Source: Thermoanaerobaculia bacterium (GTDB lineage Bacteria > Acidobacteriota > Thermoanaerobaculia > Multivoradales > J023). From it: a stretch of 64,000 nt of DNA. The stretch is taken from the NCBI GenBank assembly GCA_036397835.1, contig DASWIG010000100.1, positions 67-64,066 of the forward strand, written 5' to 3'. The first letter of the stretch is position 1. Every line of letters starts with the position of its first letter. Below the pieces are notes generated by a model. The model was not told the origin of the DNA. It ran no database searches and saw nothing but the letters and a program-made list of their open reading frames with translations. Of this stretch, positions 1-64,000 are shown in pieces. A program made the position numbers and the translations under genes.

Positions 1-1
1 G

Positions 2-193
2 TTGCTGGCCGTGGTCGCCTTCGCCTGGTCGCTGGACCGCTCGGCGGCGCTCGCCCAGCTCGCCAGCGGACGCCGGGGCGCCGCGTGGGAGATCCGACTC
101 CTCTACCTGTGGCTGCGCTACGTAATCCCGGTGGTGATGGTGGTGCTCGGCGTCTGGTGGCTCGCGACCGAGGTGCTCGGCGTCGCCGGGTAG
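2..193 (+). CDS. C-terminal fragment of a membrane protein; partial at window start
   Basis: Hydrophobic tail LLYLWLRYVIPVVMVVLGVWWLA then a stop; no N-terminus in window. Confidence 0.3.
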   Translation: MLAVVAFAWSLDRSAALAQLASGRRGAAWEIRLLYLWLRYVIPVVMVVLGVWWLATEVLGVAG

Positions 194-260
194 GCAGCCG
201 CGACGCCTGCCGATCCCGTGGAAGCCAGAGACCGACTACAATAGCCGGCGGAGGTGCGGT

Positions 261-536
261 GTGACCAAGGACTTCAACGTCATCATCGAGCGGGACACTG
301 AAGGCTACTACGTCGCCTCGGTGCCGGCCCTTCGCGGCTGCCATACCCAGGCCAGATCACTCGATACGCTCATGGAGCGGGTCCGAGAGGTTGTCGAGCT
401 CTGCCTCGATGACGAGGACGAAGAGACGGAACCCCTCGAGCTCGTCGGCGTTCAGAGACTCAGCTTTGCGGGGGCGCCAGAGGAGGAGCCGGAAGCGAGG
501 ATCAGGGGAGCGTCGGAGGGCTTGTGCAGTGCCTGA
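261..536 (+). CDS. hicB: HicB-like (UPF0150) type II antitoxin; no hicA partner is visible
   Basis: DFNVIIERDTEGYYVASVPALRGCHTQARSLDTLMERVREVVELCLDD matches the HicB/UPF0150 N-terminal fold; acidic tail. Confidence 0.55.
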   Translation: MTKDFNVIIERDTEGYYVASVPALRGCHTQARSLDTLMERVREVVELCLDDEDEETEPLELVGVQRLSFAGAPEEEPEARIRGASEGLCSA

Positions 537-559
537 TGATACCTCACCCAACTGCACGA

Positions 560-824
560 GCGGCTCCCCGTCGGGGACGCGCAAAGGTTGCGGCAGGTAG
601 GGATCGAGCTCCCCGGGCTCGAAGCGGCACAGCCCGATCGAGTGCCAGAACGCGCCCGCCGTCTCGCCGCCCAGGCGGTAGCGTCCGTCGGGGGTGAAGG
701 CGACCCAGCCTTCAGGCAATCCGGCGAGGATCATCAGGCAGCGGCAGGTGGCGACGGCCCAGACGCGGATGGTGCCGTCTTGGGAGGCGGAGGCGAGGAG
801 CCGGCCGCCCGGGCTGAACGCCAC
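560..824 (-). pseudogene. WD40-repeat gene remnant (C-terminal repeats only)
   Basis: Translation FSPGGRLLASASQDGTIRVWAV...FTPDGRY...AFWHSIG has WD40 signatures, but there is no plausible N-terminus and it runs into the hicB-like ORF. Confidence 0.4.
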
Positions 825-879
825 GCTCCAAACCCCGGCCCCATGACCCTCGAGCGTGCCCTGCGCGGCGCCCGTGGAC

Positions 880-1100
880 GTTCGACCCGGGCGCCAGCGC
901 CCTCTCGCAGCTCGCAGACCCTGGCGACGCGGGCAAGGAAATCGTCGCGCGTTTCACCGTCGAAGCGGACATCGTCGAGGTCAAGCCTAGGCTGGGGGAG
1001 GCGCAACTGCGCTGGTTCGCCGAACGTCTCGAGCGCTTTCGGGACGAAGGATGGCTGCGCATCGCAGCGGTCCATCACAACGTCGTCAGCCGTGGTGGTC
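880..1100 (+). pseudogene. Metallophosphoesterase (calcineurin-like) gene remnant
   Basis: Frame gives ...EAQLRWFAERLERFRDEGWLRIAAVHHNVV (typical metallophosphatase C-terminal block) with no start and no N-terminal metal-binding motifs. Confidence 0.3.
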
Positions 1101-1221
1101 CCGGTCGTGGCGTTCGGCCATCGTCGAGGGGCTCGGCAACGTCCGGCGCTTCCCCGGCGGACGCGCCCTGGGGTGGCTGCTCTTCTTCGTGTTCAGATTG
1201 CGCTTGCCGCTTTCCATCACG

Positions 1222-1660
1222 GATGACGGCAAGCTACGGCTCGGCTTGCCGTTATAGCACGATTTTGACGGCAAGCACGAGATCTGCTTGACGATACCGA
1301 CGGATAATTACGGCAAGCATACACTGTGATTGACGGTATTCATCGCAGTGAACGGCAAGCACGAGCTATGCTTGTCGATATCTATCGTAGATTACGTCAA
1401 GCGCAAGATGTGCTTGACGGTATCTTTAGCCGGTAGTGTCTAGCACAAGTTGTGCTTGCCGATACCTTCTTCTGATAGCGTCAAGCACAAGCTGTGCTTG
1501 CCGGTTTCTATAGCAGATAGCGTCAAGTGCAGTTTGTGCTTGCCGGTATTCTTAGCCGGTAGCGGCAAGCACGATCAATGCTTGCTGGTATTTTTCTCTG
1601 ATAACGGCAAGCACAATCGATGCTTGCCGTCATCCCGCGCCGATGACGGCAAGCAGACTA
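1222..1660. repeat. Tandem array of about 11 units of a ~42-bp repeat, each carrying an imperfect palindrome GGCAAGCAC-N6-GTGCTTGCC plus a semi-conserved ~19-bp linker (GGTATxCTTAGCCGGTAGC)
   Basis: Seen directly: units centred near 1238, 1280, 1322, 1363, 1407, 1450, 1492, 1534, 1575, 1617, 1652; GC about 50% against 70% in the flanks. Confidence 0.85.
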
Positions 1661-2344
1661 CTAGGACGACTTCTTCGGCCGCCTTCTCTTGCCTCCCATC
1701 TCGCGGATCTCTTTCTCTCGGCTCGCGCGGCCTTTCCGGTAGTAGTACTCGAGGGAGCGCGCGCGGTTGCCGCAGACGGTGGAGCAGAACAAGCGCTTGC
1801 GCGAGCCGCTGGCGACGAGGAAATACAGAGCGCATTCCTTGGCGGCGCACTGACGCACGTGGGGATGCCCGGTGATCGCCACCAGGGTCTCGAGCGCCGA
1901 GTAGGCGACGGGCCAGAGCATGCGGTCGAGGGCGTCGTCGTCTCCGCTCCAGCCCACGGCCACTCCCGAGTCCTGGGGCACGAGACGCAGGACCGGCATC
2001 GCCCCGGCGACGGCCGCGTTGACGGTCCCGAGGTCCGTGTCGTCCGGATTCTGGTCCTTGAGGGTGGCGAGGAAGATGCGGGCCAGGGCGTAGCGCAGCT
2101 TCGCGGCCCTCGTGTAGACCGCTTCCGCGTCCTCGGGACGCTCGGCCGCCAGCCGCCGCAGCCGCTCGGCCTCGTTGGTCGACAGGACGCCGGCCTGCTG
2201 TGCCCAGGTCACCAGCTCGGCGTAGCTCTTGGCGCCCTGCTGGCGATTGTTGTCCCGAGCGCCGGCGGTATTGACGAAGGCGACGCAAAGCGCGCCGGCG
2301 AGCTCCAGTTGGGGGTCCCGGGGCGGAGGCTTTCTCCTTGCCAT
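1661..2344 (-). CDS. ABATE-domain / CGNR zinc-finger protein
   Basis: C-terminal CAAKECALYFLVASGSRKRLFCSTVCGNRARSLEYY matches the CGNR zinc finger (C-x-x-C ... C-G-N-R); ATG at 2344. Confidence 0.75.
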   Translation of the reverse strand: MARRKPPPRDPQLELAGALCVAFVNTAGARDNNRQQGAKSYAELVTWAQQAGVLSTNEAERLRRLAAERPEDAEAVYTRAAKLRYALARIFLATLKDQNPDDTDLGTVNAAVAGAMPVLRLVPQDSGVAVGWSGDDDALDRMLWPVAYSALETLVAITGHPHVRQCAAKECALYFLVASGSRKRLFCSTVCGNRARSLEYYYRKGRASREKEIREMGGKRRRPKKSS

Positions 2345-2404
2345 GGAGGCTTTCTAGCACACGGACCGCCCGGATGCTCGCCGACGTCGTCGCCTGCCGC
2401 CAGC

Positions 2405-2890
2405 CTACCGGTATCGCCCCGCGGGAAACCTGTGGTGACCGCCGTAACGGCGCCAGAGCCCGTCGCCGTCGTAGTAGTCGACGAGGTCGTACATCAGCCG
2501 CTCGACGCGGTTGAAGTCACGGCGCACGGGGTGGACGGCGTGGAGATAGGTCATGGCGTGCCGGGCGTTGTTGAAAGCCTGGAACAGACGGATGAACTCC
2601 GGTTCGGTGTGGTACGGGGCCCGGTAACGACGTTCCACCTCGCGATGGAATTGACGCGCTCGCTGGTCGAGCGTGTGCAGCCGGCGCAGAGCGTCGTCTT
2701 CCGCGCGCGTGTTGTGGTGGGAGGAGCGTTCGGCGGCGACGTGGACGCGGTGGGCCGCGGTTTCGAGCTCGTGCGCGAGGATTGTCACTCGCCCCATCTG
2801 GCCAGGCGTCGGATGATTCGCCCAAACGGCTGTGGTCGCCACCAGGGCACCAAGAAGGGCTATCGGGAAAACGTGCTTGGTGTGCTTCAT
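2405..2890 (-). CDS. Hypothetical small secreted protein
   Basis: ATG start; N-terminal signal peptide MKHTKHVFPIALLGALVATTAVWA; His/Arg-rich mature part. Confidence 0.5.
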   Translation of the reverse strand: MKHTKHVFPIALLGALVATTAVWANHPTPGQMGRVTILAHELETAAHRVHVAAERSSHHNTRAEDDALRRLHTLDQRARQFHREVERRYRAPYHTEPEFIRLFQAFNNARHAMTYLHAVHPVRRDFNRVERLMYDLVDYYDGDGLWRRYGGHHRFPAGRYR

Positions 2891-3067
2891 GGGTTGTCTC
2901 CTTTCGGTCGACCTTCGACCTGTCGTCAGACTTGAAGTGCAAGGGCCGTACCGGTCCCAAAGGCCCGTGTTCTCGTGCTTCCGCGGAGAGAACGTCCTCT
3001 ATTGGGGACGTCTTTCGCCTGCCCTACGTGCCTGCTAGGATGCCCGCGGAAGCTGGGGCTGCTTGGG

Positions 3068-3931
3068 ATGAAGACCTACCACGACATCGCGGGCGACGGC
3101 GGCTCGAACGTGGCCGCCCAGGTCGAGGCCCAGGGCCAGGCGATCGCCCTGGCGTTGGCCGGCGTGCGCCGGGTGGTGGCGGTCGCCTCGGGCAAGGGCG
3201 GGGTGGGCAAGAGCACGCTGACGATGGCGCTGGCCCGCGCCTGGCGCCGCGACGGCCGCCGCGTCGCCGTGCTCGACGCCGACTTCAACGGCCCCTGCCA
3301 GGCCGCGATGGCCGGCCTCGCCGGCGTCCCCTGGCTGCCCGGCGAGCGCGGTCTGGCGCTGCCGAATAGCCGCGACGGCATCGGCGTGGTGTCGCTGGGC
3401 AGCGTGCTCGAAGACGGGCGGCCGGTCGAGATCGCCAGCGTGGCGCCGGACGAGGAGCAGGTGTGGCGCGCCACCCGCGAGATCGCGACCCTGCGCCAGC
3501 TCCTGGCCACCGTCGAATGGGGCGAGCTCGACGCGCTCGTCGTCGACCTGCCGCCGGGCACCGAGCGCACGGTGCAGCTCGCCCAGGTCCTCGGCGTGCT
3601 GCCGGTCGCCGTCGCCTTCGCGCTCGTCACCATCCCGTCGGACCTCTCGCGCGGCGTGGTGGCGCGCTCGGCGGCGGCGCTCGCCGCGCACGGCGTGCGG
3701 GTGGTGGGCTATCTCGAGAACATGGACGGCTACCTGTGCCGCGGCTGCGGCGAGGTGCGGCCGCTCTTCCCGCACTCGGCCGTCGAGCTCGACTTGCCGT
3801 GCCTGGGGCGCATCCCCTTCGACCCGGCCCTCGCCGAGCTCGGCGGCGGCCGGACGGACGACGGCGCGCCGCCCTCGGCGGCGATCCGGGCCGCCGCCCG
3901 CACGATCTACGACCGACTGGAGACGTCATGA
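3068..3931 (+). CDS. mrp: Mrp/NBP35 (ApbC) family Fe-S cluster carrier ATPase
   Basis: VAVASGKGGVGKST deviant Walker A, then DADFNGP, and a CxxC (CRGCGE) near the C-terminus; ATG at 3068. Confidence 0.85.
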   Translation: MKTYHDIAGDGGSNVAAQVEAQGQAIALALAGVRRVVAVASGKGGVGKSTLTMALARAWRRDGRRVAVLDADFNGPCQAAMAGLAGVPWLPGERGLALPNSRDGIGVVSLGSVLEDGRPVEIASVAPDEEQVWRATREIATLRQLLATVEWGELDALVVDLPPGTERTVQLAQVLGVLPVAVAFALVTIPSDLSRGVVARSAAALAAHGVRVVGYLENMDGYLCRGCGEVRPLFPHSAVELDLPCLGRIPFDPALAELGGGRTDDGAPPSAAIRAAARTIYDRLETS

Positions 3932-4353
3932 AGTTCCTCTGCGTGAGCTGCGACGAGCCGATGAAGCTGGAGCAGGCCGGACCGCCCGACGACGGCGGCT
4001 CGATCACCGCGCTCTACGCCTGTCCGACCTGCTCGCACCGGATCGCGATGCTGACCAACCCCTACGAGACGCAGCTCGTGCAGTCGCTGGGGGTGAAGAT
4101 CGGCCCCGCGGCACAGGGGGCGGCGCAGCCGGCGGCGAGCGGGTGCCCGTTCTCGGGCATGCTCGGCGAGGTGCAGGCGGCGGCGGACGCCGGCGTCGCC
4201 TGGACGCCCGAGGCCCTGGCGCGGCTCGAGAACATCCCCGAGTTCGTGCGTCCGATGGCGCGCCAGGGCATCGAGCACTACGCCCGCTCCCACGGCCACG
4301 CCACGATCGACGACGCGGTGATGGAAGAGGCGCGGGGCCGCTTCGGGATGTAG
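3928..4353 (+). CDS. Small Zn-ribbon protein with PCP_red-like (protochlorophyllide reductase subunit C-terminal-like) domain
   Basis: N-terminal CVSCDE...CPTCSH (four Cys); C-terminal W-TPEALARLENIPEFVRPMARQGIEHYARSHGHATI; ATGA start/stop overlap with mrp. Confidence 0.55.
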   Translation: MKFLCVSCDEPMKLEQAGPPDDGGSITALYACPTCSHRIAMLTNPYETQLVQSLGVKIGPAAQGAAQPAASGCPFSGMLGEVQAAADAGVAWTPEALARLENIPEFVRPMARQGIEHYARSHGHATIDDAVMEEARGRFGM

Positions 4354-4358
4354 GGCGC

Positions 4359-4997
4359 CTAACCGTCGCCGGCCCGGCCGACGACGCGTTCGGTGAGCTT
4401 GGCGAGGGCCTCTTCCTTGCGCGCCAGCTCTTCCTTGACCGCGGCCAGCTCGGCGCCCTGGGCGGCGAGCCGGCGCTCGGCCGCGGCGAGCTTCTCGGCC
4501 AGAGTCTCGGCCTTGGCGGCGAGCGTGTCGTGGGACTCGCCGGTGGCGGCGGCGGCGGCCCGCAGCTCCAGGCGCTGGCGCTCGAGCTCGGAGGCCCGCG
4601 CCGCGGCACGGTCGGCGGCGGCGGCGAGGCTCTCGAAGGCGAGGATCTCCAGGCGGCGGGGATGGAGCCGGTAGGAGGCGACGAGCTCGGCGAGAAGCTC
4701 GCGTCCGCGCAGGGGGTCGTAGTGGCCCGACTCCGCGGCGAAGGCCGCGACGGCCACCGCGAAGAGGGCGCCGGCGCGCTCCGGCGCTCCCGGCTCGGTG
4801 GCGGCGAGCACGCTCTCGTAGATCTCCAGGGCGGCCTCTGTCCTGCCGTTGTTCCAGTACGTGTCGGCGTTCTTGAGGGCCTTTCGCGACGGCTGCCCGG
4901 CGGCGGCCACGGTGCCGTGCAACGGGACGACGACGGGCATGACGAGCCCGGCGGCGAGCGCGACGGCACCGATCAGGGCGATCCGGTTGGTTCTCAT
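4359..4997 (-). CDS. Secreted protein with a C-terminal coiled coil (hypothetical)
   Basis: ATG at 4997; signal peptide MRTNRIALIGAVALAAGLVMPVV; Ala/Glu/Leu-rich heptad-like C-terminus (ELERQRLELRAAAAATGES...). Confidence 0.5.
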   Translation of the reverse strand: MRTNRIALIGAVALAAGLVMPVVVPLHGTVAAAGQPSRKALKNADTYWNNGRTEAALEIYESVLAATEPGAPERAGALFAVAVAAFAAESGHYDPLRGRELLAELVASYRLHPRRLEILAFESLAAAADRAAARASELERQRLELRAAAAATGESHDTLAAKAETLAEKLAAAERRLAAQGAELAAVKEELARKEEALAKLTERVVGRAGDG

Positions 4998-5063
4998 GAC
5001 AACACCTCGCTTGACGACGTCGGCAGTTCTACCAGAGCCGCGCGAAGGCTTCAACCGGCCGAT

Positions 5064-5240
5064 CACGGCGGCGACTCCCCCTCTTCCCGCCGCAGCCAGG
5101 CCTCCAGGGCCTCGAGGGTGATCTTGTGCAGCGACTTGTGGCCCTTGCGGCGCATCGCCGTCCGCAACCGCTCGCCGAGCTCCGGCGGCAGGTCGACGGT
5201 CAGGATCGTGGTGGTCCGCGGGTTGTCGTCGTCGATCATG
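5064..5240 (-). CDS. Ribbon-helix-helix (CopG/Arc-like) small DNA-binding protein; not in the ORF track (58 aa)
   Basis: Own translation MIDDDNPRTTTILTVDLPPELGERLRTAMRRKGHKSLHKITLEALEAWLRREEGESPP: N-terminal beta strand plus two helices typical of RHH proteins. Confidence 0.45.
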
Positions 5241-5441
5241 GGATTCCCGATATGCTCCGAGGCGGAAAGATGTTAGCGCCTCAGCCGGCCGGGATCCAGC
5301 AAATCCTCGAAGGGCCTCGGCAAATCCTCGGCATACCCTCCGGCGGCGGCCATGTCCGCGCTCCGGGAGCCGCCGGGGCCTGGCGCTCAAAGTATTGGAA
5401 TAGAAACACTTGGCAGTGCCGCGGCCATTCCTCGCCGAGAT

Positions 5442-5457
5442 TGGCACGCGTCCTGCA
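5442..5457 (+). promoter_or_regulatory. Sigma54-type -24/-12 promoter (TGGCACG-N4-CTGCA) about 75 bp upstream of the first pilin gene
   Basis: tTGGCACgcgtccTGCAt: GG and GC spaced 10 nt as in the RpoN consensus TGGCAC-N5-TTGCA; a sigma54 activator is encoded at 16771. Confidence 0.5.
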
Positions 5458-5532
5458 TCTCCGCCAGGACGACGGCGAAGATTCACCGCGCCCCCGCGGT
5501 ACCCGACACCGGCGATCGGAGGTCGACGGAGC

Positions 5533-6255
5533 ATGAGACGACGAGACATCGCTAAGCGCACGAGCTCGGGATTCACCCTCATCGAGGCCCTGGTGGTGGT
5601 GGCCATCGTGGGTCTGATCGGGGCGCTCGTCTTCGAGACCATGACGGCTTACGTGCCGCGCTTTCGCTTGCGCCACGCCGCATCGGAAATGTCGATGCTG
5701 ATCAGCAAGGCCCGGCTGGAGGCGATCCGCCGCAGCGTCACCACGGTGGTGGCGGTCGACTATAGCGACCGCACGGTCTCCGCGTTCGCCGAGCTGAACG
5801 GCAATCCCAACGACCCCGAGAGGGCCGGCGCGCTCTATCTGGTCTACGATCCCGATCCCTTGGCGGAGCCGGACCGCACCGACTACCGGATCAGCCTCAT
5901 GACGCTGCCGGGCCCTCCCGAGGCCGGCGTCCAAATCGGCGGCCCCGTCGACGGCATCGAGGGCGCGGACGCACTGGTGGGACTGACTCCGACGCCCGGT
6001 GCCCTGGCGAACACGCCGAAGGTGCTCGTCTTCCATCCGAACGGCGCCGTCGACGCCCCGGGCGCGTTCCGTTTCACCGACAACCGGCAGACGAACTTCC
6101 TCGAGACGACGATCACCACCCTCACCGGCAAGACCGAGATCCGAAAGTACCTCCTGGCCGACGATTCGCCCACCAGCGTCGCGGGCTTCTTTCCCGAAGG
6201 CAACGTGTCGTTCGAGCCTGGCAGTGTGGGCCAGATCGCGTGGACCTGGTATTGA
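5533..6255 (+). CDS. Type IV pilin-like / GspH-FimT family minor pilin
   Basis: Start MRRRDIAKRTSSG^FTLIEALVVVAIVGLIGALVF: prepilin peptidase motif G/FTLIE with hydrophobic N-terminal helix; ATG at 5533 (the listed 5410 start is an extension). Confidence 0.75.
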   Translation: MRRRDIAKRTSSGFTLIEALVVVAIVGLIGALVFETMTAYVPRFRLRHAASEMSMLISKARLEAIRRSVTTVVAVDYSDRTVSAFAELNGNPNDPERAGALYLVYDPDPLAEPDRTDYRISLMTLPGPPEAGVQIGGPVDGIEGADALVGLTPTPGALANTPKVLVFHPNGAVDAPGAFRFTDNRQTNFLETTITTLTGKTEIRKYLLADDSPTSVAGFFPEGNVSFEPGSVGQIAWTWY

Positions 6256-6302
6256 TGGGTGACCCGGACGTCAGTCAGGACGGAGTGCGAGGTAACAGAA
6301 TC

Positions 6303-6986
6303 ATGAGCGCGTTTTCCATCCTACGAACGCGGTCCGGCGTGGCGGCCGGCCGAGGTCGCCGCGGTGAAGCCGGCACGTCGCTGGTGGAGACCCTGATCGC
6401 GGCGGGGATCCTGTTGGTGGTCGCGGTCAGCATCTTCCCGATGTTCCACCGCGCCGTGGCCAACAACGTCTCAGGCGGCGACTCCAGCCAGGCCACCCAG
6501 CACGGCCGCTCGCGGGTCGAAGGGCTGCTCGCCAGGTCGATCGACAACCTGATGTTCGACATGAAGAACCCGGCAGACCCCAACTACCTGATCGAGAGCG
6601 AAGGCTCCGGCAGCAGGATGACGATCGAAAACCTCAGCCAGTGGGACGATCAGGCCAAGGCCCAGCCGCCCGCGGATCCGGGCGATCTGATCCAGCACTT
6701 CGCAACCGGAGTCTGGGTTGGCAACGGCGGTCCAACCGTGGGCCTGGTGATCTGGGAGCGCACGACGGTGATTCGTCAGTACTCCTACGCCGACATCGGC
6801 GAGGGCGTGATCGACGTGAGCAACCCCGGCCAGATCGTCGCCGCCGGTCATCCCAATCGCTTCGACAGCCCGCTGGCGTCAGACGCCCCGACCTCCCAGA
6901 TCAACTTCCGCGAGCACGACGTGACCGTCAGCAGCCGGCGCGCCGGCGTGCCGCCCATGCGCGTCCGGCTCGTGCGCACCCACTGA
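6303..6986 (+). CDS. PilV-like minor pilin (prepilin-type N-terminal cleavage/methylation domain)
   Basis: ...GEAG^TSLVETLIAAGILLVVAVSIFPMF prepilin motif; start ambiguous (ATG 6303 gives a 24-aa leader; a GTG near 6339 gives about 12 aa). Confidence 0.65.
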   Translation: MSAFSILRTRSGVAAGRGRRGEAGTSLVETLIAAGILLVVAVSIFPMFHRAVANNVSGGDSSQATQHGRSRVEGLLARSIDNLMFDMKNPADPNYLIESEGSGSRMTIENLSQWDDQAKAQPPADPGDLIQHFATGVWVGNGGPTVGLVIWERTTVIRQYSYADIGEGVIDVSNPGQIVAAGHPNRFDSPLASDAPTSQINFREHDVTVSSRRAGVPPMRVRLVRTH

Positions 6987-7003
6987 CGAGGAGGTGGAAC
7001 GTG

Positions 7004-8335
7004 ATGCGACGAAATCCCCCTTCCGCCGGTTTCAGCCTGGCCGAGCTGATGGTGACCCTCGTGGTGATGGCCGTGGCCGTCGTGGGCGCGCTGACGTTCT
7101 TCGACATGTCGACCCGTCTGGCCCGCTCGCAGGTGCAGGTCGCCGGGCTCCAGGTTTCGCAGCGCGTCTCCCAGCACGAGATCGCGCGGATGGCGGCGAT
7201 GGCGGGCGTCGGCGGTCTGCCCGAGGGCATCCCGCCGGCAGTGGCCCAGGCCGCGGGCATCGGGACCGCCGGCGTCTTCCCCAACGGCCTGGCGGTGGCG
7301 ATGGACAACAACGTGGCGGAAGACACCGACCTCGGCGGCGGCGGCCCGGCGTTGCTGACGGTGGGGGACACGGACGTGCTCACCCTGCGCGGAGTCTTCA
7401 CGACGCCGGTCTACCACATCGAGCCCCAGGTGCCCCTCACGCTCGGCCCGGGGACGGGGAACATGGTCGTCACCCTGAGCACCGTCGTCGACGTGGGGGT
7501 CACCCAGGACCTCGACCCGTTGCGCCGGGCGCTCGACGTGAGCCCGCCGCGGACGGAAGCCATCATCGTCTACGACCGCTACAACCCCGATGCCTTCGCG
7601 GTGCTCGAGTACGTTCCCGGCAACTCGGTCCTCGGCGCCCTGGGCGCCCCGACGATGACCATCGGCCTGACCCTGGGCCCCGGCGGGACCTACAGCAACC
7701 AGTACGGGCAGATGGCGTTGGGCACCACGCTGCTCCAGGGCGCCGCCGGCCAGGCCTGGACTCTGCCGGGGGGGCTCACGGTCCAGCTTCCGGAAGAGAT
7801 CGGCGCCATCGGCCTGCTCGAGGAGTACCGTTTCTTCGTGCGCAAGGAGTACGAGCTGCCCGGCGTGCCGGAGAGCCGTCTGGCGCCGGTGCTCACCCGC
7901 GCCCGGTACTATCCCGGCACCGGCGTGATCCATCCCGCGGGCGCCCTCGCCCTCGCCGACAACGTGATCGACCTGCAACTGGCGCTGGCGGTCGACCAGC
8001 CGGTCGCCGGGGTCGGGATTCCCGACGGTCAGATCCTGGAGATCGGCCTGGCCGCCGACGACGACGAGATCCTCTACAACTTCGCCGGCGACGACGACGG
8101 CCTGGCGAGCATCGGCACCTCGATCTGGGCGAGCCCGGCTTCGCGGCTGCGTTTCCTGCGCATCAGCACGGTGGTCCAGGGCGACCGCACCGACCCCACC
8201 TTCCCGGGCGCCGTGGTCGACGTCGTCGAGGACCACGACTACGTCGCTTCGCCGTCGATCTTCAACGCCGGCGGTTACGCGAAGATCCGCAAGCGGCTCG
8301 TGTCTACCACGGTCGAAACGAGGAACCTGCCATGA
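7004..8335 (+). CDS. PilW-like minor pilin
   Basis: MRRNPPSAG^FSLAELMVTLVVMAVAVVGALTFF prepilin motif; belongs to the frame of listed ORF 6641..8335, whose N-terminal 120 aa are an artefact. Confidence 0.65.
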   Translation: MRRNPPSAGFSLAELMVTLVVMAVAVVGALTFFDMSTRLARSQVQVAGLQVSQRVSQHEIARMAAMAGVGGLPEGIPPAVAQAAGIGTAGVFPNGLAVAMDNNVAEDTDLGGGGPALLTVGDTDVLTLRGVFTTPVYHIEPQVPLTLGPGTGNMVVTLSTVVDVGVTQDLDPLRRALDVSPPRTEAIIVYDRYNPDAFAVLEYVPGNSVLGALGAPTMTIGLTLGPGGTYSNQYGQMALGTTLLQGAAGQAWTLPGGLTVQLPEEIGAIGLLEEYRFFVRKEYELPGVPESRLAPVLTRARYYPGTGVIHPAGALALADNVIDLQLALAVDQPVAGVGIPDGQILEIGLAADDDEILYNFAGDDDGLASIGTSIWASPASRLRFLRISTVVQGDRTDPTFPGAVVDVVEDHDYVASPSIFNAGGYAKIRKRLVSTTVETRNLP

Positions 8336-8940
8336 ACGGCCTGGCGAGAAACCAACACGGCAGCATGTTCATCATGGTGCTGCTGATCCTCCTGATCCTC
8401 ACCGCGGTGGCGCTCTCCCTGGTCTTCGTCACCGAGATCGAGATGCAGCTCGGCGGCACCGAGAGGGTGATGAACCTGACCTTCTTCGCGGCGGAGACGG
8501 GCGTCCACGCGGCGCTGGCCGGCGTGCCCAACCAGAACTGGGCGGGCGAGAAGCTCGTCTTTCCGGAGGGACCGGGCGGCGGCCCAGGCAGGCAGCTCGG
8601 CACCCGCGTGATCACCACCCGCGTGCGCACCGTGGGACCGCCGCAGCTTCCGCCGATGACGATCGCCAACGAGGGCGAGAACGACTACCACACCTTCGCC
8701 ACCTTCCTGCGCTCCACGGCCCAGCGCGTGAGCTGGCCGCAGACCGAGCAGGTGCCGATCTACGACGAGGGTGACCTGCGCGAGCTCGACGTGACCATCC
8801 AGTCGCAGCAGACCCTGGAGGTGCGCTACCTGCTCTCGCCGGTGAGGACGCCGCCGAGCCCCGAGCAGCCCTACAGCGACGAAACCGACCGGGGCTTCGG
8901 AGCGCCGCCGCCGCCCCCGCCTCCGCCGACCGTGCCCTGA
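8332..8940 (+). CDS. PilX-like minor pilin/pseudopilin with Pro-rich C-terminus
   Basis: MNGLARNQHGSMFIMVLLILLILTAVALSLVFVTEIEMQ resembles the PilX N-terminal domain; 4-bp overlap with the PilW-like gene; poly-Pro tail. Confidence 0.6.
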   Translation: MNGLARNQHGSMFIMVLLILLILTAVALSLVFVTEIEMQLGGTERVMNLTFFAAETGVHAALAGVPNQNWAGEKLVFPEGPGGGPGRQLGTRVITTRVRTVGPPQLPPMTIANEGENDYHTFATFLRSTAQRVSWPQTEQVPIYDEGDLRELDVTIQSQQTLEVRYLLSPVRTPPSPEQPYSDETDRGFGAPPPPPPPPTVP

Positions 8941-8998
8941 CGACCCGGTCCGGTCCGCCTGCGAACGCCGAAAAACCAATAAGAAGCCGGAGGCTCCG

Positions 8999-11900
8999 AT
9001 GTCCAAGCCCAACGCCGTCTCCTCACGTTTCGCGCTCACGACCTTCGTCCTCGCCGCCTTGCTGGCTGGCGGAGCGGCCGCCGACGACCGCGACCTGCTG
9101 CGCGAGTCGGGAGCCAATCCTTACGTCTTCATCGTCTTCGACACCTCCGGCTCGATGCACTGGACGCCGAAGTGTACCCAGGAGCAGTTCGACGACGGCA
9201 CCTGCGACTTCCTGTGCCCGACGGGAGACTGTTTCGCAGCGATGAACGGCGACGATCCGGCGTCGAAGTTCCGCCAGGCCAAGGAGGCCCTCTACGAGGT
9301 GATCGGCGGGCTCGAGGGCATCAACTACGGCTTCATGACCTACAACCAGGACAGCCTCCGGGTGCACGAGAAGCACTTCCTGTACCGGGTCAGCGACACC
9401 CAGCCCGACGGCGTCACGCCCAACGCCTCGCTGACGCTGGTCAACGGCGATGCCTTCCCCGCCATCGCCCGCCATTGCACGCTCTCCGGCGCCGGCTGCA
9501 ACGCCGACGCCGACTGCGGCGCGCGCGGCGGCACCTGCGAGTACGAAGACGTCTTCGGCGCCGGCTGGAATTGCGACGAGGGCACGGGCGACCAGAGAAA
9601 GGGCTGCTATGGCAGCTCGAGCCGCATCGCGGACATGAACGACGACTGGGAGCTGCGCCGCGCCCAGCGCGTGCCCAAGCTGGGCCGCGGCCCGGATTTC
9701 TCTGGTATCGCCAGCGGCGAATACCAGGACGACTTCGACGCCGACTCGTTCCTCAACGACGACGGCAGCCTGAGCTGGTCGGGCGGCTGGATCGAGTCCG
9801 ATCACTCCGGCGGCGCCGGGCCGACGGCCGGCAACGCGCAGATCTCGGGCGGCAAGCTGCGTCTCGACCACAATACCAGCCCGCCCGTCCCGTCGAGCCT
9901 GGCGCGCCAAGCGAACCTCGGATCGTGGCTCGGCGCCGTGCTCGAGTTCGACTGGGAGGTGGTGGGCGGCCTCGAGACCAACGACGCGGTGGAGGTCGAG
10001 ATCTCGTCCAACGGCGGCTCCTCCTGGACGATCCTCGAGCGATTCTCCGGCTTCAACAACCCCACCGGCGGCAGCCGGAGCTACGACGTGACGGCCTACG
10101 CCGCGAGCAACACGCAGATCCGGTTCCGCGTCGCGAACGAGCTCCGCGGCTCCGACGAGCAGTTCCGGGTCGACAATCTGGTGCTCCGTCCCGACATTCC
10201 GGAAACCGTGATCTACCTGCGCAACAACGCCGACGGCCGACGCTACAAGCTCATCTACCGGCCGGTGGCGACGCTGCCCGACGGCAGCGCCAACAAGTAC
10301 GGCAATTCGAAGCTGGCGGTGGAGATCGAGGTCCGCCAGTGCACCGACGACAACGACAACTGCGCTTCGAGCTTCGTGGACAAGGAGGTCGTCTACTACG
10401 ACCTGGTGGACGAGTACGGCTCGTGGGACAACGGCGCCGACCGCGGTCCGCGCACCATGGGCTTCTTCAACCAGTCGTCGGCCGGCGACGCCGACGCCAC
10501 CAACACCTGCACCGGCGGCGACCACAACGACGACGCCGACGCCGACAAGTATCCGGACTCCGCGGGCTACAACTTGCGATGGCCGACCGATCCCGACCCG
10601 CCGCCGCTGCGTTTCGACACCGACGGCGACGGCTTCCTGGATCTCGAGGATTTCCCGGTCGGCGACCTGGTCCCTTTCGACTGGGAAGACGACCACAAGG
10701 TCGATCTGCTCGAGCGGCTGGCGCCCAACACGGGCGTCAATCCGGCGGCGCCGCCGGACTTCCGCGTGGCGAGCTACTTCCGTGACGTGCACCAGAGCGG
10801 CGAAGACTTCCTGCGCCTCAAGGACGAGCGGATGCGGCCGATGGTCGCCGAGGGCGCGACGCCTCTCGGCGGCGCCGTTGCGGACTTTCGCGAATGGTAC
10901 AGCGGCTGCCGGATCGGCACCTGCCCGGGCGCCACCGGCTGGCAGGACGTCGCCGTGGTTTTCGACCGCGACTTCAACTGCCGCAAGAAGTTCCTGATCG
11001 TGCTCACCGACGGAGACAACACCTGCACCGGTCCCTCCGCCTGCACGGGCACGGCGAGCCTGCAAGCCCAGTTGGGCATCAAGACCTACGTGGTCGCCTT
11101 CGGCGTCGCGCAGGGCAACGGCAACACGCTCACCTGCATGGCGAACAACGGCGGCACCGGCGAACCGATCTACCCGCAGAACAAGGAGGAGCTGGTCACG
11201 GCCCTGAATGAGCTGTTCGGCGAGATCAAGGTCGCAGCGCGCTCCTTCGCTTCGGCCTCGGTGCCCACGGTGCAGAACGAGACCTCCGACAAGATCTACC
11301 TCTCGAGCTTCACGCCGCTGCCCGACATCGCGGTGTGGCCGGGGCGGGTCAACGCCTTCCGCAAACCCTTGCCCTTGAAAGACGACAACACGCCCGACTT
11401 CGACCGCAAGTGCGATACCGGGAGCCCCTTGACGTCGTTGCAGGCCTCCTGCCACCTGTGGGACGCCAGCGCGGAGCTTCTGAACCAGGCGCCGACGGCG
11501 ACCGACGTCGCCGGCGGGGACTACAAGATCGGCAACGCCGCCGACGAGCGTCGGGTGCTCTACAGCCAGCGGCGGGTCAACGAAGCCGTACCCACGGACC
11601 TTCGACTGTTCCTGCCGCCGACCGCGGCCTCGCCCGCCTCGGCCAACGAAATCGACCTGTGGGACGGGCTCGGCCTCGCCTACATGCCCGGCGACGCGGC
11701 GTCGGAGGCGGCGGCGCGGACCGAGGCCGAACGGATCGTCGGCGAGACCTTGCGGATCAAGGAGGAGTCCATTCCCGATCCCGACGATCCCATCAACAAT
11801 CCGCCCCAGGAGTTCACCTACGTGCTCGGCGACATCTTCCACGCCGATCCGGAGGTGCTCGGCGGCCCCACCAACCTGATCTACTTCCGCGACGACCTGA

Positions 11901-13846
11901 ACGGCTACCAGGACTACGCCGAGCAACACTTCTGGCGCCGCAAGATGCTGGCGGTGGCGGCCAACGACGGCCAGCTCCACTTCTTCGACGCCGGCATCCG
12001 CACCGAGGTCTTCGACCCCTTCGCCGGCGTCACCGTGGAGAGGTTCACCGACGGTACCGGCGCCGAGCTCTTCTCCTACATCCCGCGGCTGGTGCTGCCG
12101 ATCGTCCGCGACCAGGCGGGCGGACCCCAGCACATCTATTCGCTCGACGGCGTCTTGTCGGGCGCCGACGTCTTCATCGATCCGCTCCACGACGGCACCA
12201 ACAACACCCCCGCCGACCGCGGCTGGCGCGCCGTCCTGGTGTCGGGCCTGCGCGAGGGCGGCGACGTGTTCCGCCAATCCGCTCCCACGCCGGGCTTCGT
12301 CAGCGGCTACTTCGCGCTCGACGTGACCCAGCCGGACGTGCTGGTCACGCCGGCGCCGTCGCCGGCCGACCCGGAGCCGCGCCCGCGTCCGACGCCGGCC
12401 GGGCAGCTCGTGCCCTCCTGCCTGGGCTTCGACGCCGACGGCATTCAAACGCTCTCGAGCGCCTGCCCGACGCCGGCGGGGGCGGACTTCGGCTTCCCGA
12501 TGGAGCTGTGGTCGTTCACCGACGCGGCGCCGTTCACCCTCGGCGGCCCCTACTACCTCGACGAGGAAGACGCCAACGGCGACGGGCTCCCCGACGGCAA
12601 CGACGAGCGCGATCTGGGCGATACCTGGTCGAAGCCGATCGTCGGGCGGATCCGCATCTGCACCGGAGTGACCTGCGACCCGGCCGCCGACCCCAACGAC
12701 ATCGAGGACCGTTACGTGGCCATCTTCGGCGGCGGCCTCGAGCCCAAGAGCCCGAACAGCTCGCTGCGCGGCGCCTGGCTCTACATGGTCGACGTGGAGA
12801 CCGGCCGCGCCATCTACAAGCGCCAGCTCGAGGGCGCCGCCGCCGCCGCGCCGACCGTGCTCGACGGCGACCGCGACGGCTACTTCGACACGATCTACAT
12901 CGGCACCACCCTCGGCTTCATCTACAAGGTCGACCTCACCGCCCTCGACTCGACGGGCGGCGTGCCGCGGCTCGTTGCCGTGACCATCGACAACTCCCGC
13001 CTGGTGGGCAGCCCGCTCGCCCCTGCCGACAGCGCCACGGTGGAGCGCGTCACCGACGCCGCCTGGAAGCCCTTCAAGATCTTCTCCACCAACGGGCGGC
13101 CGATCTACATGACGATCACGGCGTTCGTGGTGCCGGACCTCGAGCAGTTCGCCCTCGCCGTGGGCACCGGCAACCGGCACAACCTGTGGACGCGCAACGG
13201 CGTCGAGGCGCGCTTCTACGTGATCGTCGACGAGAGCTACACCCCGGCCTCGGCCGGGCTGCCGAAGACCGAGGCCAGCTACGCGGCCGTCGCCGACACC
13301 GACCCCGAGACCACGGACAGCTTCCTGCTCGACCGCAACCCGGGCGAGCGCGGCTGGGTGCTGCGGCTCGGCGTCGACGAGCGGGTGATCACCCAGGCCT
13401 TCGCCCTGGTCGGGGTGATGGTCTTCACCTCCTTCGATCCCGATCCCGACCCCGACCCCCTGGCCGGCGCCTGCGCGCGCTCGGGCGACAGCCGGATCTT
13501 CGTGGTCGACGGGGAGAACGCCAACGCCTTCGTCGACCTCGATCCCTCGACCGCGGGCACCGAGCGTTACCTCACCGAGGGCGACTTCACCACCTCGCCC
13601 TACGTAGACCAGACCAGCACCAAGAACCCCGGCACCTCCGGCAAGACCACCGAATCGGAGGACGACGCTACCCAGGTCGCGTTGCAGGAGGCGATCCGCC
13701 AGGCTCTCATGCGGTTCTTCCCCGAGGGCTGCCGGTACAACAAGGCGTACTCGTTCACCGTCAACGCCAGCCGCTCCGATACCGGGCACGTGCGCTACGC
13801 TACGATTCCGGTGGCGATGTGTCCGATCGACTGGAACGAGGAGTAG
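8999..13846 (+). CDS. pilY1: PilY1-like type IV pilus tip adhesin (vWA domain plus large C-terminal beta-propeller-like region), 1615 aa
   Basis: Signal peptide; YVFIVFDTSGSMHW vWA MIDAS-like DxSGS motif; position directly after the FimT-PilV-PilW-PilX genes as in pilY1 loci; Asp/Gly-rich Ca-binding-like stretches. Confidence 0.75.
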   Translation: MSKPNAVSSRFALTTFVLAALLAGGAAADDRDLLRESGANPYVFIVFDTSGSMHWTPKCTQEQFDDGTCDFLCPTGDCFAAMNGDDPASKFRQAKEALYEVIGGLEGINYGFMTYNQDSLRVHEKHFLYRVSDTQPDGVTPNASLTLVNGDAFPAIARHCTLSGAGCNADADCGARGGTCEYEDVFGAGWNCDEGTGDQRKGCYGSSSRIADMNDDWELRRAQRVPKLGRGPDFSGIASGEYQDDFDADSFLNDDGSLSWSGGWIESDHSGGAGPTAGNAQISGGKLRLDHNTSPPVPSSLARQANLGSWLGAVLEFDWEVVGGLETNDAVEVEISSNGGSSWTILERFSGFNNPTGGSRSYDVTAYAASNTQIRFRVANELRGSDEQFRVDNLVLRPDIPETVIYLRNNADGRRYKLIYRPVATLPDGSANKYGNSKLAVEIEVRQCTDDNDNCASSFVDKEVVYYDLVDEYGSWDNGADRGPRTMGFFNQSSAGDADATNTCTGGDHNDDADADKYPDSAGYNLRWPTDPDPPPLRFDTDGDGFLDLEDFPVGDLVPFDWEDDHKVDLLERLAPNTGVNPAAPPDFRVASYFRDVHQSGEDFLRLKDERMRPMVAEGATPLGGAVADFREWYSGCRIGTCPGATGWQDVAVVFDRDFNCRKKFLIVLTDGDNTCTGPSACTGTASLQAQLGIKTYVVAFGVAQGNGNTLTCMANNGGTGEPIYPQNKEELVTALNELFGEIKVAARSFASASVPTVQNETSDKIYLSSFTPLPDIAVWPGRVNAFRKPLPLKDDNTPDFDRKCDTGSPLTSLQASCHLWDASAELLNQAPTATDVAGGDYKIGNAADERRVLYSQRRVNEAVPTDLRLFLPPTAASPASANEIDLWDGLGLAYMPGDAASEAAARTEAERIVGETLRIKEESIPDPDDPINNPPQEFTYVLGDIFHADPEVLGGPTNLIYFRDDLNGYQDYAEQHFWRRKMLAVAANDGQLHFFDAGIRTEVFDPFAGVTVERFTDGTGAELFSYIPRLVLPIVRDQAGGPQHIYSLDGVLSGADVFIDPLHDGTNNTPADRGWRAVLVSGLREGGDVFRQSAPTPGFVSGYFALDVTQPDVLVTPAPSPADPEPRPRPTPAGQLVPSCLGFDADGIQTLSSACPTPAGADFGFPMELWSFTDAAPFTLGGPYYLDEEDANGDGLPDGNDERDLGDTWSKPIVGRIRICTGVTCDPAADPNDIEDRYVAIFGGGLEPKSPNSSLRGAWLYMVDVETGRAIYKRQLEGAAAAAPTVLDGDRDGYFDTIYIGTTLGFIYKVDLTALDSTGGVPRLVAVTIDNSRLVGSPLAPADSATVERVTDAAWKPFKIFSTNGRPIYMTITAFVVPDLEQFALAVGTGNRHNLWTRNGVEARFYVIVDESYTPASAGLPKTEASYAAVADTDPETTDSFLLDRNPGERGWVLRLGVDERVITQAFALVGVMVFTSFDPDPDPDPLAGACARSGDSRIFVVDGENANAFVDLDPSTAGTERYLTEGDFTTSPYVDQTSTKNPGTSGKTTESEDDATQVALQEAIRQALMRFFPEGCRYNKAYSFTVNASRSDTGHVRYATIPVAMCPIDWNEE

Positions 13847-13849
13847 TCC

Positions 13850-14599
13850 GTGCGACGAGCGCTCACGACATGGCTCGCGATCCTCCCGGCCGCCCTGCTG
13901 GCGGCCGGGCCGGCTGCCGCCGACCGGCTGCAAACCCGCGACGGCGCCCTGGTGGAGACCAAAGGCCCCTGGAAGATCCAGGGCTCGCTGGTGATCTTCA
14001 CCCTCCCGAACGGCACCCTGTCGTCGCTGCGCGTCTCCGAGGTCGACCTCGACGCCAGCGCCGTGGCGACCATGGAGGCCAGGAACCCGCCGCCTCCGCC
14101 TCCGGAGCCCGAGCCGCGGGAGGCCGTCGCCGAGATCACCATGAAGCAGGTGCGGCGGGCGCCGCCGCCGCGCCCTGCCGAAGAGGCGGAGGGCTCCAAG
14201 GCCGCGGCGGAAGGCGCCGGCGGTGAAGGCGGCGCGCCCCCGCCGCCTCCGCCGCCGCCCGTCAACGTGATCGCCTGGCGTCCGGCCGAAGGCCGCGACG
14301 GCGCCCTCGAGATCCTCGGCACCCTGCGCAACGAAGGGCGCGAGATCGTCACCGATCTCGGCGTGACGGTCTCGCTCTTCGACGAGGCCGGCGCCACCGT
14401 GGCCACCGCCAACGCCTTCCTGGGCGCGGTCTCGCTGGCGCCGGGCACCACCACGACGATGCGGGCGCTCTTCCCCGACGTCTACCGGTTCGCCGGGGAG
14501 CCGAGCTTCCAGGTGCGCGCCAACCCCATCCGCATCCAGGGGGTGGGGACGGCGCCCCCCGGCGAAGCGTCGGCGCAGGAGGCGGGCGGCGAAAGCTGA
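13850..14599 (+). CDS. Secreted protein with two poly-Pro linkers and a ~110-aa C-terminal domain (unknown function), co-operonic with pilY1
   Basis: Signal peptide MRRALTTWLAILPAALLAAGPAAA; PPPPPPEPEP and PPPPPPPP linkers; 4-bp gap after pilY1. Confidence 0.5.
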   Translation: MRRALTTWLAILPAALLAAGPAAADRLQTRDGALVETKGPWKIQGSLVIFTLPNGTLSSLRVSEVDLDASAVATMEARNPPPPPPEPEPREAVAEITMKQVRRAPPPRPAEEAEGSKAAAEGAGGEGGAPPPPPPPPVNVIAWRPAEGRDGALEILGTLRNEGREIVTDLGVTVSLFDEAGATVATANAFLGAVSLAPGTTTTMRALFPDVYRFAGEPSFQVRANPIRIQGVGTAPPGEASAQEAGGES

Positions 14600-14627
14600 C
14601 GGCCGGCGCGGTGCTAGAGTCGGGGGC

Positions 14628-16745
14628 ATGGACCGGCCAGCTCTGCGTGAGGCCTTCCTTCACGACGCTCCGCTGAAGCTCGCCGCCCTGGTCTTCCTCG
14701 CCATCGGCGCGGCGTATCTCCTGCCGGGGATCGCCCCCGAGCGGATCGAGCTGCTCGCCGCCTACCTGTGGGGCCCGCTCCTCCTCGTCACCGCCATCGC
14801 CGCCGTCCAGCTCGGACTGCGGCGGCTCCCGGCGGGCGCCGGCCGCCAGTTCTGGAGCTACGTCACCGCGGCCCTCGCCCTGCGCCTGGTGGCCTCGTGC
14901 GTCGAGACCGCGGTGCCCGAGCTGCGCAACGGCGTGCGCGGCTCGCTGCTCGTCGACTGCCTCTACGCCAGCTACTACCTCACCCTCGTCTTCGCCACCG
15001 AGATCCGCCCCGACCTCTCGCCTGCCGGCCGCGCGGGCGGCCGCGAAGAGGAGCTGCAGCGCGGCAGCACCGTGTCGTTCATCCTGGCGCTGCTGATCTA
15101 CTGCGCCGTGATCCCCAGCCAGCGCAACCCTGAGGAATACCTGACCGGCCGCCTGTCGATCTTCCTCTACCTCTGTCTCGATGCCTTCTTCCTCATCCGT
15201 TTCGCCTACCTCGCGGGCGTCACGCCGTCGCGGCGGTGGCGGCTCGTCTATCGTGCCTTCCTGGTCTCGTACGCCTTCTCGGTGGCCCTCCTGCTCTTCC
15301 AGGTCCAGGCCATGGCGGCGCGCAGCCTGCTGCCGCCCTACGTCGGCACCCGGTGGGACCTGCTGTGGTACCTGCCGCTGGTGCCGATCATCGTGGCGGC
15401 GCGCCTCGCCCGTTACGGGAGCGAGGAGCCGGCCGCCGGCCGCGACGCCGAGCCCTTCACGCCGCGGGTATGGGAGCCGGTCGCCTTCTACGCGATCGCC
15501 TTTCCGCTGCTCCACCTGATCCTCGATTTCAACGGCCAGCTCACGGTGCCCAGCCGCACCATCCAGCAGGGCCTGGTGATCCTCTACTTCGTGTTCTTCG
15601 GCGCCCTCGCCCTCGTCCACGGCCACTGGCGGGAGGGCAAGCGGCGCGAGGCCGAGCAGGCCCTGCGCCTCAGCGAGCGGCGCTACCGCCAGCTCATCGA
15701 AAGCCATCCCGACGCCATCCTGATCGAGCAGGACGGATCGCTCGCCTACGCCAACGCCGCCGGCGTCGCGAAGCTCGGCGCCGCCGGCCCGGACGGCCCG
15801 GGCTCGCTGGCCGCGCTCGGCTTCCCGCCGCCGCCCGACCCGCTCGAGAGCACGCGGCCGGGGACGCGGGGCGAGGTGCCGGCCGAGTGCCGCGTGAGGG
15901 ACGCCGGCGGCGAGGAGATGGACCTCGAGGTGACGTATCAGCGCCTGACCTACCTGGGTCGTCCGGCCGTCCAGGCGATCGCTCGCGACGTGACCGTGGC
16001 CAAGCGCCAGCGGGAGGAATCCGAGCGCACGGCGCGGCTGGCCTCGCTCGGCCAGTTCTCCGCCGCTCTGGCGCACGAGATCCGCAACCCGCTCGCCGCG
16101 ATCGTGATGCACAGCTTCTTCCTCGCCGAGCGCCTGCCCAAGGACGACGAGGAGAACCTGCGCACGCTGGCCGACATCGACGCCGCGGTGGATCGCATGC
16201 AGAAGCTCGTCGACGGCATCCTCGGCTTCGTGCGGCCCGGCTCGCTGCAGCTCGCCGAGGAAGACCTGATCGCGGTGATCGATTCGGCGCGCCTCGACCT
16301 CGACCGGCGCGCCCAGCTCTCGGGCGTCGCCTTCGTGGAGGACTACCGCCACGAGGCCTCGGTGGTCGAGGTGGACGCCGGCCGCATGGTGGTGGCGTTC
16401 TCGAACCTGCTCGACAACGCCGTCAGGGCGATGCCCGACGGCGGCACCCTCACCCTGCGCACGCGCCACCCGGCGCCGGGCCGGATCGAGGTGGTCGTCG
16501 AGGACACCGGCGTGGGGATCCGCGAGGACGACCTGGAGCGCGTCTTCGAGCCCTTCTTCACCCGCCGCGAGGGCGGCGTGGGTCTCGGGCTGGCGCTCGC
16601 CGCCCGCATCTTCGACCAGCACGCCTGCCGCTACCGGGTCGAGAGCGAGCCGGGCGGCGGCACCCGCTTCTTCCTCGACTTCGCGCTGGCCGGCGCGCCG
16701 CGCGCCGCGGCGGCCGGCGAGCTCGCCGGCGTCCACACCCGATAG
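14628..16745 (+). CDS. Polytopic membrane sensor histidine kinase (PilS-like): about 7-8 TM, PAS, HisKA, HATPase_c
   Basis: Multiple TM helices in the first 330 aa; LRLSERRYRQLIESHPDAIL (PAS); SLGQFSAALAHEIRNPLAAI (H-box); DTGVGI...GGVGLGLA (G-boxes). Confidence 0.85.
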   Translation: MDRPALREAFLHDAPLKLAALVFLAIGAAYLLPGIAPERIELLAAYLWGPLLLVTAIAAVQLGLRRLPAGAGRQFWSYVTAALALRLVASCVETAVPELRNGVRGSLLVDCLYASYYLTLVFATEIRPDLSPAGRAGGREEELQRGSTVSFILALLIYCAVIPSQRNPEEYLTGRLSIFLYLCLDAFFLIRFAYLAGVTPSRRWRLVYRAFLVSYAFSVALLLFQVQAMAARSLLPPYVGTRWDLLWYLPLVPIIVAARLARYGSEEPAAGRDAEPFTPRVWEPVAFYAIAFPLLHLILDFNGQLTVPSRTIQQGLVILYFVFFGALALVHGHWREGKRREAEQALRLSERRYRQLIESHPDAILIEQDGSLAYANAAGVAKLGAAGPDGPGSLAALGFPPPPDPLESTRPGTRGEVPAECRVRDAGGEEMDLEVTYQRLTYLGRPAVQAIARDVTVAKRQREESERTARLASLGQFSAALAHEIRNPLAAIVMHSFFLAERLPKDDEENLRTLADIDAAVDRMQKLVDGILGFVRPGSLQLAEEDLIAVIDSARLDLDRRAQLSGVAFVEDYRHEASVVEVDAGRMVVAFSNLLDNAVRAMPDGGTLTLRTRHPAPGRIEVVVEDTGVGIREDDLERVFEPFFTRREGGVGLGLALAARIFDQHACRYRVESEPGGGTRFFLDFALAGAPRAAAAGELAGVHTR

Positions 16746-16770
16746 AGTCCGAGGCGACGGAGACGACCCG

Positions 16771-18138
<1,368 letters not shown>

Positions 18139-18144
18139 AGCGCC

Positions 18145-18672
18145 TCACGGGCCGTGGGCGAGGTCGAAGCGGCTGCGGCGGCGGCCAAGCACGTCGAGGG
18201 CCAGCGTCCGGCCGTTGACCGAGTAGCTCCAGGGCGGCTCGACGGAGGCCGACCACAGCTTCGCGCCCGCCAGGTCCCAGGCCGCGAGCTCGCGCTCCGC
18301 CGACATCACGACCACGTCGCCGTGGCGCTGCCAGCCCCAGAAGCCCACCGCCGTGCGCTCCCGCCACAGACGGGCGATCCGCTCGAGGTCGTAGCCGAGG
18401 ATCCTCTCGCCGGCGCCCACGAAGAGGCGCCGGGTCTCGGGGATGAGCACGGCGCCGGGATAGAAACCGGAGCCGTCGCAGTCGAAGCGCAGGGCCACCG
18501 CCAGCAAGGGCACCTCGCCGGCGCCCTCGACGCCGAGGAAGCAGGCGCCGTCTGCGGGGTCGTCGAGGTCGATCTCCTCGACCAGGCGGGCGTGCCCCCA
18601 GTAGTCGGCGTAGAGCTCCGGCAGGCCGTTGCAGACCGACAGGACGTAATCGCCGACGGCGAGAATGAACAC
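18145..18672 (-). CDS. Hypothetical protein
   Basis: ORF with protein-like composition downstream of the PP2C gene on the same strand; no recognisable motif. Confidence 0.35.
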   Translation of the reverse strand: MFILAVGDYVLSVCNGLPELYADYWGHARLVEEIDLDDPADGACFLGVEGAGEVPLLAVALRFDCDGSGFYPGAVLIPETRRLFVGAGERILGYDLERIARLWRERTAVGFWGWQRHGDVVVMSAERELAAWDLAGAKLWSASVEPPWSYSVNGRTLALDVLGRRRSRFDLAHGP

Positions 18673-18709
18673 GAGCGGGTCCTCCGGAGAGCTATCTTAG
18701 ACGATCCCC

Positions 18710-19840
18710 TCACCGGTCGGCGTCGTCTGTCGCCGCCGGCGGCTCGCCCTCCTCGGCGCGGGCCGCCGCCGGGAAGGTCAGCAGCAGGTCGACCAGCTCC
18801 TCGGCACGCTCCTTGTCGAGGCCCCAGCGCATCGCCGTCACGAGGTCCTGGCGCGCGTGCAGGTAGCGGCCCTGCCGGGCGGCTTCGACGCCGCGCTCGA
18901 AGATCCGCGCGGCGTAGAGCCTGGGAAGGACGACGGCGGCGACGAGGACGAGGACGACGGCGAGAGCCAGCAGCCAGCGCGCCCCCCACCAGGGGTGCTG
19001 CTCCTTGGGCAGCAGGCGCACGATCGGCTCGGTGTCGTCGGGCTCGCCTTCGGCCGCCAGACGCTCGGCGTCGCGGCAGCGGCAGGCCACGACCGTCACG
19101 TTGTCGGAGCCGTCCCGGTCGCTGGCGGTGGCGGCCAGGGCCTCCGCCAGGTCCTGGGGACGCGGGAAGCGGCGTGCGATGTGCAGGATCTCGCTGTCGG
19201 TCAGGGCGTTGGTCAGGCCGTCGGTGCAGAGGATGAACAGGTCCTCGTGCGCCAGCTCCTCCGTGCGCACGTCGACCACCGGAGCCTCGACGTCGCCGAG
19301 GGTGCGGGTGAGCACGTTGCGCTGGGGGTGGCGGCGCGCCTCTTCCGAGCTGATCGCGCCCGCCTCGAGCTGGCGGGCGACCCAGGTGTGGTCCGCGGTG
19401 AGGCGCTCGATCCTGCCCGCGCGCACGCGGTAGCAGCGGCTGTCGCCGACGTGGGCGATGAGCGCCCGGCCCTGGCGGAAGACCGCCGCCACGAGCGTGC
19501 TGCCCATGCCGGCGAGCGTCGCCTCGGCCTCGCCCAGGCGGAAGATCTCGTCGCTGGCGTCGCGGATCAACCGGCGCACGGCGGCGGCGAGGTCGTCCTG
19601 GCCTTCGGGCCGGCCGCGGGAACCGCCCGCCCTCAGCTCCTCGAGCAAGCGCTCGACCGCGAGCTGGCTCGCCTCGGCGCCGCCGCGCTCGCCGCCCATG
19701 CCGTCGGCCACGAGCAACACGCCGCTGAGGTCGCTTTGGTCGTCGGGCGGGGGCACGAAGGTGGCGAACCGGTCCTCGTTGCGCCGCCGCTGGCGGCCCA
19801 CGTCGGTGGCGGTGCCGACGTCCATCTTGAATCGCGCCAC
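18710..19840 (-). CDS. PP2C-family Ser/Thr protein phosphatase with C-terminal TM anchor
   Basis: DVGRQRRRNEDRF, LLVADGMGGERGGAEAS, VGDSRCY, LCTDGL, SDNVTVV are PPM motifs; C-terminal hydrophobic WWGARWLLALAVVLVLVAAVV. Confidence 0.85.
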   Translation of the reverse strand: MARFKMDVGTATDVGRQRRRNEDRFATFVPPPDDQSDLSGVLLVADGMGGERGGAEASQLAVERLLEELRAGGSRGRPEGQDDLAAAVRRLIRDASDEIFRLGEAEATLAGMGSTLVAAVFRQGRALIAHVGDSRCYRVRAGRIERLTADHTWVARQLEAGAISSEEARRHPQRNVLTRTLGDVEAPVVDVRTEELAHEDLFILCTDGLTNALTDSEILHIARRFPRPQDLAEALAATASDRDGSDNVTVVACRCRDAERLAAEGEPDDTEPIVRLLPKEQHPWWGARWLLALAVVLVLVAAVVLPRLYAARIFERGVEAARQGRYLHARQDLVTAMRWGLDKERAEELVDLLLTFPAAARAEEGEPPAATDDADR

Positions 19841-19868
19841 GGAGCCTTCCTTTCAGCCGCCCCCCATC

Positions 19869-21350
19869 TTACTTCCTTTTGGCGGCGGCGTCCTCGCGCA
19901 GGCGCCGGAGCTCGCGCAGGCGCTCGCCGATCTTGCCCTCGAGCCCGCGCGCCGTGGGCTCGTAGAACCGCGCGCCCTGGAGCGCGTCGGGCAGGCAGTC
20001 GAGGCCGCCCACGCCCTCGTCGGTGTCGTGGGCGTAGACGTAGCCGTCGCCGTAGCCGAGGTCCTTCATCAGCGCGGTGGGCGCGTTGCGGATCGCCGGC
20101 GGCACCGGCTCGGCCGGACGCTCGGCGACCGCCCGCCGCGCCGCCCCGAAGGCGCGGTAGACGGCGTTGGACTTGGGCGCCACGGCGAGGTAGACCGCGG
20201 CCTGGGCGAGCGCCAGCTCGCCCTCGGGCGAACCGAGGCGCTCGTAGGCCGCCCAGGCGTCGAGGGCCTGGGAGAGCGCCCGCGGATCGGCCAGCCCCAC
20301 GTCCTCGCTGGCGAAGCGCACCATGCGCCGCGCCAGGTAACGGGGGTCCTCCCCCGCCTCGAGCATCCGCGTCAGCCAGTAGAGGGCGGCGTCGGCGTCG
20401 CTCTCGCGCAGCGACTTGTGGAGCGCCGAGATGAGGTTGAAGTGCTCCTCGCCCGCCTTGTCGTAGAGCAGGGCCTTGCGCTGCTCCACGCGGCGCACGT
20501 CCTCGAAGCTGACGTTCGTCCGGCCGGCGGAGCGGGCGTCCTCGACCACCAGCTCGAGCAAGTTGAGGGCGCGGCGCGCGTCGCCCGAGGCGAGCTGGAC
20601 GAGGTCGAGCAGCGCCTCGTCGGCGATCGCCAGGTCGGCGGCGCCGAGCCCGCGCTCGCCGTTGGCGAGGGCGCGGCGGAGGATCTCGAGCAGCTCGCCC
20701 TCCGCCAGCGGCTTCAGCACCACCACCCGGCAGCGCGACAGCAGGGCCGAGTTGACCTCGAACGACGGATTCTCGGTCGTCGCCCCCACGAGCACGATGT
20801 CGCCGCGCTCCACGTAGGGCAGGAAAGCGTCCTGCTGGGCGCGGTTGAAGCGGTGGATCTCGTCGACGAAGAGCAGGGTGCGGCGGCCGTCGGCGCGGCG
20901 GTAGCGCCCCGCGTCCTCCATCACCTTCCTGACCTCCTTGATGCCCGAGGTCACGGCCGAGAAGGGCACGAAGCGGCACGAGGTGGCGCGGGCGAGGATG
21001 CGGGCCAGCGTGGTCTTGCCGCTGCCCGGCGGCCCCCAGAGGAGGAGCGAGGGCACGCGGTCCTCGGCGATCGCCCGCCGCAGGAAGCCCTGCGGCCCGA
21101 GGATCTCGGTCTGCCCCACCATCTCGTCGAGGGTGCGCGGGCGCAGCCGCTCGGCGAGCGGGGTGCCGCCCAGCGGGGTGCCGGGCTCGTCCGCGGGCGC
21201 GGCGCCGGCGGGCAGCGAGGCAGGCGCTTGATCGTCGAAGAGGGTGCGGATGACGTGCTCCTTCGTCCGTTTTCGCAGTCTATCGCCAGGTAGGCGTCGA
21301 GCGCGTAGTTGAGGCTTGCAAAAACCAACACTATCCGTTAGTTTCTGCAA
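19869..21350 (-). CDS. rarA: Replication-associated recombination protein A (RarA/MgsA AAA+ ATPase); start uncertain
   Basis: PLAERLRPRTLDEMVGQ...LLLWGPPGSGKTTLARILA...LLFVDEIHRFN...GATTENPSF, collinear with E. coli RarA; the only in-frame starts are GTG 21374 / TTG 21350, which overlap the abiEi promoter. Confidence 0.8.
   Translation of the reverse strand: MQKLTDSVGFCKPQLRARRLPGDRLRKRTKEHVIRTLFDDQAPASLPAGAAPADEPGTPLGGTPLAERLRPRTLDEMVGQTEILGPQGFLRRAIAEDRVPSLLLWGPPGSGKTTLARILARATSCRFVPFSAVTSGIKEVRKVMEDAGRYRRADGRRTLLFVDEIHRFNRAQQDAFLPYVERGDIVLVGATTENPSFEVNSALLSRCRVVVLKPLAEGELLEILRRALANGERGLGAADLAIADEALLDLVQLASGDARRALNLLELVVEDARSAGRTNVSFEDVRRVEQRKALLYDKAGEEHFNLISALHKSLRESDADAALYWLTRMLEAGEDPRYLARRMVRFASEDVGLADPRALSQALDAWAAYERLGSPEGELALAQAAVYLAVAPKSNAVYRAFGAARRAVAERPAEPVPPAIRNAPTALMKDLGYGDGYVYAHDTDEGVGGLDCLPDALQGARFYEPTARGLEGKIGERLRELRRLREDAAAKRK
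21316..21350. promoter_or_regulatory. Inverted repeat TTGCAAAAAC-N15-GTTTCTGCAA directly upstream of the abiEi SD/start; candidate AbiEi auto-operator
   Basis: Seen directly; AbiEi antitoxins are known to autoregulate via inverted repeats in their promoter. Confidence 0.5.
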
Positions 21351-21366
21351 GAAGGAGCTAGTTCCC

Positions 21367-22158
21367 TTGCCCACAAGCGCGCCGTACTACGTCACAGGCC
21401 TGGCGTCTCGCGGTCGCTACACGTTCACCGCCGCGCAAGCCCAGGCGGAGCTCGGGGGCTCGGAGGTGGCCGTCCAGGCGGCGTTGAGGCGTCTCAGGAA
21501 GAAGGGCGAGATCGCGATGCCGACCCGAGGGTTCTACGTGATCGTGCCGCCTGAGTACCGACAACTCGGATGCCTGCCTGCCGCTGAGTTCGTACCGGAG
21601 CTCATGGCGTACCTGGACGCTCCCTATTACGCCGGGCTGCTCACCGCGGCCCAGATCCATGGAGCGGCCCATCACAAGCCTCAGGTCTTCCAGGTGGTGA
21701 CCAACCGTAACCGACGGCCTTTGGGTGCGGGACGAGTCCGCGTCGTCTTCATCGCCAAGGCGAACCTCGAGGCGACGCCAACGACGGAAGTGGTCACGGA
21801 GCGCGGGTACCTGCGCGTGTCGACGCCGGAGGCCACGGCGTTCGACCTCGTCATCTATTCGGGCCATGCCGGGGGGCTGAACAACGTCGCGACCGTTATC
21901 ACCGAGCTTGCCGAGCGGCTCGAGGCAGAGCAGCTCTCCAAACTGGCTCGTGACGGCGTGCCAGTGGCCTCGGTCCAGCGTCTTGGATTCTTGCTGGAGC
22001 TCACGGGTCACCGGGCGTTGGCTGATCGCTTGGCCTCCATCATCGAGGAGAAGTCACCACCCATAGCGCCTCTCCGTGCTGGCCATGCTCTGCGCGGAGC
22101 CCTTCGTGATCGGAGATGGCACCTCGGCGTCAACGTGGACGTGGAGCCAGACGTTTGA
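21367..22158 (+). CDS. abiEi: AbiEi-family antitoxin / transcriptional regulator (type IV TA)
   Basis: N-terminal wHTH-like region ...RLRKKGEIAMPTRGFYVIVPPEY typical of AbiEi; TTG start 9 nt after AAGGAG; paired with the AbiEii gene downstream. Confidence 0.7.
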   Translation: MPTSAPYYVTGLASRGRYTFTAAQAQAELGGSEVAVQAALRRLRKKGEIAMPTRGFYVIVPPEYRQLGCLPAAEFVPELMAYLDAPYYAGLLTAAQIHGAAHHKPQVFQVVTNRNRRPLGAGRVRVVFIAKANLEATPTTEVVTERGYLRVSTPEATAFDLVIYSGHAGGLNNVATVITELAERLEAEQLSKLARDGVPVASVQRLGFLLELTGHRALADRLASIIEEKSPPIAPLRAGHALRGALRDRRWHLGVNVDVEPDV

Positions 22159-22946
22159 TACCCCCGGCCTACGTCACCGAGTGGCGAGAACACGCGCCCT
22201 GGCCCTCGGACGATCAGGTAGAGCAGGACCTGATCATCTCGCGAGTGTTGGTCGAGCTCTACGGCCAACCCGAGATCCGGGAGGCGCTGGCCTTTCGAGG
22301 CGGAACCGCTCTGGCGAAGCTCTACTTGGGGCCGGCCTATCGGTACTCCGAAGATGTCGACCTCGTGCAGCTTCGGGCCGAGCCCATCGGGCCGACCCTC
22401 AAAGCCATGCGCGAGGTGCTCGACTCATGGCTCGGTCCTCCCTCGTGGAAGCATACGTTCGCGAGCGTGAAGCTGATCTACCGGATCGCGCTCGGCCGCA
22501 ACGCCACGAACCAGCGGCGGCTCAAGCTCGAAATCAACACGCGGGAACACGAATCCGTCTTTGGATTGACCGCCAGGAATCTGACAGTGGAGTCGCGGTG
22601 GTTCACAGGTAGCGCGGCCGTCACCACCTACGAGCTCGAGGAGCTCCTCGCGACCAAGCTCCGGGCTCTGTACCAGCGAAAGAAGGGGCGTGACCTCTTC
22701 GATCTCGCTACTGCCCTGACGGGAGAGAAGATTGATCCGGAACGGGTGGTAGAGGGTTTCATCCGCTATCTCGAGAGAGAAGGCCGGCGGATCTCACGGG
22801 TAGAATTCGAGGGGAACCTCGCGGAGAAGATCCGGGATGTCGATTTCTTGGCGGATGTCCCGAATTTGGTTGCGACAGATACCGAATACGATGTGGTCGA
22901 GGCTGCCGATCGGGTGCGCGAGAATCTTCTCTCCCGACTCGATTGA
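22155..22946 (+). CDS. abiEii: AbiEii/AbiGii-family nucleotidyltransferase toxin (DUF1814)
   Basis: ALAFRGGTALAKLYLGPAYRYSEDVDL is the hallmark GG-TAL...R-SEDID motif; TTGA start/stop overlap with abiEi. Confidence 0.85.
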   Translation: MIPPAYVTEWREHAPWPSDDQVEQDLIISRVLVELYGQPEIREALAFRGGTALAKLYLGPAYRYSEDVDLVQLRAEPIGPTLKAMREVLDSWLGPPSWKHTFASVKLIYRIALGRNATNQRRLKLEINTREHESVFGLTARNLTVESRWFTGSAAVTTYELEELLATKLRALYQRKKGRDLFDLATALTGEKIDPERVVEGFIRYLEREGRRISRVEFEGNLAEKIRDVDFLADVPNLVATDTEYDVVEAADRVRENLLSRLD

Positions 22947-23169
22947 GCCGCCCGTGGCCAGGTGCTGGCGCCGGCCGCGGTGCGCCGAATCAGGTTCGGT
23001 CGGACTTCTTGGCCTTGTGGAACAGCTTCAGACCGTCGTTCTCCCGCCAGACGTTCCAGGCCTCGACACCCTGCCTTAGAATCTTGAGATGCGCTTCGTT
23101 GGCACTCCTCCTCCTCGATCGTGGCGAGGCGATCCTGTGCCTATGCGGGCTGATCATGGGGCATCTGGA

Positions 23170-23463
23170 TCATAGCTTTTTGAGCCAGTGGGCTGGACGT
23201 TTTAGGTGCGGAGGAAGCCTGGTCCAGGCATCACCTCGGGCGGCGTCGATCTGCAGCTGCAGAAGGTTCTTTACTTCGTGGAGATCCGCGCCGCTCAGGT
23301 CCGCGTCGCTGAGACCTACACCGTGTAGGTTCGCCCCGATCAGGTTTGTCCGAATCAGGTTCGCGTCCGTGAGGGCTGCCAACTTGAGGTCTGCGTCGCT
23401 GAGGTTCGCGCTGCTAAGGTTCGGTTCGCGAGTCTGCAAAGTAGGGGGACAAGCCTTGGACAC
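23170..23463 (-). CDS. Pentapeptide-repeat protein (short); 5' end lies inside the tandem-repeat array, so the start is uncertain
   Basis: [45 protein letters not shown] is an A(D/N)LXX pentapeptide run. Confidence 0.5.
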
Positions 23464-23812
23464 CTACTTCGCGAGTTTGCATAGTAGGGGGACAAGCCTT
23501 GTACACCTACTTCGCGAGTTTGCATAATAGGGGGGCAAGCCTTGTACCGCCACTCTGCGGACGACGATCTAACCGGGACAAGCTCTGAAGCGGTCAGGCG
23601 CGAATTTGCAGAGCAGGAGGGCAAGCGATGTACTCCTGCACTTCGCGGGGTAGGGGTACAAGCGACGTACCCCCTACTCCCGCACTTCGCAGAGTAGGGG
23701 TACAAGCGAAGTACACCTACTTCCGCACTTCGCTGAGTAGGGGTACAAGCGATGTACACCTACTCCTGCACTTCGCAGAGTAGGGGTACAAGCGACGTAC
23801 CCCTACTCCCGA
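23428..23812. repeat. Tandem array of about 8 units of a ~43-bp repeat containing hairpin GTAGGGGTAC-N7-GTACCCCTAC (variant GTAGGGGGACAAGCCTTGTACACCTAC), interrupted by ~90 bp at 23555-23640
   Basis: Seen directly; lower GC than the flanks; the last unit supplies the stop codon of the FG-GAP gene and the first unit overlaps the pentapeptide ORF start. Confidence 0.8.
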
Positions 23813-26418
23813 AATCCGCGGGGTGGTCGAAACGGCGGTGTCCTCGTCTTCCCGGGTGCAGCCGGGACGCCTGCGCTCCCAGTACCGAGATAGGCGTCGA
23901 GCTCGCGGAAGGCGTCAGCGGGCTCCGGTTGGCCGTCCCACCGCTCCCAGAAGCGCGCCAGGGGCGACGGCTCGGTGTGCATGCGCCGGGCCACGTCGCC
24001 CTCGGCGACCGCTCCCGCGGGCTTCCAGTCCTCGCCGAGGGCCTGGCGCGCGGCCCTGAGCAGGTCCGCGGCGGCACCGTCGTCCCCCCGTTTCCAGGCC
24101 AGGTAGCCGCGCAGGAAGAAACCGCCGGCCGCCCGCGGGTTGGTGCGGCAGGCCCACTCGAAACGCTGGTCGGCGAGCGCGTCCTCGCCCTCGAGCAGCG
24201 CGATCTCGCCCAACGCCAGGAGCGAGCCGGTCTCCTCCTTGTTGACTTCGTGGGCGCGCTCGAGCGCGGCCTCGGCGGCGTCGAGCTCCGCCCGCGAGGT
24301 GGCGGTCAGGGCGCGCAGCACGCCCCATTGCTTGTGGCCGCGGTGGCTCAGCGGGTTGGCGCGGCGCAGACGATCGAGCTCGGCCAGGGCCTCGTCGGGC
24401 CGGCCGAGCTCCGCCAGGCAGTTGGCCAGGTAGTAGCGCGAGTCCTCGTGCTCGGGGTTCAGGGCCAGGGCGCGACGGAAGAGCTCGGCGGCGCGGCCGA
24501 CGTCGCCGTCGACCTTCATGGCGTCCATGGCGGCCCTTTGCGTCGACCAGAACTCCATCAGGCGCCGGCGCTCGTCGAGCGTCGCGAGGGCGGGCGCTGT
24601 AACCCTGGCGGAGATCCGGCGCGGCTCAGGGTCGCCCTCGGTGAGCTCCCACACGGCGCCGGCTGCGAGGTCCGCGAAGACCTGCGACTCGCCGCCGAGC
24701 CACCGCACCTCGAGACGCGAGACGTGCTCGGCGGTCCCCAGACCGAAATGCACCGTGCCGCTGCTCTGCGACAGGTAGGACGCGCCGCCGACTGAACGCC
24801 GCAGCTCGACGCCATCGTCCAGGGTGGCGACGAGGACGGCGCCCTCGCCCGGGCCGCGCCGCGCGTCGCGCAGCCGCACCGCGAGCCAGCGGCCCTGCTC
24901 CATGTCGTTGCGCAGCAGCTTGACGCCTTCGTAGAGGTGGTAGACGGCCACGTCGAGGTCGCCGTCGCCGTCGTAGTCGGCCACCGCCAGGCCGCGGCCC
25001 ACGTGGGGCGCGGCAAAGACCTCGGCGAGCGGCGCAAGGTCGTGGAAGTACTCGCCGCGCCGGTTCCACAGCAGCATCGCCGGCTGCGGCTTGAGGCCCC
25101 TGGGCTGCCGGTCGTCCTCCAGGGTGCTGCCGTTGGCGACCACCAGGTCGAGCCAGCCGTCGCTGTCGAAGTCGGCGAACTCGGTGCCCCAGCCCACGAA
25201 TTGGAGCGCGATCTGGCCGAGCCCCAGGGGCACCGCCTGGTCGGTGAAGGAGAGGCGCACCGGGGCGCCGGCGGGCACGGCGCGGCGCAGGTCGGCGAGG
25301 CGTGAGTCGTAAAGGGCGTTCTCCTGGGCGAGCCAGTGGGTGATGAAGAGGTCGTCGTCGCCGTCGCGGTTCCAGTCGCCGGCGGCCAGCCCCATGGCGC
25401 CGCGGTAGTCGGCCACCCAGGCTTGCAGGCCGGCGTCCTCGAAGGTGTCGCCGCGGTTCAGGAAGAAGGCGTTGTCGGAGATGTCGTTGGCCACGTAGAG
25501 GTCGAGGCGGCCGTCGTCGTCGAAGTCGTGCCAGAGGGCCGAGAGGCTGCGGCCCTGCGGGTTCTGCACGCCGTAGAGCAGGGCCACCTCGGTGAACGCG
25601 CCCGTGCCGTCGTTCTCGAAGAGCAGGTTGCGCTCGGGCTCGAAGGAGGCGGGGTTGAGGGTGTAGGGCACGGCGGCGCCGTATTGCTGGGAGAGGCTGC
25701 GCCGGTCGCCGGCGTCCTCCACGTACTGCACGTAGCCGCACACGTAGAGGTCGAGGTCGAGGTCGTTGTCGAAGTCGCCCCAGGCGGCGCCGGCCCAGTA
25801 GCCGTCGGGCGCGACGAAGCGCTCGTCGCGTTCGAGCGCGCCTTCACGGTTGTGGAAGAGGAGGAGGCTGCGGTAGCCGGTCACCACCAGGTCGAGCCAG
25901 CCGTCGCCGTCGTAGTCGCCCCACGACGCGGCCATCCCGGCGACGCGGATCTCCGGGAAGCCCGCGACCTTGAGGAACGTCCCGTCGCCGCGGTTCTCGT
26001 AGAGCTCCGACGGCGCCCACTGCGACCGCGGTAGGGTCAGGGCGCCGCCGGCGGCGACCAGGAAGATGTCGTCGTCGCCGTCGTTGTCGTAGTCGCCCCA
26101 GGCGAGGCCGGCGCCCATGTCCTCGGGAAGCTGCGACGAGCGCGCGCCGGTGAAGGTCACGAAGCCGTCGAGCCCCGCCGCCGCGGTGACGTCGGTGAAG
26201 CGGGGCGCGGGCGCGTCCGCCGGCAGGTCGCGCGAGAGCTTCGCGGTGACGTCGTCGAGGGCCTCGCCGGGCCGCCGCACCTCGGGCCGGGTCCGGAGGT
26301 AGATCACCACGCCGGCCGCCGCCGCCACGAGCGCCACGGCGGCCAGCACGGCGACGACCAGGCGCAGCCGCTGGCGGCGGGTGAGGCGTCGGCGGGCGGG
26401 GCGCAGGTCGTTGCCCAT
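23803..26418 (-). CDS. FG-GAP/ASPIC-UnbV repeat protein with C-terminal TPR domain; N-terminal TM anchor
   Basis: Repeated GDYDNDGDDDIF / WGDYDGDGWLDL / GDFDNDLDLDLY / HDFDDDGRLDLYVAN / DYDGDGDLDVAV FG-GAP Ca-binding loops; TM LRLVVAVLAAVALVAAAAGVVIY. Confidence 0.75.
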   Translation of the reverse strand: MGNDLRPARRRLTRRQRLRLVVAVLAAVALVAAAAGVVIYLRTRPEVRRPGEALDDVTAKLSRDLPADAPAPRFTDVTAAAGLDGFVTFTGARSSQLPEDMGAGLAWGDYDNDGDDDIFLVAAGGALTLPRSQWAPSELYENRGDGTFLKVAGFPEIRVAGMAASWGDYDGDGWLDLVVTGYRSLLLFHNREGALERDERFVAPDGYWAGAAWGDFDNDLDLDLYVCGYVQYVEDAGDRRSLSQQYGAAVPYTLNPASFEPERNLLFENDGTGAFTEVALLYGVQNPQGRSLSALWHDFDDDGRLDLYVANDISDNAFFLNRGDTFEDAGLQAWVADYRGAMGLAAGDWNRDGDDDLFITHWLAQENALYDSRLADLRRAVPAGAPVRLSFTDQAVPLGLGQIALQFVGWGTEFADFDSDGWLDLVVANGSTLEDDRQPRGLKPQPAMLLWNRRGEYFHDLAPLAEVFAAPHVGRGLAVADYDGDGDLDVAVYHLYEGVKLLRNDMEQGRWLAVRLRDARRGPGEGAVLVATLDDGVELRRSVGGASYLSQSSGTVHFGLGTAEHVSRLEVRWLGGESQVFADLAAGAVWELTEGDPEPRRISARVTAPALATLDERRRLMEFWSTQRAAMDAMKVDGDVGRAAELFRRALALNPEHEDSRYYLANCLAELGRPDEALAELDRLRRANPLSHRGHKQWGVLRALTATSRAELDAAEAALERAHEVNKEETGSLLALGEIALLEGEDALADQRFEWACRTNPRAAGGFFLRGYLAWKRGDDGAAADLLRAARQALGEDWKPAGAVAEGDVARRMHTEPSPLARFWERWDGQPEPADAFRELDAYLGTGSAGVPAAPGKTRTPPFRPPRGFRE

Positions 26419-26424
26419 CGTCCG

Positions 26425-28530
26425 TCAGCCTCCCGCCCTGGTAGGCGCCGCGGCCAGGCTCGCCTGGCGCACGGCCGCCTTGACGGTCGCCTCGGTCCGC
26501 GTCATCTCGACCACCGGCGCGGTGAGCCCCGAGTCCTCGCCGAGCAGGAAGTTGATCAGGAACTGGTCGACCTTGCGGTAGAGCAGCGTGGCGACCACCC
26601 GGTATTCGTCGACCCCCTCCTGGGCGGGGATCGAGAAGTCCTGCGTTTCCTTGCCCAGCCGGGCCAGGTCCCGCGGCGTGCCCTTGGCCAGGGTCGTCGG
26701 ACAGTCGACGAGGTACTCCACGGTGTCGGAATAGCCGGGGAAGAGGGCGCGGCGGTAGCGCACCCCCACCATCTCCCACAGGTTGTGGCGGTCGATCAGG
26801 TTGCCGTACTGGTCCACGGGCTCGGCCTTGAAGAGGAAGCTGCCCGGCTCGATGAAGTGCTTGGCGTCGCGAGTGCCCGAGGCGAAGATCTCGTTGCCGG
26901 CCGGGTCGTAGACGTGGATCTCCACCCAGCTCTGGATGATGTCGAGGGGGCCGGTGGGGAAGTCGTGGCCCACCTTGTTGGCGGTCATCACCACCCGCAC
27001 CGGCAGCGTGCCGCCGGGCTCGACGGTCTGCGGCACCTCGAGGGCCAGGTTCACGACTGGGCCGTCGCGCCACTTGTCGGCGATCTCGGGGATCTCGAAT
27101 TCCCCCTGCAGCCACTCCTCGGTGAGGGCGAGCTGCTCCTCCCAGCCCTCGAGCTCGAGCATCTTGGGCACCATGCTGTTGGCGGCGATGAAGCGGTGGC
27201 TGCGGTGGCGGCCGTCGCCGGGGCCGCGATTGTAGTCGGTGGCGTCGCCGCGCGCCGGGTCGGTGGAATCGACGAGCGGCATGTGGCACTCCCGGCACTC
27301 GATGGTCTTGGTGGGATCGCCTTCCGTGAACCAATGGCTGGCCTTCCAGTTGTCGTACTGGTTCTGGAGCTGCACCCAGCCCACGCGGTTGACCTCCTGG
27401 TCGATGAACTGCTTGTGGCAGGCGGCGCAGTACTCGGGGGCCTTGAACATCCGCTTGCTGAGCTTGTTGTGCTCGTCGGGATAGGTGCGGATCAGGAAGT
27501 CGCTCGCCAGCTTGCCCGCGCCGTGCTCGTGCCATTGCCAGAGATAGGAGGAGGGCTGGGTCATCACGTAGTTGGCGTTGCCCTGGATATCGGTCTCGCG
27601 GACGCCGTGGCAGACCAGGCAGGAGACCCCTTCCTGGTAGCCGTGCAGACCCGTCAGCTCCTCCGTGAAGACGTTCTTGGTGCCGGAGAAGAGCGAGATC
27701 GGATCGTGACAGCCGCCGCAGTAGCGGGTCGACTCGGGCCCGTTCTGCTCCGCCATCACGCTCTGGACCTTCTGGAAGAGCGGGTCCATGGCGGCGTAGC
27801 GGTGGGCGCTGGGGAGCCATTCCTCGAGAATCTGCTGGTGGCAGCCGCCGGTGCCGCAGGTGCGCGAGCCGGCCAGGGACTCGGCGTCGAAGGCGCCGCC
27901 GGTGGTGGTCACGGCAAGGCTCGGCGCGAACGGACGGTCCTCGCCGTAGGCGAAGTGGTAGTCCGCGGGGAGCTCGTTGACGTAGGTCGGCCCGGCGTAG
28001 GCGTAAGCCAGGGCGGCGATCGCCACGCCGCCGGCAACGGTGGCGCCGAGCGAGGCCCAGACGGCCCGGCGCACGGCCGGCGCGCTCTCTTTCTTGCGCC
28101 GCCGGACGTAGACCAGCACCACGTGCGGCAGGGCGGTGGCGAGCGCCGCCAGCGTCGAGTAGAGGTGGACGTTGCGCCAGGCCGGCGACATGCGGACGCC
28201 GAAGAGCCCCTGCCAGGTGACGACGAGCCCGGAGAGCGCGCACACCAGCACCGCGGCCGCGGCGACGTAGCCCAGCAGCACCTCGTCGGAAAACTTGTAG
28301 CTCTTGTAGTCGCGCCAGTGGGCCACCAGGTACCAGGTGAGCGGCACCAGGATCAGCAGCCCTACCGCGGTGTGCAGCAGCACGTTCCACTGCACGGCGC
28401 CGTGGAACGGCGCCAGGGTGATCACCAGCCCGGTCACCGTCTCGAAGAGCAGCGCCGCCAGGGCCAGTCGGGTCAGCAACGAGGACCATCCGGTGCGGAC
28501 GGTCTTGCCAGGTACGATCTGGTTCGCCAT
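26425..28530 (-). CDS. Multiheme c-type cytochrome (at least 5 CxxCH) fused to an N-terminal polytopic membrane domain
   Basis: CGTGGCHQQ, CGGCHDP, CLVCHGV, CAACHKQ, CRECHMP; 5-6 TM helices in the first 200 aa; start taken at MANQIV (28530); listed ORF extends to 28584. Confidence 0.75.
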   Translation of the reverse strand: MANQIVPGKTVRTGWSSLLTRLALAALLFETVTGLVITLAPFHGAVQWNVLLHTAVGLLILVPLTWYLVAHWRDYKSYKFSDEVLLGYVAAAAVLVCALSGLVVTWQGLFGVRMSPAWRNVHLYSTLAALATALPHVVLVYVRRRKKESAPAVRRAVWASLGATVAGGVAIAALAYAYAGPTYVNELPADYHFAYGEDRPFAPSLAVTTTGGAFDAESLAGSRTCGTGGCHQQILEEWLPSAHRYAAMDPLFQKVQSVMAEQNGPESTRYCGGCHDPISLFSGTKNVFTEELTGLHGYQEGVSCLVCHGVRETDIQGNANYVMTQPSSYLWQWHEHGAGKLASDFLIRTYPDEHNKLSKRMFKAPEYCAACHKQFIDQEVNRVGWVQLQNQYDNWKASHWFTEGDPTKTIECRECHMPLVDSTDPARGDATDYNRGPGDGRHRSHRFIAANSMVPKMLELEGWEEQLALTEEWLQGEFEIPEIADKWRDGPVVNLALEVPQTVEPGGTLPVRVVMTANKVGHDFPTGPLDIIQSWVEIHVYDPAGNEIFASGTRDAKHFIEPGSFLFKAEPVDQYGNLIDRHNLWEMVGVRYRRALFPGYSDTVEYLVDCPTTLAKGTPRDLARLGKETQDFSIPAQEGVDEYRVVATLLYRKVDQFLINFLLGEDSGLTAPVVEMTRTEATVKAAVRQASLAAAPTRAGG

Positions 28531-28787
28531 CAGAGCCTCCTTCGCTCGTCCCATCATCCCTACCCGGGGATCCGGAGCCGCCAAAGAGAGAGGGCAGAGG
28601 AACAGGCCCTACTTTGAATCGGCGGAGGGCGACGGCGCCACGGTCCGCGGGGCGGGGCGGACCTGGCTGAAGGGGTAGCTCAGCTCCTACCGTCCCGACT
28701 AGATCGAGCGCTTCACAGCGAAGCCAGGACCTCGGCGGCTCCGACGGGATGGCGACGGCCTTGCCCTCTGTGGTAGACAAGAGGACC

Positions 28788-30632
28788 ATGAAGCTCCCCT
28801 ACGGCGTCGCCGACTTCTACAGTCTCCGCACCGAGGGCCAGCTCTACGTCGACCGCACCGACCGCATCCGGACGCTCGAAGAGCTCGGCAAAGCACTGCT
28901 CTTCCTGCGTCCGCGGCGCTTCGGCAAGTCCCTGTGGCTGAGCGTCCTGGCCAACTACTACGACCTGCGCACGGCCGCGGAGCACGAGAGCCTCTTCGGC
29001 GGCCTGGCGATGGGACAAGGCCCCACCCCGCTCGCCCATCGCTACTTCATTTTGCGCTGGGACTTCTCCAAGATCAATCCGGACCCGCCGCCATGGGGCG
29101 TCAATGCCAACGTCGGCTCGCACCACGAGCGGATCGGCAACGAGATCAACGGCTATCTGAACACGATTTTCGAGGTCTTCCAGAGAGACTACCGTGAGCA
29201 TCTGCCGGAGATCGTCGAGCTTCGAGAGGATCCCTTCCACAACCTCGAGCGGCTGCTCTCCGTGATCCGCGAGACGCCCTACCGGCTCTACCTGCTGATC
29301 GACGAGTACGACAATTTCGCCAACGAGGTCCTCGCCAGCGACGAGGAGACCTACAAGGACCTGGTCCACAGTGACGGTCCCTTCAAGTATCTCTTCAAGT
29401 GGGTCAAGGGCCTCATGGCGGGCGCCGGGCTCGATCGCCTCTTCATCACCGGCGTCTCGCCCATGGTGATGTCCGACGTCACCAGCGGCATGAACGTCGC
29501 CGACAACGTCTATCTCACCCCGGAGCTCAATACGCTCTGCGGCTTCACCGACGAGGACGTTCGAGATCTCCTCGAACGGCTCCACGACGAGCGGATGGCG
29601 ACGGCTTCCGGCAGCGGGACGACGGCACCGCCCTGGACGGTCGACGAGGCGTGCGCCATGTTGCGCGATTGGTACAACGGCTACCGCTTCACGCCGACGG
29701 CGGAGGTCGAGACGGTCACGGCAGTCTACAACCCGACTCTGGTGCTCTATTTCCTCACCCGCCTCGAGCGTTACGATGCCTATCCGGAGCAGATGCTCGA
29801 TGCCAATCTGGCTGCCGACGAGGGCAAGCTCGACTATCTCGCGAAGTTCGCCGCGGGCAGGGACGCGGTGGTCGACATGATCCGCAAAGGAAAGCCGCTT
29901 GAAGTAACGCAGCTCCGCGATCGCTTCAGCCTGGCCGACTTGCTCGATCCTTCGGCTCAGGACATGAGCTCTATCGGGGCCTACCTCTACTACTTCGGCA
30001 TGGTGACGCTGGCCGGAAAGACCTCGCGGCGCACCTGGCTCCTGGCGACTCCCAACGAGGTGGTCCGTGGTCTCTACATCGAGCGCATCGCCCGTCTGCT
30101 CCTGCCGCTGGGCGCCGACCGCACCGCCGCCATGGAACCGGCATTGGACCTGATGGAGGGCAAGGCGATCGAGCCCTTCCTCGACTTCATTGAAGGGACC
30201 CTTTTCCCGAGCTTCTCCAATCGCGACGCGACCTGGGCGAACGAGCTGACGGTGAAGACCCTTTTCCTGACCCTGCTCTGGAACGCGGCCAGCTACATCA
30301 CCTTCTCCGAGCCTGAATTGGAACAGCGCTACGCCGATCTCTGCTTGGTGCGGCGCCCCGACGCGCGGGCGTCGAGCCTTTGGGACCTCCTGTTCGAATT
30401 CAAGAGATTGTCCTTGAAGGAGCTCGGCATGAGCGGCGAGGAGGTGAAGAAGGCGCCGCGGGCGGAGCTGATGGCGATGGAGAAGGTCAAGGACGCCCTC
30501 GATCAGTCCGAGGCACAGCTCGTGGCTTACCGGGAAGCCCTCGCCAGGCGCCAGGGCGGCGTCTTGAAGCTGCGCGCCTACGCGGTGGTGGCCCTGGGCT
30601 TCAAGCGTCTCGTTGCCCGGCCGCTGTCCTGA
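28788..30632 (+). CDS. AAA-ATPase-like domain protein with C-terminal PD-(D/E)XK nuclease-like region (DUF1703 type)
   Basis: MKLPYGVADFYSLRTEGQLYVDRT...LRPRRFGKSLWLS is the characteristic N-terminus of this family. Confidence 0.7.
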   Translation: MKLPYGVADFYSLRTEGQLYVDRTDRIRTLEELGKALLFLRPRRFGKSLWLSVLANYYDLRTAAEHESLFGGLAMGQGPTPLAHRYFILRWDFSKINPDPPPWGVNANVGSHHERIGNEINGYLNTIFEVFQRDYREHLPEIVELREDPFHNLERLLSVIRETPYRLYLLIDEYDNFANEVLASDEETYKDLVHSDGPFKYLFKWVKGLMAGAGLDRLFITGVSPMVMSDVTSGMNVADNVYLTPELNTLCGFTDEDVRDLLERLHDERMATASGSGTTAPPWTVDEACAMLRDWYNGYRFTPTAEVETVTAVYNPTLVLYFLTRLERYDAYPEQMLDANLAADEGKLDYLAKFAAGRDAVVDMIRKGKPLEVTQLRDRFSLADLLDPSAQDMSSIGAYLYYFGMVTLAGKTSRRTWLLATPNEVVRGLYIERIARLLLPLGADRTAAMEPALDLMEGKAIEPFLDFIEGTLFPSFSNRDATWANELTVKTLFLTLLWNAASYITFSEPELEQRYADLCLVRRPDARASSLWDLLFEFKRLSLKELGMSGEEVKKAPRAELMAMEKVKDALDQSEAQLVAYREALARRQGGVLKLRAYAVVALGFKRLVARPLS

Positions 30633-30814
30633 GGGTCGCCTAAAGCTCTTTCAAGCCGAGGATTGACCGGGTTGCCCGGCCAGTCCGCGGTGCACGGCAG
30701 GAATCGGCGTCGTCGCGGCCTTGCTGCTCTCGGTGGCGCTGGCGGCGAGCTCAGAAGCCTTCGTGAGGCAATTCCGATCGGCCGAAGAGCATAGAATCAG
30801 TCACGAGGTGCGCC

Positions 30815-31192
30815 GTGCAAGACTCTCCATCCCTGGCCGGCCGGCAGCTCCATCCGCAGGTGGAGGAGCGGTTCGTCCGTGGCGCCCGTGAAGCGGCGAG
30901 GTTCTTCGTGAGCACGTCGAACATCCATGCGGCGCTGGAGCGTCCGGTCGACCGGCTGACGGAGCTGGAGATCCCCTACGCCATCGTCGGCGCTCTGACT
31001 CTCAACGCCTACGGCTACCAGCGGACGACGACCGACGTGGACGTGCTCGTCCGCCGCGACGGTCTGGATGCGTTCAAGAAGGCGCACCTCGGGCGCGGCT
31101 ACGTGGAGAGGTTCCCGGGCAGCAAGGCCCCGGGCGCGCAGCAGGAGCTCCCGAGCGCGCAGCGGACCGCCGACTGGAGCCGCCGCGCCTGA
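30815..31192 (+). CDS. Hypothetical; possibly a truncated nucleotidyltransferase-fold protein
   Basis: IPYAIVGALTLNAYGYQRTTTDVDVLV resembles a minimal NTase G[SA]...D-x-D motif; short. Confidence 0.3.
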   Translation: MQDSPSLAGRQLHPQVEERFVRGAREAARFFVSTSNIHAALERPVDRLTELEIPYAIVGALTLNAYGYQRTTTDVDVLVRRDGLDAFKKAHLGRGYVERFPGSKAPGAQQELPSAQRTADWSRRA

Positions 31193-31264
31193 CGGGTCGC
31201 CTTGTCCCAGACCGGATCCGCGGACAGAATCTTCTCTGCGTCGGGTATCGTCGCGGCCAGGTAT

Positions 31265-32257
31265 CTACGAGCGGACGGTTCGCCCGCATGTCGGATCTGG
31301 CGATGACGGCAAATCCAGCGGCGGCAGAGCACCCTCGATGCGCGCCCGCTCCTTCTCCAGCCACGGCGGCAGCTTGAGCGACGTGCCCAGCGCTTCCGGC
31401 GTCTCGTCGCGGGTGAAGCCCGGCGGATCGGTGGCGATCTCGAAAAGCACGCCGCCCGGCTCGCGGAAGTAGATCGAGCGGAAGTACCGGCGGTCGCGGA
31501 CCTCGGTCACGGCGAGGCCCCGCTCCAGCAGCCGCTCGCGCCAGGCGAGCTGCGCCGCGTCGTCGCTGACCCGCCAGGCGACGTGGTGGACGATGCCCGC
31601 GGCCTGACGGCCGCGCGCGCCGGTGGGATGCTCCACCACGTCGACGCCGGCGGCGTCGGCGCCCGCGCCGGCGACGAAGCGCACCCGGCTGCCCGCCTCG
31701 CCGGCGCGCCGCAGGCCCATGTCGTCGAGCAGGCGCGCCGTGGGCTCGAGGTCGCGCACCGTCAGCGTGACGCCGGCGAAGTTGCGCACGGCGTGCTCCG
31801 CCGCCACCGGACCCCCCGGCCACCAGGGACGCGCGCCGGCGTCGTCCACCTCCACGAGCTCGAGCTCGAGGCCGTCGGGGTCGGAGACGGTGAGCACCTC
31901 GTCGCCGAAGCGCAGTGAGCGGCCGCGGGCCGCCGCGCCCAGACGCTCTTCCCAGAAGCCCAGAGAGCCCGCCGGCACCGCGTACGCGGTGACCGTGACC
32001 TGGCCGAGGCCGCGCTCGCCGCGCGGCGCCCCCGGCCACGCGAAGAAGGTCATGATCGACCCCGGGTGCCCGAGCTCGTCGCCGTAGTAGAGGTGGTAGC
32101 TGCCGGGGTCGTCGAAATTCACCGTCTTCTTGACCATGCGCTGGCCCACGACGTCGGTGTAGAAGCCGACGTTGGTCCGCGGGTCCGCGGCGATCGCCGT
32201 CACGTGGTGGATGCCCAGGATGCCGCCGTCCTGCGGCTCGGGGGTGCTCATCTCCAT
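31265..32257 (-). CDS. VOC-superfamily ring-cleaving dioxygenase (two glyoxalase-like modules)
   Basis: GIHHVTAIAADPRTNVGFYTDVVG and a second GIVHHVAWRV...YFRSIYFREPGGVLFEIATD module. Confidence 0.75.
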   Translation of the reverse strand: MEMSTPEPQDGGILGIHHVTAIAADPRTNVGFYTDVVGQRMVKKTVNFDDPGSYHLYYGDELGHPGSIMTFFAWPGAPRGERGLGQVTVTAYAVPAGSLGFWEERLGAAARGRSLRFGDEVLTVSDPDGLELELVEVDDAGARPWWPGGPVAAEHAVRNFAGVTLTVRDLEPTARLLDDMGLRRAGEAGSRVRFVAGAGADAAGVDVVEHPTGARGRQAAGIVHHVAWRVSDDAAQLAWRERLLERGLAVTEVRDRRYFRSIYFREPGGVLFEIATDPPGFTRDETPEALGTSLKLPPWLEKERARIEGALPPLDLPSSPDPTCGRTVRS

Positions 32258-32275
32258 TCTCCTTTCGCCCGCGGG

Positions 32276-32947
32276 CTACTCCTCGCGCAGCAGCAGCTCG
32301 GCCATCAGGACGTAACGCTCGACGGGATCGAGATCGGGCACCAGGAGGACGCCGTAGAGCTCGGAGCGGCGCTCGCCGCGGGCACGGAAGAGGACCTCGC
32401 CGCCGGGGCCGCGCACCTGGATGATCGGGTCGCCGCGGCCGAAGACGACGCGCCCCAGCTCGGCCCCTCCCTCGTAGCGCACGCGGACGGTCTCGTCGTT
32501 CGGCTGGCGCAGCTCGAAGGCGGGCAGCTCGGGATGGTCCGCCACCAGGATCCGGTGCTTGCCGAAGCGGACCCGCCAGCGCAGCTCGCCCCCAGGCCGG
32601 CGCACGGTCAGGGTCCTCGCCTCGGGGTTGGGCCGCGCCAGTGCCACGGCACCGGCACCGCGCTCGTGGTAGCGGCGCTGCTTGGCGTCGCCGTCGCGGC
32701 GGCCGCGCAGCAGGCGCTGGCGGCCCTGATCGTCGAAGAGGACGGTGACGTCGTCGGCGGTCAGCCGAAAGGTCACGAGGATCTGGCCGTCGTCGGGAGT
32801 GCGGACGTGGATCTTCTCGATCTCGACGGCCGCGGTCTCCGGGGGCGGCGGCGCCTGGTCGCGGCCGCAGGCGGCGAGCGCCGCGACGGCGAGCGCCGCG
32901 GCGGCGGTCAGGCCCACGCGGGCGACGGCGAGCGATCTGAGCTTCAT
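32276..32947 (-). CDS. Lipoprotein (hypothetical)
   Basis: Signal peptide with lipobox LAACG. Confidence 0.55.
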   Translation of the reverse strand: MKLRSLAVARVGLTAAAALAVAALAACGRDQAPPPPETAAVEIEKIHVRTPDDGQILVTFRLTADDVTVLFDDQGRQRLLRGRRDGDAKQRRYHERGAGAVALARPNPEARTLTVRRPGGELRWRVRFGKHRILVADHPELPAFELRQPNDETVRVRYEGGAELGRVVFGRGDPIIQVRGPGGEVLFRARGERRSELYGVLLVPDLDPVERYVLMAELLLREE

Positions 32948-32982
32948 ACCTGGTCTCCTTCAAACGCCGCGACGGCGGTCTT

Positions 32983-34062
32983 CTATTCCCCGCTGATCTC
33001 GGCGATCCACTCCTTGATGCCGTCGTCGAGCCGCCGGCGCTCGCCGTGGCGCTCGCGGGCGATCGCCACGAGGCGGTCGACGAGCGCCGGCAGGGGCACG
33101 CCGGAAAGCTCCCAGAGCCGTGGATACATCGAGATGCGGGTGAAGCCGGGCAGCGTGTTGATTTCGTTGATCCAGACGAGGTCGTCCCCTTCGAGCAGAA
33201 AGTCGACCCGCGCCATGCCCCAGCCGCCGAGGGCGGCGAAGGCGTCGACGGCGAGCTCCCGCAGGCGCCGCGCGAGCTCCTCGGGGAGCTCGGCCGGGGC
33301 GATCAGGCGGGCTTCGTCGGCGAGGTACTTGTCGGCGTAATCGTAGAACTCGCGGCCAGGCACGATCTCGCCGATCGCCGAGGCCTCGAGGGTATGGTGG
33401 CCGAGCACCGCGCACTCGAGCTCGCGGCCGGCGATGCCGCGCTCGACCACCACCCGGTCGTCGAAGCGCAGGGCGAGGCGTACCGCGGTCTCGAGGCAGG
33501 CCAGGCTCGGCACCCGGCTCACCCCCACGCTCGAGCCGCCGACGCTGGGCTTGACGAAGATCGGCGGCGTGAAGCGGCCGAGGCGCGCGAGCACCGCCGC
33601 CGGCGCGCGCTCGAGCTCGCCCTTGCCGACGACCTCGTAGTCCACCACCGGCAGGGCGCGGGCGGCCAGCAACTGCTTGGCGAAGGCCTTGTCCATGGCC
33701 AGCGCGCTCGCGGTCACTCCGGCGCCGGCGTAGGCCACGTCGAACATCTCGCACAGGCCCTGCAGGCTGCCGTCCTCGCCCCAGGTGCCGTGGACGATCG
33801 GGAAGAGCACGTCGACCGCCGCCTCCACGAGCACGCGCAGGGTGCCGGCGACGCGTCGGCCGAGCGGCGCCAGGGCGTCGACCTCGCCGGCGAGAGCGCG
33901 CGCCGCCGCCGCCGGCTCGAGCCAGCAGCCGTCGGCCGCGACGCCGAGGGGCACGACCTCGTGGCCCGCTTCCTCGAGGGCCGCGGCCACGGTAAGGGCC
34001 GAGCTCACCGAGACCTTGTGCTCCACGCTGCGGCCGCCGAAGATCAGTCCGACTCGCGCCAT
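32983..34062 (-). CDS. ddl: D-alanine--D-alanine ligase
   Basis: MARVGLIFGGRSVEHKVSVSSA...FPIVHGTWGEDGSLQGLCE...ATP-grasp motifs...NEINTLPGFT. Confidence 0.9.
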   Translation of the reverse strand: MARVGLIFGGRSVEHKVSVSSALTVAAALEEAGHEVVPLGVAADGCWLEPAAAARALAGEVDALAPLGRRVAGTLRVLVEAAVDVLFPIVHGTWGEDGSLQGLCEMFDVAYAGAGVTASALAMDKAFAKQLLAARALPVVDYEVVGKGELERAPAAVLARLGRFTPPIFVKPSVGGSSVGVSRVPSLACLETAVRLALRFDDRVVVERGIAGRELECAVLGHHTLEASAIGEIVPGREFYDYADKYLADEARLIAPAELPEELARRLRELAVDAFAALGGWGMARVDFLLEGDDLVWINEINTLPGFTRISMYPRLWELSGVPLPALVDRLVAIARERHGERRRLDDGIKEWIAEISGE

Positions 34063-34711
34063 GCACGGGACCCTATCATCTCGCGGGTCATCTCGCGGGA
34101 AAGGGCCTTCAGCGTTGCCAGGCCTCGCGGACCGGCTCCGCGGGGAGCTCCCGGACCGGCCGGCCGGTGGCGCAACTCCTGACGCGTATTAGACGGAGTT
34201 GCACGGGGGATGCCGCCTTCAACGGCGGACGAAGCGGAGGTGGACGCCGAGAATCGACGTCGTCCGCATCCTGAGCCGGGTCGACGTCGCCAGACGCCCT
34301 CGATTGGCCGCTGAAGGGGAGGGGAGGGGGACAAGAGCTCGTCAGACGCCGGAGAAGCGCGTGCGACCGTGGAAGTGTCTCCGGACGGCGGTCGGAGAGC
34401 CTCTCGCGCGATTCCGTCGCCTTCAATCCCGGAATGAGCGGGTTTGACGGGACGAACGGCGCTCGACCGCGGTCGAGCAACGTTGCGCCGAAAACGACCG
34501 CCTTCAGACGCGGTAATCCGTGGAGTTTCCTCGCGCGATGGAGCCGCGACAATCCCGTCGACCTCGGCATCGGCGGCCGACGGCCACGGCCTCGTGGCTC
34601 GGCGCCTGCTCTTGGAACGTCGATTCCGACCCGTCTATTCCGCCCGCCGGCCTGCCCCCGGTTCTTGCAGCAGACTCAGGAGGAACGTCAACGGGGGGAC
34701 GGCTGCCCCCG

Positions 34712-36268
34712 TCATGGGGACGCGGCAGGTGTCGCCCCATGTGGCCCTCGCGCCCCCTGCCAGGCCTCGCGCACGGCCTCTGCCGGGAGCTCGCGGCCGC
34801 CGAGCAGGGCGACCAGCGCCGGGTAGAGCCAGCTCGGGTCGTGGGCCACCGCCTGCACCGCGGCCTCGACGGTAGGGTGGGCGCGCGGCAGCAGGAGCCG
34901 GCCATCGCCGGTGAGGTGGATGCGGCTGCCGCCGGCGCAGAAGTCCACCGCCCGCGGCCAGGGCGCGGCGCCGGCTTGGCGCACGGCGTCGAGGAAGGTC
35001 CGCTCGCCGGCCGCCAGCGCCGCCTCGCCGACCACGCCCCGGCGCAGGCGCTGCCAAGCGTAGGCTAGCCGGCCGAGCACGGCGCCGGCCAGCCGGCGCA
35101 GGGAGCGGCGCGGCCGCGGACGGGCCGGCGGCGTCGTGAAGGCGACGCCGAGGATCTCGCCGAGGAGCGCGCGCTCGGCGTGGCCGAGGAGGAGCAGCGG
35201 ACGCGGCCCGGTGACGTAGAGCCGCGGGTCCTGATCGGCGGCGAGGGCGGCGAGCGGCCGGCCGTCGCCACGGCGGCCGCCGTCGCGGCTCAGCGCCTCG
35301 AGGTCGGCGATCGACGCCCAGCGGCGCTCGCCGCCGGTGAGCGTGGGAAAGACCGGGATGGCCGCGAGCAGGCGGCGGAAGCGGTCGCGGCGCGCCGCCT
35401 CGAGCAGCAGGCGGGCGGCGCGCTCACGGGCGTCGGGTCGCAGGAGCTCGGCGCGCCGCGCGAGCCCGGCGACGAGATCCACCGCCTCCGCGATCAGCGC
35501 CTCGAGAAAGGGCTGGATCGCCTCGCGCATCGCCGCCGGCGACGCTCCCGGCGGCGCCACGCCCGCCATCTCGACCGCCGCCTCGAAGGCGGGATAGCCC
35601 GGCACCGTGGCGCGGGTCGAGATGATGCCGTGCTCGAGCAGCCACAGCCGCGGCGTCTCGCCGTGGGCTGCGAGGGCCAGCACGGCCGGCAGCGGCTCGT
35701 GTACGCGGGTGCGGATCAGCGGCCGCCGGAAGCCGCGGGCGATGGGGCGGCCGGCGATCCGGATCGGCACCGGTGCGAAGCGGCCGTTGCGCTCGAGCCA
35801 CCGCGTCGCCGCCGCCGCGTCGAGCCGCAGCCCGGTGAGCGAGACGGCGAGGCCGGGAGCGCCGCAGCCGTGGCGCAGGCGCGGGCGGCCGCCGGCCGCG
35901 GCGGCGAGCGTCCAGCCTTGCGGCCCGCCGCTCTCCAGCAGCAGGCGCCGCCACGGCAGCGTCGCCAGAGCGGCGAGCGCCAGCGCGCCGCGCTCGTCGA
36001 GGCTCATCAGGGCGCGATGGCGGCTGGCGGCCGGCGCCGCGGCGTCGAGCACGGTGCCGAGGTCGCGGACCACCACCAGGTCGAGACGCGCGCCGGCGGC
36101 GGCGAGCTCGAGGCAGGCCTTGCGGATCCCGAGGTCGACCTCGCTCGCCCCGGCGGCGATCGCCAGCCGCGCCAGCTCGGCCGGGAGCTGCCAGGTGCCC
36201 TGGAGCTGGGCCGGCGCCAGCTTGGCGAGGGCGGCGCCGAAGTCGATCGACAGCCGTACGTCTTTCAT
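34712..36268 (-). CDS. Hypothetical 518-aa protein directly downstream of the GHKL-transglutaminase gene; weak resemblance to a degenerate GHKL/MutL N-terminal segment
   Basis: LPAELARLAIAAGASEVDLGIRKACLELAAAGARLDLVV resembles MutL [32 protein letters not shown], but the N and D of the Bergerat N-box are replaced (L, A); 13-bp gap to the upstream gene. Confidence 0.45.
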   Translation of the reverse strand: MKDVRLSIDFGAALAKLAPAQLQGTWQLPAELARLAIAAGASEVDLGIRKACLELAAAGARLDLVVVRDLGTVLDAAAPAASRHRALMSLDERGALALAALATLPWRRLLLESGGPQGWTLAAAAGGRPRLRHGCGAPGLAVSLTGLRLDAAAATRWLERNGRFAPVPIRIAGRPIARGFRRPLIRTRVHEPLPAVLALAAHGETPRLWLLEHGIISTRATVPGYPAFEAAVEMAGVAPPGASPAAMREAIQPFLEALIAEAVDLVAGLARRAELLRPDARERAARLLLEAARRDRFRRLLAAIPVFPTLTGGERRWASIADLEALSRDGGRRGDGRPLAALAADQDPRLYVTGPRPLLLLGHAERALLGEILGVAFTTPPARPRPRRSLRRLAGAVLGRLAYAWQRLRRGVVGEAALAAGERTFLDAVRQAGAAPWPRAVDFCAGGSRIHLTGDGRLLLPRAHPTVEAAVQAVAHDPSWLYPALVALLGGRELPAEAVREAWQGARGPHGATPAASP

Positions 36269-36281
36269 CGGCGCACGTCCT

Positions 36282-39239
36282 TCATCGGCCGAACCTCTCC
36301 AGCAGCGCCTGCCGCGCCGGCTCGGCGAGCACGCGGGCGCGGTCCGCGGCGGCGAGGCCGAGGTGCGCCGCGGCAGCGTCGAGGAGGCGGAAAACGTCCT
36401 CCGCGGAGGGCTGCTCGAGCGCCGCGCCGGCGAGGCCGGCGCGGCGCGGATCGAGCAGGACCTGGCGGTGGCCGAGCCCCAGGCGGGCGAGGTCGACCAC
36501 CGCGGCCGGCGCGTCGAGCGGCGCCAGCGCCACGCGCCAGCTCTCTCCCGCGGCTTCCAGGCAGCGGTTGACCCGGCCGGCGAGGGGCGGCCGCGTGCTG
36601 CTCTCGAGCAATCTCTCCCAGGCGTCGAGGTCGGTGGCGGCGAGCCCCAGGCTCGTGACCCTCCCCTCGGGCGTGGAGGCGTCGATCACGCAGCGGCCGC
36701 GGGCCGCGGCCTCCCGCGCCACACGCCCGCCGCCGGCCGACGCGAAGAGCCGGCTCGCCGCCGCCCGCCGCTTCGCCTGGTGGAGCGAGACGGCGCCGCC
36801 GGGACGGACCAGGGGCACGAAGCGTCCATGGAGGAGCGCCGGCAAGCGTGCCAGGCCCGGATGGCGCAGTGCCCCGCCCAGCAGCGCGGCGAGGTCGGTC
36901 TCGGCGTGCGGAGGCGTTGCCGGGACGTTCCTCTTCCAGTCCAGCCAGCCGTCCCATGGCCTCGAGTGCCGCAGCCAGACGCCGAGCACCAGGACGGCAG
37001 TCGCCAGGGCGACGAGCGCCGCCGGCGCGCCCAAAGACGGCGGGGCCGGGACTTCCACGGGAACGAACAAGCCGATGCCGCCGACCGCGGGCGCCATCTC
37101 GCCGGCGGCCGGCGGTCCGGCGGCCACGGCCGGTGGTGGCATCGGGGCGGGCGGCGACCGGGTGCTGGCGTCGGCGATCCGCCACCTCCGGTCGTCGTCC
37201 AGGTACTCCACCCACGCGTGCAAGCCAGGGACGACCGTGCCGTTGCGGCCCACGTAGCCGACCGCGAGGCGGGCTACGACGCCTGTTGTTCGAAGCAGGG
37301 CAACGACGAGGCCGTTCTGCACGTCGCAGTCCCCTTTCCCGATCTCGAGGGCGGCCACCAGGGGATCGAGGCCCCTGGCGCGCGCGGCCTCGTAGTCCGC
37401 CTGCGCGGCTTCGGTTCGCGAATAGCGCACCCTGTCGGCCACCGCGGCGACCGCCTCCTTCACTCGGGCGTCGAGCGGCAATTCCCGAAGACGGTCCGCG
37501 ACCTCCTCCAACCCCAACGGAACGTCGCGTCGCAGGCCGCCTCCGTGTGTCGGGCTTGGCTCCGGAGCAGGACCCGTCTGGTACTCGACGGTATCCCCTT
37601 GGTGGGCGTCGAGCAGCAGCGGCTCGCCCTGGAGGGAGCGCACGACAGGATGGTGATTGCCGTTGAGCCGCAGCGATTCGGGATCGAGCCGATGGCCGGT
37701 GGGCACCGGCAACCGCAGCGGCCCCGACTCCGTCATCAGGCGCACGGTGACGCATGCCTGCGGATCGCGGCATCGCGTGCCGGCGTAGTCTCCCCAAGGG
37801 GAGAGTTGGGGGGCGCTGCCTTCCGGCCAGTTCGCGGGATCGTCGATCGTCAAGGCCTTCAGGAAGAGAACCCGGTCCCTCGGTTCGTAGATCAGGGCCA
37901 GCCGCGGTGCCTGCCCCACCATCGAGTCGAGTCGCGGTCCCCGATAACGCGCGCCGAGGTCGGCGTAACGCTCGAGCGCCACCTCGCCCTGCACGGACGC
38001 TACGGGCGCCATCGCCCCGGATCCGCCGAGGGCGGCCCAGCCCACCACCGTGCCCGCCACCACTCCGCCCGCCAGCGCCGCGAGCAGGACCCGTGCCGGC
38101 AGCGCCGGCCGGAAAGCCGCGCGCCACCGCTGAGCCAGCTCGGCGAGTCGGGTGCGCACCGCCGCGAAGGCGGACGGCGGGCGCAGGGCGCGGAGCTGGC
38201 GCTCGATCAGCCGCGCCAGCTCGCGCTCGGCGGTCAGGACCAGGCGCCGCAGGTGGCGCGTCTGGCGCACGTCGCTACGCGCCAGCAGCACCTCGAGCTC
38301 GCGCGAGTCGAGTACGATCCGGGGCGCCACGCTGGCCGGCAGGTCGAGCCCCTCGTCGCCGTCGCCGGAGCCCTGCTCCCCGCGGAGGGGATCGGCGTCG
38401 ACCAGCTCGTCGAGCGACGTGGCCCGGCGCACGAACAGGCCGTTGGCGAAGAGCTCGACCTGCGGCTCGGTGCCGAGCCCCACCACGCCGCGCAGCCCCC
38501 GCCGCCGAAAGACCGACGCCGGCGCCGGCAACGTCATCTCGGTATGGACGGGACGGCCGTCGACGGTGATCGCCAGCGGCCGCTCCCGGCGGCGTTTCAG
38601 GGAGGGCCAGTCGGGCTTCTCGTAGCGGGTGGCGAAACGCCCGTAGCGGTAGACGGCCGCGTACACCTCGCGCGCCAGGTCTTCGCGGGAAGCCTCGCCG
38701 TCGGTCGAGAGACGCTCCAGCACGATCTCGGTACCGGGCTCCATCGCGCAAGGCGCGAAGGCGGCGCTCTCGAGGCGCCGCTCGAGCTCCACCTGCCAGC
38801 CGCCCCCGTGCCGCGGGCGCGAGCGGATCACGATGCGCCGCGGCCGGAAGCGCAGCACCGACCAGAAGCCGACGCCGAACTGGCCCACCTGGCGCTCGTC
38901 GTCCTCCTTGCTGGAGGCGTAGAGGGAGAAGAGGTAGCGCTCGGCGTGGCCCGCGCTCATCCCGCAGCCGTCGTCGCGGCAGGTGATCGACTCGCCGTCG
39001 GCGCCGGCGGCAACCGTGATCTCGACCCGGCCGGCGCCGGCGTCGCGGGCGTTCTGCAGCAGCTCGCGCAGGAAGACCCACGGATCCGAGCCGTAGCGCG
39101 TCGCCTCGGCCAGGGCGCAGTCGCGGAATGAGAGGTCGCTGGATCGGCGGTCGGTCATCACTCGCTCATCGGCGTCGCCGGCGCGGGCGGGGGTTTGAGC
39201 TCCACCGTAGATGTTGCCACGTTCACGCGCCCGTGCCAA
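36282..39239 (-). CDS. GHKL (Hsp90/MutL-like, HATPase_c) ATPase fused to a transglutaminase-like cysteine-protease domain, with predicted TM segments
   Basis: FLRELLQNARDAGAGRVEI (N-box), DDGCGMS (G1), GQFGVGFWSV (G2); later GKGDCDVQNGLVVALLR...GLHAWVEY...WRIADAS (TGase Cys-His-Asp core); hydrophobic LLAALAGGVVAGTVVGWAALG and LVALATAVLVLGVWL. Confidence 0.7.
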   Translation of the reverse strand: MARARERGNIYGGAQTPARAGDADERVMTDRRSSDLSFRDCALAEATRYGSDPWVFLRELLQNARDAGAGRVEITVAAGADGESITCRDDGCGMSAGHAERYLFSLYASSKEDDERQVGQFGVGFWSVLRFRPRRIVIRSRPRHGGGWQVELERRLESAAFAPCAMEPGTEIVLERLSTDGEASREDLAREVYAAVYRYGRFATRYEKPDWPSLKRRRERPLAITVDGRPVHTEMTLPAPASVFRRRGLRGVVGLGTEPQVELFANGLFVRRATSLDELVDADPLRGEQGSGDGDEGLDLPASVAPRIVLDSRELEVLLARSDVRQTRHLRRLVLTAERELARLIERQLRALRPPSAFAAVRTRLAELAQRWRAAFRPALPARVLLAALAGGVVAGTVVGWAALGGSGAMAPVASVQGEVALERYADLGARYRGPRLDSMVGQAPRLALIYEPRDRVLFLKALTIDDPANWPEGSAPQLSPWGDYAGTRCRDPQACVTVRLMTESGPLRLPVPTGHRLDPESLRLNGNHHPVVRSLQGEPLLLDAHQGDTVEYQTGPAPEPSPTHGGGLRRDVPLGLEEVADRLRELPLDARVKEAVAAVADRVRYSRTEAAQADYEAARARGLDPLVAALEIGKGDCDVQNGLVVALLRTTGVVARLAVGYVGRNGTVVPGLHAWVEYLDDDRRWRIADASTRSPPAPMPPPAVAAGPPAAGEMAPAVGGIGLFVPVEVPAPPSLGAPAALVALATAVLVLGVWLRHSRPWDGWLDWKRNVPATPPHAETDLAALLGGALRHPGLARLPALLHGRFVPLVRPGGAVSLHQAKRRAAASRLFASAGGGRVAREAAARGRCVIDASTPEGRVTSLGLAATDLDAWERLLESSTRPPLAGRVNRCLEAAGESWRVALAPLDAPAAVVDLARLGLGHRQVLLDPRRAGLAGAALEQPSAEDVFRLLDAAAAHLGLAAADRARVLAEPARQALLERFGR

Positions 39240-39661
39240 GCTAGGCCAAGCCAGTAGCGTAAACCACGGGAAATTCCTCGGCCCTCACGACTCCAGGCAG
39301 CATCAGGGCTCCGGCGGCCGTGGGGCCGATGCCGCGGCGCGAGCTGCTCGAGCGCTCGTGCCGGTGGCTTTGGTTTCCGCTTGCTCCACGAGTTGCCGGA
39401 TACCGACTGGCAACTCGCCAAGAGCTTCCGCGACACCGAGGCCTCCGGCGGCGATGGCGCGGCGGCGCTCTTCGGCCGCGAGACGCTCCAACTTACGAGG
39501 AAAACCAGGAACCTCTCGATCGGGCAGGGCGTGTATCAGCCTCTTCCTTTCAGTGGTGCTACCATCCGGGCGGATAACCTACGACTTGAGGCGATTGCGG
39601 CTGCATGTGATCATCGAGCGACTTCCGCGAAGGAGCAGCTCGACACCCTCCACGAATTCTC

Positions 39662-39970
39662 TCATGTGGTGATTAGGATCCGCAACAGGTGCCAGAGCAC
39701 TAGACCGCAAATCGCCAGTGAACCAGCCCAAATCAGAGCGAGGAAGATCACTTTCACCCACCTGCGGCTACGAGAGGCCACGGCGATCCTCCTTCGCGCC
39801 TCAAGCATTCCTCCGCCACCGAGAACCACCATCACTACTACCCAATAGCAGAGGAACAATCTCTCGCTGCGTATTGTGATCGAGCCGATCTCGATCTCCG
39901 AGGTAAAGAAACTTGGCAGCAGGGCCACCAACATACCCACAACGAGTATCAACGTGAGGCGCTTGCTCAT
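39662..39970 (-). CDS. Small 3-TM membrane protein (hypothetical), in a lower-GC islet
   Basis: ATG start; three hydrophobic helices; local GC about 50%. Confidence 0.4.
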   Translation of the reverse strand: MSKRLTLILVVGMLVALLPSFFTSEIEIGSITIRSERLFLCYWVVVMVVLGGGGMLEARRRIAVASRSRRWVKVIFLALIWAGSLAICGLVLWHLLRILITT

Positions 39971-39973
39971 CGC

Positions 39974-40171
39974 TTAACCACAGCCATCGCAGATACGCGG
40001 GTAGCCCCGTGAAAGCGCCTCGAACCACTCCGGCGCCTGATTGATTATCTTGGTCATCTCGGGTCCGATGTATTGCAGGCTTCTGGCCACCTCTGCCAGC
40101 CCTTCGAACACTCCGCGCGCCACCCCGTCGAGCTCGTCGTACGGCACGAACTCGCCGGAGAAGGTCGCCAT
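39974..40171 (-). CDS. Small hypothetical protein (65 aa), 4 bp upstream of the 3-TM ORF
   Basis: ATG start, tight tandem spacing, C-terminal CDGCG. Confidence 0.3.
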   Translation of the reverse strand: MATFSGEFVPYDELDGVARGVFEGLAEVARSLQYIGPEMTKIINQAPEWFEALSRGYPRICDGCG

Positions 40172-40740
40172 GGGTCAGCCCGACCCAGAGCTTGCTACAG
40201 CCTGAAGGACGCCGGGAGCGTCGTCTTCGCTCCATTAAGCTAGCCTTACTGTTGCGATGTGGGCCCTGCAAGGTGTCCCTCCACTCTCCGAACAGCTTCC
40301 TCCTTCAGTACCTGAGCGTGTCGAATAAAGTTTGCCACCTCCAACCCCCCGCTCTCTTGCCGGCCTCCGCAAGATACCCGGCAATGTCACGCAAAATCTT
40401 GCTGCAGTCTGGATCCACATCCTCTCGCGCTCGAGCAATCTGTACTGCTTCCTCCCAAGTCTCGAGAGCCAGTTGTACCCCGTGTTTTAGGCGGAGTGTA
40501 CTCTACCTGGAAAGGAAAGTAAAACTTCGCGCCAGGCGGAAAGGGCAGCTCATTGACGGACAATCCAGGATTGAATCGGAACTGACCGGGGTTCGTACCA
40601 TTCATCGCACGGAAGAGCGTTACCTGCTCCCGAGGGGTACACGGGTCGAGCAATACAGGGCTCGCCAGCGGTGAGGCAGCCGGGCACTCTTCCGGGGGCC
40701 ACGGCGCAGTGGACCCTTTACACGGATGGACCTCGACATC

Positions 40741-41016
40741 TCAATGGCCTCCCTCAGCCGATTTAGTCTTTTCAGTGAGCCCTTCAACCCCACCTTCACG
40801 CTGTTGAGCTGGACTTCTTATCCGAATCGTGTTCACGGCTCCACAACTCTGGCATTGGAGATAACGCTCTATATACGCTCCGCTCTCCCCTTCCCAGGGA
40901 ACGTCCAAGACTTCTAAGAACTCGTTCTGGCAGTTGGGACAAGGGACTTCTCGGTCGGGATGCTCGGCTAGAATCCGTGCTGCCTCCACCCACCTCCTTG
41001 TTACGTCAGTCGACAT
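40741..41016 (-). CDS. Small Zn-ribbon protein (hypothetical)
   Basis: MSTDV...CPNCQN...CQSCGA four-Cys ribbon; overlaps the end of the upstream 589-aa gene by 10 bp (coupled). Confidence 0.45.
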   Translation of the reverse strand: MSTDVTRRWVEAARILAEHPDREVPCPNCQNEFLEVLDVPWEGESGAYIERYLQCQSCGAVNTIRIRSPAQQREGGVEGLTEKTKSAEGGH

Positions 41017-42775
41017 TTTGGAGTACCTCCTTGAATGCCCGCTCTGCGAACTCAAATGCCGCTTCGGTCTCAGCCGAAGCCGCCGCTTGCCCGACTGGAG
41101 CGCCGTGCTGCGTCGGATCAAACTGACCAAGCGTCGCGTTCGTAAACGTCCCGGTTCCGCTCGCCAGCTCGATTGCCGGTCCACCGTCCAGAGACCGATA
41201 GGCGAGCGTCCAGCTCTCGATCTCCTCACCTTCGAGCGTCGCCACGACGTCGACCGGCGCCGTGATCACGTCGAGGTCTTGTGGTGCGTGGAACACGATG
41301 TTCGCCTCGAGTCCCTGGACCAGCCGCTCGAAGGTCACGAAGTAGCCCCCCGCTCCGGTCGTCGGATCCTCCAGGCCATAGCCCGTCGTGTCCCAGGTGT
41401 CGAACGGGAGCTGGGTCTGCGAGAACCAGGCGATCAGGCCCCGGCCGACGCCGGCGCGCACGCTCGCCTCGGCGTCCGAGCTCAGCTCGGCCGCCGCCAG
41501 CGCCGGCTCGACGTTGGTGGCGTCGATCCTGGTCAGCGTCTGCCCCTCGCGCGCCGCGCGGGTCAGGAAGCCCACCGCCGTCAGGTGCTCGCCGCCGAGG
41601 GCCTGCGCCAACGACTCGCCTTCGCGCGCCGAGCCCTGAGAGCCCAGCAGCTCGAGGGTCGACACCGAGGTCGACGCCGGCCCGGCGACGCCGTCTGCCG
41701 GGAACAGCCCCAGCACCATCGCTCCCAGGTCGAGGCTCGGCGGCGCCGCGCTGAAGGTCAGCGGCGTTCCGTCCGGCGAGCGGGACACAGCCCCCCGCTG
41801 CACCGCCAAAACGACGTTGCCGAGTTGCACGGCTCGCCGATACCGGAGGGCTGACAGGTGCTCGAGATCACGGCTCAGAGAGCGCAGGTAGACCGTGCCG
41901 GCGAGCGCGAGGCCCCACGCCTCCGCTTCGTCCGGCTCGGTGGCTGCGTCGCGCCCTGCGGTGTATCGGTCGATCGTCTCCTGCGGGATCTGTCCGAAGT
42001 CGGCAGTGAAGGCCGCGTGCTCGCCCGCGAACATCTCGAAGCGCGCCACCGTGGGCGAGCCCTGCGGCGGCGTCAGCGTCGCCAGAAGCTCGATGTCCTC
42101 GGCGCTGCCGATCTCCTCGCCCGAGGCCACCTCCGCTCCGTCGACGCGGAGCACCGGCCGCAGGTCGACCTCGTAGGGGGGCGTCGCGAAGACGCCGCCA
42201 TTGAGGTCCAGTGCCGCCTGGTCCGCCGAGGTCGCGCCCGGCCAGGCCAGCTCGACGCGCTTTCCGTAGACCGCCGGCCACGGCGTCGACCAGGTGAGCA
42301 GCACCGCTCCCCCAGTCTCGCGGACCTGGAGCTCGAGCTGCTGCTGGTACCCCGCGGGCACCTCCGTGGCCTCGCCAGAGACGGTCAGGATCTTGGCGCG
42401 CGTGCTCGCCGGCACAAACGGAAACGCCTCCTGGATTAGGCTCTTGGCCGGTTTCACCTCTTCGCTGCCGGCGACGCCGAGGTTATGGGCGTCGGCGTAG
42501 GCGGCCAGCGCGTCCTCGTAGTAGGCTTGCGGCGAGAGCAGCGTGCCGCTTTGCAGGTACTCGCCCAGGTCGAAGGGCACCTCCTCGTCGAGGCGCACGC
42601 CCGCGCCGACGTCGAAGCGCTTGAGCGACGGGTCCATGCGGATCCAGTGGTCCCCCGGTCCCGGCGTCGCCTGCTGGCGGACCTCATAGGCATACACGTA
42701 GTTGTGGCCATCGATCATCGTGTACAGGTTGAGGGCCACCAGCGTCAGGACGAGGATCCGATGCTTGCGTAGCAC
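41006..42775 (-). CDS. Secreted 589-aa protein of unknown function
   Basis: Signal peptide MLRKHRILVLTLVALNLYTMIDG; Ala/Gly/Thr-rich, no TM, no recognisable catalytic motif. Confidence 0.55.
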   Translation of the reverse strand: MLRKHRILVLTLVALNLYTMIDGHNYVYAYEVRQQATPGPGDHWIRMDPSLKRFDVGAGVRLDEEVPFDLGEYLQSGTLLSPQAYYEDALAAYADAHNLGVAGSEEVKPAKSLIQEAFPFVPASTRAKILTVSGEATEVPAGYQQQLELQVRETGGAVLLTWSTPWPAVYGKRVELAWPGATSADQAALDLNGGVFATPPYEVDLRPVLRVDGAEVASGEEIGSAEDIELLATLTPPQGSPTVARFEMFAGEHAAFTADFGQIPQETIDRYTAGRDAATEPDEAEAWGLALAGTVYLRSLSRDLEHLSALRYRRAVQLGNVVLAVQRGAVSRSPDGTPLTFSAAPPSLDLGAMVLGLFPADGVAGPASTSVSTLELLGSQGSAREGESLAQALGGEHLTAVGFLTRAAREGQTLTRIDATNVEPALAAAELSSDAEASVRAGVGRGLIAWFSQTQLPFDTWDTTGYGLEDPTTGAGGYFVTFERLVQGLEANIVFHAPQDLDVITAPVDVVATLEGEEIESWTLAYRSLDGGPAIELASGTGTFTNATLGQFDPTQHGAPVGQAAASAETEAAFEFAERAFKEVLQNVD

Positions 42776-43258
42776 GTGGCGAAGCCGATTCAGGGCGTTC
42801 TCTCCAGACGAGCCACCAGGAGCTTAGCACCAAGCGTCCGAGGGTCCGGCGCGCCGGCGCCGAGACGCCGTTCGTGCCGCTTTTTCCTAACGCCCGGTCG
42901 AATCCGCCCGCGCGGTGCTATCTTCCAAGCAGCTTGAACGGGAACGAAGAAGTCCCGGCTCCTGTGCTCTCGTCTCTTCCCATCCTTGGCGCAGTGCCCG
43001 GGTAGACCGGGCGAACGGACCTTGAGCCAGCGGCCTTCGCGTTCCATCCAGAGAAGGGGAATCTGGTGAGTGGTATTCCGAGCCTTCTGGGACACAGGAG
43101 ATACCTGCGAGGGCTCTGGCTGCTGACGAAGGTGCTCCGCAACCGCAAGGGTCTGCGCGCCTGGCTCGGCGAACGGCTGCCGGAGCGGTTCGGCGCCGAC
43201 CTCGACGCGCCGGGCTCCGGCAGCGGCGACGACGCCCCCGCCCAGGGCTAGTGAGCCC

Positions 43259-45022
43259 TCACTCCGAGGCCACGACTCTCCCCGCCGGATCGCCCAGCCA
43301 GCGGTCGAGCACCGCCACCAGCTCCTCCTTGCGGAACGGCTTCGAGATGTAGTCGTTCATCCCCACCGCCAGGCACCGTTCGCGGTCGCCCTTCATGGCG
43401 TGGGCGGTCACCGCGATCACCGGGATCTGCTCGCCCACGCTCTCCCGCTGGCGGATGCGGCGGGTGGTCTCGTAGCCGTCGAGCTCCGGCATCTGGCAGT
43501 CCATCAGCACCAGGTCGTAGCGCTCCCGGTCGAGCGCCGCCAGCACCTCGACGCCGTTTTCCACCGCGTCGACCCGGTAGCCCAGGGCCTCGAGCTGGCG
43601 GCAGGCCACCAGACGGTTGACGGGGTTGTCTTCCGCCAGCAGGAAGCGGCAGCTCGCGGGGTCGTGGTGGAGCGGCAGCGGCGTCTCGACCACCGGGCGG
43701 CGGTCCTGCCGCCGCGCCGGCAGGAACGGGACGACGAAGTAGAACGTCGAGCCCGGCGGCGGCGACCGCTCGAGCCCGATCTGGCCCCCCAGGAGCTCGA
43801 CCAGGCGCTGGCTGATGGCCAGGCCGAGCCCGGTGCCCCCGAAACGCCGGGTGGTCGAGCTGTCGGCCTGGGTGAAGGCGGTGAAGAGACGCTCCTGAGC
43901 GTCCGACGGCACCCCGATCCCGGTGTCGTGGACGGTGAAGCGGACGTCGACGCCGTGCTCGTCGAAACGTTCCTGCTCGACGCGGACCTCCACGAAGCCG
44001 TCTTGGGTGAACTTGATGGCGTTGCCCACCAGGTTCACCAGCACCTGGCGGATGCGCGTGGGGTCGCCCTCGAGCTGCTGCGGGTAGGCGTCGGTGATCT
44101 CCACGCGCAGGTCGAGCCCCTTGGCGTGGGCGCGGATCGCCAGCGGCTCGACGGCGCGCTCCACGACCTCCCGCAGGTTGAACTCGACGACCTCGACCTC
44201 GAGCTTGCCGGCCTCGATCTTCGAGAAGTCGAGGATGTCGTCGATCAACTGCAGCAGGCCCTCGGCCGACGAGTTGAGGATCTCGGCGTGCTTGCGCTCC
44301 TCCTCGCCCAGGCCGGCGTCGAGGAGCAGGCCGGTCATGCCGAGGATGGCGTTCATCGGCGTGCGGATCTCGTGGCTCATGTTGGCGAGGAAGAGGCTCT
44401 TGGCCTGGCTGGCCAGCTCGGCCGCCTCCTTGGCCTTCTCGAGCTCCTCGCGCCGGCGGCGCTCGAAGGCCCCCAGCATGAGCTCGCCGACGATCTTCAT
44501 CAGCGCCACCACGTCGTCGGACCAGTCGCGGCGGCGCCGCACCGACGAGAACGAGAGATAGCCGACGACCACCTCGCTGGCGACGATCGGCACCGCGACC
44601 AGCGAGCGCAGCCCTTCGCGGTCGTAGACCGCCTTCTCCGCCGCCGCCGCCGCGGGCAGCTCGTCGACCGCCGGCACGATCACCACCTCGGGGGTGCGGA
44701 TGCGCCTGGCGAACCAGGGATAGACCGCGGAAGCCAGTTCCTGGAGGGCGTCGTGGTGGGGCTCGAGGCCGTTGCGGCACCACTCGTGGGTGCTCGACTG
44801 CACGGCGCCGTCGGCCGAGAAGCGGAAGAGGTGGCCGCGGTCGGCGTCCACGAACTCGCCGACCTCGCTCAAGGCGCCCACGATCTCCTGGTCGGTGCGC
44901 TCCGAGGCGAGGTTGATCAGCCGCGAAGAGATCGACGTGACGAGCCTCTCGAAGGCATATCGGTAGTCGAGCTCTTCTTCGAGAGCCCGGATCCGGGCCC
45001 GGTTGTTCTCGGAGTCGCTCAT
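43259..45022 (-). CDS. Hybrid sensor histidine kinase/response regulator (GAF-HisKA-HATPase_c-REC)
   Basis: [22 protein letters not shown]-box; [10 protein letters not shown]2; C-terminal [13 protein letters not shown]...[13 protein letters not shown]. Confidence 0.85.
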
Positions 45023-45121
45023 AATCTACTGTCCACTGCCGGGCGATCATCTTATGCGCATATCGTGATCATGCCCAATCCCCCGATCCCCGGGGCAGGG
45101 CGCCTTGCCGGCGCGCCGCCC

Positions 45122-46279
45122 TCAGCCGGTGCCGGCGCCGCACACCTCGCCGCTCCCGACGAGGCAGCCCAGCACCCGCTCGTAGCGAGCGACCATCTCG
45201 TCGGCCGAGAAGGTCTCGGCGCGGCGCCGGGCGGCCTCGCGCATCGCCTGGTAGCGGGGCCGGTCGGCGAGCAGGTCCGCCGCCAGGGTGCCGAGGCAGA
45301 CGTCCTCGCCCGCCGGGCAGAGCACCCCGGTCTCGCCGTCGGCCACCACCTCCGGCAGGCCGCCGGCCTTGTAGCCGATCACCGGACAGCCGCAGGCCTG
45401 GGCCTCGAGCGCCGAGAGCCCGAAGCTCTCGGCGAGGCTGGGCAGGAAGAAGAGGTCGCTGGCCTGCAGGATGGGCTCGAGGTGGGTCAGCCGGCCGAGC
45501 ACCCGCACGTCGTCGCCCACGCCGAGCTGGCGCGCCAGGTCGACCGCCATCTTGCGCTCCGGGCCGTCGCCCACCAGGGCCAGCACCGCGTCGACGCGCC
45601 GGCGCAGGGCCGCGAAGCCGCGCACCACGTCGTCCACGCGCTTGACCGGCCGGAAGTTCGACATGTGGGTGATCACGAACCGCCCTTCGGCGCCGAGCTC
45701 GCGGCGCGTCGCCGCCGCATCGGCGGGCCGGAAGCGCTCGAGGTCGACGAAGTTGGGGATGACGACGACCTTCTGCGGCGGGATGCGGAACTCGGACTCG
45801 GTCTTCTGCGCCAGCCAGCGGCTCGGGGCCGTCAGCACGTCCTGACGCAGGATCGAGAACCGCGTGAGCTCGAAGAAGCTGCGCTCGATGCCCACCAGGG
45901 TGATGTCGGTGCCGTGCAGGGTGCAGGCCAGCGTCACGTCGAGCCCGCGTTCCTCGCGCAGCACCTCGCGCGCCTGCCACGCGGCCTGGGCGTGGGGCAC
46001 GGCGTAATGGCTGTGCACCAGCTCCACGCCGTGCTCCTCCACCAGCTCGATGATCTTGTTGGCGAGGTTCAATGAGTAGGGCTGGTAGCGGAAGAGGGGG
46101 TAGGTGCTCACCTCCACGGCGTGGAAGTGGAGGTTCCTGAGGTCCTCGTCGTAGCGGAAGGGCCGCTCGTAGGACACCATGTGGACCTCGTGGCCGCGGC
46201 TCGCCAGCTCCTTCGCGAGCTCGGTGGCCACCACGCCGCTGCCTCCGTAGGTCGGATAACACACCACGGCCATCCGCAT
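45122..46279 (-). CDS. GT4 glycosyltransferase, BshA-like (N-acetyl-alpha-D-glucosaminyl L-malate synthase family)
   Basis: MRMAVVCYPTYGGSGVVATELAKELASRGHEVH and C-terminal ...PSLAESFGLSALEAQACGCPVI; start at ATG 46279 with SD; the listed 46417 start is an extension. Confidence 0.75.
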   Translation of the reverse strand: MRMAVVCYPTYGGSGVVATELAKELASRGHEVHMVSYERPFRYDEDLRNLHFHAVEVSTYPLFRYQPYSLNLANKIIELVEEHGVELVHSHYAVPHAQAAWQAREVLREERGLDVTLACTLHGTDITLVGIERSFFELTRFSILRQDVLTAPSRWLAQKTESEFRIPPQKVVVIPNFVDLERFRPADAAATRRELGAEGRFVITHMSNFRPVKRVDDVVRGFAALRRRVDAVLALVGDGPERKMAVDLARQLGVGDDVRVLGRLTHLEPILQASDLFFLPSLAESFGLSALEAQACGCPVIGYKAGGLPEVVADGETGVLCPAGEDVCLGTLAADLLADRPRYQAMREAARRRAETFSADEMVARYERVLGCLVGSGEVCGAGTG

Positions 46280-46301
46280 CGCGCCCTCCTGGTGTCGTTC
46301 T

Positions 46302-46991
46302 TCAAGACCGGGACGTCCGGCCCTGGCGGCTCTTTCGCTCGCCGTTCTTACGGCGCTCCTCGGCCTTGAGTTTCTCGGCGGCGGCCCAGGAGCAGACCCG
46401 GCAGGCGTCGAGGTCATGATAGCGCGCCGGACAGTGCTCGCGGCCGAAGTAGATGATCTGCAGGTGGAGCTTGTTCCAGCTCGCCTGCGGGAACGCGCGC
46501 TTGAGGTCGCGCTCGGTGCGCGCGACGCTGGAGCCGTCGGAAAGGCCCCAGCGCCGGGCCAGGCGGTGGATGTGGGTGTCCACGGGGAAGGCGGGGTGGC
46601 CGAAGGCCTGGGCCATCACCACTGAAGCGGTCTTGTGGCCCACGCCGGGCAGGGCCTCCAGCTCCTCGAAGGTCCGCGGCACCGCGCCGCCGCGAGCCGC
46701 AAGCCGTTCGGCGAGGCCCTTGAGGTTCTTCGCCTTCTGCGGCGCCAGCCCGATCTCGCGGATCGTCTCGCGGATCTCCGCCTCCGGCAGCCGCGCCATC
46801 GCCGCCGGCGTCGGCGCGCGGGCGAACAGCGCGGGCGTGACCTGGTTGACCTTCTTGTCGGTCGTCTGGGCCGACAGCACCACGGCGACCAGCAGCGTGA
46901 ACGGGTCGCGGTGGGCGAGGGGGATCGCGGTCTCGGGATAGAGCTCGTCGAGGATCGCCATGATCCTGCGAGCTTTCTCTTGCCGGGTCAT
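46302..46991 (-). CDS. nth: Endonuclease III (DNA glycosylase/AP lyase)
   Basis: HhH-GPD LPGVGHKTASVV; catalytic K in AQTTDKKVN; 4Fe-4S CPARYHDLDACRVC. Confidence 0.9.
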   Translation of the reverse strand: MTRQEKARRIMAILDELYPETAIPLAHRDPFTLLVAVVLSAQTTDKKVNQVTPALFARAPTPAAMARLPEAEIRETIREIGLAPQKAKNLKGLAERLAARGGAVPRTFEELEALPGVGHKTASVVMAQAFGHPAFPVDTHIHRLARRWGLSDGSSVARTERDLKRAFPQASWNKLHLQIIYFGREHCPARYHDLDACRVCSWAAAEKLKAEERRKNGERKSRQGRTSRS

Positions 46992-46998
46992 GCGCGGA

Positions 46999-48780
46999 TC
47001 AGAAGCTCTTCTTGGTGCTCACCAGCCACTGGACGCGCTCGATCGAGTCGTCGCCGTCGAGCGGGAAGGCGACGTCGAAGTGGACGACGGAGCCGAGGCC
47101 CGAGCGGCTCGACGAGAGGCGCAGGCCGAAGCCGGCGTCGCGCAGCAGCCCGAGGTCGGGGGTGCGCCCTTCGCCCCAGGTGCGGCCGAGGTCGACGAAG
47201 ACCGCCGCGCTCACGTAGAAGAGCCGGAGGGGGTAGAAGTCGGTGAAGAACCGCTGCTCGAGCGACACCAGCAGGCGCTGCTCGCCGTCCTGGTAGCGCA
47301 GCGGGTAGCCGCGCAGGCCGCTGTCGCCGCCGAGCAGCAACTGGTCCTCGGGGTCGAGCTCGTCGACGGCGTCGAATTCCACGCGGGCGAAGAAGAGATG
47401 GGGACCGAAGTTGCGCCAGTAGTAGCGCGCGTTGCCGCCGAGGCGGACGTTCTCCCCCCCCGCCTTTCCCCAGCGGCCGCCGGCCGCGGCGGCGAGCAGC
47501 AGCCACTGCCGCTCGCCGAAACGGAAGCCGGCGCTGAGCCGGCCGTCGGCGATCGCCGCGTCGTGGGAGGCGCCGAAGGCCTGCGCGGCGTAGCCGAGGC
47601 GGACGCGGTAGTGGAAGCCGAGCGCCACGTCCTCGGTGCGGCCTATCTGGTCGAGCAAGTGCGCCTCCGCGTAGTCATCCCCCACGGACTCGAAGCCGAT
47701 CCACGGAAAGGCCAGGGTGCGGTCCGCCGGCAGGTCGACCGTCGCGTCGCCGGACTTCGGCCCGCCGGGAAAGCGGCGGGGACGCTCGCGCTGGGGCACC
47801 CGGCCGTCGCTCGAGCTCTCCTCGCTCGGCGGCCGGAAGGGGCCGCTCAGGCTCGTGAAGTGGTGCTCCTCGTAGGTCAGACCTGCGATCCAGCGCCGCG
47901 AGCGGCCCCCCACCAGGCCCGGGGACATGCCGCCGTTGACCTCGATGCGCCGCTCGCGGTGGCCGAACTGGTCGACGATCTCGCCGAGGGCGTAGACCGA
48001 CTCGATGCGGTTGTCGGTGAGGTACTGGAAGCCCGCGGACCAGCGGCTGTCAAGCGAGTAGAACGGCCGCGCCAGCTCGAGCTGGCGGGTGCCGCCGTCG
48101 CTCGAGTCGCCGTATTCGAGCTTGAAGGTCAGCCAGCGGCCGAGGAAGTTCTCCTGCTCGTAGCGCGCCATGAACACGTCGCGGTCGACGTCGGAGGTGT
48201 GCTTCAAGGTGACCGAAGCTCCCGTCCCCAGGACGTTGTGGTCCTGCAGCTTGGCGTCCGTCGAGCTGACGCCGCCGCTGCGCCCGATCGACAGGCCCGG
48301 CCGCAGCGTCCAGACGTCGCGGGTGCGCACCTCCACGTCCACCCGGTTGTGGCGGTAGCCCACCACCCGGATCTCGGCGTCGTACAGGTAGCGGTTGCGC
48401 CGCAGGATCCGCTCGGATTCGTCGAGGATCCGGCGCGAGAACGGATCCCCCTCCGCGAACAGGAGCTGCCGGCGCACCACCTCCGGACGCGTCGTCCGGT
48501 GCAGGCGGTTGGTCAGGCGGTAGATGCGGTTGTTCTCCCGCGGATCGTCCGCGTCGAACACGTCGTCCGTCACCACGTGGACGTCGCCGATCACCGCGCC
48601 GCGGCTCTCCAACACCTCGTCGTTCGGGATCGCCCCGGACCAGGCCGAGGCCCCCGGCGGCTCGGCGGCCACGCCCGCGGCTGCCACGAAAGCGGCCAAC
48701 GCCATGAGGCAGGCGCCCCCGGGTCGGTTAAGAGGATGGTTGCTCGAAAGCGGCATGGCCACGAAGCATGGCTGCTCCAT
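46999..48780 (-). CDS. Omp85-superfamily outer membrane protein (BamA/TamA/ShlB-type barrel with POTRA region); start M1 or M9 or M26
   Basis: C-terminal beta-signature ...SVVHFDVAFPL...VQWLVSTKKSF ending in Phe; alternating amphipathic strands with G/Y/R. Confidence 0.65.
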   Translation of the reverse strand: MEQPCFVAMPLSSNHPLNRPGGACLMALAAFVAAAGVAAEPPGASAWSGAIPNDEVLESRGAVIGDVHVVTDDVFDADDPRENNRIYRLTNRLHRTTRPEVVRRQLLFAEGDPFSRRILDESERILRRNRYLYDAEIRVVGYRHNRVDVEVRTRDVWTLRPGLSIGRSGGVSSTDAKLQDHNVLGTGASVTLKHTSDVDRDVFMARYEQENFLGRWLTFKLEYGDSSDGGTRQLELARPFYSLDSRWSAGFQYLTDNRIESVYALGEIVDQFGHRERRIEVNGGMSPGLVGGRSRRWIAGLTYEEHHFTSLSGPFRPPSEESSSDGRVPQRERPRRFPGGPKSGDATVDLPADRTLAFPWIGFESVGDDYAEAHLLDQIGRTEDVALGFHYRVRLGYAAQAFGASHDAAIADGRLSAGFRFGERQWLLLAAAAGGRWGKAGGENVRLGGNARYYWRNFGPHLFFARVEFDAVDELDPEDQLLLGGDSGLRGYPLRYQDGEQRLLVSLEQRFFTDFYPLRLFYVSAAVFVDLGRTWGEGRTPDLGLLRDAGFGLRLSSSRSGLGSVVHFDVAFPLDGDDSIERVQWLVSTKKSF

Positions 48781-48987
48781 TCGCGATTGTCAAGACCTTG
48801 ACACGTCGAGCGCAGAGGATAACAGAACCTCCCAGGAGCGCAAGGAATCTCCGCCCACCCCCTGGCCAGGCCGGCGCGAATCCGGTAAACTATCGGACCG
48901 GCTACGAGCGCCGACCACCCGGTCGCAACCCACGTCCAAGGAGCCCCAGGGCCGATCGTACCCGAGGACGGCACGGAGAGGAACGTC

Positions 48988-50964
48988 ATGGCGACTACCG
49001 TCGAATCCCCGCAGGTGGAAACCCACCAGTTCCAGGCCGAGACGCGAAAGCTGCTCGACCTGATGATCCACTCGCTCTACACGCAGAAGGAGATCTTCCT
49101 GCGCGAGCTCGTCTCGAACGCGTCGGACGCCTGCGACCGCCTGCGTTTCGAGGCCTTGTCGAGCCCCGAGCTGATGGCGGGCGACGACCCCCTCGAGATC
49201 CACCTCGAAGGCGACAAGGAGGCCCGCACGCTGACGATCAGCGACAACGGCATCGGCATGAGCCGCGAGGAGGTGATCGCGAACATCGGCACCATCGCCA
49301 AGTCGGGCAGCCAGGAGCTGATGGCCAGGCTGCGCGAGGCGCCGCCGACCACGGCCGAGCTCCACGAGCTCATCGGCCAGTTCGGCGTCGGCTTCTACTC
49401 GGCGTTCATGGCCGCCGACAAGCTCACCCTGGTGACCCGCCGCGCCGGCGAGGAGAGCGCCACCCGCTGGGAGTCGACGGGCGACGGCACCTACACCCTG
49501 GCGTCGGCCCAGCGCCCCGGCCGCGGCACCTCCATCACCCTGCACCTGAAGCCCGCGGACTCGGACGCCGGCATCGAGGACTACACCGAGCGCTGGACCG
49601 TCTCCCGCATCGTCAAGCGCTATTCCGACTTCGTGGCCTACCCGATCATCTTCCACGACACCAGGGAAGTGACGAAGGAGGAGAAGGACGAGGAGGGCAG
49701 AACGAAGGAGGGCGAGACCGAGACCGTCATCGAGAAGGTCACCCTCAACTCGATGAAGCCGATCTGGACCCGTCCGGCCGTGGAGGTCACCGAGGAGGAC
49801 TACGCCGAGTTCTACAAGCACATCTCCCACGACTGGAACCCGCCGATGCGGACGATGCGCTTCGAGGCCGAGGGGCGCATCGAGTACCAGGTGCTGTGCT
49901 TCATCCCCTCGGAGGCGTCCGAGGAGCTCTACTACCACGCCTTCGAGTACGGCCTGCAGCTCTACGTGCGGCGGGTCAAGATCATGGACCGTTGCGAGGA
50001 CCTGGTGCCGCGCTACCTGCGCTTCGTGCGCGGCGTCGTCGACTCCGAGGACCTGCCGCTGAACATCTCGCGCCAGCGGCTCCAGGAAGACCGGCACATC
50101 GCCCAGATCAGGAAGTGGATCACCCGCAAGGTCCTCGAGACCTTGCAGCAGGTGAAGAGCGAGGACGCCGAGAAGTACCTGGGGTTCTGGGAGCACTTCG
50201 GCCGCGCCATGAAGGAGGGCCTGACCGCCGACTTCGACAACAAGGAGAAGCTCCTGCCGCTGATGCTCTGGCAGTCCTCGGCCGACCCCGAGAAGCTGAC
50301 CACCCTCGCCGAGTACAAGGAGCGCATGCAGGAGGGCCAGGAGCACGTCTACTACCTCTCGGGCGAGTCGCGCGCCGCCGTCGACAGCTCGCCCCACCTC
50401 GAGGCCTTCAAGGCCAAGGGCTACGAGGTCCTCTACCTGACCGACCCGGTCGACGAGCTCGTGGTGCAGTACCTGCACGAGTACGACGACAAGCGTCTGA
50501 AGTCGGTCGGCAAGGGCGAGGTCGACCTCGAGGCCAAGGACGAGGAGGAGAAGAAGGAGCGCAAGAAGCAGCTCGAGGCCAAGCAGGAGAAGCACAAGGA
50601 CCTGCTGGACCTGATCCAGAAGAAGCTCGACCGCGAGATCAAGTGGGTGCGCTTCTCCGGGCGGCTGACGGCCTCGCCGGCGTGCCTGGTGGGCGCCGAG
50701 CACGACTACAGCCCGCAGCTCGAGAAGCTGCTGATGAAGGGCAAGGGCGGCGGCCCCAAGCAGCGCTGGATCCTCGAGCTCAACCCGGACCACGAGCTGC
50801 TCGTCAAGATGGAGGCGCGCTACGCGGCCGACAAGGAGGACCCGCTCCTCGGCGACTACGCCGAGCTCCTGCTCGGCTACGCCCAGGTCGCCCAGGGCTC
50901 GGAGCTCACCGATCGGGTGATCTTCAACCAGGCCCTGGCCAAGGTCATGGTCGAGCGGCTGTAG
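48988..50964 (+). CDS. htpG: Molecular chaperone HtpG (Hsp90)
   Basis: ETHQFQAETRKLLDLMIHSLYTQKEIFLRELVSNASDA...IGQFGVGFYSAFM...; full length 658 aa. Confidence 0.95.
   Translation: MATTVESPQVETHQFQAETRKLLDLMIHSLYTQKEIFLRELVSNASDACDRLRFEALSSPELMAGDDPLEIHLEGDKEARTLTISDNGIGMSREEVIANIGTIAKSGSQELMARLREAPPTTAELHELIGQFGVGFYSAFMAADKLTLVTRRAGEESATRWESTGDGTYTLASAQRPGRGTSITLHLKPADSDAGIEDYTERWTVSRIVKRYSDFVAYPIIFHDTREVTKEEKDEEGRTKEGETETVIEKVTLNSMKPIWTRPAVEVTEEDYAEFYKHISHDWNPPMRTMRFEAEGRIEYQVLCFIPSEASEELYYHAFEYGLQLYVRRVKIMDRCEDLVPRYLRFVRGVVDSEDLPLNISRQRLQEDRHIAQIRKWITRKVLETLQQVKSEDAEKYLGFWEHFGRAMKEGLTADFDNKEKLLPLMLWQSSADPEKLTTLAEYKERMQEGQEHVYYLSGESRAAVDSSPHLEAFKAKGYEVLYLTDPVDELVVQYLHEYDDKRLKSVGKGEVDLEAKDEEEKKERKKQLEAKQEKHKDLLDLIQKKLDREIKWVRFSGRLTASPACLVGAEHDYSPQLEKLLMKGKGGGPKQRWILELNPDHELLVKMEARYAADKEDPLLGDYAELLLGYAQVAQGSELTDRVIFNQALAKVMVERL
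50908..50962 (+). repeat. Left copy of the ~55-bp direct repeat (htpG 3' terminus); right copy at 56422-56476
   Basis: accgatcgggtgatcttcaaccaggccctggccaaggtcatggtcgagcggctgt versus accgatccggcgatcttcaaccaggccctggccaaggtcatggtccagcggctgt (3 mismatches). Confidence 0.85.
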
Positions 50965-51002
50965 ACGCGCTCAGCGCAGACGGCCTCGAGGCGGGGCGCG
51001 AC

Positions 51003-51190
51003 AATGACCATTGAGACGCGATGAACGCCCTTTCATCATGGGCTAACGTAAGTTGGCGCATGATGAGTGACGAGAAATCGCGGCTCAATGACCATTGAGA
51101 CGCGCCGGACGTGTCGTCCATCATGGGCCAATATCGTTGGCGCATGATGAACGGGGAGAAAACGCGCCTCAACGGCCATTGAAGCGTCCC
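51003..51190. repeat. About 2.2 tandem copies of an 84-bp repeat (CAATGACCATTGAGACGCG...TCATCATGGGC...TTGGCGCATGATGA), then a GC hairpin GGGCAGGCACGGGGGCCTGCCC
   Basis: Seen directly; each unit has an internal inverted repeat CATCATG/CATGATG; low GC. Confidence 0.75.
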
Positions 51191-51248
51191 CAGGGCAGGC
51201 ACGGGGGCCTGCCCCTACGCCGGACGGCCCGCGATCAGCATAGGGGGC

Positions 51249-51351
51249 TTGATCCTGATGCCTGTGATGCGCTATACTGGCGTCTGATGAGCATCAGATA
51301 GACGCATAGGACGCACAGACGACGCACCAAGACGCACAGACGACGCACCAA
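51249..51351 (+). promoter_or_regulatory. Sigma70-like promoter (TTGATC-18-TATACT), then a perfect 16-bp palindrome TCTGATGAGCATCAGA and two 21-bp direct repeats GACGCACAGACGACGCACCAA, just before the SD AAGGAG of the RHH gene
   Basis: Seen directly at 51249-51278 (promoter), 51283-51298 (palindrome), 51310-51351 (DRs). Confidence 0.5.
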
Positions 51352-51361
51352 GGAGACCGCC

Positions 51362-51574
51362 ATGCCCCGACTGACCATCGAGTTCCCCGAAGAGGGCGAC
51401 AGGATCCTGAGCAAGCTGGCCAAGGACGAAGACACCACCAAGCGCGAGGTGATCCGCCGCGCTCTGGCACTCTACAACTACATCCACAAGGAAGGCGTGA
51501 GGATGGGCGGCGGCGAACGCCGCCTGTCGATCACCGACAAGGACTCCAAGGTCGTCAAGGACATCATCATCTGA
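51362..51574 (+). CDS. Ribbon-helix-helix (CopG/ParD-like) DNA-binding protein
   Basis: MPRLTIEFPEEGDRILSKLAKDEDTTKREVIRRALALYNY is the beta-alpha-alpha RHH pattern; ATG after AAGGAG. Confidence 0.6.
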   Translation: MPRLTIEFPEEGDRILSKLAKDEDTTKREVIRRALALYNYIHKEGVRMGGGERRLSITDKDSKVVKDIII

Positions 51575-51614
51575 GAGCCTCCGTTCCGGAGGTGACGAGC
51601 AGGAGGGATTCTCC

Positions 51615-52040
51615 ATGTCGGAGCGAGGAGACGACGCCCCCAAGGTCCTCGAAGAGGACGACGCCGAAGGCCTGATCTTCGTACGGGACTTCCCGCCGAT
51701 CAGGACGCCGGACCCCGAGTCGTATCTGGAGTGGTCGGGCGTCCGGCAGATGACGATCGTGCTCGTGATCATCTGCGTCGCGGTCGTGGGCTTCCTGGCC
51801 GCCTGGGCGTTGACCGTGCCGACGATCGAGGACGTCCGCGCCCTCGCCGGCGGCGCCTCCCCCGCTGACCCGCAGGCCGCCGCCGAGCTCCTGGACGGCC
51901 TGCGCGAGGGACACATGAGTCGGTTCCGCGACCTGTTCCAGCTCCTGGTCATGTCGGCGCTGGTGCCGCTCTTCACGCTGCTCGCCGGCTACGTCTTCGG
52001 CAAGAGCAGCAGCGAGCGACGCCGGAAGCAGGACCCGTGA
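51615..52040 (+). CDS. Small 2-TM membrane protein (hypothetical), translationally coupled to the STAND gene
   Basis: TM1 MTIVLVIICVAVVGFLAAWAL and TM2 LLVMSALVPLFTLLAGYVF; GTGA overlap with the next gene. Confidence 0.5.
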   Translation: MSERGDDAPKVLEEDDAEGLIFVRDFPPIRTPDPESYLEWSGVRQMTIVLVIICVAVVGFLAAWALTVPTIEDVRALAGGASPADPQAAAELLDGLREGHMSRFRDLFQLLVMSALVPLFTLLAGYVFGKSSSERRRKQDP

Positions 52041-54940
52041 CGCCGCGAGCCACGCTCTACGTCGGTGTGGCCGTCCCGCTGGTCGAGGTCTTTCACCTGT
52101 GGATCGCCAAGGTCCCTCGGCACGACGATCCACAGGAACAGCAGCAGGCCCTCAAGTCGTTCCCACACCGCGAGATCGGCGCCTACGCCCTTCGTCCTGC
52201 CGGCGACCCGTCCTCGGGGACAGTCCCCGCGGCTCTGGCGTTTCGCACCGCGGCGACCGTGTCGCCCGAGCGGGTGCGTGAACGGATCGAGGCGTGGAGC
52301 GCCGAGCCGCCGGAGCTCGTGGCGAGCGACTCCACGCCGATCGCGCCCCTCGACCACCGCCGCTATCTCGACGAGCTCCAGCGTGCCCTGGAGGACAAGC
52401 CGGTGCGGGTGGTCCCGCGCATCGGTCTGACGCTCCAGCACCTGCAACGCGACCGGCTGGCACTGCGGCCCGAGATGGTGGCGCTCTTCTGCCACGGCAC
52501 GGACGAGGGATGTCTGCTGCTCGAGGACGGACGCGGCACAGCCGCGGTGACGCCCGGCGATCGCGTCCTGGGTGTTCTCACGCCGCGACCGCGGGTGACC
52601 GTCCTCGCCGCCTGCTACTCGGAGGCAGTGCTGAAGCGGGCGGCCGAAGACGGCGGCCCGGATGCCGCGATCGTCTCCGTGGACTCGGAGTCGGCGATCG
52701 AGGTGACGGCCACCGCCGAATTCCAGTCGCTGTTCTACGACCTGCTGCTCCAAGGTCGAACGGTGGGCGAGGCGTTCGACGCGGCGCAATCCTTCGTCGC
52801 CAACAGTGACGTGACGGGCGACCTCGCTTTCGCCAGAACCGCGCCCAGCCAGAAGCTGCGCATCAATCCCGCGGGCAGGGACGTCCGTCTCGACGCCGCG
52901 CCGGCGACCGCCGCTGAGCTCCCGCCGGAGCTCGTGACCACGCCCCATGCCCGCTCGCCGCGCATCCGCCGCGGGCTCGACCACTTCGTGGGACGCCGGC
53001 CTGAGCTCGCGGAGGTGCTGGACGCTCTGCTGCCGCTGCCTGCCGGCGTCCGTCGGCCGGGCGCCGGCGTCCGCCGGCTGGTGACGCTGACCAAGGAAGG
53101 CGGGATCGGCAAGACGGCGCTCGCCGCCCAGGCGTCGCAGTGGGCGACGGAACGCGGTCTCTTTCCGGGAGGCGTCGTCGAGATCTCATGTGAAGAGATC
53201 CCGGGGCCGGGTCAACTCCTCTCGCGCCTGCTCGCGACGTTCGGCGTGCCCGCCGAGAGCCAGCGCGGTGACCTCTTGGAGCTGCTCGCCGGGGTACTTG
53301 GCGCTCTTTCGCCGCGGCAAGGTCGGGTGCTGCTGGTGCTCGACAACCTCGACGACCTGGTCGGGAACCAGATGCCATTGGAGACGAACCGCGAGACGCA
53401 GGCTGTATTGGAGACGGCGGTGGCCGCGGCGCCTGAGCTGCGGATGCTGGCTACCTGCCGCTGGCCCTTGGGGATGGCGGAGGAGGCGGTGGTGGCGGTG
53501 AAGCCGCTCACCGACGGCGACAGCCGCGACGTCTTCATGTCCTACGTCGAGTCGCCTCAGCACGTCCTCGAAGCTCACCAGACCTGGCCGCAGGACGACA
53601 GCCCGGTCCGACAACTGATCCGGCTCTCGGGCCGTCACCCGCAGTCGCTGCGACTCCTGGCGCGTCAGCTCGGGCGTCATGGAATGACGATTGCCAAACT
53701 GCGCGACGAGGCATACGCGGACCTCCTTCCGGTGCTGACGGATCCTTATCGCCGTGAGGACGACGACGACCGGCAGCTCAAGGTGGAGCGTTCCTACGAG
53801 CTCTCCTACCGTCATCTCAGCGCGGAAGGTCAAGTGCTCTTCGCTCGGCTGGCGCGTTTGCCCGGGGGCGTGTGGTGCGGGGAGATGCCGGAGAACGTGA
53901 TCGGGTGGCAGGAGCTTCTGGGCGAGCAGTGGAAGGCGGTCCTTGAAAAGGAGCTCGACTACTACGCGCTGGTCCACTTCGAAGCGGACCCGTCGGGGAG
54001 GACGGAAGGATTCTTCCGCATGCTGCCGGCCATGGTGGAGCTCAGCCGGAGGAAGCTGGAAGAGCGGGAGGACGAGGAATGGACCGGCCGGTGGGTCGAG
54101 TTCTGGCGGCGGCGACTGAGCCTGTGGAATCAGATGCTCTCGGGGAAGGTACCCGAAGAGATGGGAGAGCTGGATCCTGATGGACGCGCCGCGGCCGGAG
54201 GTCGCCTTCGCAGCGTGGCGGCCATGCTGTTTGCCGGCACCCAGGCCAACTGGACGTCGCTTTTCGAGCTCGCTTGCGAGAACGATCCGAAGCTTGCGAA
54301 GTGGGTCCTGCTCAAAATCGTCCCCTTCACGCAGCTCACCGGCCAGCGATTATTGCGTCGGGATCTTGCCCGGAGAGCTGTGGTGGCGCTCCGCAGCGGC
54401 AATCACGAGCCGGAGCTGGCCGCCTGTCTGGGAACTCTCGGCTACGGGCAAAGCGATCTCGGCGAGCACGAGGCGGCGCAAAAATCCTACCATGAGGCGC
54501 TCGAAATCAGGAGGCGACTGGCCGCCCAGCACCCCGCCGCTTTCGAACCCGACGTCGCGATGACGCTCAACAACCTCGGCAATGTGCAACGCGCTCTCGG
54601 CGAGCGCGAGGCGGCGCGAAAATCCTTCCATGGGGCGCTCGAAATCTATCGGCGACTGGCCGCCCAGCACCCCGCCGCTTTCGAACCCAACGTCGCGATG
54701 ACGCTCAACAACCTCGGCACTGTGCAAAGCGATCTCGGCGAGCGGGAGGCGGCGCGCGAGTGCTATGCCGAGGCTCTCGGTATCTACGCTCCGCTGGCGG
54801 AGAAGTATCCCCGAGCCTTCGTCCATAACCTCAGGATCGTCCTGCGGGGATACACGTCGGTTACTCCCGAGTCCGAGGACGATCCCTGGTGGCGGCTTTG
54901 GCGGGAGCTCACCCGTCAGCCTGAGGACGCCCCGACCTGA
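52037..54940 (+). CDS. STAND NTPase: N-terminal CHAT (caspase-like) protease domain, NB-ARC-type ATPase, C-terminal TPR array
   Basis: CHAT His/Cys dyad context ALFCHGTDEG...RVTVLAACYSEAV...AIVSVDSESAIEV; Walker A LTKEGGIGKTALAAQ; Walker B VLLVLDNLDD; TPR units ...MTLNNLGNVQRALGEREAARKSF... Confidence 0.8.
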   Translation: MTPRATLYVGVAVPLVEVFHLWIAKVPRHDDPQEQQQALKSFPHREIGAYALRPAGDPSSGTVPAALAFRTAATVSPERVRERIEAWSAEPPELVASDSTPIAPLDHRRYLDELQRALEDKPVRVVPRIGLTLQHLQRDRLALRPEMVALFCHGTDEGCLLLEDGRGTAAVTPGDRVLGVLTPRPRVTVLAACYSEAVLKRAAEDGGPDAAIVSVDSESAIEVTATAEFQSLFYDLLLQGRTVGEAFDAAQSFVANSDVTGDLAFARTAPSQKLRINPAGRDVRLDAAPATAAELPPELVTTPHARSPRIRRGLDHFVGRRPELAEVLDALLPLPAGVRRPGAGVRRLVTLTKEGGIGKTALAAQASQWATERGLFPGGVVEISCEEIPGPGQLLSRLLATFGVPAESQRGDLLELLAGVLGALSPRQGRVLLVLDNLDDLVGNQMPLETNRETQAVLETAVAAAPELRMLATCRWPLGMAEEAVVAVKPLTDGDSRDVFMSYVESPQHVLEAHQTWPQDDSPVRQLIRLSGRHPQSLRLLARQLGRHGMTIAKLRDEAYADLLPVLTDPYRREDDDDRQLKVERSYELSYRHLSAEGQVLFARLARLPGGVWCGEMPENVIGWQELLGEQWKAVLEKELDYYALVHFEADPSGRTEGFFRMLPAMVELSRRKLEEREDEEWTGRWVEFWRRRLSLWNQMLSGKVPEEMGELDPDGRAAAGGRLRSVAAMLFAGTQANWTSLFELACENDPKLAKWVLLKIVPFTQLTGQRLLRRDLARRAVVALRSGNHEPELAACLGTLGYGQSDLGEHEAAQKSYHEALEIRRRLAAQHPAAFEPDVAMTLNNLGNVQRALGEREAARKSFHGALEIYRRLAAQHPAAFEPNVAMTLNNLGTVQSDLGEREAARECYAEALGIYAPLAEKYPRAFVHNLRIVLRGYTSVTPESEDDPWWRLWRELTRQPEDAPT
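54470..54745 (+). repeat. Near-identical (about 92%) 138-bp tandem duplication inside the TPR-coding region of the STAND gene
   Basis: 54470-54607 versus 54608-54745 align base-for-base with about 10 substitutions (EAAQKSYHEALEIRRRLAAQHPAAFEPDVAMTLNNLGNVQRALGER / EAARKSFHGALEIYRRLAAQHPAAFEPNVAMTLNNLGTVQSDLGER). Confidence 0.85.
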
Positions 54941-55065
54941 ACGGCACGCCGGAAGCGGCAGGGACCGTTGCGGCCCACCTTGCGGCTCATGCTCCGGACT
55001 CTACCATGGACACGAGCCGCGGATCGAAAATTGCACTTTCGATCCGCGGACGGTATCCTGGGCGC

Positions 55066-56289
55066 ATGTACCTGAGACGGACCCTTCAGGGCGCCCTCTC
55101 CCGGGCCGTGCGCGGCTTCCCGGCGGTGCTCGTCACGGGACCCCGTCAGTCGGGCAAGACGACGCTGCTGCGCGCCACCTACGGCGAGACGCACGGATAC
55201 GTCTCGCTCGAGAACCCCGACGTCCGCGAGCGAGCCCTCGCCGATCCGATCGGATTCCTCCGCGATCATCCCGCCCCGGTGATCCTCGACGAGATCCAGC
55301 ACGTGCCGTCGCTGCTCTCCTACGTCAAGACGGCGATCGACGAGGACCGTCGGCCCGGACGCTGGCTGCTGTCGGGATCGCAGAACTTCCCCCTCATGCA
55401 GGGGGCCAGCGAATCCCTGGCGGGACGCGTGGCGGTCCTCACCCTGCTGCCGCTGTCCGCGGGCGAAGCCGCGGGACGCCCAGGTCCCCGCCTCGGCCTC
55501 GAACAGATCCTGGATCGAATCCTCGAAGCCCGGCAGGCGCCCCGAGGACGCCGGATTCCGCTGGCGCGTTGGATCCTGCGGGGCGGCTATCCGGCACTCT
55601 GGGAGAAGCGCCGTCCCGACCGCAGTCTGTGGGCGGCAAGCTACATCCAGACCTATCTCGAGCGCGACGTCCGCAGCGTCGTGCGGGTCAACGACCTGGG
55701 CACCTTTCAGACTTTCCTGCGCCTGACGGCGGCCCGGACGGGCCAGATCCTCAACCTGGCCGACCTCGCCCGCGACGTCGGCGTCTCGCCCCCGACCGTG
55801 CGCCAGTGGCTGAGCGTGCTCGAGGCGAGCCACCAGATCTGCCTGCTGCGGCCTTACTTCGAGAACTTCGGCAAGCGCATGATCAAGAGCCCCAAGCTCT
55901 ACTGGCTCGACCCGGGCATCGTGACGTTCCTCGTGGGCCTCCACGACGAGGAAGCGGTATTGCGCGGCCCCATGGCGGGAGCCCTGGTCGAGACCGCGGT
56001 GGTCGCGGAGCTGATGAAGGTCTACCTGCACCGGGGCATGCCACCGACGCTGTGGTATTGGCGTACCCGCGACGGCTGGGAGGTCGACGTGCTGCTGGAG
56101 CGCTCCCAGCGGCTCCACCCCATCGAGATCAAGAGCACTGCGACGCCGCGGCCGGCGCACGCGGAGGGCCTCCTGCGATGGCGGGAGCTGGCCGGCAAGA
56201 AGGCGGGAGACGGCCTCCTGGTGGCGAACGTGGAGCGTCCCTCGGCGCTCGTTCCGGGCGTCCGAGCCCTGCCCTGGGACGCCATCTGA
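55066..56289 (+). CDS. AAA+ ATPase of the AAA_14/DUF4143 family
   Basis: VLVTGPRQSGKTTLL Walker A; PVILDEIQHVP Walker B; C-terminal DUF4143-like ...WEVDVLLE...IEIKS; start at MYLRRTLQ (55066). Confidence 0.75.
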   Translation: MYLRRTLQGALSRAVRGFPAVLVTGPRQSGKTTLLRATYGETHGYVSLENPDVRERALADPIGFLRDHPAPVILDEIQHVPSLLSYVKTAIDEDRRPGRWLLSGSQNFPLMQGASESLAGRVAVLTLLPLSAGEAAGRPGPRLGLEQILDRILEARQAPRGRRIPLARWILRGGYPALWEKRRPDRSLWAASYIQTYLERDVRSVVRVNDLGTFQTFLRLTAARTGQILNLADLARDVGVSPPTVRQWLSVLEASHQICLLRPYFENFGKRMIKSPKLYWLDPGIVTFLVGLHDEEAVLRGPMAGALVETAVVAELMKVYLHRGMPPTLWYWRTRDGWEVDVLLERSQRLHPIEIKSTATPRPAHAEGLLRWRELAGKKAGDGLLVANVERPSALVPGVRALPWDAI

Positions 56290-56296
56290 GCTCGAA

Positions 56297-56440
56297 TTGA
56301 CGGTGGTCGCCGCTTTCGAACCCGACGTCGCTGGCACGCTCAACAACCTCGGCAATGGCCTCGGCGAGCCGCACGGCGAGCTCTGCCGGCCGCGCGTCGA
56401 GGAGCTTGGCGAGGCAAGTCCACCGATCCGGCGATCTTCA
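56297..56440 (+). pseudogene. Remnant of a TPR-STAND gene (copy of the AAFEPDVA-TLNNLGN coding block) fused to the htpG 3'-end repeat
   Basis: 56310-56356 matches 54533-54582 (ccgctttcgaacccgacgtcgc...acgctcaacaacctcggcaatg); no intact ORF. Confidence 0.5.
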
Positions 56441-56571
56441 ACCAGGCCCTGGCCAAGGTCATGGTCCAGCGGCTGTCGCGCGAATCGCCCAGCGGATCCA
56501 GGGGAGCAGGAGCCGCGGCGCGTTCGCTTTCCCCGCTTCGCCTGTGATAGAACGGCCGGCGGAGCTTCACG

Positions 56572-57453
56572 ATGCGACTGATCACCCGTGGCGATCTCGA
56601 CGGTCTGGCGTGCTCGGTCATCATCACCGAGCACGAAGACGTCTCGGAGATCGTCCTGCTCCATCCGCAGGACATCACCGACGAGCGCATCGAGGTCACG
56701 GGCGAGGACGTGATCGCCAACCTGCCCTTCCACCCCCGCTGCGCCCTGTGGTTCGACCACCACCTGCAGACGTCGTCGAACAAGCGTCCCGAGGGCGAGT
56801 TCAACGGCCGCTACGGCCTGGCGCCGAGCGCCGCGCAACTGGTCTGGGAGCACTACGGCAACGAGCCGCGCTTCGAGCAGCTCATCGAGGAAACCAACCG
56901 GCTCGACTCGGCGCAGCTCACCCACGCCGACGTGCTCGACCCCAAGGACTACATCCTGCTCGGCTACACCATCGACAGCCGCACCGGGCTCGGCGCCTTC
57001 GAGTACTACTTCCGCCAGTGCGTCGAGTGGGTCAGGGCGATGCCGATCGCGGAGGTGCTGCGTCAGCCCATGGTGATCGAGCGCGTCGAGCGCATCCGCG
57101 AGGAGGACGACAGCTTCCGCGAGGCCCTGCTCGCCGCCACCGCCCTCCACGGCAACGTGATCTTCACCGACTTCCGCGACAGCCCCTACCTGCCGATCGG
57201 CAACCGCTTCCTCGTCTACACCCTGTTCCCCGACGGCAACGTGTCGCTGCGCGTCCACTGGGGCCCGGACCGCAAGTTCGCGGTGGCGGCGGTGGCCCAC
57301 TCGATCTTCAACCGTACCTGCAAGACCAACGTCGGCCAGCTCATGGCCCGCTACGGCGGCGGCGGCCACCACGGCGCCGGCTCGACGCCGCTGCCCACCG
57401 AGCGCGCCGACGACCTCATCGGCGAGCTCCTGGAAGAGTTGTGGGAGAAGTGA
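56572..57453 (+). CDS. Putative DHH-superfamily phosphoesterase (COG2404-like)
   Basis: MRLITRGDLDGLACSVII...HPQD...FDHH motifs reminiscent of DHH phosphoesterases; assignment tentative. Confidence 0.45.
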   Translation: MRLITRGDLDGLACSVIITEHEDVSEIVLLHPQDITDERIEVTGEDVIANLPFHPRCALWFDHHLQTSSNKRPEGEFNGRYGLAPSAAQLVWEHYGNEPRFEQLIEETNRLDSAQLTHADVLDPKDYILLGYTIDSRTGLGAFEYYFRQCVEWVRAMPIAEVLRQPMVIERVERIREEDDSFREALLAATALHGNVIFTDFRDSPYLPIGNRFLVYTLFPDGNVSLRVHWGPDRKFAVAAVAHSIFNRTCKTNVGQLMARYGGGGHHGAGSTPLPTERADDLIGELLEELWEK

Positions 57454-59531
57454 CGGCCGACCGACGCCTCGCCGCCGCGGCGGCCGTGACCGCGGCGCTG
57501 CTCACGGCCGTGGTCGCCGTGGGCTGCGCCACCGCGACCGGGAGCCGGGACGCCGCCCTTCCCGGCCCGGCGGTCTCGCTCGACGTCGACCACCTCGAGC
57601 AGCGGGCACTGCTCCTGCTGCTCGCCGACCGCCAGACCTACGAGCCGGTGACGATCGACGCCGCCCTCGACGCCTCGCCCGAGCTGCGGCGGCAGGCCGC
57701 CCTCACCCTGGGGCGCCTCGCCGACGCCCGCGGCGGACCGGTGCTCGCCTCGCTCCTCGCCGACGCCGACGCCGCCGTGCGCCGCGCCGCCGCTTTCGCT
57801 CTGGGCGAGCTCGGCGAGGACCTGCGCGCGCGCCCGGCGGCGGCCGAAGAGGGCTACGTGGAGGCGGCGGCCGCGGCGCTGCTCGGCACCGTCAACGACC
57901 CCGACCGCGACAGCGGACGCCTCGCCGTGGAGGCCCTGGCGAAGCTCGGCGTCACCGTGGAGACGGTGGCCGAGCGCCTCATCGAGGGACCCTCGGAGGA
58001 GCTGCTGCCGCGCCTGCTGCCCTCGCTCTTCCGTTTCCAGAGCCGCGAGGATCCGAGCGCCGGCGTGGTCCGTTGGGCCGCCGCCGGCCTCGCCGAGGAC
58101 GACGGCGAGCGGCGCCGCCAGGCGGCCTACGCCCTGGCGCGCACGCCGCTGCCGGAGAGCGCGCCGGCGCTGCGCCCGCTGCTCGCGGACGGCGACGCCG
58201 AGGTCCGCGGCTGGGCCGCGCGCGCCCTCGGCGAGGTGGGGGAGCGTCCCGACCTCGACCTGCTGCGCCCGCTCCTCGACGACCCGGCGCCGGGGCCGAT
58301 CGTCCAGGCCCTGCGCGCGGCGCGCCGCCTGATCGCCGCCGGCACGGCGGCGCCGCCTTCGCACTGGCAGCCGCGGCTGCTCGAGCTCCTGGACGAGGCG
58401 CGCCCGGGGGTGCGGCTGACCGCCGTCGAGGCGGCGGGCTCGTGGCTGCTCGACGACGAGCTGGGCGAGGCCCTGGTGACCCTGGCCGCCGCCGGCCATC
58501 CCCGCGAGCGCCAGCTCGCGCTGCTCGCCCTGGCCGAAGGCGAGGACCCGCGGGCCGTGATCGCGCTGGCGGCGGCGGCCCGCGACGCCGACGTGGCGGT
58601 GCGCCGCAACGCCGCCCGCGCCGCCGGATTGCTGAGCGCCGTGGAGGTGCTCGAGCAGCTCGCCGACGACGAGCACCCGGCGGTGCGCGCGGCGGTCCTC
58701 GAGACCTGGCTCGCCGCGGACCCCGACGACGCGGCGGCGCGCGCCGCCGAAGGTCTCGCCGACGCCGACGCCGGCGTGCGCGCCACCGCCTTCGAGTGGC
58801 TCGCCGAGCACCCCGTCGTCCCCCTCGAGCTGCTCGTGGAGGCCCTCGCGGCGTCGCTGCGCGACCGCATCCCCGACTCCCGCCTCGCCGGCGTCGACGC
58901 GCTGGCGGCGCGCGCCGCGGCCGAGCCCCTGGAGCGCGGCGCCCTGATCGCCGAGCTCGAGACCCTGGCGCGCGACGAAGCCTACCTGGTGCGGAGCCGG
59001 GCGTCCGCGGCCCTCGCCGGCCTCGGCCGCGAGGCCCCCGAGCCCGGCGCCCTGCGCCTGAGGAAGCCGGTCGAGGTCTACCGCGACGTGGTGCGGCGCA
59101 CGGCGCGTCCGCGGCGGGCGACGATCCGCACCGAGCGCGGCGACGTGGTGGTGGAGCTGGCCTGCCCCGAGGCGCCGCTGACCTGCCTCAACTTCCTGCA
59201 GCTCGGCGCCCAGGGCTTCTACGACGGCCTGCCCTTCCACCGGGTGGTGCCCGACTTCGTGGTCCAGGCCGGCGATCCGCGCGGCGACGGCCGCGGCGGC
59301 CCGGGCTATCAGATCCGCGATGAGATCAACGTGCTGCGCTACGAGCCCGGCGTCCTCGGCATGGCGCTGGCGGGCCCCGACACCGGCGGCAGCCAGTTCT
59401 TCCTCACCCTGGCGCCCCAGCCCCACCTCGACGGCGGCTACACCGTCTTCGGCCGCGTGGTCGCCGGCCTCGAGGTCCTGGACCAGGTCGTCCAGGGCGA
59501 CCGCATCCTCGGCGTCGTCGAGGAGCCGTAA
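57450..59531 (+). CDS. Lipoprotein with HEAT-like (PBS-lyase type) repeats and C-terminal cyclophilin-type peptidyl-prolyl isomerase
   Basis: Lipobox LTAVVAVGCA; repeated ...DAAVRRAAAFALGELG... HEAT-like units; C-terminal LNFLQLGAQGFYDGLPFHRVVPDFVVQAGDPRGDGRGGPGY...GSQFFLTLAPQPHLDGGYTVFGRV; GTGA overlap with the upstream gene. Confidence 0.8.
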   Translation: MTADRRLAAAAAVTAALLTAVVAVGCATATGSRDAALPGPAVSLDVDHLEQRALLLLLADRQTYEPVTIDAALDASPELRRQAALTLGRLADARGGPVLASLLADADAAVRRAAAFALGELGEDLRARPAAAEEGYVEAAAAALLGTVNDPDRDSGRLAVEALAKLGVTVETVAERLIEGPSEELLPRLLPSLFRFQSREDPSAGVVRWAAAGLAEDDGERRRQAAYALARTPLPESAPALRPLLADGDAEVRGWAARALGEVGERPDLDLLRPLLDDPAPGPIVQALRAARRLIAAGTAAPPSHWQPRLLELLDEARPGVRLTAVEAAGSWLLDDELGEALVTLAAAGHPRERQLALLALAEGEDPRAVIALAAAARDADVAVRRNAARAAGLLSAVEVLEQLADDEHPAVRAAVLETWLAADPDDAAARAAEGLADADAGVRATAFEWLAEHPVVPLELLVEALAASLRDRIPDSRLAGVDALAARAAAEPLERGALIAELETLARDEAYLVRSRASAALAGLGREAPEPGALRLRKPVEVYRDVVRRTARPRRATIRTERGDVVVELACPEAPLTCLNFLQLGAQGFYDGLPFHRVVPDFVVQAGDPRGDGRGGPGYQIRDEINVLRYEPGVLGMALAGPDTGGSQFFLTLAPQPHLDGGYTVFGRVVAGLEVLDQVVQGDRILGVVEEP

Positions 59532-59544
59532 GAGGCCGACTTCG

Positions 59545-59575
59545 TCGACCGAATCCCCCTGCCCCTTTGAAAAGG
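59545..59575 (+). terminator. Perfect GC hairpin CCCCCTGCCCC-TTTGAAAA-GGGGCAGGGGG after the cyclophilin gene (no U-tract)
   Basis: Seen directly. Confidence 0.45.
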
Positions 59576-59653
59576 GGGCAGGGGGATATCCCCGCCGGCC
59601 GTGGGATACTGTGCCGGTCCTGCAACCTTCCTCCTGACGCTGCGTAGTAGCCC

Positions 59654-60238
59654 ATGTCGAGACCGATGCAAGCCCAAGACGAAGAGTTGGTGGAGTCGGT
59701 GCTCGCGGGAAAGGTGGAGCTCTTTGCCGAGCTGATCGAGCGCTATCAGGGTCGACTGGTCAACTACCTGTACCGGATGCTGCGCAACGAGGAGGACGCT
59801 CATGATCTCGCCCAGGAAGTGTTCCTCAAGATCTACGGCGCCCTCGACCGGTTCGATCCGCGCTACCGCTTCTCGACCTGGCTGTTCCGGGTGGCCCAGA
59901 ACGCGGCCATCGACCAGATCCGGAAGCGGCGGCTGAAGCTGGTCTCGATCCACCGCCCCGAAGACGCCGACGGGGACGGTGGCGATTGGGAGCTCCCGGG
60001 CGAGGGGCCGACGCCCTATCAGGCAAGACGCAACGTAGAGCGGGGCACGGCGATCCGGGAGGCGATCGGGGAGCTGCCCTGGGAGTACCAGGAGCTGATC
60101 ACCCTCCGGCACTACGGAGAGCTGTCTTACGACGAGATCGCAACGCTCAAGAACATGCCGCTGGGCACCGTGAAGAACAAGCTCTTTCGCGGCCGGCAGA
60201 TGCTCAAGGAAAAGCTGGGAGACTTCCTGACCGATTGA
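59654..60238 (+). CDS. ECF-subfamily RNA polymerase sigma factor
   Basis: Sigma-70 region 2 DLAQEVFLKIY...FSTWLFRVAQNAAIDQIRKRR and region 4 ITLRHYGELSYDEIATLKNMPLGTVKNKLFRGR. Confidence 0.85.
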   Translation: MSRPMQAQDEELVESVLAGKVELFAELIERYQGRLVNYLYRMLRNEEDAHDLAQEVFLKIYGALDRFDPRYRFSTWLFRVAQNAAIDQIRKRRLKLVSIHRPEDADGDGGDWELPGEGPTPYQARRNVERGTAIREAIGELPWEYQELITLRHYGELSYDEIATLKNMPLGTVKNKLFRGRQMLKEKLGDFLTD

Positions 60239-60254
60239 CTCCCTCAAGACAGGC

Positions 60255-60863
60255 ATGGAGAGGCATTCGATGAAGACCATGGATCGGGAAAACGTCGCCG
60301 AGTGGCTGGATCTCGACGTCGACGGCCAGCTCGGCGAAGCCGAGCGCGCACGGTTGGCGCAGGTCCTGGCGGCGGGCGGTGAGCTGGCGGCCGAGCGCCG
60401 CCGCCTGGAGGCCCTGCATGCCGATCTCGCGGCCGCCCGCGTCGCCGTGCGGCCCGGCTTCCGCGACGCGGTGATGGCGTCGCTGCCGGCGCCTGCCTGG
60501 CGGCGCGGCAGGTCGTGGACGCTGCCGCTGGCGATGGCGGTCGGCTTCGCCGTCGCCGCCGCTCTTGCCCTCGCGGGTGCGTCCGCCGAAGGCGCGGCCC
60601 TCGGCACCGGCGTCGCCGTGCTCGACCTGCTCGCCACCGCGCTGCTCGCCGGCTCGGGGCTGCTGGCGGCGTCGTGGCGCGGCCTGGCCCTCGCCCTCGA
60701 GGAGCTCATCTCGGCGTCGGGACTGAGCCTCGCCGCCATGGCGCTCGGCGTGCTCTTCCTCAACCTGCTGTTCTTCTCGATGCTGCGCCGCCGCCGGCCG
60801 CACGACCCTCAGCCGGTGCTCGAAAGGGCGGCCGTGGAGCGCGATACAATAGAGCGTCAGTGA
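60255..60863 (+). CDS. Membrane anti-sigma factor (predicted)
   Basis: Immediately downstream of the ECF sigma; N-terminal anti-sigma-like helix then TM helices. Confidence 0.55.
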   Translation: MERHSMKTMDRENVAEWLDLDVDGQLGEAERARLAQVLAAGGELAAERRRLEALHADLAAARVAVRPGFRDAVMASLPAPAWRRGRSWTLPLAMAVGFAVAAALALAGASAEGAALGTGVAVLDLLATALLAGSGLLAASWRGLALALEELISASGLSLAAMALGVLFLNLLFFSMLRRRRPHDPQPVLERAAVERDTIERQ

Positions 60864-61786
60864 GACGACGTTTCCCGCTTCCCCTCCTGCCGCTCGCCGT
60901 GGCGGCGGCCTGCGTGATCGCGGCGGCGCCCGGCCCCGCCGATCCCGCCGGCGACGAGACGCCGGCCTATCACCTTCAGCGGGGCAGCGTGGCGCGCCGC
61001 CACGTCGTGGCCCTCGGACGCGACATGGTCGTCGACGGCCACGCGCGCAGCCACGCCGTGGTGATGAGCGGCTCGATCCGGGTGTCGGGCACAGTGGACG
61101 GCGACGTGATCGTGATCTCGGGCGACGCGCGCCTGGCGCCGACGGCCGAGGTCGCGGGCGACGTCTACGTGCTCGGCGGCAGGATCGAGGCGTCGCCGGG
61201 CGCCGCGATCGGCGGCCGCTCGGTGGCATATCCCGACGCTTCGGCGTTGTGGATGGGATTGCTCGAGGCGCCGTCGCTGGGCCGCTCGGCGTTCTCCCCC
61301 GTCGTCCTCGGGGCCCAGCTCGCGCTCCTCGCCTTCTGGTCGTTCATGGTGCTGCTGGTCCTGAGCGTCGGCCGGCGCGAGCTGTTGTCGACCTCGGAGA
61401 GCGTGCGCGCGGAGCCCTTCCGCAACTTCCTGCTCGGCCTCGTCGGCGTCGCCGCGATGACCCTGACGGCGCTCCTCTTCAGCGCCTTCTCGGGCATGCT
61501 GCTGGGGGTGCCGCTGCTGGTGCTGGTGGCGGTGGCGGCGCTGGTGCTGCGCTTCTGGGGCATGGTGGCCGTCTTCCATGCCCTCGGCGATTGGCTGTGC
61601 CGCGTGCTGCGCAAACGCCCGCCGCTGCCCCTGGTGGCGGCGAGCTGCGGCCTCCTCGTCCTCGGGATCCTCAAGCTCTTCCCGTGGATCGGCGCCTGGA
61701 CCTGGATGGCGGCGACGTTCATCGGCGTCGGCGCGGCGCTGTCGACCAAGATGGGACGGCGCGAGACCTGGTTCGAGACCGTCTGA
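60859..61786 (+). CDS. Bactofilin-like (polymer-forming beta-helix, DUF583-type) domain protein with C-terminal multi-TM region
   Basis: VVMSGSIRVSGTVDGDVIVISGDARLAPTAEVAGDVYVLGGRIE beta-helix repeat; signal/TM N-terminus; 3-4 C-terminal TM helices; GTGA overlap. Confidence 0.5.
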
Positions 61787-61898
61787 AGGACCGGCGTCGT
61801 CAACGCTGGAAGCGCGGGCGTCTCGCCCGCGGGTTAGGCTTCTCGAGACCGTATCGTAATGGAGCGGCGCGACGCGCCCCGGCACGACGCGCCCTATC

Positions 61899-62459
61899 AT
61901 GACCAACGACGTCACCCAGCTTCTCGTCGACTGGAGCAACGGCGACGAGGGCGCCCTCCGGGAGCTGCTCCCCCTGGTCTACGACGAGCTCCACCGCCTC
62001 GCTGAAACCTACATGCGGCGGGAACGGCCCGGTCACACCCTGCAACCTACGGCGCTCGTCCACGAGGCGTACCTGCGGCTCGTCGACCAGACACGCGTGA
62101 GGTGGCGCAACCGCGCCCACTTCATCGGCGTTGCGGCGCAGTTGATGCGCCGCGTCGCCGTCAAGCACGCCGAGCGTCACCGCGCCGCCAAACGCGGCGG
62201 CGGCGCGTTGCGTATGCCCTTCGACGAAGCCGCGCTGCCGGGCACCGCGAGCGAGGAGGACGTGATCGCCCTCGACGAGGCCCTCGAGCGCTTGAAGCAG
62301 CTCGACCCGCGCCAGAGCCGGATCGTGGAGCTGCGGTTCTTCGGCGGGCTCACGGGCAAGGAAATGACCGCGGTGCTGGGCGTCTCGCAGGCCACCCTCG
62401 ATCGCGAGTGGCGCGCGGCCCGGGCCTGGCTGCGCCGCGAGCTCGCCGCCGGCCGCTGA
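61899..62459 (+). CDS. ECF sigma factor of the kinase-associated type
   Basis: LLPLVYDELHRLAETYMRRERPGHTLQPTALVHEAYLRL (region 2-like) and region 4 ELRFFGGLTGKEMTAVLGVSQATLDREW. Confidence 0.8.
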   Translation: MTNDVTQLLVDWSNGDEGALRELLPLVYDELHRLAETYMRRERPGHTLQPTALVHEAYLRLVDQTRVRWRNRAHFIGVAAQLMRRVAVKHAERHRAAKRGGGALRMPFDEAALPGTASEEDVIALDEALERLKQLDPRQSRIVELRFFGGLTGKEMTAVLGVSQATLDREWRAARAWLRRELAAGR

Positions 62460-62478
62460 CGGGGAGGAGAAGGGGACC

Positions 62479-64000
62479 GTGTCACGGCGGCGCTGGCAGC
62501 AGGTCAAGGCCCTCTTCCAGGCCGCCCTGGAGCGCGACGCGGACGACCGCGACGCCTTTCTCGAGACGGCCTGCGCCGGCGACGGCGCCCTCCGCGCCGA
62601 AGTGGCGTCGCTCCTGGCGTCCGACGCCGACGAGCTGCCGTGGCTCGATCGTCCGGTCTTCGAGGCCGCGGCCGGGCTGCTGGCGAGCGATCCGACGGCC
62701 GGCGCGGGCTCGCGGATCGGCCCCTACGGGCTGGTCCGCGAGCTCGGCCGCGGCGGCATGGGCCGCGTCTTCCTGGCGGCGCGGGCCGACGGCGCTTTCG
62801 AGCAGCAGGTGGCCGTCAAGCTGCTGCGGCGGGGCATGGACAGCGACGACCTGGTGCGCCGCTTCCGCCAGGAGCGCCAGATCCTCGCCAGCCTCGATCA
62901 CCCCCACATCGCCCGCCTGCTCGACGGCGGCGTGACGGCGGCGGGCGAGCCCTACCTGGTCATGGAATACGTGGACGGCGAGCCCCTCGACGCCTACTGC
63001 GCGCGGCGGCGTCTGGCCGTGACGGCCCGGGTCGAGCTCTTCCGCGCCGTGTGCTCGGCCGTACACTTCGCCCACCGCCACTTGGTGGTGCACTGCGACC
63101 TCAAGGCGTCGAACGTCCTGGTGACGGCCGGCGGCGTGCCCAAGCTCCTCGACTTCGGCGTCGCCAAGCTGCTGGGGTCCGAGCACGTCCCCCGGCTCAC
63201 CGGCGTCACCGCGCCCGGCCTGCGCCTGATGACCCCGGACTACGCCAGCCCGGAGCAGGTGCGGGGCGAGGGCGTGACCACCGCCAGCGACGTTTACTCC
63301 CTCGGCGTGTTGCTCTACGAGGTGCTGACCGGGCGGCTGCCCTATCGCTTGGCGAGCCGGTCGCCGCGGGAGGTCGAGCGGGTGATCTGCGAGCAGGAGC
63401 CGGCGAGGCCGAGCTCCGTCGCCGGCGCATCCGGCGTCGAGCCGGGGGGTCTCGTGGGGGATCTCGACAACGTCGTGCTGATGGCCTTGCACAAGGATCC
63501 CGGACGGCGCTACGGGTCGGTCGAGCAGCTCGCGGAGGACCTGCGGCGGCATCTCGCGGGCCTGCCGGTCCTCGCCCACACGGACTCCTGGCGCTACCGC
63601 GCCGGCAAGTTCGTGCGCCGGCACCGGCTCGAGGTCGTGGCCGCGGCCCTGACCGCGCTCTCGTTGCTGGCCGGCATGGCGACGACCGCCTGGCAGGCGC
63701 GCGAGGCGAGGACCCAACGGGAGAACGCCCGCCTCCAGCAGGCCGCGGCCGAGCAGGTCGCCGACTTCCTGGCCCGCCTGCTGCAGCAGGCCGACCCCCG
63801 CGGCCGCGGCGGCGAGACGGTGACGGTGCGCGAGGCGCTCGACCAGGGCGCCGCGCTGGTGGAGCGCGAGCTGCGCGACCAGCCGCTGGTGCAGGCGCGG
63901 ATGATGGACACCATCGGCGTGGCCTATCACAACCTCGGCCTCTACGACGCCGCGCTGCCGCTGCTCGAGAAGGCCCTGGCGACTCGGCGCCGGCTGCTCG
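62479..64000 (+). CDS. Ser/Thr protein kinase with TM segment and C-terminal TPR region; partial, continues past window end
   Basis: LGRGGMGRVF glycine loop; VAVKLL; HRDLKASN catalytic loop (HCDLKASN here); DFG; APE (SPEQ); TM RRHRLEVVAAALTALSLLAGMATTAW; GTG start after GGAGGAGAAGGGG. Confidence 0.85.
   Translation, partial: MSRRRWQQVKALFQAALERDADDRDAFLETACAGDGALRAEVASLLASDADELPWLDRPVFEAAAGLLASDPTAGAGSRIGPYGLVRELGRGGMGRVFLAARADGAFEQQVAVKLLRRGMDSDDLVRRFRQERQILASLDHPHIARLLDGGVTAAGEPYLVMEYVDGEPLDAYCARRRLAVTARVELFRAVCSAVHFAHRHLVVHCDLKASNVLVTAGGVPKLLDFGVAKLLGSEHVPRLTGVTAPGLRLMTPDYASPEQVRGEGVTTASDVYSLGVLLYEVLTGRLPYRLASRSPREVERVICEQEPARPSSVAGASGVEPGGLVGDLDNVVLMALHKDPGRRYGSVEQLAEDLRRHLAGLPVLAHTDSWRYRAGKFVRRHRLEVVAAALTALSLLAGMATTAWQAREARTQRENARLQQAAAEQVADFLARLLQQADPRGRGGETVTVREALDQGAALVERELRDQPLVQARMMDTIGVAYHNLGLYDAALPLLEKALATRRRLL

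What the first reader, a model, noticed from the sequence alone, without database searches (positions are those of the whole stretch)
1222..1660. Array of about 11 hairpin-bearing 42-bp tandem repeats at the 3' end of a CGNR zinc-finger gene
The array shows regular 42-bp periodicity, with a GGCAAGCAC-N6-GTGCTTGCC palindrome plus a conserved linker in each unit, and GC about 50% against 70% in the flanks. It is not a CRISPR: the 'spacers' are about 19 bp, mutually similar, and there are no cas genes. Candidate roles are a REP/BIME-like element, a multi-site array for a DNA-binding protein (the adjacent CGNR/ABATE protein is a nucleic-acid-binding candidate), a transcribed hairpin-repeat RNA, or a hypervariable minisatellite. 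42 bp equals 14 codons and the + frame 1450-1660 reads as a 14-aa repeat (..GKH.RCLP..), but the codon usage is atypical, so coding is unlikely.
Basis: seen in the sequence. Interest (0 to 1): 0.65.

Follow-up and report, generated by a model that had tools for sequence, protein, structure and literature searches.

The report
Zinc-finger gene with private palindrome array
A small gene for an uncharacterised zinc-finger protein (CGNR/ABATE family) is followed, right after its stop codon, by eleven evenly spaced palindromes, and the same gene-plus-array pair recurs in eleven distant relatives with a different palindrome each time, which suggests the array is the protein's own binding target.

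Summary
The array is real. It spans window 1199-1657, about 11 units in exact 42-bp phase with no indels, at 51% GC against 70% in the flanks. Each unit holds two inverted 8-9-bp half sites (CGGCAAGCA-N7-TGCTTGCCG). It starts 3 nt after the stop of the CGNR/ABATE gene (1661-2344, minus strand).

It is not a CRISPR, not coding, not in Rfam, and I found no dispersed copies.

The main result is comparative. All 11 CGNR lineages I could inspect at 44% identity or more to the window protein carry a 42-43-bp palindrome array of 4-11 units, starting 0-50 nt after the stop codon. All sit in unrelated genomic contexts. The half site differs by lineage (GRTCRRGC or AACCGG types), but the geometry stays the same. 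Four relatives at 27-40% identity have no array.

DNA homology between relatives begins at the start codon and ends inside the array. Strain-level SNPs avoid the half sites. I found no sign of RNA-stem selection.

Best reading (inferred, not shown): a self-contained cassette in which a dimeric zinc-finger protein binds its own helically phased duplex-DNA site array. What that complex is for is unknown. I found no published description of it.

The parts
1661..2344 (-). Gene for a 227-aa ABATE + CGNR zinc-finger protein. It belongs to a subfamily with an N-terminal MARKKPPPRGPQLELAG arm. In-frame stop TAG at 1661-1663, followed by a second TAG at 1658-1660.
   Evidence: ORF. Pfam PF07336 and PF11706. 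AlphaFold2 model with pLDDT 92.4, whose only significant PDB relative is 3H0N. An identical protein occurs on 10 metagenome contigs and is named CGNR zinc finger protein [Thermoanaerobaculia bacterium].
1199..1657 (.). The tandem array: 459 bp, about 11 units of exactly 42 bp, no indels, 51% GC. Unit consensus on the + strand: cGCtGATaACGGCAAGCACAAgcTgTGCTTGcCGgTATCtat.
   Evidence: Symmetry centres fall every 21 bp.
1642..1657 (.). The arm nearest the gene (GATGACGGCAAGCAGA on the + strand; half site GGCAAGCAG at 1648-1656). It begins 3 nt after the stop codon. With 1621-1634 it forms a perfect 14-bp inverted repeat.
   Evidence: inverted repeat I16: arms 1621-1634 and 1642-1655, 100% complementary.
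1606..1628 (.). The best-preserved palindrome, GGCAAGCAC-AATCG-ATGCTTGCC (1 mismatch to the consensus). The others in the same phase start at 1228 (degenerate), 1270, 1312, 1354, 1396, 1438, 1480, 1522 and 1564.
1199..1209 (.). The half site furthest from the gene (TGCGCTTGCCG). It marks the end of the array; nothing beyond it is shared with related loci.
   Evidence: (families D2/D3).

Best explanation
The CGNR/ABATE gene (1661-2344, minus strand) and the array (1199-1657) form one two-part cassette. The array is the protein's own multi-site nucleic-acid target, most likely read as duplex DNA.

Each 42-bp unit carries two inverted 8-9-bp half sites separated by 7-10 bp. That arrangement suits the homodimer reported for this fold. 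Because 42 bp is four helical turns (21 bp per arm is two turns), all bound dimers would sit on one face of the helix. They could then assemble cooperatively into one extended nucleoprotein complex beside the gene that makes the protein.

What is shown:
- the gene-array linkage;
- the conserved geometry with lineage-specific half sites;
- the cassette boundaries;
- constraint on the half sites.

What is inferred:
- that the protein binds the array at all;
- that the bound form is duplex DNA rather than RNA.

What is speculative is the purpose of the complex. My preferred guess is a cis-acting sink or roadblock that sets the free protein level or insulates the locus, in the manner of the P1 incA iterons or the F plasmid sopC array.
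For: **1. Linkage.** Eleven of 11 lineages at 44-86% identity have a 42-43-bp palindrome array of 4-11 units beginning 0-50 nt after the stop codon:
- L077/L132
- L134/L135, L136, L137
- L138, L139, L140
- L146, L147
- L148

Four relatives at 27-40% identity have none (L141; L143-L145). Other tandem arrays of period 25 bp or more are rare in this DNA: three in the 140 kb of locus sequence scanned, one of them probably coding, plus three intergenic ones in the window.

**2. No other shared neighbour.** Gene contexts are unrelated across loci. DNA homology between the window and L132/L077 starts at, or within 7 nt of, the start codon and ends inside the array.

**3. Sequence changes, geometry does not.** Half sites vary by lineage: GGCAAGC, GGTCAGGC, GATCAAGC, GGTCGAGC, GGTCCAGC, TAACCGG, CCAACCG. 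Symmetry centres are 21-21.5 bp apart in every array.

**4. The same 8-bp half site survives deep protein divergence.** P0063 and P0094 share GGTCGAGC at 47% protein identity. P0011 and P0098 share GATCAAGC at 46%. This argues for sequence-specific reading rather than mere hairpin shape.

**5. Constraint.**
- Conservation within each array peaks on the half sites.
- Between strains the array differs by 1.7-4.1 per 100 bp against about 0.5 in the background.
- Only 2 of 18 SNPs fall in the half sites, where 7.7 would be expected (p = 0.004).

**6. No RNA-stem signature.**
- Wobble pairs are 27 on the sense strand against 40 on the antisense, alongside 99 other mismatches.
- Unit-specific compensatory changes number 3 against 2.6 expected.
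- Folding energies do not consistently favour either strand.
- There is no Rfam match.

**7. The protein is a plausible binder.** It has the ABATE + treble-clef CGNR fold. The one solved member is a dimer, and its basic zinc-finger surface was proposed to bind DNA (PMC2954205).
Against: - No binding or expression data exist. Everything rests on comparative sequence.
- The half-site centres within a palindrome are about 16-18 bp apart (about 1.6 turns). That places the two half sites on different faces of B-DNA. This is unusual for bacterial dimers, although it is known for Gal4-type zinc clusters (my own knowledge).
- The array always lies inside the likely transcript of the gene, with no room for a terminator in between. 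An RNA target therefore remains possible, and JGI names these proteins 'predicted RNA-binding Zn ribbon-like protein'.
- In the window/L077/L132 clade, all wobble-type mismatches favour the antisense strand: 26 against 0. The units are not independent of one another.
- No copy of the palindrome lies upstream of any CGNR gene, so classic autoregulation at a promoter is not supported.
- The window holds three further ~43/84-bp hairpin arrays with no CGNR gene nearby. A ~42-bp period is therefore not unique to this module in this genome.
- Only 11 lineages could be inspected.
Confidence: 0.5

Rival explanations
1. RNA version of the same idea. The array is transcribed as the 3' UTR of the CGNR mRNA and folds into a string of 4-11 hairpins. 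The CGNR protein binds these hairpins, for feedback control of its own mRNA, for sequestration of the protein, or as a ribonucleoprotein scaffold.
For: - The array starts 0-50 nt after the stop codon in all 11 lineages, with no intervening terminator.
- Both strands are predicted to fold very stably, at -213 and -227 kcal/mol for 465 nt.
- The COG-derived source name is 'predicted RNA-binding Zn ribbon-like protein'.
- Zinc ribbons often bind RNA (my own knowledge).
Against: - There is no consistent strand bias in G:U tolerance: 27 sense against 40 antisense. Non-wobble mismatches dominate at 99.
- There is no excess of compensatory changes within units: 3 against 2.6 expected.
- The sense strand is the poorer folder in the window clade.
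- A 42-43-bp period held across lineages with unrelated sequences has an obvious reason on duplex DNA (four helical turns) and none that I can name for RNA.
- There is no Rfam family.
Confidence: 0.2
2. The array is a structural hairpin element that the CGNR protein does not recognise. It would be a bidirectional terminator, an mRNA stabiliser or a REP/BIME-like element that simply travels with the gene.
For: - The window has other hairpin arrays placed right after stop codons of unrelated genes: 23631-23811 after an FG-GAP/TPR gene, and 51002-51182 after the 658-aa ORF 48988-50964.
- Two units look like intrinsic terminators on the + strand.
- In about 7 of 11 loci the next gene is convergent.
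Against: - The elements are not dispersed.
- Eleven of 11 linkage over protein divergence down to 44% identity, in unrelated contexts, is not expected for a generic terminator.
- An identical 8-bp half site is kept between proteins only 46-47% identical. SNPs avoid the half sites but not the centre or the linker. Both point to sequence reading, not shape.
- A single hairpin would suffice for termination.
Confidence: 0.12
3. The array is the cis site of a mobile or selfish element: a recombination, transposition or replication site. The promoterless gene-plus-array cassette would be moved through it, by analogy with integron attC sites, iteron origins or plasmid centromeres.
For: - Homology between relatives is bounded by the start codon and the array.
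- Cassettes sit in unrelated contexts, often variable ones: toxin-antitoxin genes, TIR proteins, a type IIG restriction enzyme, an integrase, STAND kinases.
- Several paralogous cassettes appear in the same assembly: GCA_024226315.1 has P0011, P0014 and P0059, and GCA_029263395.1 has P0094 and P0098. The two Thermoanaerobaculia proteins may also come from one MAG.
Against: - No recombinase, transposase, Rep, ParA or ParB is consistently adjacent (same calls).
- The ABATE/CGNR fold has no known catalytic activity.
- I did not look for target-site duplications or empty sites.
- No relatives were found in viral contigs or phages, and plasmids hold only distant relatives without arrays.
Confidence: 0.1
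4. The array is a coding repeat (14-residue units) or a degenerate CRISPR.
For: - 42 bp equals 14 codons.
- ORFs run through parts of some arrays: window 1450-1875, and L077 5597-5908 and 5677-6009.
- Gene callers placed small hypothetical ORFs there.
Against: - No frame is open across the window array.
- Three related arrays have a 43-bp period.
- The array's GC content falls well below that of the flanking coding DNA in six of the nine lineages measured.
- The segments between the palindromic arms are only 7 nt long in the window array, far too short for CRISPR spacers.
- No cas gene appears among the called genes within 10 kb.
Confidence: 0.02

Closest known systems
F-plasmid sopB-sopC centromere (12 direct repeats of 43 bp, each with a 16-bp inverted repeat bound by SopB; PMC3177203)
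   Same: A tandem array with a nearly identical period (42-43 against 43 bp) and unit count (4-11 against 12). There is one inverted-repeat site per unit. The array lies directly downstream of the gene for the presumed binding protein.
   Different: - The protein fold is unrelated: ABATE + CGNR zinc finger rather than ParB/HTH.
- No ParA/SopA partner is conserved across the loci.
- The cassettes are on chromosome-sized contigs and occur several times per genome.
- The half sites are further apart.
- No partition function is implied.
Iteron arrays next to initiator genes, for example P1 repA with the incA iterons or the lambda O gene with its ori iterons (my own knowledge)
   Same: A cluster of about 19-22-bp-spaced sites for the product of the adjacent gene. 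These sites act in cis, as a titrating sink or an assembly platform.
   Different: There is no replication initiator fold. I did not look for an AT-rich unwinding region or DnaA boxes. The sites here alternate in orientation rather than being direct repeats.
Type III toxin-antitoxin systems (ToxIN, with a tandem array of 36-nt RNA repeats beside toxN; my own knowledge)
   Same: A two-part module consisting of a protein gene plus an adjacent tandem repeat array. Such modules are often found in variable regions, and specificity is matched between protein and repeat.
   Different: - The array follows the gene rather than preceding it.
- The units are diverged (60-75% identical) simple palindromes, not near-identical pseudoknot units.
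- The protein is not a ToxN/AbiQ-type endoribonuclease, and there is no PADLOC hit.
- There is no RNA-level signature.
REP/BIME elements with RAYT transposases (my own knowledge)
   Same: Intergenic imperfect palindromes of about 35 bp in alternating orientation, clustered at the 3' ends of genes.
   Different: The element is not dispersed. No Y1 transposase appears in the loci. It is tied to one gene family, and its sequence changes along with that gene.
Jann_2411 (PDB 3H0N), the only characterised ABATE/CGNR protein (PMC2954205)
   Same: The same two-domain fold. It is a dimer with a basic zinc-finger surface that was proposed to bind DNA.
   Different: About 15% identity. It lacks the N-terminal PPPRGPQL arm. 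No target site or array has been reported for it, and distant family members examined here have no array.

Membership tests
ABATE / CGNR zinc-finger protein family (PF07336 + PF11706) | Both Pfam domains score above their gathering thresholds. | tested here: met
   PF07336 scores 62.9 bits (cut-off 24.4). PF11706 scores 40.6 bits (cut-off 24).
ABATE / CGNR zinc-finger protein family (PF07336 + PF11706) | Four zinc-binding cysteines and the CGNR motif. | tested here: met
   C166, C171, C187 and C191 are invariant across 97 sequences. The protein reads CGNRARS.
ABATE / CGNR zinc-finger protein family (PF07336 + PF11706) | The fold of PDB 3H0N. | tested here: met
   The AlphaFold2 model has pLDDT 92.4. 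3H0N is the only Foldseek hit at E <= 0.001, with probability 1.00, and the top sequence hit at 1.3e-7.
CRISPR array | Near-identical repeats separated by unique spacers of about 26-72 bp. | tested here: not met
   Units are 60-75% identical to one another. The segments between the arms are 7 nt long.
CRISPR array | Adjacent cas genes. | tested here: not met
   None appears among the called genes within 10 kb. The rest of the window was not scanned protein by protein.
REP/BIME elements | Many dispersed intergenic copies in the same genome. | tested here: not met
   There is no other palindrome copy in the 64-kb window or in the related loci. The metagenome scan gave mostly single hits; only four of its loci showed this palindrome family: this locus, a paralogous locus, one further array and one singleton. 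The full genome was not available.
REP/BIME elements | An associated RAYT (Y1 transposase) in the genome. | not testable with these tools
   Only a 97-kb contig of the genome is known. None was seen in the called genes of the loci.
Plasmid centromere of the sopC/parS type | A tandem or clustered array of inverted-repeat sites next to the gene for the binding protein. | tested here: met
Plasmid centromere of the sopC/parS type | A ParB/RHH-type centromere-binding protein and a partner NTPase (ParA/ParM/TubZ) in the same operon. | tested here: not met
   The protein is ABATE/CGNR. The nearby P-loop gene at 2975-3931 matches PF10609, the NUBPL iron-transfer P-loop NTPase family. It is present only in the window's context and not in the other ten lineages.
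Type III toxin-antitoxin (ToxIN-like) | A ToxN/AbiQ-family endoribonuclease toxin. | tested here: not met
   Pfam finds only ABATE and zf-CGNR. There is no PADLOC model hit.
Type III toxin-antitoxin (ToxIN-like) | Near-identical RNA repeats upstream of the toxin gene, separated from it by a terminator. | tested here: not met
   The array is downstream of the gene, its units are diverged, and there is no terminator between gene and array.
Integron gene cassette (ORF + attC) | A single attC site with R/L boxes at the 3' end of a promoterless ORF, with cassettes next to an intI integrase. | tested here: not met
   There are 4-11 tandem palindromes rather than one attC. No intI was called in the loci; the one integrase seen (L139) matches Phage_integrase with an Arm-DNA-binding domain, which I read as phage-type. 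The attC structural details were not modelled.
Any Rfam RNA family | A match at the family's gathering score. | tested here: not met
   There are no matches in the whole window. In a permissive search of window 1000-1900, the only matches inside the array were sub-threshold ones to eukaryotic microRNA models and one phage sRNA model.

The most novel reading that the evidence does not exclude
This would be a previously unrecognised class of autonomous two-part cassette found in Acidobacteriota (class Thermoanaerobaculia) and other uncultured bacteria with large genomes. Each cassette is an ABATE/CGNR 'reader' protein together with its own private, helically phased array of palindromic sites.

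The cassettes appear to be inherited and relocated as one roughly 1.0-1.2-kb unit. They occur in several copies per genome, some with different half-site specificities. They are often found among toxin-antitoxin, TIR, restriction and STAND-kinase genes.

The protein-array complex would have a function of its own, such as a selfish maintenance, defence-related or chromosome-organising device, rather than being an ordinary operator. As a by-product, the arrays would give the first recognition sites ever assigned to the CGNR/ABATE family, for which my search found at least 3,493 representative clusters at E <= 0.001.
Probability: 0.4. Interest if true: 0.85.

Novelty: categorically new. Interest (0 to 1): 0.75.

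Why it matters
**A first candidate target for an uncharacterised family.** The CGNR/ABATE family is large: 3,493 representative clusters at E <= 0.001. It is named in routine genome annotation. Yet the only functional paper I could find is a 2009 structural-genomics report that guessed at DNA binding. These arrays supply, for one clade, candidate cognate sites in many natural variants. That turns "what does this fold bind?" into a gel-shift experiment. It also offers a natural set of matched protein and site pairs from which to read a recognition code.

**An unusual architecture.** A promoterless-looking gene with 4-11 phased copies of its presumed site directly after the stop codon, repeated with different specificities in one genome, has no described counterpart outside plasmid centromeres and iteron origins. 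It may mark a new kind of cis-acting nucleoprotein device.

**A practical use.** Such pairs could serve as orthogonal protein and site-array parts.

Tried and rejected
It matches no unit. N5 is correct.
- **Rfam.** Nothing at gathering score in the window. A permissive search of 1000-1900 gave only sub-threshold matches to microRNA, snoRNA and phage sRNA models.
- **Two-unit pattern scans.** In the 185,579 species genomes the pattern hit only an unrelated Gastranaerophilales contig. In viral contigs it hit nothing.
- **One-unit pattern in metagenomes.** The hits were mostly single and apparently chance, but it yielded L077, L095 and L070.
- **Tandem Repeats Finder on the diverged arrays (L136-L140).** It failed. 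I replaced it with a symmetry-centre scan.
- **First compensatory-change count.** It gave a spurious excess (22 against 8.5). Two mis-centred units caused this. After removing them the excess vanished (3 against 2.6).
- **Other CGNR genes in the window.** I searched for one beside the other arrays and found none.
- **tblastn against plasmids and phages.** Plasmids gave only relatives at 33% identity or less, without arrays. Phages gave none.
- **Protein-pattern scan of viral contigs.** No relatives.
- **PADLOC and NCBIfam.** No hits.
- **Promoter scan.** No sigma-70-like site. The consensus may not apply to this phylum.
- **Specificity-determining residues.** I looked for them in the alignment. 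One lead emerged: the two GGTCGAGC lineages share AGD... and N(F/W)Q in place of NRQ near residue 34. Eleven lineages are too few to test this.
Full report

Yes.
- Tandem Repeats Finder reports periods of 42, 84 and 126 bp over 1268-1629. The repeat finder gives start-to-start spacings of exactly 42 bp.
With an N5 loop it matches nine times at up to 3 mismatches, at 1270, 1312... 1606, against 0.04 expected by chance.
- Laid out in phase, the array runs from a half site at 1199-1209 to a half site at 1648-1656. In between are a degenerate palindrome at 1228-1250 and the nine others. The total is 459 bp, about 11 units, with no insertion or deletion.
- The unit consensus is cGCtGATaACGGCAAGCACAAgcTgTGCTTGcCGgTATCtat. 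That is two 14-nt arms in inverted orientation separated by 7 nt, followed by a 7-nt linker. Symmetry centres therefore recur every 21 bp.
- GC is 0.51 in the array against 0.70 in the flank.
- The neighbouring ORF at 1661-2344 (minus strand) is a genuine ABATE + CGNR zinc-finger gene. The array begins 3 nt after its stop codon, which is followed by a second TAG.

**2. What it is not.**

- *Coding.* No reading frame is open across the array. Three related arrays have a 43-bp period.
- *CRISPR.* The units are only 60-75% identical to one another. The segments between the arms are 7 nt. No cas gene lies within 10 kb.
- *A described RNA family.* No Rfam family matches.
- *A dispersed REP family.*
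  - The palindrome occurs nowhere else in the 64-kb window.
  - A two-unit pattern found no relative in one genome each of 185,579 species, nor in viral contigs.
  - A one-unit pattern in metagenomes gave mostly single hits; only four of its loci showed this palindrome family: this locus, a second array-bearing locus (L077), a contig that starts inside an array (L095), and one isolated palindrome (L070).

**3. The same species elsewhere.**

- The identical protein is encoded on ten contigs from different metagenomes. NCBI assigns it to a Thermoanaerobaculia (Acidobacteriota) MAG.
- All contigs that span the array have the same number of units.
- Strain haplotypes differ in the array by 1.7-4.1 per 100 bp, against about 0.5 in the distant background. 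The gene itself shows no differences, but the contigs were retrieved by exact protein match, so that comparison is biased.
- Of the 18 array SNPs in the most divergent haplotype, only 2 fall in the half sites, which occupy 43% of positions (p = 0.004). The remainder lie in the central spacer and the linker.

**4. Relatives: the main result.**

A protein search found a distinct clade of about 100 clusters at 44-86% identity. It is marked by an N-terminal (K/R)KxPPPRGPQLELAG arm that ordinary CGNR proteins lack. Among 1.84 billion representative proteins, only 26 score E <= 1e-30, while 3,493 score E <= 0.001. The clade is therefore a rare branch of a large family.

All eleven lineages, counting the window, have a tandem palindrome array beginning 0-50 nt after the stop codon.

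| Lineage (locus) | Identity to window protein | Half site | Array |
|---|---|---|---|
| Window | - | CGGCAAGCA | 42 bp x 11 |
| P0002 type (L077, L132, L133) | 86% | same half-site family as window | 42 bp x 10-11 |
| P0010 (L134/L135) | 58% | GGTCAGGC | 42 bp x 9-10, one unit more in L135 |
| P0011 (L136) | 59% | GATCAAGC | 42 bp x ~7 |
| P0063 (L137) | 50% | GGTCGAGC | 42 bp x ~6 |
| P0014 (L138) | 58% | TAACCGG | 42 bp x ~6 |
| P0059 (L139) | 53% | GGTCCAGC | 43 bp x ~5 |
| P0072 (L140) | 54% | AACCGG type | 42 bp x ~6 |
| P0094 (L146) | 46% | GGTCGAGC | 42 bp x 5 |
| P0098 (L147) | 44% | GATCAAGC | 43 bp x 5-6 |
| P0101, neighbouring clade (L148) | 44% | CCAACCG | 43 bp x 6 |

Symmetry centres are 21-21.5 bp apart in every case.

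A relative at 40% identity (P0116, L141) and three plasmid-borne CGNR genes at 27-31% identity have no array.

Other tandem arrays of period 25 bp or more are rare in this DNA: three in the 140 kb of locus sequence scanned, one of them probably coding, plus three intergenic ones in the window. Eleven of eleven at the same position cannot be chance.

**5. The unit of inheritance is gene plus array.**

- The genes on either side differ in every lineage.
- DNA similarity between the window and L132/L077 (about 82%) starts at, or within 7 nt of, the start codon and ends inside the array. Nothing beyond aligns.
- Several cassettes occur in the same assembly:
  - GCA_024226315.1 holds P0011, P0014 and P0059, two of them on one contig;
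  - GCA_029263395.1 holds P0094 and P0098;
  - one 12-Mb contig holds P0063 and P0073;
  - the window protein and an 86% paralogue are both named for a Thermoanaerobaculia MAG, with nearby NCBI accession numbers, so they probably share a genome.
- Neighbours often include toxin-antitoxin pairs, TIR proteins, a type IIG restriction enzyme, an integrase and STAND/TPR kinases. Such genes are common in these genomes, and I did not test for enrichment.

**6. Sequence is read, not only shape.**

- Within each array, conservation peaks on the 8-9-bp half sites.
- The centre is variable and tends to be A+T-rich.
- The same 8-bp half site is retained by proteins that are only 46-47% identical: P0063 and P0094, and P0011 and P0098.
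- Five lineages share the theme GRTC-NR-GC, with variation concentrated in two positions.

**7. DNA or RNA?**

I looked for the marks of a base-paired RNA stem and found none.
- Wobble-type mismatches number 27 on the sense strand and 40 on the antisense (p = 0.14). They are outnumbered by 99 other mismatches.
- Once two mis-centred units are removed, unit-specific compensatory double changes in the half sites number 3 against 2.6 expected.
- Predicted folding favours the antisense strand in the window clade and the sense strand in the others.

A period of 42-43 bp held across unrelated sequences equals four turns of B-DNA. That is what a lattice of dimers on one face of the helix would need. 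I know of no comparable reason at the RNA level.

The samples are small, and units within one array are not independent. I therefore treat this as moderate evidence for a duplex-DNA target.

**8. The protein.**

- The AlphaFold2 model is confident (pLDDT 92.4).
- Its only significant relative in the PDB is 3H0N (Jann_2411).
- The paper on 3H0N reports a dimer and proposes DNA binding through a basic treble-clef zinc finger. It gives no target and no experiment (PMC2954205).
- Full-text searches returned no other functional work on the family.
- There is no PADLOC or NCBIfam model for it.

**9. Most likely mechanism.**

- *Shown:* a conserved, portable cassette of an ABATE/CGNR gene and a phased palindrome array, with constrained, lineage-specific half sites.
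- *Inferred:* the dimeric protein binds one palindrome per unit on duplex DNA. The 42-bp phasing then lets bound dimers form one cooperative complex next to the gene.
- *Speculative:* the complex acts in cis as a sink or roadblock, as iteron clusters and centromeres do. No palindrome lies upstream of any CGNR gene, so simple promoter autoregulation is unlikely.

Rivals, in order of likelihood:
1. the same pairing at the RNA level, with a 3'-UTR hairpin array;
2. a hairpin element that the protein does not recognise;
3. a cis site for mobility.

**10. Comparison with known systems.**

It works most like sopB-sopC of plasmid F (12 repeats of 43 bp, each with an inverted repeat, directly after the binding-protein gene; PMC3177203), and like iteron clusters beside initiator genes. 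It is not a member of either group. The fold is different, no partner NTPase or initiator is conserved, and the cassettes are chromosomal and present in several copies. It fails the defining tests for CRISPR, REP/BIME, type III toxin-antitoxin and integron cassettes (see the membership table).

**11. Verdict.**

The gene-array cassette appears to be undescribed.

The main limits:
- there are no binding or expression data;
- only 11 lineages were inspected;
- the full genome is unavailable;
- the biological purpose of the complex is unknown.

Noticed in passing
window 23425-23547 and 23631-23811: Two adjacent arrays with a 43-bp period (2.9 and 4.2 copies) of a different palindrome that begins GTAG and ends CTAC (GTAGGGGTAC-AAGCGAC-GTACCCCTAC). 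The second array starts at the stop codon of the 871-aa FG-GAP/ASPIC/TPR gene (23803-26418, minus strand). The first overlaps the start of a 97-aa pentapeptide-repeat ORF. There are no other copies in the window and no CGNR gene nearby. The GTAG...CTAC ends resemble REP elements recognised by RAYT transposases (my own knowledge; not tested).
   Followed up: partly
window 51002-51182 and 51310-51352: An 84-bp x 2.2 array containing a 32-bp palindrome (CATCATGGGCnAAC-N4-GTTGGCGCATGATG). It starts about 40 bp after the stop of the 658-aa ORF at 48988-50964. It is followed by two perfect 21-bp direct repeats (GACGCACAGACGACGCACCAA) just upstream of a 70-aa ribbon-helix-helix gene (51362-51574; Pfam RHH_1). 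This may be an operator for that repressor.
   Followed up: partly
window 261-1100: The stretch beyond the array looks like a gene graveyard. It holds a HicB-like antitoxin ORF (261-536, just below the Pfam cut-off) that overlaps the tail of a WD40 fragment (357-824, minus strand), and no convincing gene between 824 and 1199. In some strains the WD40 ORF is 93 aa rather than 155 aa.
   Followed up: partly
L070 2160-2225 (Ga0214471_10105127, the same sample as L005 and L077): A single near-perfect copy of the window-type palindrome (GACGTCAAGCACAAATCGTGCTTGCCGTCAG) plus one extra half site. It lies about 60 bp upstream of a frameshifted Uma2-family gene. If the contig is from the same organism, the CGNR protein may also have isolated sites outside its array.
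   Followed up: partly
L095 1-360 (Ga0055435_10040133): A third array of the CGGCAAGC-N9-GCTTGCCG type: about 9 units of 42 bp with a distinct linker. It sits at the very start of a 1.1-kb contig, so the gene expected upstream is cut off. Several contigs end inside these arrays (also L002 and L010), which suggests they break assemblies.
   Followed up: no
L135 7961-8163 and 8383-8511: The 1.8-kb stretch with no called genes after the P0010 array holds two more tandem arrays: 88 bp x 2.3 at 97% identity, and 41 bp x 3.2. I did not analyse them.
   Followed up: no
window 2405-2890 (minus strand) compared with L002, L007 and L008: The 161-aa ORF directly upstream of the CGNR gene (no Pfam hit) falls in a 657-bp segment (ORF plus intergenic region) that differs by about 6 per 100 bp between strains. 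The regional background is about 0.5, and the CGNR gene next to it shows no differences. The mosaic pattern suggests recombination between strains.
   Followed up: partly
alignment A1, window protein residues 16-40: The two lineages with the half site GGTCGAGC (P0063, P0094) share AGD and N(F/W)Q where all the others have AGA/AGE and NRQ. This may be a specificity determinant in the N-terminal part of the ABATE domain rather than in the zinc finger. There are too few lineages to test it.
   Followed up: no
window 54437-54756: A 138-bp x 2.3 tandem repeat at 90% identity. It lies inside the 967-aa NACHT/AAA-TPR (STAND-type) gene at 52037-54940 and matches its TPR region. It is an ordinary coding repeat.
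   Followed up: yes

Follow-up and report, generated by a model that had tools for sequence, protein, structure and literature searches.

A tandem hairpin array at the 3' end of an FG-GAP gene in a Thermoanaerobaculia genome, read as the probable body of a dispersed mosaic palindromic repeat

The locus considered here belongs to a window of 64 kb, by which we mean the whole stretch of DNA that was analysed. A preliminary description of this window reported a tandem array of hairpins lying between two convergent genes. The array exists: it occupies positions 23424-23812, and consists of nine units in a 43-bp register. The two flanking open reading frames, however, are both on the minus strand, and are thus co-directional. 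The features of the locus are the following.

21367..22946, plus strand: AbiEi (21367-22158) and AbiEii (22155-22946), a type IV toxin-antitoxin pair
23170..23463, minus strand: 97-aa ORF, made of the 3' remnant of a TIR-pentapeptide gene (about 85 codons) and about 13 codons from the first A unit
23423..23424, no strand: deletion junction, 2352 bp missing relative to strain L014 (L014 11270-13621)
23424..23553, no strand: three A units of 43 bp each, 23425-23467, 23468-23510 and 23511-23553 (Tandem Repeats Finder, register listing, folding)
23554..23596, no strand: central unit with its own hairpin, CTAACCGG...CGGTCAG (unit comparison across copies)
23597..23640, no strand: transitional unit, GAGCAGGAGGGCAAGCGATGTAC... 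(unit and strain comparison)
23641..23812, no strand: four B units of 43 bp each (Tandem Repeats Finder, register listing, folding)
23803..23805, minus strand: stop codon TAG of the FG-GAP gene, from the CTAC/GTAG end of the last B hairpin
23813..23884, no strand: right module, one decayed unit followed by a unique tail ending ...GCGCTCCCAGTACCG (nhmmer, alignment A2, translation, orthologue C-termini)
23803..26418, minus strand: FG-GAP/ASPIC/TPR gene, 871 aa, HEX9731181.1, its native 3' end overwritten by the element

Tandem Repeats Finder detects this array, hereafter array 2, as two stretches of period 43 bp, at positions 23425-23547 (2.9 copies, 93% match) and 23631-23811 (4.2 copies, 89% match), and the register listing divides 23425 to 23812 into nine units: three A units, two distinct middle units and four B units. 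The core motif TAGGGGKACAAGCSWNGKAC is found nine times at up to 3 mismatches, versus 0.06 expected. The preliminary description had counted about eight units with a 10-bp-stem hairpin, in two variants, split by a unique segment of about 90 bp: the units are nine, only one of them with a perfect hairpin, and the middle 86 bp are two further units in register with the others. The interval first proposed, 22950-23820, was too wide on the left, where 22950-23423 is not array, and too short on the right, where the tail extends to about 23884.

An A unit is an imperfect palindrome, GTAGGGGGAC-AAGCCTT-GTACACCTAC, with the linker TTCGCGAGTTTGCAT; a B unit reads GAGTAGGGGTAC-AAGCGAY-GTACMCCTACTC, with the linker CCGCACTTCGCA. 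Within each half of the array, linkers and loops are in direct orientation and do not alternate. The tetranucleotide GTAG stands at the head of six of the nine left arms and is mirrored by CTAC on the right arm, so that it is base-paired within the hairpin. Sequence conservation is seen in the left arm and at the beginning of the loop, with GAGTAGGGGTACAAGCGA nearly invariant; the right arms vary. As to the two middle units, the central one keeps a constant position in every copy of the element discussed below: its stem is a perfect 9 bp in the copy at L034, CCTAACCGG/CCGGTTAGG, and the central unit of strain L014 (L014.4) shares 86% identity with L034.5 and no more than 47% with any other unit of its own array. 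The transitional unit, in its window allele, lacks 6 bp of the right arm relative to L014 and L016. The right module is kept at four other loci (nhmmer, alignment A2), with its tail ending at about position 23884. The GC content of the element is 59%, versus 73.6% for the remainder of the FG-GAP gene and 70% for the window.

The palindromes are 31 nt long. The sequence GTAGGGGTAC occurs four times and GTACCCCTAC once, hence a single unit has a perfect hairpin, the one at positions 23778-23808, with 12-bp arms and a 7-nt loop; the remaining B units carry a mismatch or a bulge, and the A units two mismatches. Folding energies range from -15 to -28 kcal/mol for B units, versus -8 to -13 for shuffled sequences, and from -9 to -15 kcal/mol for A units, versus -7 to -10; the two units at 23519-23604 are no more stable than shuffled sequence. 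Over 39 distinct units, 81% of the cells are paired, versus 72.5% in shuffles, and two-sided changes are seen at 7 of the 12 stem pairs. The array as a whole folds with z = -8 to -9, and both strands fold equally well. Mismatches of type G-T number 22 and those of type A-C 17: no strand signal is seen in them, so they do not designate the strand of a putative RNA.

The ordered architecture of left module, A units, central hairpin, B units and right module is found again at at least four other loci, with unrelated neighbours and at least one of them most probably in the same MAG, which bears out the earlier suggestion of a class of structured repeats in this genome. The copies have as neighbours MoxR (L034/L023), an ABC-2 permease and a peptidase M2 (L033/L026), or DruA and IS66 fragments (L022), and there is also a copy at L027; no protein neighbouring the array in the window is encoded at these other loci. 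The L033 locus encodes a protein identical to HEX9733843.1, and the neighbour at L027 falls in the same 90% cluster as HEX9735370.1. Both of these proteins bear the name Thermoanaerobaculia MAG TPA and share their accession prefix with the HEX97311xx proteins of the window: given the common name and accession prefix, the L033 and L027 copies come most probably from the same MAG as the window.

Between copies, units match best by position (93% for L014.3 with L034.4, and 93% for L014.9 with L033.10), as is natural if whole elements are copied and not built locally. These alignments indicate that a ready-made element of about 0.5 kb was copied to the window locus, and was not generated in place. 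Across copies we count 3-4 A units and 4-5 B units, for a total of 9-11, with differences in single 43-bp steps, such as the one A unit that separates L034 from L022. The left module is kept in three loci (alignment A1), the A half is inverted as a block in L033 only, and the element lies either way relative to neighbouring genes. The copies are about 77% identical, yet their order and unit number (9-11) are kept, which could reflect selection for function rather than neutral persistence. Among the GTDB representative genomes, which do not include the source genome, only 8 single chance matches were obtained; a scan of viral contigs and a search of plasmids gave no match to the element.

Independent assemblies of other samples (L013 and L015) give exactly this array, and those of L014 and L016 depart from it by no more than a 6-bp and a 1-bp indel; no variation in unit number was seen in the strain comparison. 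The array is partial in L019, L020 and L024, three short-read contigs that end inside the array, as a collapsed or chimeric repeat might make them do. We give next to no probability to such an assembly artefact, which the preliminary description had named as the possible undoing of the array, because the same sequence is recovered from independent assemblies; moreover, substitutions tell every unit apart, and the same architecture exists at other loci.

Should each copy encode a long non-coding RNA of many hairpins, for example a scaffold or sponge for proteins with about ten similar stem-loops, transcribed from a promoter in the left module, then the architecture and unit number conserved across diverged copies, the strong folding, the compensatory stem changes and the left module conserved in three loci would all find an explanation. 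We nevertheless hold this to be unlikely: the two strands are equal in folding and in their G-T and A-C mismatches, no conserved promoter or terminator was found, and the window copy persists across samples despite the loss of its left module. Furthermore, copies stand in either orientation relative to their neighbours, divergence between strains is no slower in the array than in the adjoining coding DNA, and there is no match to an Rfam family: with the Rfam covariance models, nothing in the window reaches the gathering score, and the sub-threshold matches are chance ones, with E up to 5.

The effect of the element on the FG-GAP gene can be read from its orthologues. That the array supplies the stop codon of this gene, as first described, is correct: the TAG at 23803-23805, on the minus strand, comes from the CTAC of the hairpin that closes the array. 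Of the 27 residues at the C-terminus of the protein, most are encoded by the right module, read on the minus strand, and the final three codons lie in the last B unit. Nine orthologues, at 64-71% identity, end 1-8 residues past a conserved LDA+L motif; the orthologues, which are from related species, end 19-26 residues earlier than the window protein and are without the element. The 27 extra residues start exactly where the similarity to the right module of L033 begins. No array was found after the FG-GAP gene at the orthologous loci L036 and L037, the nearest such loci having only 70-71% protein identity. Since the orthologues are shorter and have no element, the native stop codon was replaced by it: judged by these sequences, the 3' end of the FG-GAP gene received a copy of the element, which took the place of the stop and lengthened the gene by 27 codons.

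On the other side of the array, the preliminary description held that the array provides the first 15 codons of a pentapeptide gene. The leading codons of the 97-aa ORF, about 13, do come from the array, though only by way of a deletion junction. Relative to strain L014, a strain-specific deletion of 2352 bp took away the left module of the element, a REP doublet, two small ORFs and the 5' part of a TIR-pentapeptide gene; both breakpoints are within a GGTTCGC heptamer, and there is a 5-nt duplication at the junction. The intact TIR-pentapeptide gene has 433 aa, of which the last 85 codons or so remain in the window. The ORF overlaps the array because the junction at 23423/23424 fused this remnant to it, and the 97-aa ORF is a probable pseudogene; the strain comparison indicates that the overlap is that of a deletion-truncated pseudogene, and not a designed one. 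AbiEi/AbiEii, what is left of the TIR gene, and the array make up a variable islet of low GC, and the edges of the element coincide with structural polymorphisms between strains.

The array lies immediately 3' of a stop codon and its hairpins are stable; the two other arrays of the window, arrays 1 and 3, also begin 0-40 bp past stop codons. One may then ask whether array 2 owes its place to selection, as a terminator or insulator of transcription that separates the FG-GAP gene from the defence islet downstream. This is distinctly unlikely: no array hairpin is followed by a T-run, the copies at L034/L023 (MoxR) and L022 face the 5' ends of genes, and the orthologues of related species have no array. 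As for the bidirectional terminator proposed at first, consensus scans for intrinsic terminators (GC-rich hairpin and U-run) lend it no support, as they find no terminator-like site inside the array.

The period of 43 bp is also close to four helical turns, and the conservation of the left arm and loop start (GAGTAGGGGTACAAGCGA) goes beyond what pairing requires. This is compatible with palindromes that are double-stranded DNA sites for a dimeric protein, one every four turns, in a nucleoprotein platform in the manner of sopC or of the binding sites of a nucleoid-associated protein; the conserved stems and free central 6 nt of array 1 have the pattern of a dimer operator. The sopC centromere of plasmid F has 12 tandem units of 43 bp with a short inverted repeat, at one locus beside sopAB, and is bound by SopB: the likeness lies in the tandem 43-bp units with an inverted-repeat core, the difference in the several chromosomal loci and the absence of partition genes nearby. 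We find such a platform quite improbable, given that no parA/parB, sopA/sopB or recurrent DNA-binding gene stands beside the copies, that these are scattered among unrelated neighbours, that several units are degenerate, and that the element is in no plasmid. A centromere or iterons proper were rejected on similar grounds (no partition or replication genes nearby, several loci, no plasmid match); a ParA-family match at 2975-3931 is of the NUBPL/Mrp type.

The three arrays of the 64-kb window are unrelated in sequence, and each begins 0-40 bp past a stop codon. In particular, the unit of array 2 has no sequence relation to that of array 1 (1222-1660), as was stated at the outset, and the likeness in architecture noted there also holds: array 1 has 10 exact 42-bp units, each a palindrome and a linker, with stems conserved in sequence and a free central 6 nt. 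Differences number 17 in 425 bp of array 1 versus 0 in 684 bp of the adjacent gene, and it is the loops and linkers that change. In viral contigs, the array-1 motif gave two isolated palindromes only. One generating mechanism common to the three arrays is plausible but unproven. A stronger version would make these 42-43-bp hairpin arrays the products or substrates of one dedicated, undescribed machinery, that is, a functional hairpin-array system (protein-titrating RNA, nucleoprotein platform or diversifying array) instead of selfish REP-like DNA. The order and unit count kept in array 2, and the stems kept in array 1 while loops and linkers evolve fast, would fit such a system, which we consider quite unlikely.

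Regular spacing, palindromic repeats and, in array 1, variable loops and linkers between conserved stems also recall guide-RNA arrays, CRISPR-like or TIGR-like. However, array 2 is built of near-identical units and has no unique spacers between them, neither system matches in period or segment lengths, and no cas, Tas or Nop-domain gene is nearby, which makes this reading highly improbable. CRISPR spacers measure about 26 nt or more; here the entire 43-bp unit is repeated, and neighbouring genes have no cas domains. TIGR arrays have two alternating repeats of 8-12 nt (or variable palindromes), two spacers of about 9 nt, box C/D motifs and an adjoining Tas gene with a Nop domain (PMC12045711), and TIGR-Tas was rejected for lack of variable spacers in array 2 and of a Nop-domain protein nearby. 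Three more candidates were rejected. Read for integron attC sites, the units have no GTTRRRY/RYYYAAC core, and there is no integrase nearby. A coding repeat is contradicted by a period that is not a multiple of 3, and by ORFs across the array that do not show the GC3 pattern of the genome. Finally, sigma-70-like hexamers in the A units are conserved neither in L014 nor at other loci, and were thus not taken as promoters.

Our preferred reading, to which we give somewhat better than even credence, is that the array is the body of a non-coding mosaic palindromic repeat of about 0.5 kb, of the REP, BIME or BOX kind. Its order is a left module (about 60 bp), 3-4 A units, the central hairpin, the transitional unit, 4-5 B units and a right module (about 75 bp), and most units start with the REP-like tetranucleotide GTAG. 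REP families usually have tens to thousands of copies, and it speaks against the REP-like reading that the copy number appears low, about five loci in a strict 20-mer search of one metagenome collection. The ORFs examined in the vicinity of the arrays include no Y1 transposase, and no transposase gene could be tied to the element. In local alignments of the left module with the reverse-complemented right module, 164, 33 and 29 of 500 shuffles score at least as high: having no significant terminal inverted repeats, the element is not a classical MITE. Clustering, formation of ORFs, insertion at the 3' ends of ORFs and low GC are all documented among REP and BOX elements (PMC3733652, PMC3049150).

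Like the element, GTAG REPs and BIMEs (PMC3733652, PMC2817692) are imperfect palindromes of about 30 bp starting with GTAG, often clustered at regular spacing with other conserved motifs into a "mosaic", and placed after genes, sometimes reaching into the 3' ends of ORFs. Classical GTAG-tagged, GC-rich REPs exist in this genome as well, at 51193-51218 of the window and as an inverted doublet in L014. However, the units of array 2 are direct, whereas the REPs of a BIME alternate in orientation; the GTAG of the element is paired with CTAC, whereas the defining tag of a REP is unpaired; about five copies were found here, the copied unit being the whole 0.5-kb composite; and no RAYT gene has been tied to it. 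A 2013 survey of GTAG/CGTC repeats found Acidobacteria with TIR-flanked RAYT-like genes and no GTAG REPs.

The BOX elements of Streptococcus pneumoniae and S. suis, boxA-(boxB)n-boxC, resemble ours in their unique end modules around a variable number of tandem units of about 45 bp, their size range of 67-637 bp, their strong folding, their creation of ORFs and of adducts to gene 3' ends, and their mostly dormant appearance (PMC3049150). A GC content lower than that of the host is typical of MITE-like repeats, and is reported for RUP and SPRITE rather than BOX (PMC3049150). The differences are that BOX has terminal inverted repeats and target-site duplications, where no significant terminal inverted repeats are present here, and that it has a single boxB type, against two unit types plus a central hairpin in our element. 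The sequences show no similarity, and the phyla are unrelated. The REPINs and REPIN clusters of Pseudomonas (PMC3116915, PMC3337134) are also hairpin-forming, non-autonomous elements made of REP units, with tandem arrays, vertical inheritance and long persistence. A REPIN, however, is an inverted doublet that has its cognate RAYT and is present in hundreds of copies, versus 9-11 direct units in few copies for the element. The MIRU-type repeats of mycobacteria, too, are arranged in tandem, with units of 40-100 bp scattered over tens of intergenic loci, where they overlap the stop and start codons of the genes on either side. They are not palindromic, have no unique end modules, and vary in unit number between strains, whereas the element is palindromic with end modules, and no such variation was seen in it.

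Under the mosaic-repeat reading, the element would be non-autonomous, and would have spread probably via single-stranded hairpin intermediates with the help of a host-encoded enzyme, for which a RAYT/IS200-type HUH transposase is the best guess. Units may then have been gained and lost by local slippage or unequal recombination. Once in place, the element would be passive: a stable stack of stem-loops at the 3' end of the FG-GAP transcript, acting as a barrier to 3' exonucleases and perhaps to read-through, and a recombination-prone boundary of the adjacent defence-gene islet.

These observations document a mosaic palindromic repeat family in Thermoanaerobaculia, an uncultivated class of acidobacteria, in a soil acidobacterium. 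Its direct tandem GTAG...CTAC hairpins, enclosed by unique end modules, set this family apart from BIME, BOX and REPIN. The element has remodelled a gene, by replacing the stop codon of a conserved FG-GAP/TPR protein that gained 27 residues, and its edges match strain-level deletions in a defence-gene islet (AbiE, TIR-pentapeptide). There are also practical consequences for annotation: the ORFs that gene callers place across the array are spurious, and assemblies from short reads are interrupted within it. Were a function to underlie the conserved architecture, the element would be a new hairpin-array RNA or DNA element.

Tandem Repeats Finder places two 43-bp arrays in array 2, at 23425-23547 and 23631-23811, and nine units span 23425-23812 when the sequence is set in a 43-bp register. 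Read in this register, the units are of four kinds:

Three 'A' units: GTAGGGGGAC-AAGCCTT-GTACACCTAC plus a linker
Central unit: a hairpin differing from those of A and B
Transitional unit: between the central unit and the 'B' units
Four 'B' units: GAGTAGGGGTAC-AAGCGAY-GTACMCCTACTC plus a linker

The core motif is present 9 times where chance would give 0.06. The GC content of the element is 59%, compared with 70% for the window and 73.6% for the adjoining gene, and the low-GC islet is the entire interval 21300-23820. The hairpin array of the preliminary description is thus recovered as nine units in register, but it is less regular than described: since GTACCCCTAC is present once and GTAGGGGTAC four times, the only perfect hairpin is at 23778-23808. 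Folding energies range from -15 to -28 kcal/mol for the B units, and are about -13 to -15 kcal/mol for A units 1 and 2; over 23519-23604, in A unit 3 and the central unit, shuffled sequence folds just as well.

The locus is present on same-species contigs from several metagenomes, the species occurring in the samples ERZ272568xx/569xx, Ga0214471, Ga0299906 and Ga0302046. Array 2 shows no base difference in two independent assemblies and three partial ones, while L014 and L016, two same-species strains, show a 6-bp and a 1-bp indel relative to the window, with three further substitutions inside the array of L014. This recurrence of identical or nearly identical arrays rules out an assembly artefact, such as a collapsed or mis-assembled repeat. 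The number of units does not vary at this locus among the compared same-species contigs.

A scan of metagenome contigs with the core motif yields arrays at four more loci (L034/L023, L033/L026, L022 and L027), none of which encodes the proteins neighbouring the array in the window. Next to these copies lie genes for a MoxR ATPase; for an ABC-2 permease and a peptidase M2; and for DruA, together with IS66 fragments. All copies have the same order: a left module, 3-4 A units, the central hairpin, the transitional unit, 4-5 B units and a right module, both end modules being alignable across loci. The best match of a unit is the same-position unit of another copy: L014.3, the third unit of the array in L014, matches L034.4 at 93%, and L034 and L022 match position by position at 88-100%, with a difference of one A unit. 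Since same-position units are the most alike, and since L034 and L022 differ by one unit, the composite of about 0.5 kb was copied whole to several loci, and its unit number later changed by single-unit gains and losses. The copy in L033 has its A half inverted as one block.

The window belongs to a MAG of Thermoanaerobaculia (Acidobacteriota), as exact protein look-up shows. One protein of the L033 locus is identical to HEX9733843.1, and a neighbour of the L027 copy clusters with HEX9735370.1. The names and accession prefix of these proteins match this MAG, so that most probably a single genome has several copies of the family. No copies were found in GTDB representative genomes, viral contigs or plasmids.

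Two open reading frames overlap or adjoin the array:

23803-26418, minus strand: FG-GAP/ASPIC/TPR gene
23170-23463, minus strand: 97-aa pentapeptide ORF

Because both are on the minus strand, the array does not lie between convergent genes, contrary to the preliminary description. Nine orthologues of the FG-GAP protein (64-71% identity) end 1-8 residues past a conserved LDA+L motif, and the protein of the window has 27 extra residues, GTGSAGVPAAPGKTRTPPFRPPRGFRE. This tail begins at about 23884-23886, precisely where the DNA starts to resemble the L033 copy in its right module, and the frame closes at a TAG formed by the CTAC of the last hairpin. No array follows the FG-GAP orthologue at two orthologous loci of related species. 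The end of this gene has been captured by the element. At the L026/L033 locus, the ORF of the ABC-2 permease also runs on into the right module, but in another frame.

In the related species, the genes found 3' of the FG-GAP orthologue encode a TPR protein (L036, 3764-5937) and a SIR2_2-domain protein (L037, 3627-4711). Together with the AbiE and TIR genes of the window, they suggest that the 3' flank of the FG-GAP gene is a variable slot often holding defence-type genes.

Structural polymorphisms sit at the edges of the element. On the right, a 161-bp segment of the permease gene in L033 (5203-5363) is replaced by 278 bp in L026 (4852-5129), beginning about 20 bp beyond the right end of the element. 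On the left, L014 has an intact 433-aa TIR-pentapeptide gene, separated from the array by two small ORFs, a REP doublet and the left module of about 60 bp. The window lacks 2352 bp present in L014 (11270-13621), with the junction at 23423/23424, the heptamer GGTTCGC at both breakpoints and a 5-nt duplication at the junction. Consequently, codons of the pentapeptide ORF do come from the array, but they number about 13, not 15, and represent the first A unit read into a truncated gene remnant.

The region of this polymorphism in L014 (11016-13621) takes in most of the TIR-pentapeptide gene and the left module; it also holds a YafQ-like 52-aa ORF paired with a 73-aa ORF, and a 59-bp x 2 repeat with an inverted REP doublet (13270-13295, 13404-13429). 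Deleted and undeleted alleles are each found in several samples. Upstream, AbiEi and AbiEii form a type IV toxin-antitoxin pair. L014 has an extra gene pair (8605-9050), one HicA-like (79 aa) and the other of 69 aa, which lies between the MgsA/RarA gene and AbiEi and is missing from the window (compared region about 21250-21300); the MgsA gene call is 458 aa in L014 versus 493 aa in the window-type strain. Judged from these sequences, both ends of the AbiE/TIR islet vary.

A 55-aa ORF (22990-23157, minus strand) lies immediately downstream of the pentapeptide remnant and has no Pfam or NCBIfam match. It may be a further gene fragment, since its GVEAWNVWRE segment in our reading resembles the lead-in at the N-terminus of pentapeptide-repeat proteins. 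Long ORFs across the array, at 22943-23527 (plus), 23355-23759 (minus) and 23752-24795 (plus), do not have the codon-position GC pattern of the genome. The 194-aa one of these is a gene in public gene calls on the contigs L019 and L020, and at L023/L034 a 'MYTYS...' start within the array was read as no more than the first start, mechanically chosen, of the long ORF there. Such ORFs are likely annotation artefacts due to the repeat. Two sigma-70-like hexamer pairs in the A units (23457-23528, plus strand), TGGACA-17-CATAGT and TGTACA-17-CATAAT, face the B half; their -10-like hexamer is kept neither in the third unit of L014 nor at other loci.

Of the pair cells in 39 distinct units, 81% are paired, compared with 72.5% for shuffles, and 7 of the 12 pairs have two-sided changes: the palindromic symmetry is therefore maintained, not just inherited. 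The whole element folds equally strongly on both strands (z = -8.1 and -9.1), and the counts of G-T and A-C mismatches, 22 vs 17, give no signal of a transcribed strand. Conservation is far higher in the left arm and the first part of the loop than in the right arm. The conservation of the architecture over copies that are about 77% identical would fit a multi-hairpin RNA, which we consider unlikely, as well as a putative protein-binding DNA platform, which seems less likely still. Our preferred reading is that the element would be mobilised by a host enzyme, via hairpin or single-stranded intermediates, the best guess being a putative RAYT/IS200-type HUH transposase, and that it would otherwise act as a stack of stem-loops at the 3' end of a transcript, with passive effects.

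The element has no family match in Rfam. It is not a CRISPR array, having no spacers and no cas genes, nor a TIGR array, having no spacers and no Nop-domain genes. No T-run follows a hairpin anywhere in array 2, and there are no partition genes nearby. Nearest in kind come the REP/BIME elements (GTAG superfamily) and the modular BOX elements, for which clustering, low GC, ORF formation and insertion at the 3' ends of ORFs have been reported (PMC3733652, PMC3049150). The same genome also has a textbook GTAG REP, GTAGGGGCAGGCCCCCGTGCCTGCCC. However, the element has neither the alternating orientation of BIMEs nor the terminal inverted repeats of MITEs, none being significant; its GTAG takes part in base-pairing, and copies are apparently few. 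We thus file it as a variant of this kind, outside any one family.

The region 51002-51352 of the window, directly after htpG, opens with an 84-bp repeat (x 2.2) that has long hairpins, followed by a classical GTAG-tagged REP at 51193-51218 on the minus strand. Then, just upstream of a 70-aa ribbon-helix-helix gene (51362-51574), comes a 21-bp direct repeat (GACGCACAGACGACGCACCAA), which the window has twice; the strains L010 and L012 have a 21-bp insertion in this region, apparently a third copy.

We now turn to array 1, at 1222-1660, whose sequence is unrelated to that of array 2. Its ten exact 42-bp units have palindromic stems that are conserved, CGGCAAGCAC/GTGCTTGCCG, and loops and linkers that vary; eight other contigs (loci L040-L047) have the same number of units. 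One of these, strain L047, has 17 substitutions in the 425 bp of the array, compared with none across the 684 bp of the adjoining ABATE/CGNR gene and 3 across some 400 bp on the opposite side; 15 of the 17 fall outside the stems (P = 0.0025). This divergence is the main reason to keep in view the special class of structured repeats that the preliminary description had proposed for this genome.

What the first reader, a model, noticed from the sequence alone, without database searches (positions are those of the whole stretch)
50908..56476. About 5.5-kb island at the htpG 3' end encoding a CHAT-NB-ARC-TPR STAND NTPase operon, bracketed by ~55-bp direct repeats
The last ~55 bp of htpG (50908-50962) recur with 3 mismatches at 56422-56476. 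This kind of duplication is typical of site-specific integration into a gene's 3' end. The lower-GC DNA between the repeats carries, in order: a tandem-repeat and promoter region; an RHH regulator; a 2-TM protein; a caspase-like(CHAT)-NB-ARC-TPR STAND ATPase translationally coupled to the 2-TM protein; and a DUF4143-type AAA ATPase. STAND NTPases with protease effectors (Avs-like) are established antiphage/abortive-infection modules. I am not aware of the combination RHH + small membrane protein + CHAT-STAND + AAA_14/DUF4143 as a described unit. No integrase is present, so the element is either fixed or a remnant.
Basis: partly seen in the sequence, partly recalled or inferred. Interest (0 to 1): 0.8.

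Follow-up and report, generated by a model that had tools for sequence, protein, structure and literature searches.

The report
Sensor protease operon inserted after htpG
Right after the chaperone gene htpG, an uncultured Acidobacteria bacterium carries a 5.5-kb foreign insert whose core is a conserved three-gene operon (small DNA-binding regulator, small two-helix membrane protein, large caspase-like sensor protease); it most likely works as an anti-virus suicide switch, and it is a new family-level variant of an already described design.

Summary

The interpretation needs correcting in three ways.

1. The conserved unit is three genes: RHH, 2TM, and CHAT-NACHT-TPR, with a 4-nt 2TM/STAND overlap. 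It recurs in four other genomes at unrelated sites, without repeats and without AAA_14. The AAA_14/DUF4143 gene is a separate passenger (PADLOC candidate PDC-S01).
2. The RHH-2TM pair also occurs without any STAND.
3. Site-specific integration is unproven. There is no recombinase within 7-10 kb and no empty site was recovered. The right end is a mosaic of a truncated TPR copy and an antisense carB fragment.

The closest known systems are protease-effector modules such as EACC1-caspase-Avs12, where a small upstream protein is cleaved and forms pores. The 2TM protein here is not detectably EACC1. I call it a new variant of a known kind, of moderate interest.

The parts
48988..50964 (+). htpG (Hsp90-family chaperone), the gene whose 3' end is duplicated
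   Evidence: Pfam HSP90 E 6.9e-132. An identical protein is named HtpG of a Thermoanaerobaculia MAG.
50907..50962 (+). Direct repeat copy 1: the last 18 codons of htpG (TDRVIFNQALAKVMVERL). It ends at the T of the stop codon.
50993..51190 (.). About 200-nt imperfect long hairpin built from an 84-nt tandem unit (x2.2). It is followed by a G+C-rich hairpin at 51193-51216. It is unique in the window and its function is unknown.
   Evidence: I1, D12; fold z = -6.8 on both strands
51249..51278 (+). Promoter-like site TTGATC-18-TATACT upstream of the RHH gene
   Evidence: consensus match only
51283..51351 (+). Operator-like region: palindrome TCTGATGAGCATCAGA (51283-51298), then GACGCA-type boxes at 10-11-nt spacing, including a perfect 21-nt tandem repeat (51310-51351). 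The repeat has 2 copies here and 3 in the JGI contigs.
   Evidence: Comparable repeated boxes lie between the -10 element and the RBS in L015, L018 and L014, and over and just downstream of the promoter hexamers in L034.
51362..51574 (+). 70-aa ribbon-helix-helix protein with a conserved C-terminal tail (LSITDKDSKVVKDII)
   Evidence: Pfam RHH_1 E 3.4e-5. Orthologues lie upstream of the module in L014, L015, L018 and L019. It is 50% identical to the L034 protein.
51615..52040 (+). 141-aa two-transmembrane-helix protein. TM2 has the invariant motif PLFTLLAGYVFG. No Pfam family matches.
   Evidence: (AlphaFold pLDDT 80; helices 34-66, 71-77, 86-139)
52037..54940 (+). 967-aa CHAT-NACHT-TPR STAND NTPase. 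Its start GTG overlaps the stop of the 2TM gene (GTGA).
52037..52966 (+). CHAT/caspase-fold protease domain (aa 1-310). Predicted catalytic residues are His153 (52493-52495) and Cys193 (52613-52615).
53099..53356 (+). NTPase core: Walker A GGIGKT (53099-53116) and Walker B LLVLDNLDD (53330-53356)
   Evidence: Pfam NACHT covers aa 351-504.
54437..54850 (+). Array of three 138-nt (46-aa) TPR units, identities 90% and 60% to the first. Copy number varies between strains.
   Evidence: (D1)
55006..56289 (+). AAA_14 + DUF4143 ATPase (PADLOC candidate PDC-S01). It is a passenger, not part of the conserved module.
   Evidence: Pfam. PADLOC PDLC04790 E 4.3e-113. Absent next to the module in the 5 other genomes.
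56308..56357 (+). Remnant: a second, truncated copy of the last TPR unit of the STAND gene. It is 92% identical to 54535-54584 and is longer in contig L016.
   Evidence: (D2)
56357..56413 (-). Remnant: antisense fragment of carB (carbamoyl-phosphate synthase large subunit). 19 aa are present here and 55 aa in L016.
   Evidence: E 1.3e-6 to E. coli CarB residues 502-554
56421..56476 (+). Direct repeat copy 2 (TDPAIFNQALAKVMVQRL, no stop codon)
56572..57453 (+). First gene after the island (293 aa, no Pfam family). It has high GC3, like htpG.

Best explanation
The core of the finding is a conserved three-gene operon. Its genes are a ribbon-helix-helix (RHH) protein, a small two-helix membrane protein, and an NLR-like STAND protein with an N-terminal CHAT (caspase-like) protease, a NACHT-type NTPase and a C-terminal array of near-identical TPR units.

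Proposed mechanism (inferred, not shown):
1. The RHH protein represses the operon by binding the repeated boxes between the promoter and the ribosome-binding site.
2. The TPR array recognises an invader-derived protein.
3. NTP-dependent oligomerisation brings the CHAT domains together and switches the protease on.
4. The protease cleaves an operon-encoded partner, most likely the translationally coupled 2TM protein. That protein then damages the membrane and stops the infected cell (abortive infection).

In this Thermoanaerobaculia population the operon lies next to an unrelated defence-candidate gene (AAA_14/DUF4143, PDC-S01). Both sit inside a 5.5-kb acquired segment joined to the 3' end of htpG, and that junction left a 56-nt duplication of the htpG tail.
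For: Shown:
- The 56-nt repeat is present in two independent assemblies.
- The module RHH (68-70 aa), 2TM (137-157 aa) and STAND, with an identical 4-nt overlap, is present in L014, L015, L018 and L019 in different housekeeping neighbourhoods. At least five further STAND/2TM pairs share contigs, judged by matching contig lengths.
- NACHT is above the Pfam cut-off, and the Walker A and B motifs are intact.
- TPR units are polymorphic in number (921/967/1013 aa) within a population whose contigs are about 99.6-99.8% identical. Variation is concentrated at a few unit positions.
- Repeated operator-like boxes lie at the RHH gene promoter in every locus read: downstream of the -10 element in four, and overlapping the promoter in L034.
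- GC3 of the island genes is lower than that of their neighbours.
- There are fewer segregating sites in the island body than in htpG.

From the literature:
- Small proteins encoded just upstream of caspase-STAND proteins are cleaved to become pore-forming effectors, as in EACC1 with KrAvs12 (10.1101/2025.11.14.688446; PMC7159879 section 33).
- CHAT/NACHT/TPR proteases activate bacterial gasdermins (10.1101/2021.06.07.447441).
Against: - No experiment exists.
- No PADLOC or NCBIfam defence model matches the STAND, RHH or 2TM proteins.
- Outside this window the module is not in obvious defence islands.
- The 2TM protein has no detectable relation to EACC1, gasdermin or any Pfam family, so the substrate assignment rests on analogy.
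- The RHH-2TM pair exists without any STAND in L034/L035, and one STAND relative (P0004) lacks both small genes. The three parts are therefore separable.
- The origin of the repeat is unresolved.
Confidence: 0.5

Rival explanations
1. The RHH-2TM pair is a toxin-antitoxin-like unit, and the protease substrate is the RHH protein rather than the membrane protein. The 2TM protein would be the membrane toxin, and RHH would be its repressor and/or antitoxin. On activation the CHAT-STAND cleaves RHH, which de-represses and releases the toxin. This parallels the protease-controlled regulators CalpT and Csx30.
For: - RHH (50% identical) plus 2TM (41% identical) occur as a pair with their own repeated operator boxes and no STAND within 7 kb in L034/L035.
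- The RHH protein has a conserved C-terminal tail beyond the DNA-binding fold, as RHH antitoxins do (general knowledge).
- The 2TM family has 452 clusters at 50% identity. The STAND search returned only about 31 close relatives (clusters at 90% identity). The two counts come from different searches and are not strictly comparable.
Against: - The conserved 4-nt overlap couples the 2TM protein, not RHH, to the STAND.
- In the experimentally studied analogues the protein immediately upstream of the protease gene is the substrate (10.1101/2025.11.14.688446).
- Toxicity of the 2TM protein is untested.
Confidence: 0.25
2. The island is a remnant integrative element, and the 56-nt repeats are the attL/attR sites of a site-specific recombinase that targeted the htpG 3' end and supplied a replacement gene end.
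For: - The direct repeat brackets the foreign-looking DNA exactly, and htpG stays intact with its stop at the repeat edge.
- GC3 drops inside the island.
- Polymorphism is low in the island body compared with the flanks.
Against: - No recombinase lies in the island, nor within about 10 kb upstream or 7.5 kb downstream.
- The repeat has 3 mismatches.
- The DNA abutting copy 2 consists of gene fragments (a TPR copy and antisense carB), not a conserved arm.
- The five other module loci show no flanking repeats and sit at unrelated sites.
- No empty site was found in about 22 contigs of this population or in the nearest HtpG relatives at 73-74% identity.
- No relatives were found in IMG/VR or PLSDB.
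Confidence: 0.3
3. The repeat is a by-product of recombination without a dedicated recombinase. DNA from a related donor was anchored by homology in htpG, and its far end was joined illegitimately just upstream of the recipient's own htpG tail (homology-facilitated illegitimate recombination). The alternative is a Campbell-type single crossover on short homology. A similar later event added AAA_14 behind the STAND gene.
For: - The two copies differ the way two alleles of one ancestral sequence would. Relatives read TDPV...ERL. Copy 1 reads TDRV...ERL and copy 2 reads TDPA...QRL.
- The right end is a mosaic of fragments.
- The AAA_14 gene is itself bracketed by two copies, 93% identical, of a 149-nt stretch of the last STAND TPR unit, as seen in L016.
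- There is no recombinase nearby.
Against: - This is purely inferential, and no donor or intermediate was observed.
- Natural transformation in this lineage is unknown.
- It does not by itself explain why the copy-1 boundary coincides with the stop codon.
Confidence: 0.35
4. The operon is not anti-phage. It would be a stress-responsive or developmental signalling or cell-death system, for example sensing misfolded or self proteins.
For: - The module sits among housekeeping genes in four other genomes.
- No defence model hits it.
- EACC1-protease modules fused to DnaK-like domains have been suggested to act in stress responses (10.1101/2025.11.14.688446, Discussion).
- Here it lies next to htpG, a stress chaperone gene.
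Against: - The htpG adjacency is unique to this population.
- Sensor repeats that vary in number and sequence, sporadic distribution across phyla, and adjacency to PDC-S01 all fit conflict systems better.
Confidence: 0.15

Closest known systems
EACC1-caspase two-gene system (Kaur et al. 2020, PMC7159879, 'System 4') and EACC1-KrAvs12 (Evans et al. 2025, 10.1101/2025.11.14.688446)
   Same: A small membrane-associated protein is encoded immediately 5' of a protein with an N-terminal caspase-superfamily protease fused to a STAND NTPase and repeats. The transmembrane segment is strongly conserved and contains small residues. In KrAvs12 the upstream protein is the cleaved pore-forming effector, and the catalytic Cys is required.
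   Different: The upstream protein here has two TM helices and is all-helical in the model, with no Pfam or fold match. EACC1 is described as having one TM helix with alpha+beta extensions and a beta-sheet autoinhibitory domain. A conserved RHH gene is added here. The host phyla differ: Acidobacteriota, Latescibacteria and Poribacteria MAGs, rather than actinobacteria and Chloroflexi.
Avs / bNACHT antiviral STAND NTPases
   Same: Tripartite layout: N-terminal effector, central STAND NTPase, C-terminal TPR-like sensor. NACHT-type NTPase by Pfam.
   Different: No PADLOC or NCBIfam Avs model matches. The trigger is unknown. Two conserved accessory genes are present.
Bacterial gasdermin-protease operons (10.1101/2021.06.07.447441)
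   Same: A CHAT protease, sometimes fused to NACHT/TPR, is encoded next to a membrane-damaging protein that it activates by cleavage.
   Different: The partner here is a 141-aa helical hairpin, not a gasdermin fold.
SAVED-CHAT (PDB 8tl0) and type III-E TPR-CHAT (Csx29) CRISPR-associated proteases
   Different: Activation there is by cyclic oligoadenylate or crRNA-target binding. Here a STAND NTPase/TPR sensor is fused, and there is no CRISPR context.
PADLOC candidate PDC-S01 (AAA_14 + DUF4143 ATPase)
   Same: The window gene 55006-56289 matches model PDLC04790 over its full length, E 4.3e-113.
   Different: It is only a neighbour of the module in this population. Whether PDC-S01 has been validated as a defence system was not checked here.

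Membership tests
CHAT / caspase-fold cysteine protease (Pfam PF12770, clan CD) | Caspase-hemoglobinase fold | tested here: met
CHAT / caspase-fold cysteine protease (Pfam PF12770, clan CD) | Catalytic His-Gly and Ala-Cys motifs (His/Cys dyad) | tested here: met
   C152-H153-G154 and A192-C193-x-S195 are conserved in at least 90% of 28 relatives and are present in the window protein. Structural equivalence to the catalytic residues was inferred, not superposed residue by residue.
CHAT / caspase-fold cysteine protease (Pfam PF12770, clan CD) | Pfam model score above the gathering cut-off | tested here: inconclusive
   The window protein alone scores E 0.12 and 12.3 bits, below the 24-bit cut-off. 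15 of 28 family members hit at E<=1, best 3.7e-7.
STAND NTPase, NACHT clade | P-loop NTPase with Walker A and B motifs and a Pfam NACHT match above the cut-off | tested here: met
   NACHT E 4e-7, 30.4 bits against a 26.7-bit cut-off, aa 351-504. 27 of 28 relatives hit. GGIGKT at aa 355 and LLVLDNLDD at aa 432.
   No NB-ARC hit at E<=0.01 for the window protein. PF00931 appears only in very distant hits P0033-P0036.
Avs (AVAST) defence families | Match to a curated Avs model (PADLOC, NCBIfam) | tested here: not met
   PADLOC gives only a generic TPR model at E 2.4e-5. NCBIfam has no Avs hit for the STAND.
Avs (AVAST) defence families | Activation by direct binding of a phage protein | not testable with these tools
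   Needs co-expression or pull-down experiments.
EACC1-caspase protease-effector module | Small membrane protein gene immediately 5' of a gene for an N-terminal caspase-domain protein | tested here: met
   The 4-nt overlap is conserved in the window and in L014, L015, L018 and L019.
EACC1-caspase protease-effector module | The upstream protein belongs to the EACC1 domain family (one conserved TM helix with alpha+beta extensions) | tested here: not met
   No EACC1 or other Pfam family appears among the best-supported matches for 30 members at E<=10. The model is all-helical with two TM helices. I did not verify that the Pfam copy holds an EACC1 model, so the sequence part of this test is weak.
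EACC1-caspase protease-effector module | Cleavage of the upstream protein releases a pore-forming fragment | not testable with these tools
   This is a biochemical assay.
Site-specifically integrated genomic island | Flanking direct repeats at a gene's 3' end | tested here: met
   56 nt, 53/56 identical.
Site-specifically integrated genomic island | Integrase or recombinase gene in or next to the island | tested here: not met
   The island ORFs are all accounted for. None is present among the called genes about 10 kb upstream or the ORFs of at least 120 aa scanned 7.5 kb downstream.
Site-specifically integrated genomic island | Empty target site in close relatives | tested here: inconclusive
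   All 10 places shown, from about 22 contigs of the population, carry the island. The nearest other HtpG proteins are only 73-74% identical and have no synteny.
PADLOC PDC-S01 | Full-length match to the PDC-S01 HMM | tested here: met
   PDLC04790 E 4.3e-113, aa 21-426 against profile positions 8-416 of 422.

The most novel reading that the evidence does not exclude
The RHH protein and the 2TM protein form a previously undescribed, autonomous membrane-toxin/regulator pair. An NLR-like CHAT protease has captured this pair as its execution arm. This would be a new effector family for proteolysis-gated immunity, and possibly the first case in which a STAND sensor protease fires a toxin-antitoxin-like module. 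Its TPR sensor array would diversify by unit gain, loss and shuffling inside a single natural population.
Probability: 0.3. Interest if true: 0.65.

Novelty: new variant of a known kind. Interest (0 to 1): 0.45.

Why it matters
Sensor proteases that unleash a neighbouring latent killer protein are emerging as a major theme shared by bacterial and animal innate immunity, as with gasdermins, EACC1 and Pepco. This locus would add a structurally different partner, an all-helical two-TM protein, plus a dedicated RHH regulator. It occurs in poorly studied phyla (Acidobacteriota, Latescibacteria, Poribacteria). The regulator-membrane protein pair can also live on its own.

The locus also offers a natural population series. 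The sensor TPR array changes in unit number and at a few hypervariable positions, while the rest of the operon is invariant. That makes it useful for studying how bacterial NLR-like receptors diversify. The htpG-tail duplication itself is ordinary island anatomy.

Tried and rejected
- Empty-site test. Scans of GTDB genomes and JGI metagenomes with HtpG found only relatives at 57% identity or less, with no synteny. A protein search found the next-best HtpG at 73-74% identity, also with no synteny. The 90% cluster of HtpG holds only 658-aa island-type proteins. The test therefore could not be made.
- Flanking repeats around the module in five other loci: none.
- Rfam on 50.5-57 kb: nothing meaningful, only one match far below its gathering score. 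tRNA genes in the window: none, so this is not a tRNA-type att site.
- PADLOC and NCBIfam for the STAND, RHH and 2TM proteins: no defence family.
- PDB sequence search with the STAND: only TPR proteins.
- Fold search with the 2TM model: no match with E<=0.001.
- Pfam on 30 2TM family members at E<=10: only scattered chance-level hits.
- IMG/VR viral contigs and PLSDB plasmids for the STAND and the 2TM protein: no relatives.
- Other copies of the 84-nt repeat or long hairpin in the window or in the other module loci: none.
- The afdb50 fold library was unavailable.
- The look-up of the 1013-aa STAND variant P0206 found no record.
- I considered and rejected the idea that the second htpG tail is an assembly artefact. 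It is imperfect and is reproduced in an independent assembly.
- I rejected AAA_14 as part of the unit because it is absent next to the module in the 5 other genomes.

Full report
**1. The observation**

The window holds htpG at 48988-50964 (Pfam HSP90, E 7e-132). Its last 56 nt (50907-50962) recur at 56421-56476 with 53/56 identity (family D4). By my own estimate, with a per-base match probability of about 0.28, the chance expectation for the whole window is below 1e-15. The repeat is imperfect. Both copies are reproduced exactly in L025, an independent assembly that differs from the window at 44 other positions over 17.9 kb. So it is not an assembly artefact. Copy 1 ends exactly at the T of the htpG stop codon. 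Copy 2 has no stop and would read on for 24 codons.

Identical proteins are named as coming from a Thermoanaerobaculia (Acidobacteriota) MAG, accessions HEX9731198/200/201.

**2. What lies between the repeats, left to right**

- An imperfect long hairpin of about 200 nt, made of an 84-nt tandem unit (50993-51190; fold z = -6.8 on either strand). It is unique in the window.
- A promoter-like site at 51249-51278.
- A palindrome and GACGCA-type boxes spaced 10-11 nt apart, including a perfect 21-nt tandem repeat (51283-51351).
- A 70-aa RHH gene at 51362-51574 (RHH_1, 24.1 bits, above the cut-off).
- A 141-aa gene at 51615-52040. Its product is modelled as two long hydrophobic helices (pLDDT 80).
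- A 967-aa gene at 52037-54940 that overlaps the previous stop codon by 4 nt.
- An AAA_14+DUF4143 gene at 55006-56289.
- A remnant zone at 56297-56420.

There is no recombinase in the island, nor among the called genes about 10 kb upstream, nor among the ORFs of at least 120 aa scanned 7.5 kb downstream. There is no tRNA gene in the window.

**3. The large protein**

Pfam alone does not call CHAT in the window protein (E 0.12). However, 15 of 28 close relatives hit CHAT, best E 3.7e-7.

The motifs C152-H153-G154 and A192-C193-x-S195 are conserved in at least 90% of relatives. I infer from this an active His/Cys dyad.

The NTPase matches Pfam NACHT above its gathering score (30.4 against 26.7 bits), and 27 of 28 relatives match too. 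There is no NB-ARC hit. Walker A (GGIGKT, aa 355) and Walker B (LLVLDNLDD, aa 432) are intact.

The C-terminus holds three 46-aa TPR units encoded by 138-nt repeats.

'NB-ARC' should read 'NACHT-type STAND'.

**4. The real unit**

The STAND has about 30 close relatives (43-59% identity) in MAGs and metagenomes, named Latescibacteria, Poribacteria or 'bacterium'.

In four of the five other genomes examined (L014, L015, L018, L019), a 68-70-aa RHH homologue and a 137-157-aa 2TM homologue precede it. The same 4-nt overlap joins the 2TM and STAND genes. Matching contig lengths show at least five more co-occurrences. Each copy sits among different housekeeping genes. None is next to htpG or next to an AAA_14 gene, and none has flanking direct repeats.

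The AAA_14+DUF4143 protein on its own matches the PADLOC candidate PDC-S01 at E 4.3e-113.

So the conserved unit has three genes. The fourth gene is an independent passenger.

The parts are also separable:
- One STAND relative (P0004, L017) lacks both small genes and carries a 137-aa N-terminal extension instead.
- In L034/L035 an RHH (50% identical, E 3e-25) and a 2TM homologue (41% identical) form a pair with their own repeated operator-like boxes. No STAND relative lies within 7 kb.

The 2TM family is small-protein-only. It has 452 clusters at 50% identity in 1.84 billion representatives. All of the best 150 are 62-284 aa long, with no fusions. It has an invariant motif PLFTLLAGYVFG in TM2. 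It has no Pfam family and no fold match. Neither the STAND nor the 2TM protein has relatives in IMG/VR or PLSDB.

**5. How it most likely works**

Shown: the architecture, the fold, the motifs, the conserved coupling, and the repeated boxes at the RHH promoter in every locus read. The boxes lie downstream of the -10 element in the window, L014, L015 and L018. In L034 they lie over and just after the promoter. L019 shows no clear pattern.

Inferred: RHH autoregulates the operon. The TPR array binds an invader protein. NTP-dependent oligomerisation activates the CHAT protease. The protease then cleaves an operon-encoded partner.

By analogy with EACC1-KrAvs12, the translationally coupled 2TM protein is the likeliest substrate and membrane-damaging effector. 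In that system a small protein encoded just upstream of a caspase-Avs12 fusion is cleaved, its C-terminal fragment forms pores, and the catalytic Cys is required (10.1101/2025.11.14.688446; system defined in PMC7159879, section 33). Gasdermin-CHAT pairs provide a second analogy (10.1101/2021.06.07.447441).

The main rival is that RHH-2TM is a toxin-antitoxin-like pair and that the protease removes RHH. The STAND-less pair in L034 and the conserved C-terminal tail of RHH favour this rival.

A non-defence role cannot be excluded. The module is not in obvious defence islands elsewhere, and no defence HMM recognises it.

**6. The island and its repeat**

Evidence for foreign origin:
- GC3 is 0.82-0.92 for the four island genes and 0.95-0.98 for htpG, the upstream Omp85-like gene and the downstream genes. 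Total G+C differs little (67.7% against 68.3-70%).
- In ten contigs of the same population the island body has 2 segregating sites in 3 kb, against 7 in the 2 kb of htpG. This suggests a recent sweep, but the counts are small.

Evidence against a clean site-specific integration:
- There is no recombinase.
- The repeat has three mismatches.
- No empty site was recovered. All 10 places shown, from about 22 contigs, carry the island. The nearest other HtpG proteins are 73-74% identical, and different genes follow them.
- The right end is a mosaic. Directly after AAA_14 comes a second, truncated copy of the STAND's last TPR unit. It covers 56308-56357 in the window. In contig L016 it runs for 149 nt at 93% identity and stops at ...KYPRAF. 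Then comes an antisense fragment of carB (55 aa in L016, 19 aa in the window; E 1.3e-6 to E. coli CarB 502-554). Then comes copy 2.

AAA_14 is therefore itself bracketed by a duplicated piece of the gene upstream of it. This is the same pattern as the whole island.

HtpG proteins of relatives read ...SELTDPV(R/K)FNQ...(E/D/A)RL and mostly stop there; three have extensions. Copy 1 reads TDRV...ERL and copy 2 reads TDPA...QRL. Each copy is one or two steps from the consensus, as two alleles of one ancestral tail would be.

I therefore rate a recombinase-free origin (confidence 0.35) slightly above an attL/attR origin (0.3). A recombinase-free origin means a homology anchor in htpG plus an illegitimate far junction, or a single crossover on short homology. 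The two are not resolved.

**7. Population variation seen in passing**

- The 21-nt box is present twice in the ENA contigs and three times in the JGI contigs.
- The STAND exists as 921-, 967- and 1013-aa forms that differ by whole 46-aa TPR units.
- Across the family, the number of units recognised by the NNLG motif ranges from 0 to 8. Variation is concentrated at about nine unit positions, and the other positions are nearly invariant.
- Within the population, mismatches pile up in the TPR array (up to 32-61 per kb, partly because of unit misalignment). RHH, 2TM, the CHAT domain and the NTPase are almost invariant.

**8. Comparison and verdict**

The design is known: effector, STAND and TPR sensor, with a small upstream protein that the caspase-like domain probably cleaves. 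By sequence or fold, however, the module is not a member of Avs, EACC1 or gasdermin systems. It also has a conserved RHH gene and a new helical 2TM partner that occurs autonomously. I file it as a new variant of a known kind, of moderate interest (0.45).

The island and direct-repeat part is real but ordinary, and its mechanism is unproven. The claimed four-gene unit is not supported.

Noticed in passing
window 50993-51190 (plus 51193-51216): There is an imperfect long hairpin of about 200 nt, made of an 84-nt tandem unit (x2.2), just after the htpG stop codon. A G+C-rich hairpin follows it. The fold z-score is -6.8 on both strands, there is no other copy in the window or in the other module loci, and there is no Rfam match. 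Its function is unknown; it could be a terminator or insulator, a palindromic mobile element, or a recombination site.
   Followed up: partly
window 51310-51351; L016, L028-L033: The perfect 21-nt repeat GACGCACAGACGACGCACCAA, which lies between the promoter-like site and the RBS of the RHH gene, has 2 copies in the window and the ENA contigs and 3 copies in the JGI contigs of the same population.
   Followed up: yes
window 54437-54850; proteins P0204, P0001, P0206: The TPR sensor array varies by whole 46-aa (138-nt) units within one population (STAND of 921, 967 or 1013 aa). Sequence variation is concentrated at about nine unit positions (7, 10, 14, 21, 30, 33, 40, 43, 44). This resembles the highly conserved yet hypervariable repeats of fungal NLRs (a comparison from my own knowledge).
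   Followed up: partly
window 56297-56420; L016 14261-14592: The right end of the island is a mosaic: a truncated second copy of the last STAND TPR unit, then an antisense carB fragment. Contig L016 carries 195 nt more of this remnant than the window and L025 do. No carB gene is present in the window.
   Followed up: yes
L034 6705-7468 (also L035): Homologues of the RHH (50% identical) and the 2TM protein (41% identical) form a pair with no CHAT-STAND within 7 kb. Repeated palindromic boxes (GCACAAATTTTGTGTAAA x2) overlap their promoter. The neighbours are a 596-aa pentapeptide-repeat protein and a bpMoxR ATPase.
   Followed up: partly
L017 7980-11735 (P0004): One STAND relative has no RHH or 2TM genes upstream. 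Instead it carries a 137-aa N-terminal extension with a glycine- and alanine-rich stretch and no Pfam hit. This could be a fused alternative effector.
   Followed up: partly
L014 11483-12612 and 12880-17166: Downstream of that STAND lie tandem repeats with a period of about 580 nt (98-99% identical), and then a 1428-aa fusion protein with Toprim, topoisomerase, DEAD-helicase, RecQ and HRDC domains.
   Followed up: no
window 51362-54400 versus 48988-50964, across L016 and L023-L033: The island body (RHH, 2TM, CHAT, NTPase) has 2 segregating sites in 3 kb. htpG has 7 in 2 kb, and the upstream 8-10 kb has 16. This suggests a recent acquisition or sweep, but the counts are small. Contig L031 also has an in-frame 21-nt insertion at 52322, in the CHAT domain.
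   Followed up: partly
window 4359-8335 and 59438-61786: These are other stretches whose best open frames have low GC3 (0.76-0.83, against about 0.92-0.97 elsewhere). They may be further acquired DNA or mis-chosen frames. The second stretch lies near two ECF sigma factor genes (59654-60238 and 61899-62459).
   Followed up: no
L020 7070-7751 (and L021): In the closest HtpG relative (74% identical), a Gp49/HTH_37 pair sits just upstream of htpG. From my own knowledge this looks like a HigB/HigA-like toxin-antitoxin pair. The htpG neighbourhood may be a recurrent landing place for small mobile modules.
   Followed up: no
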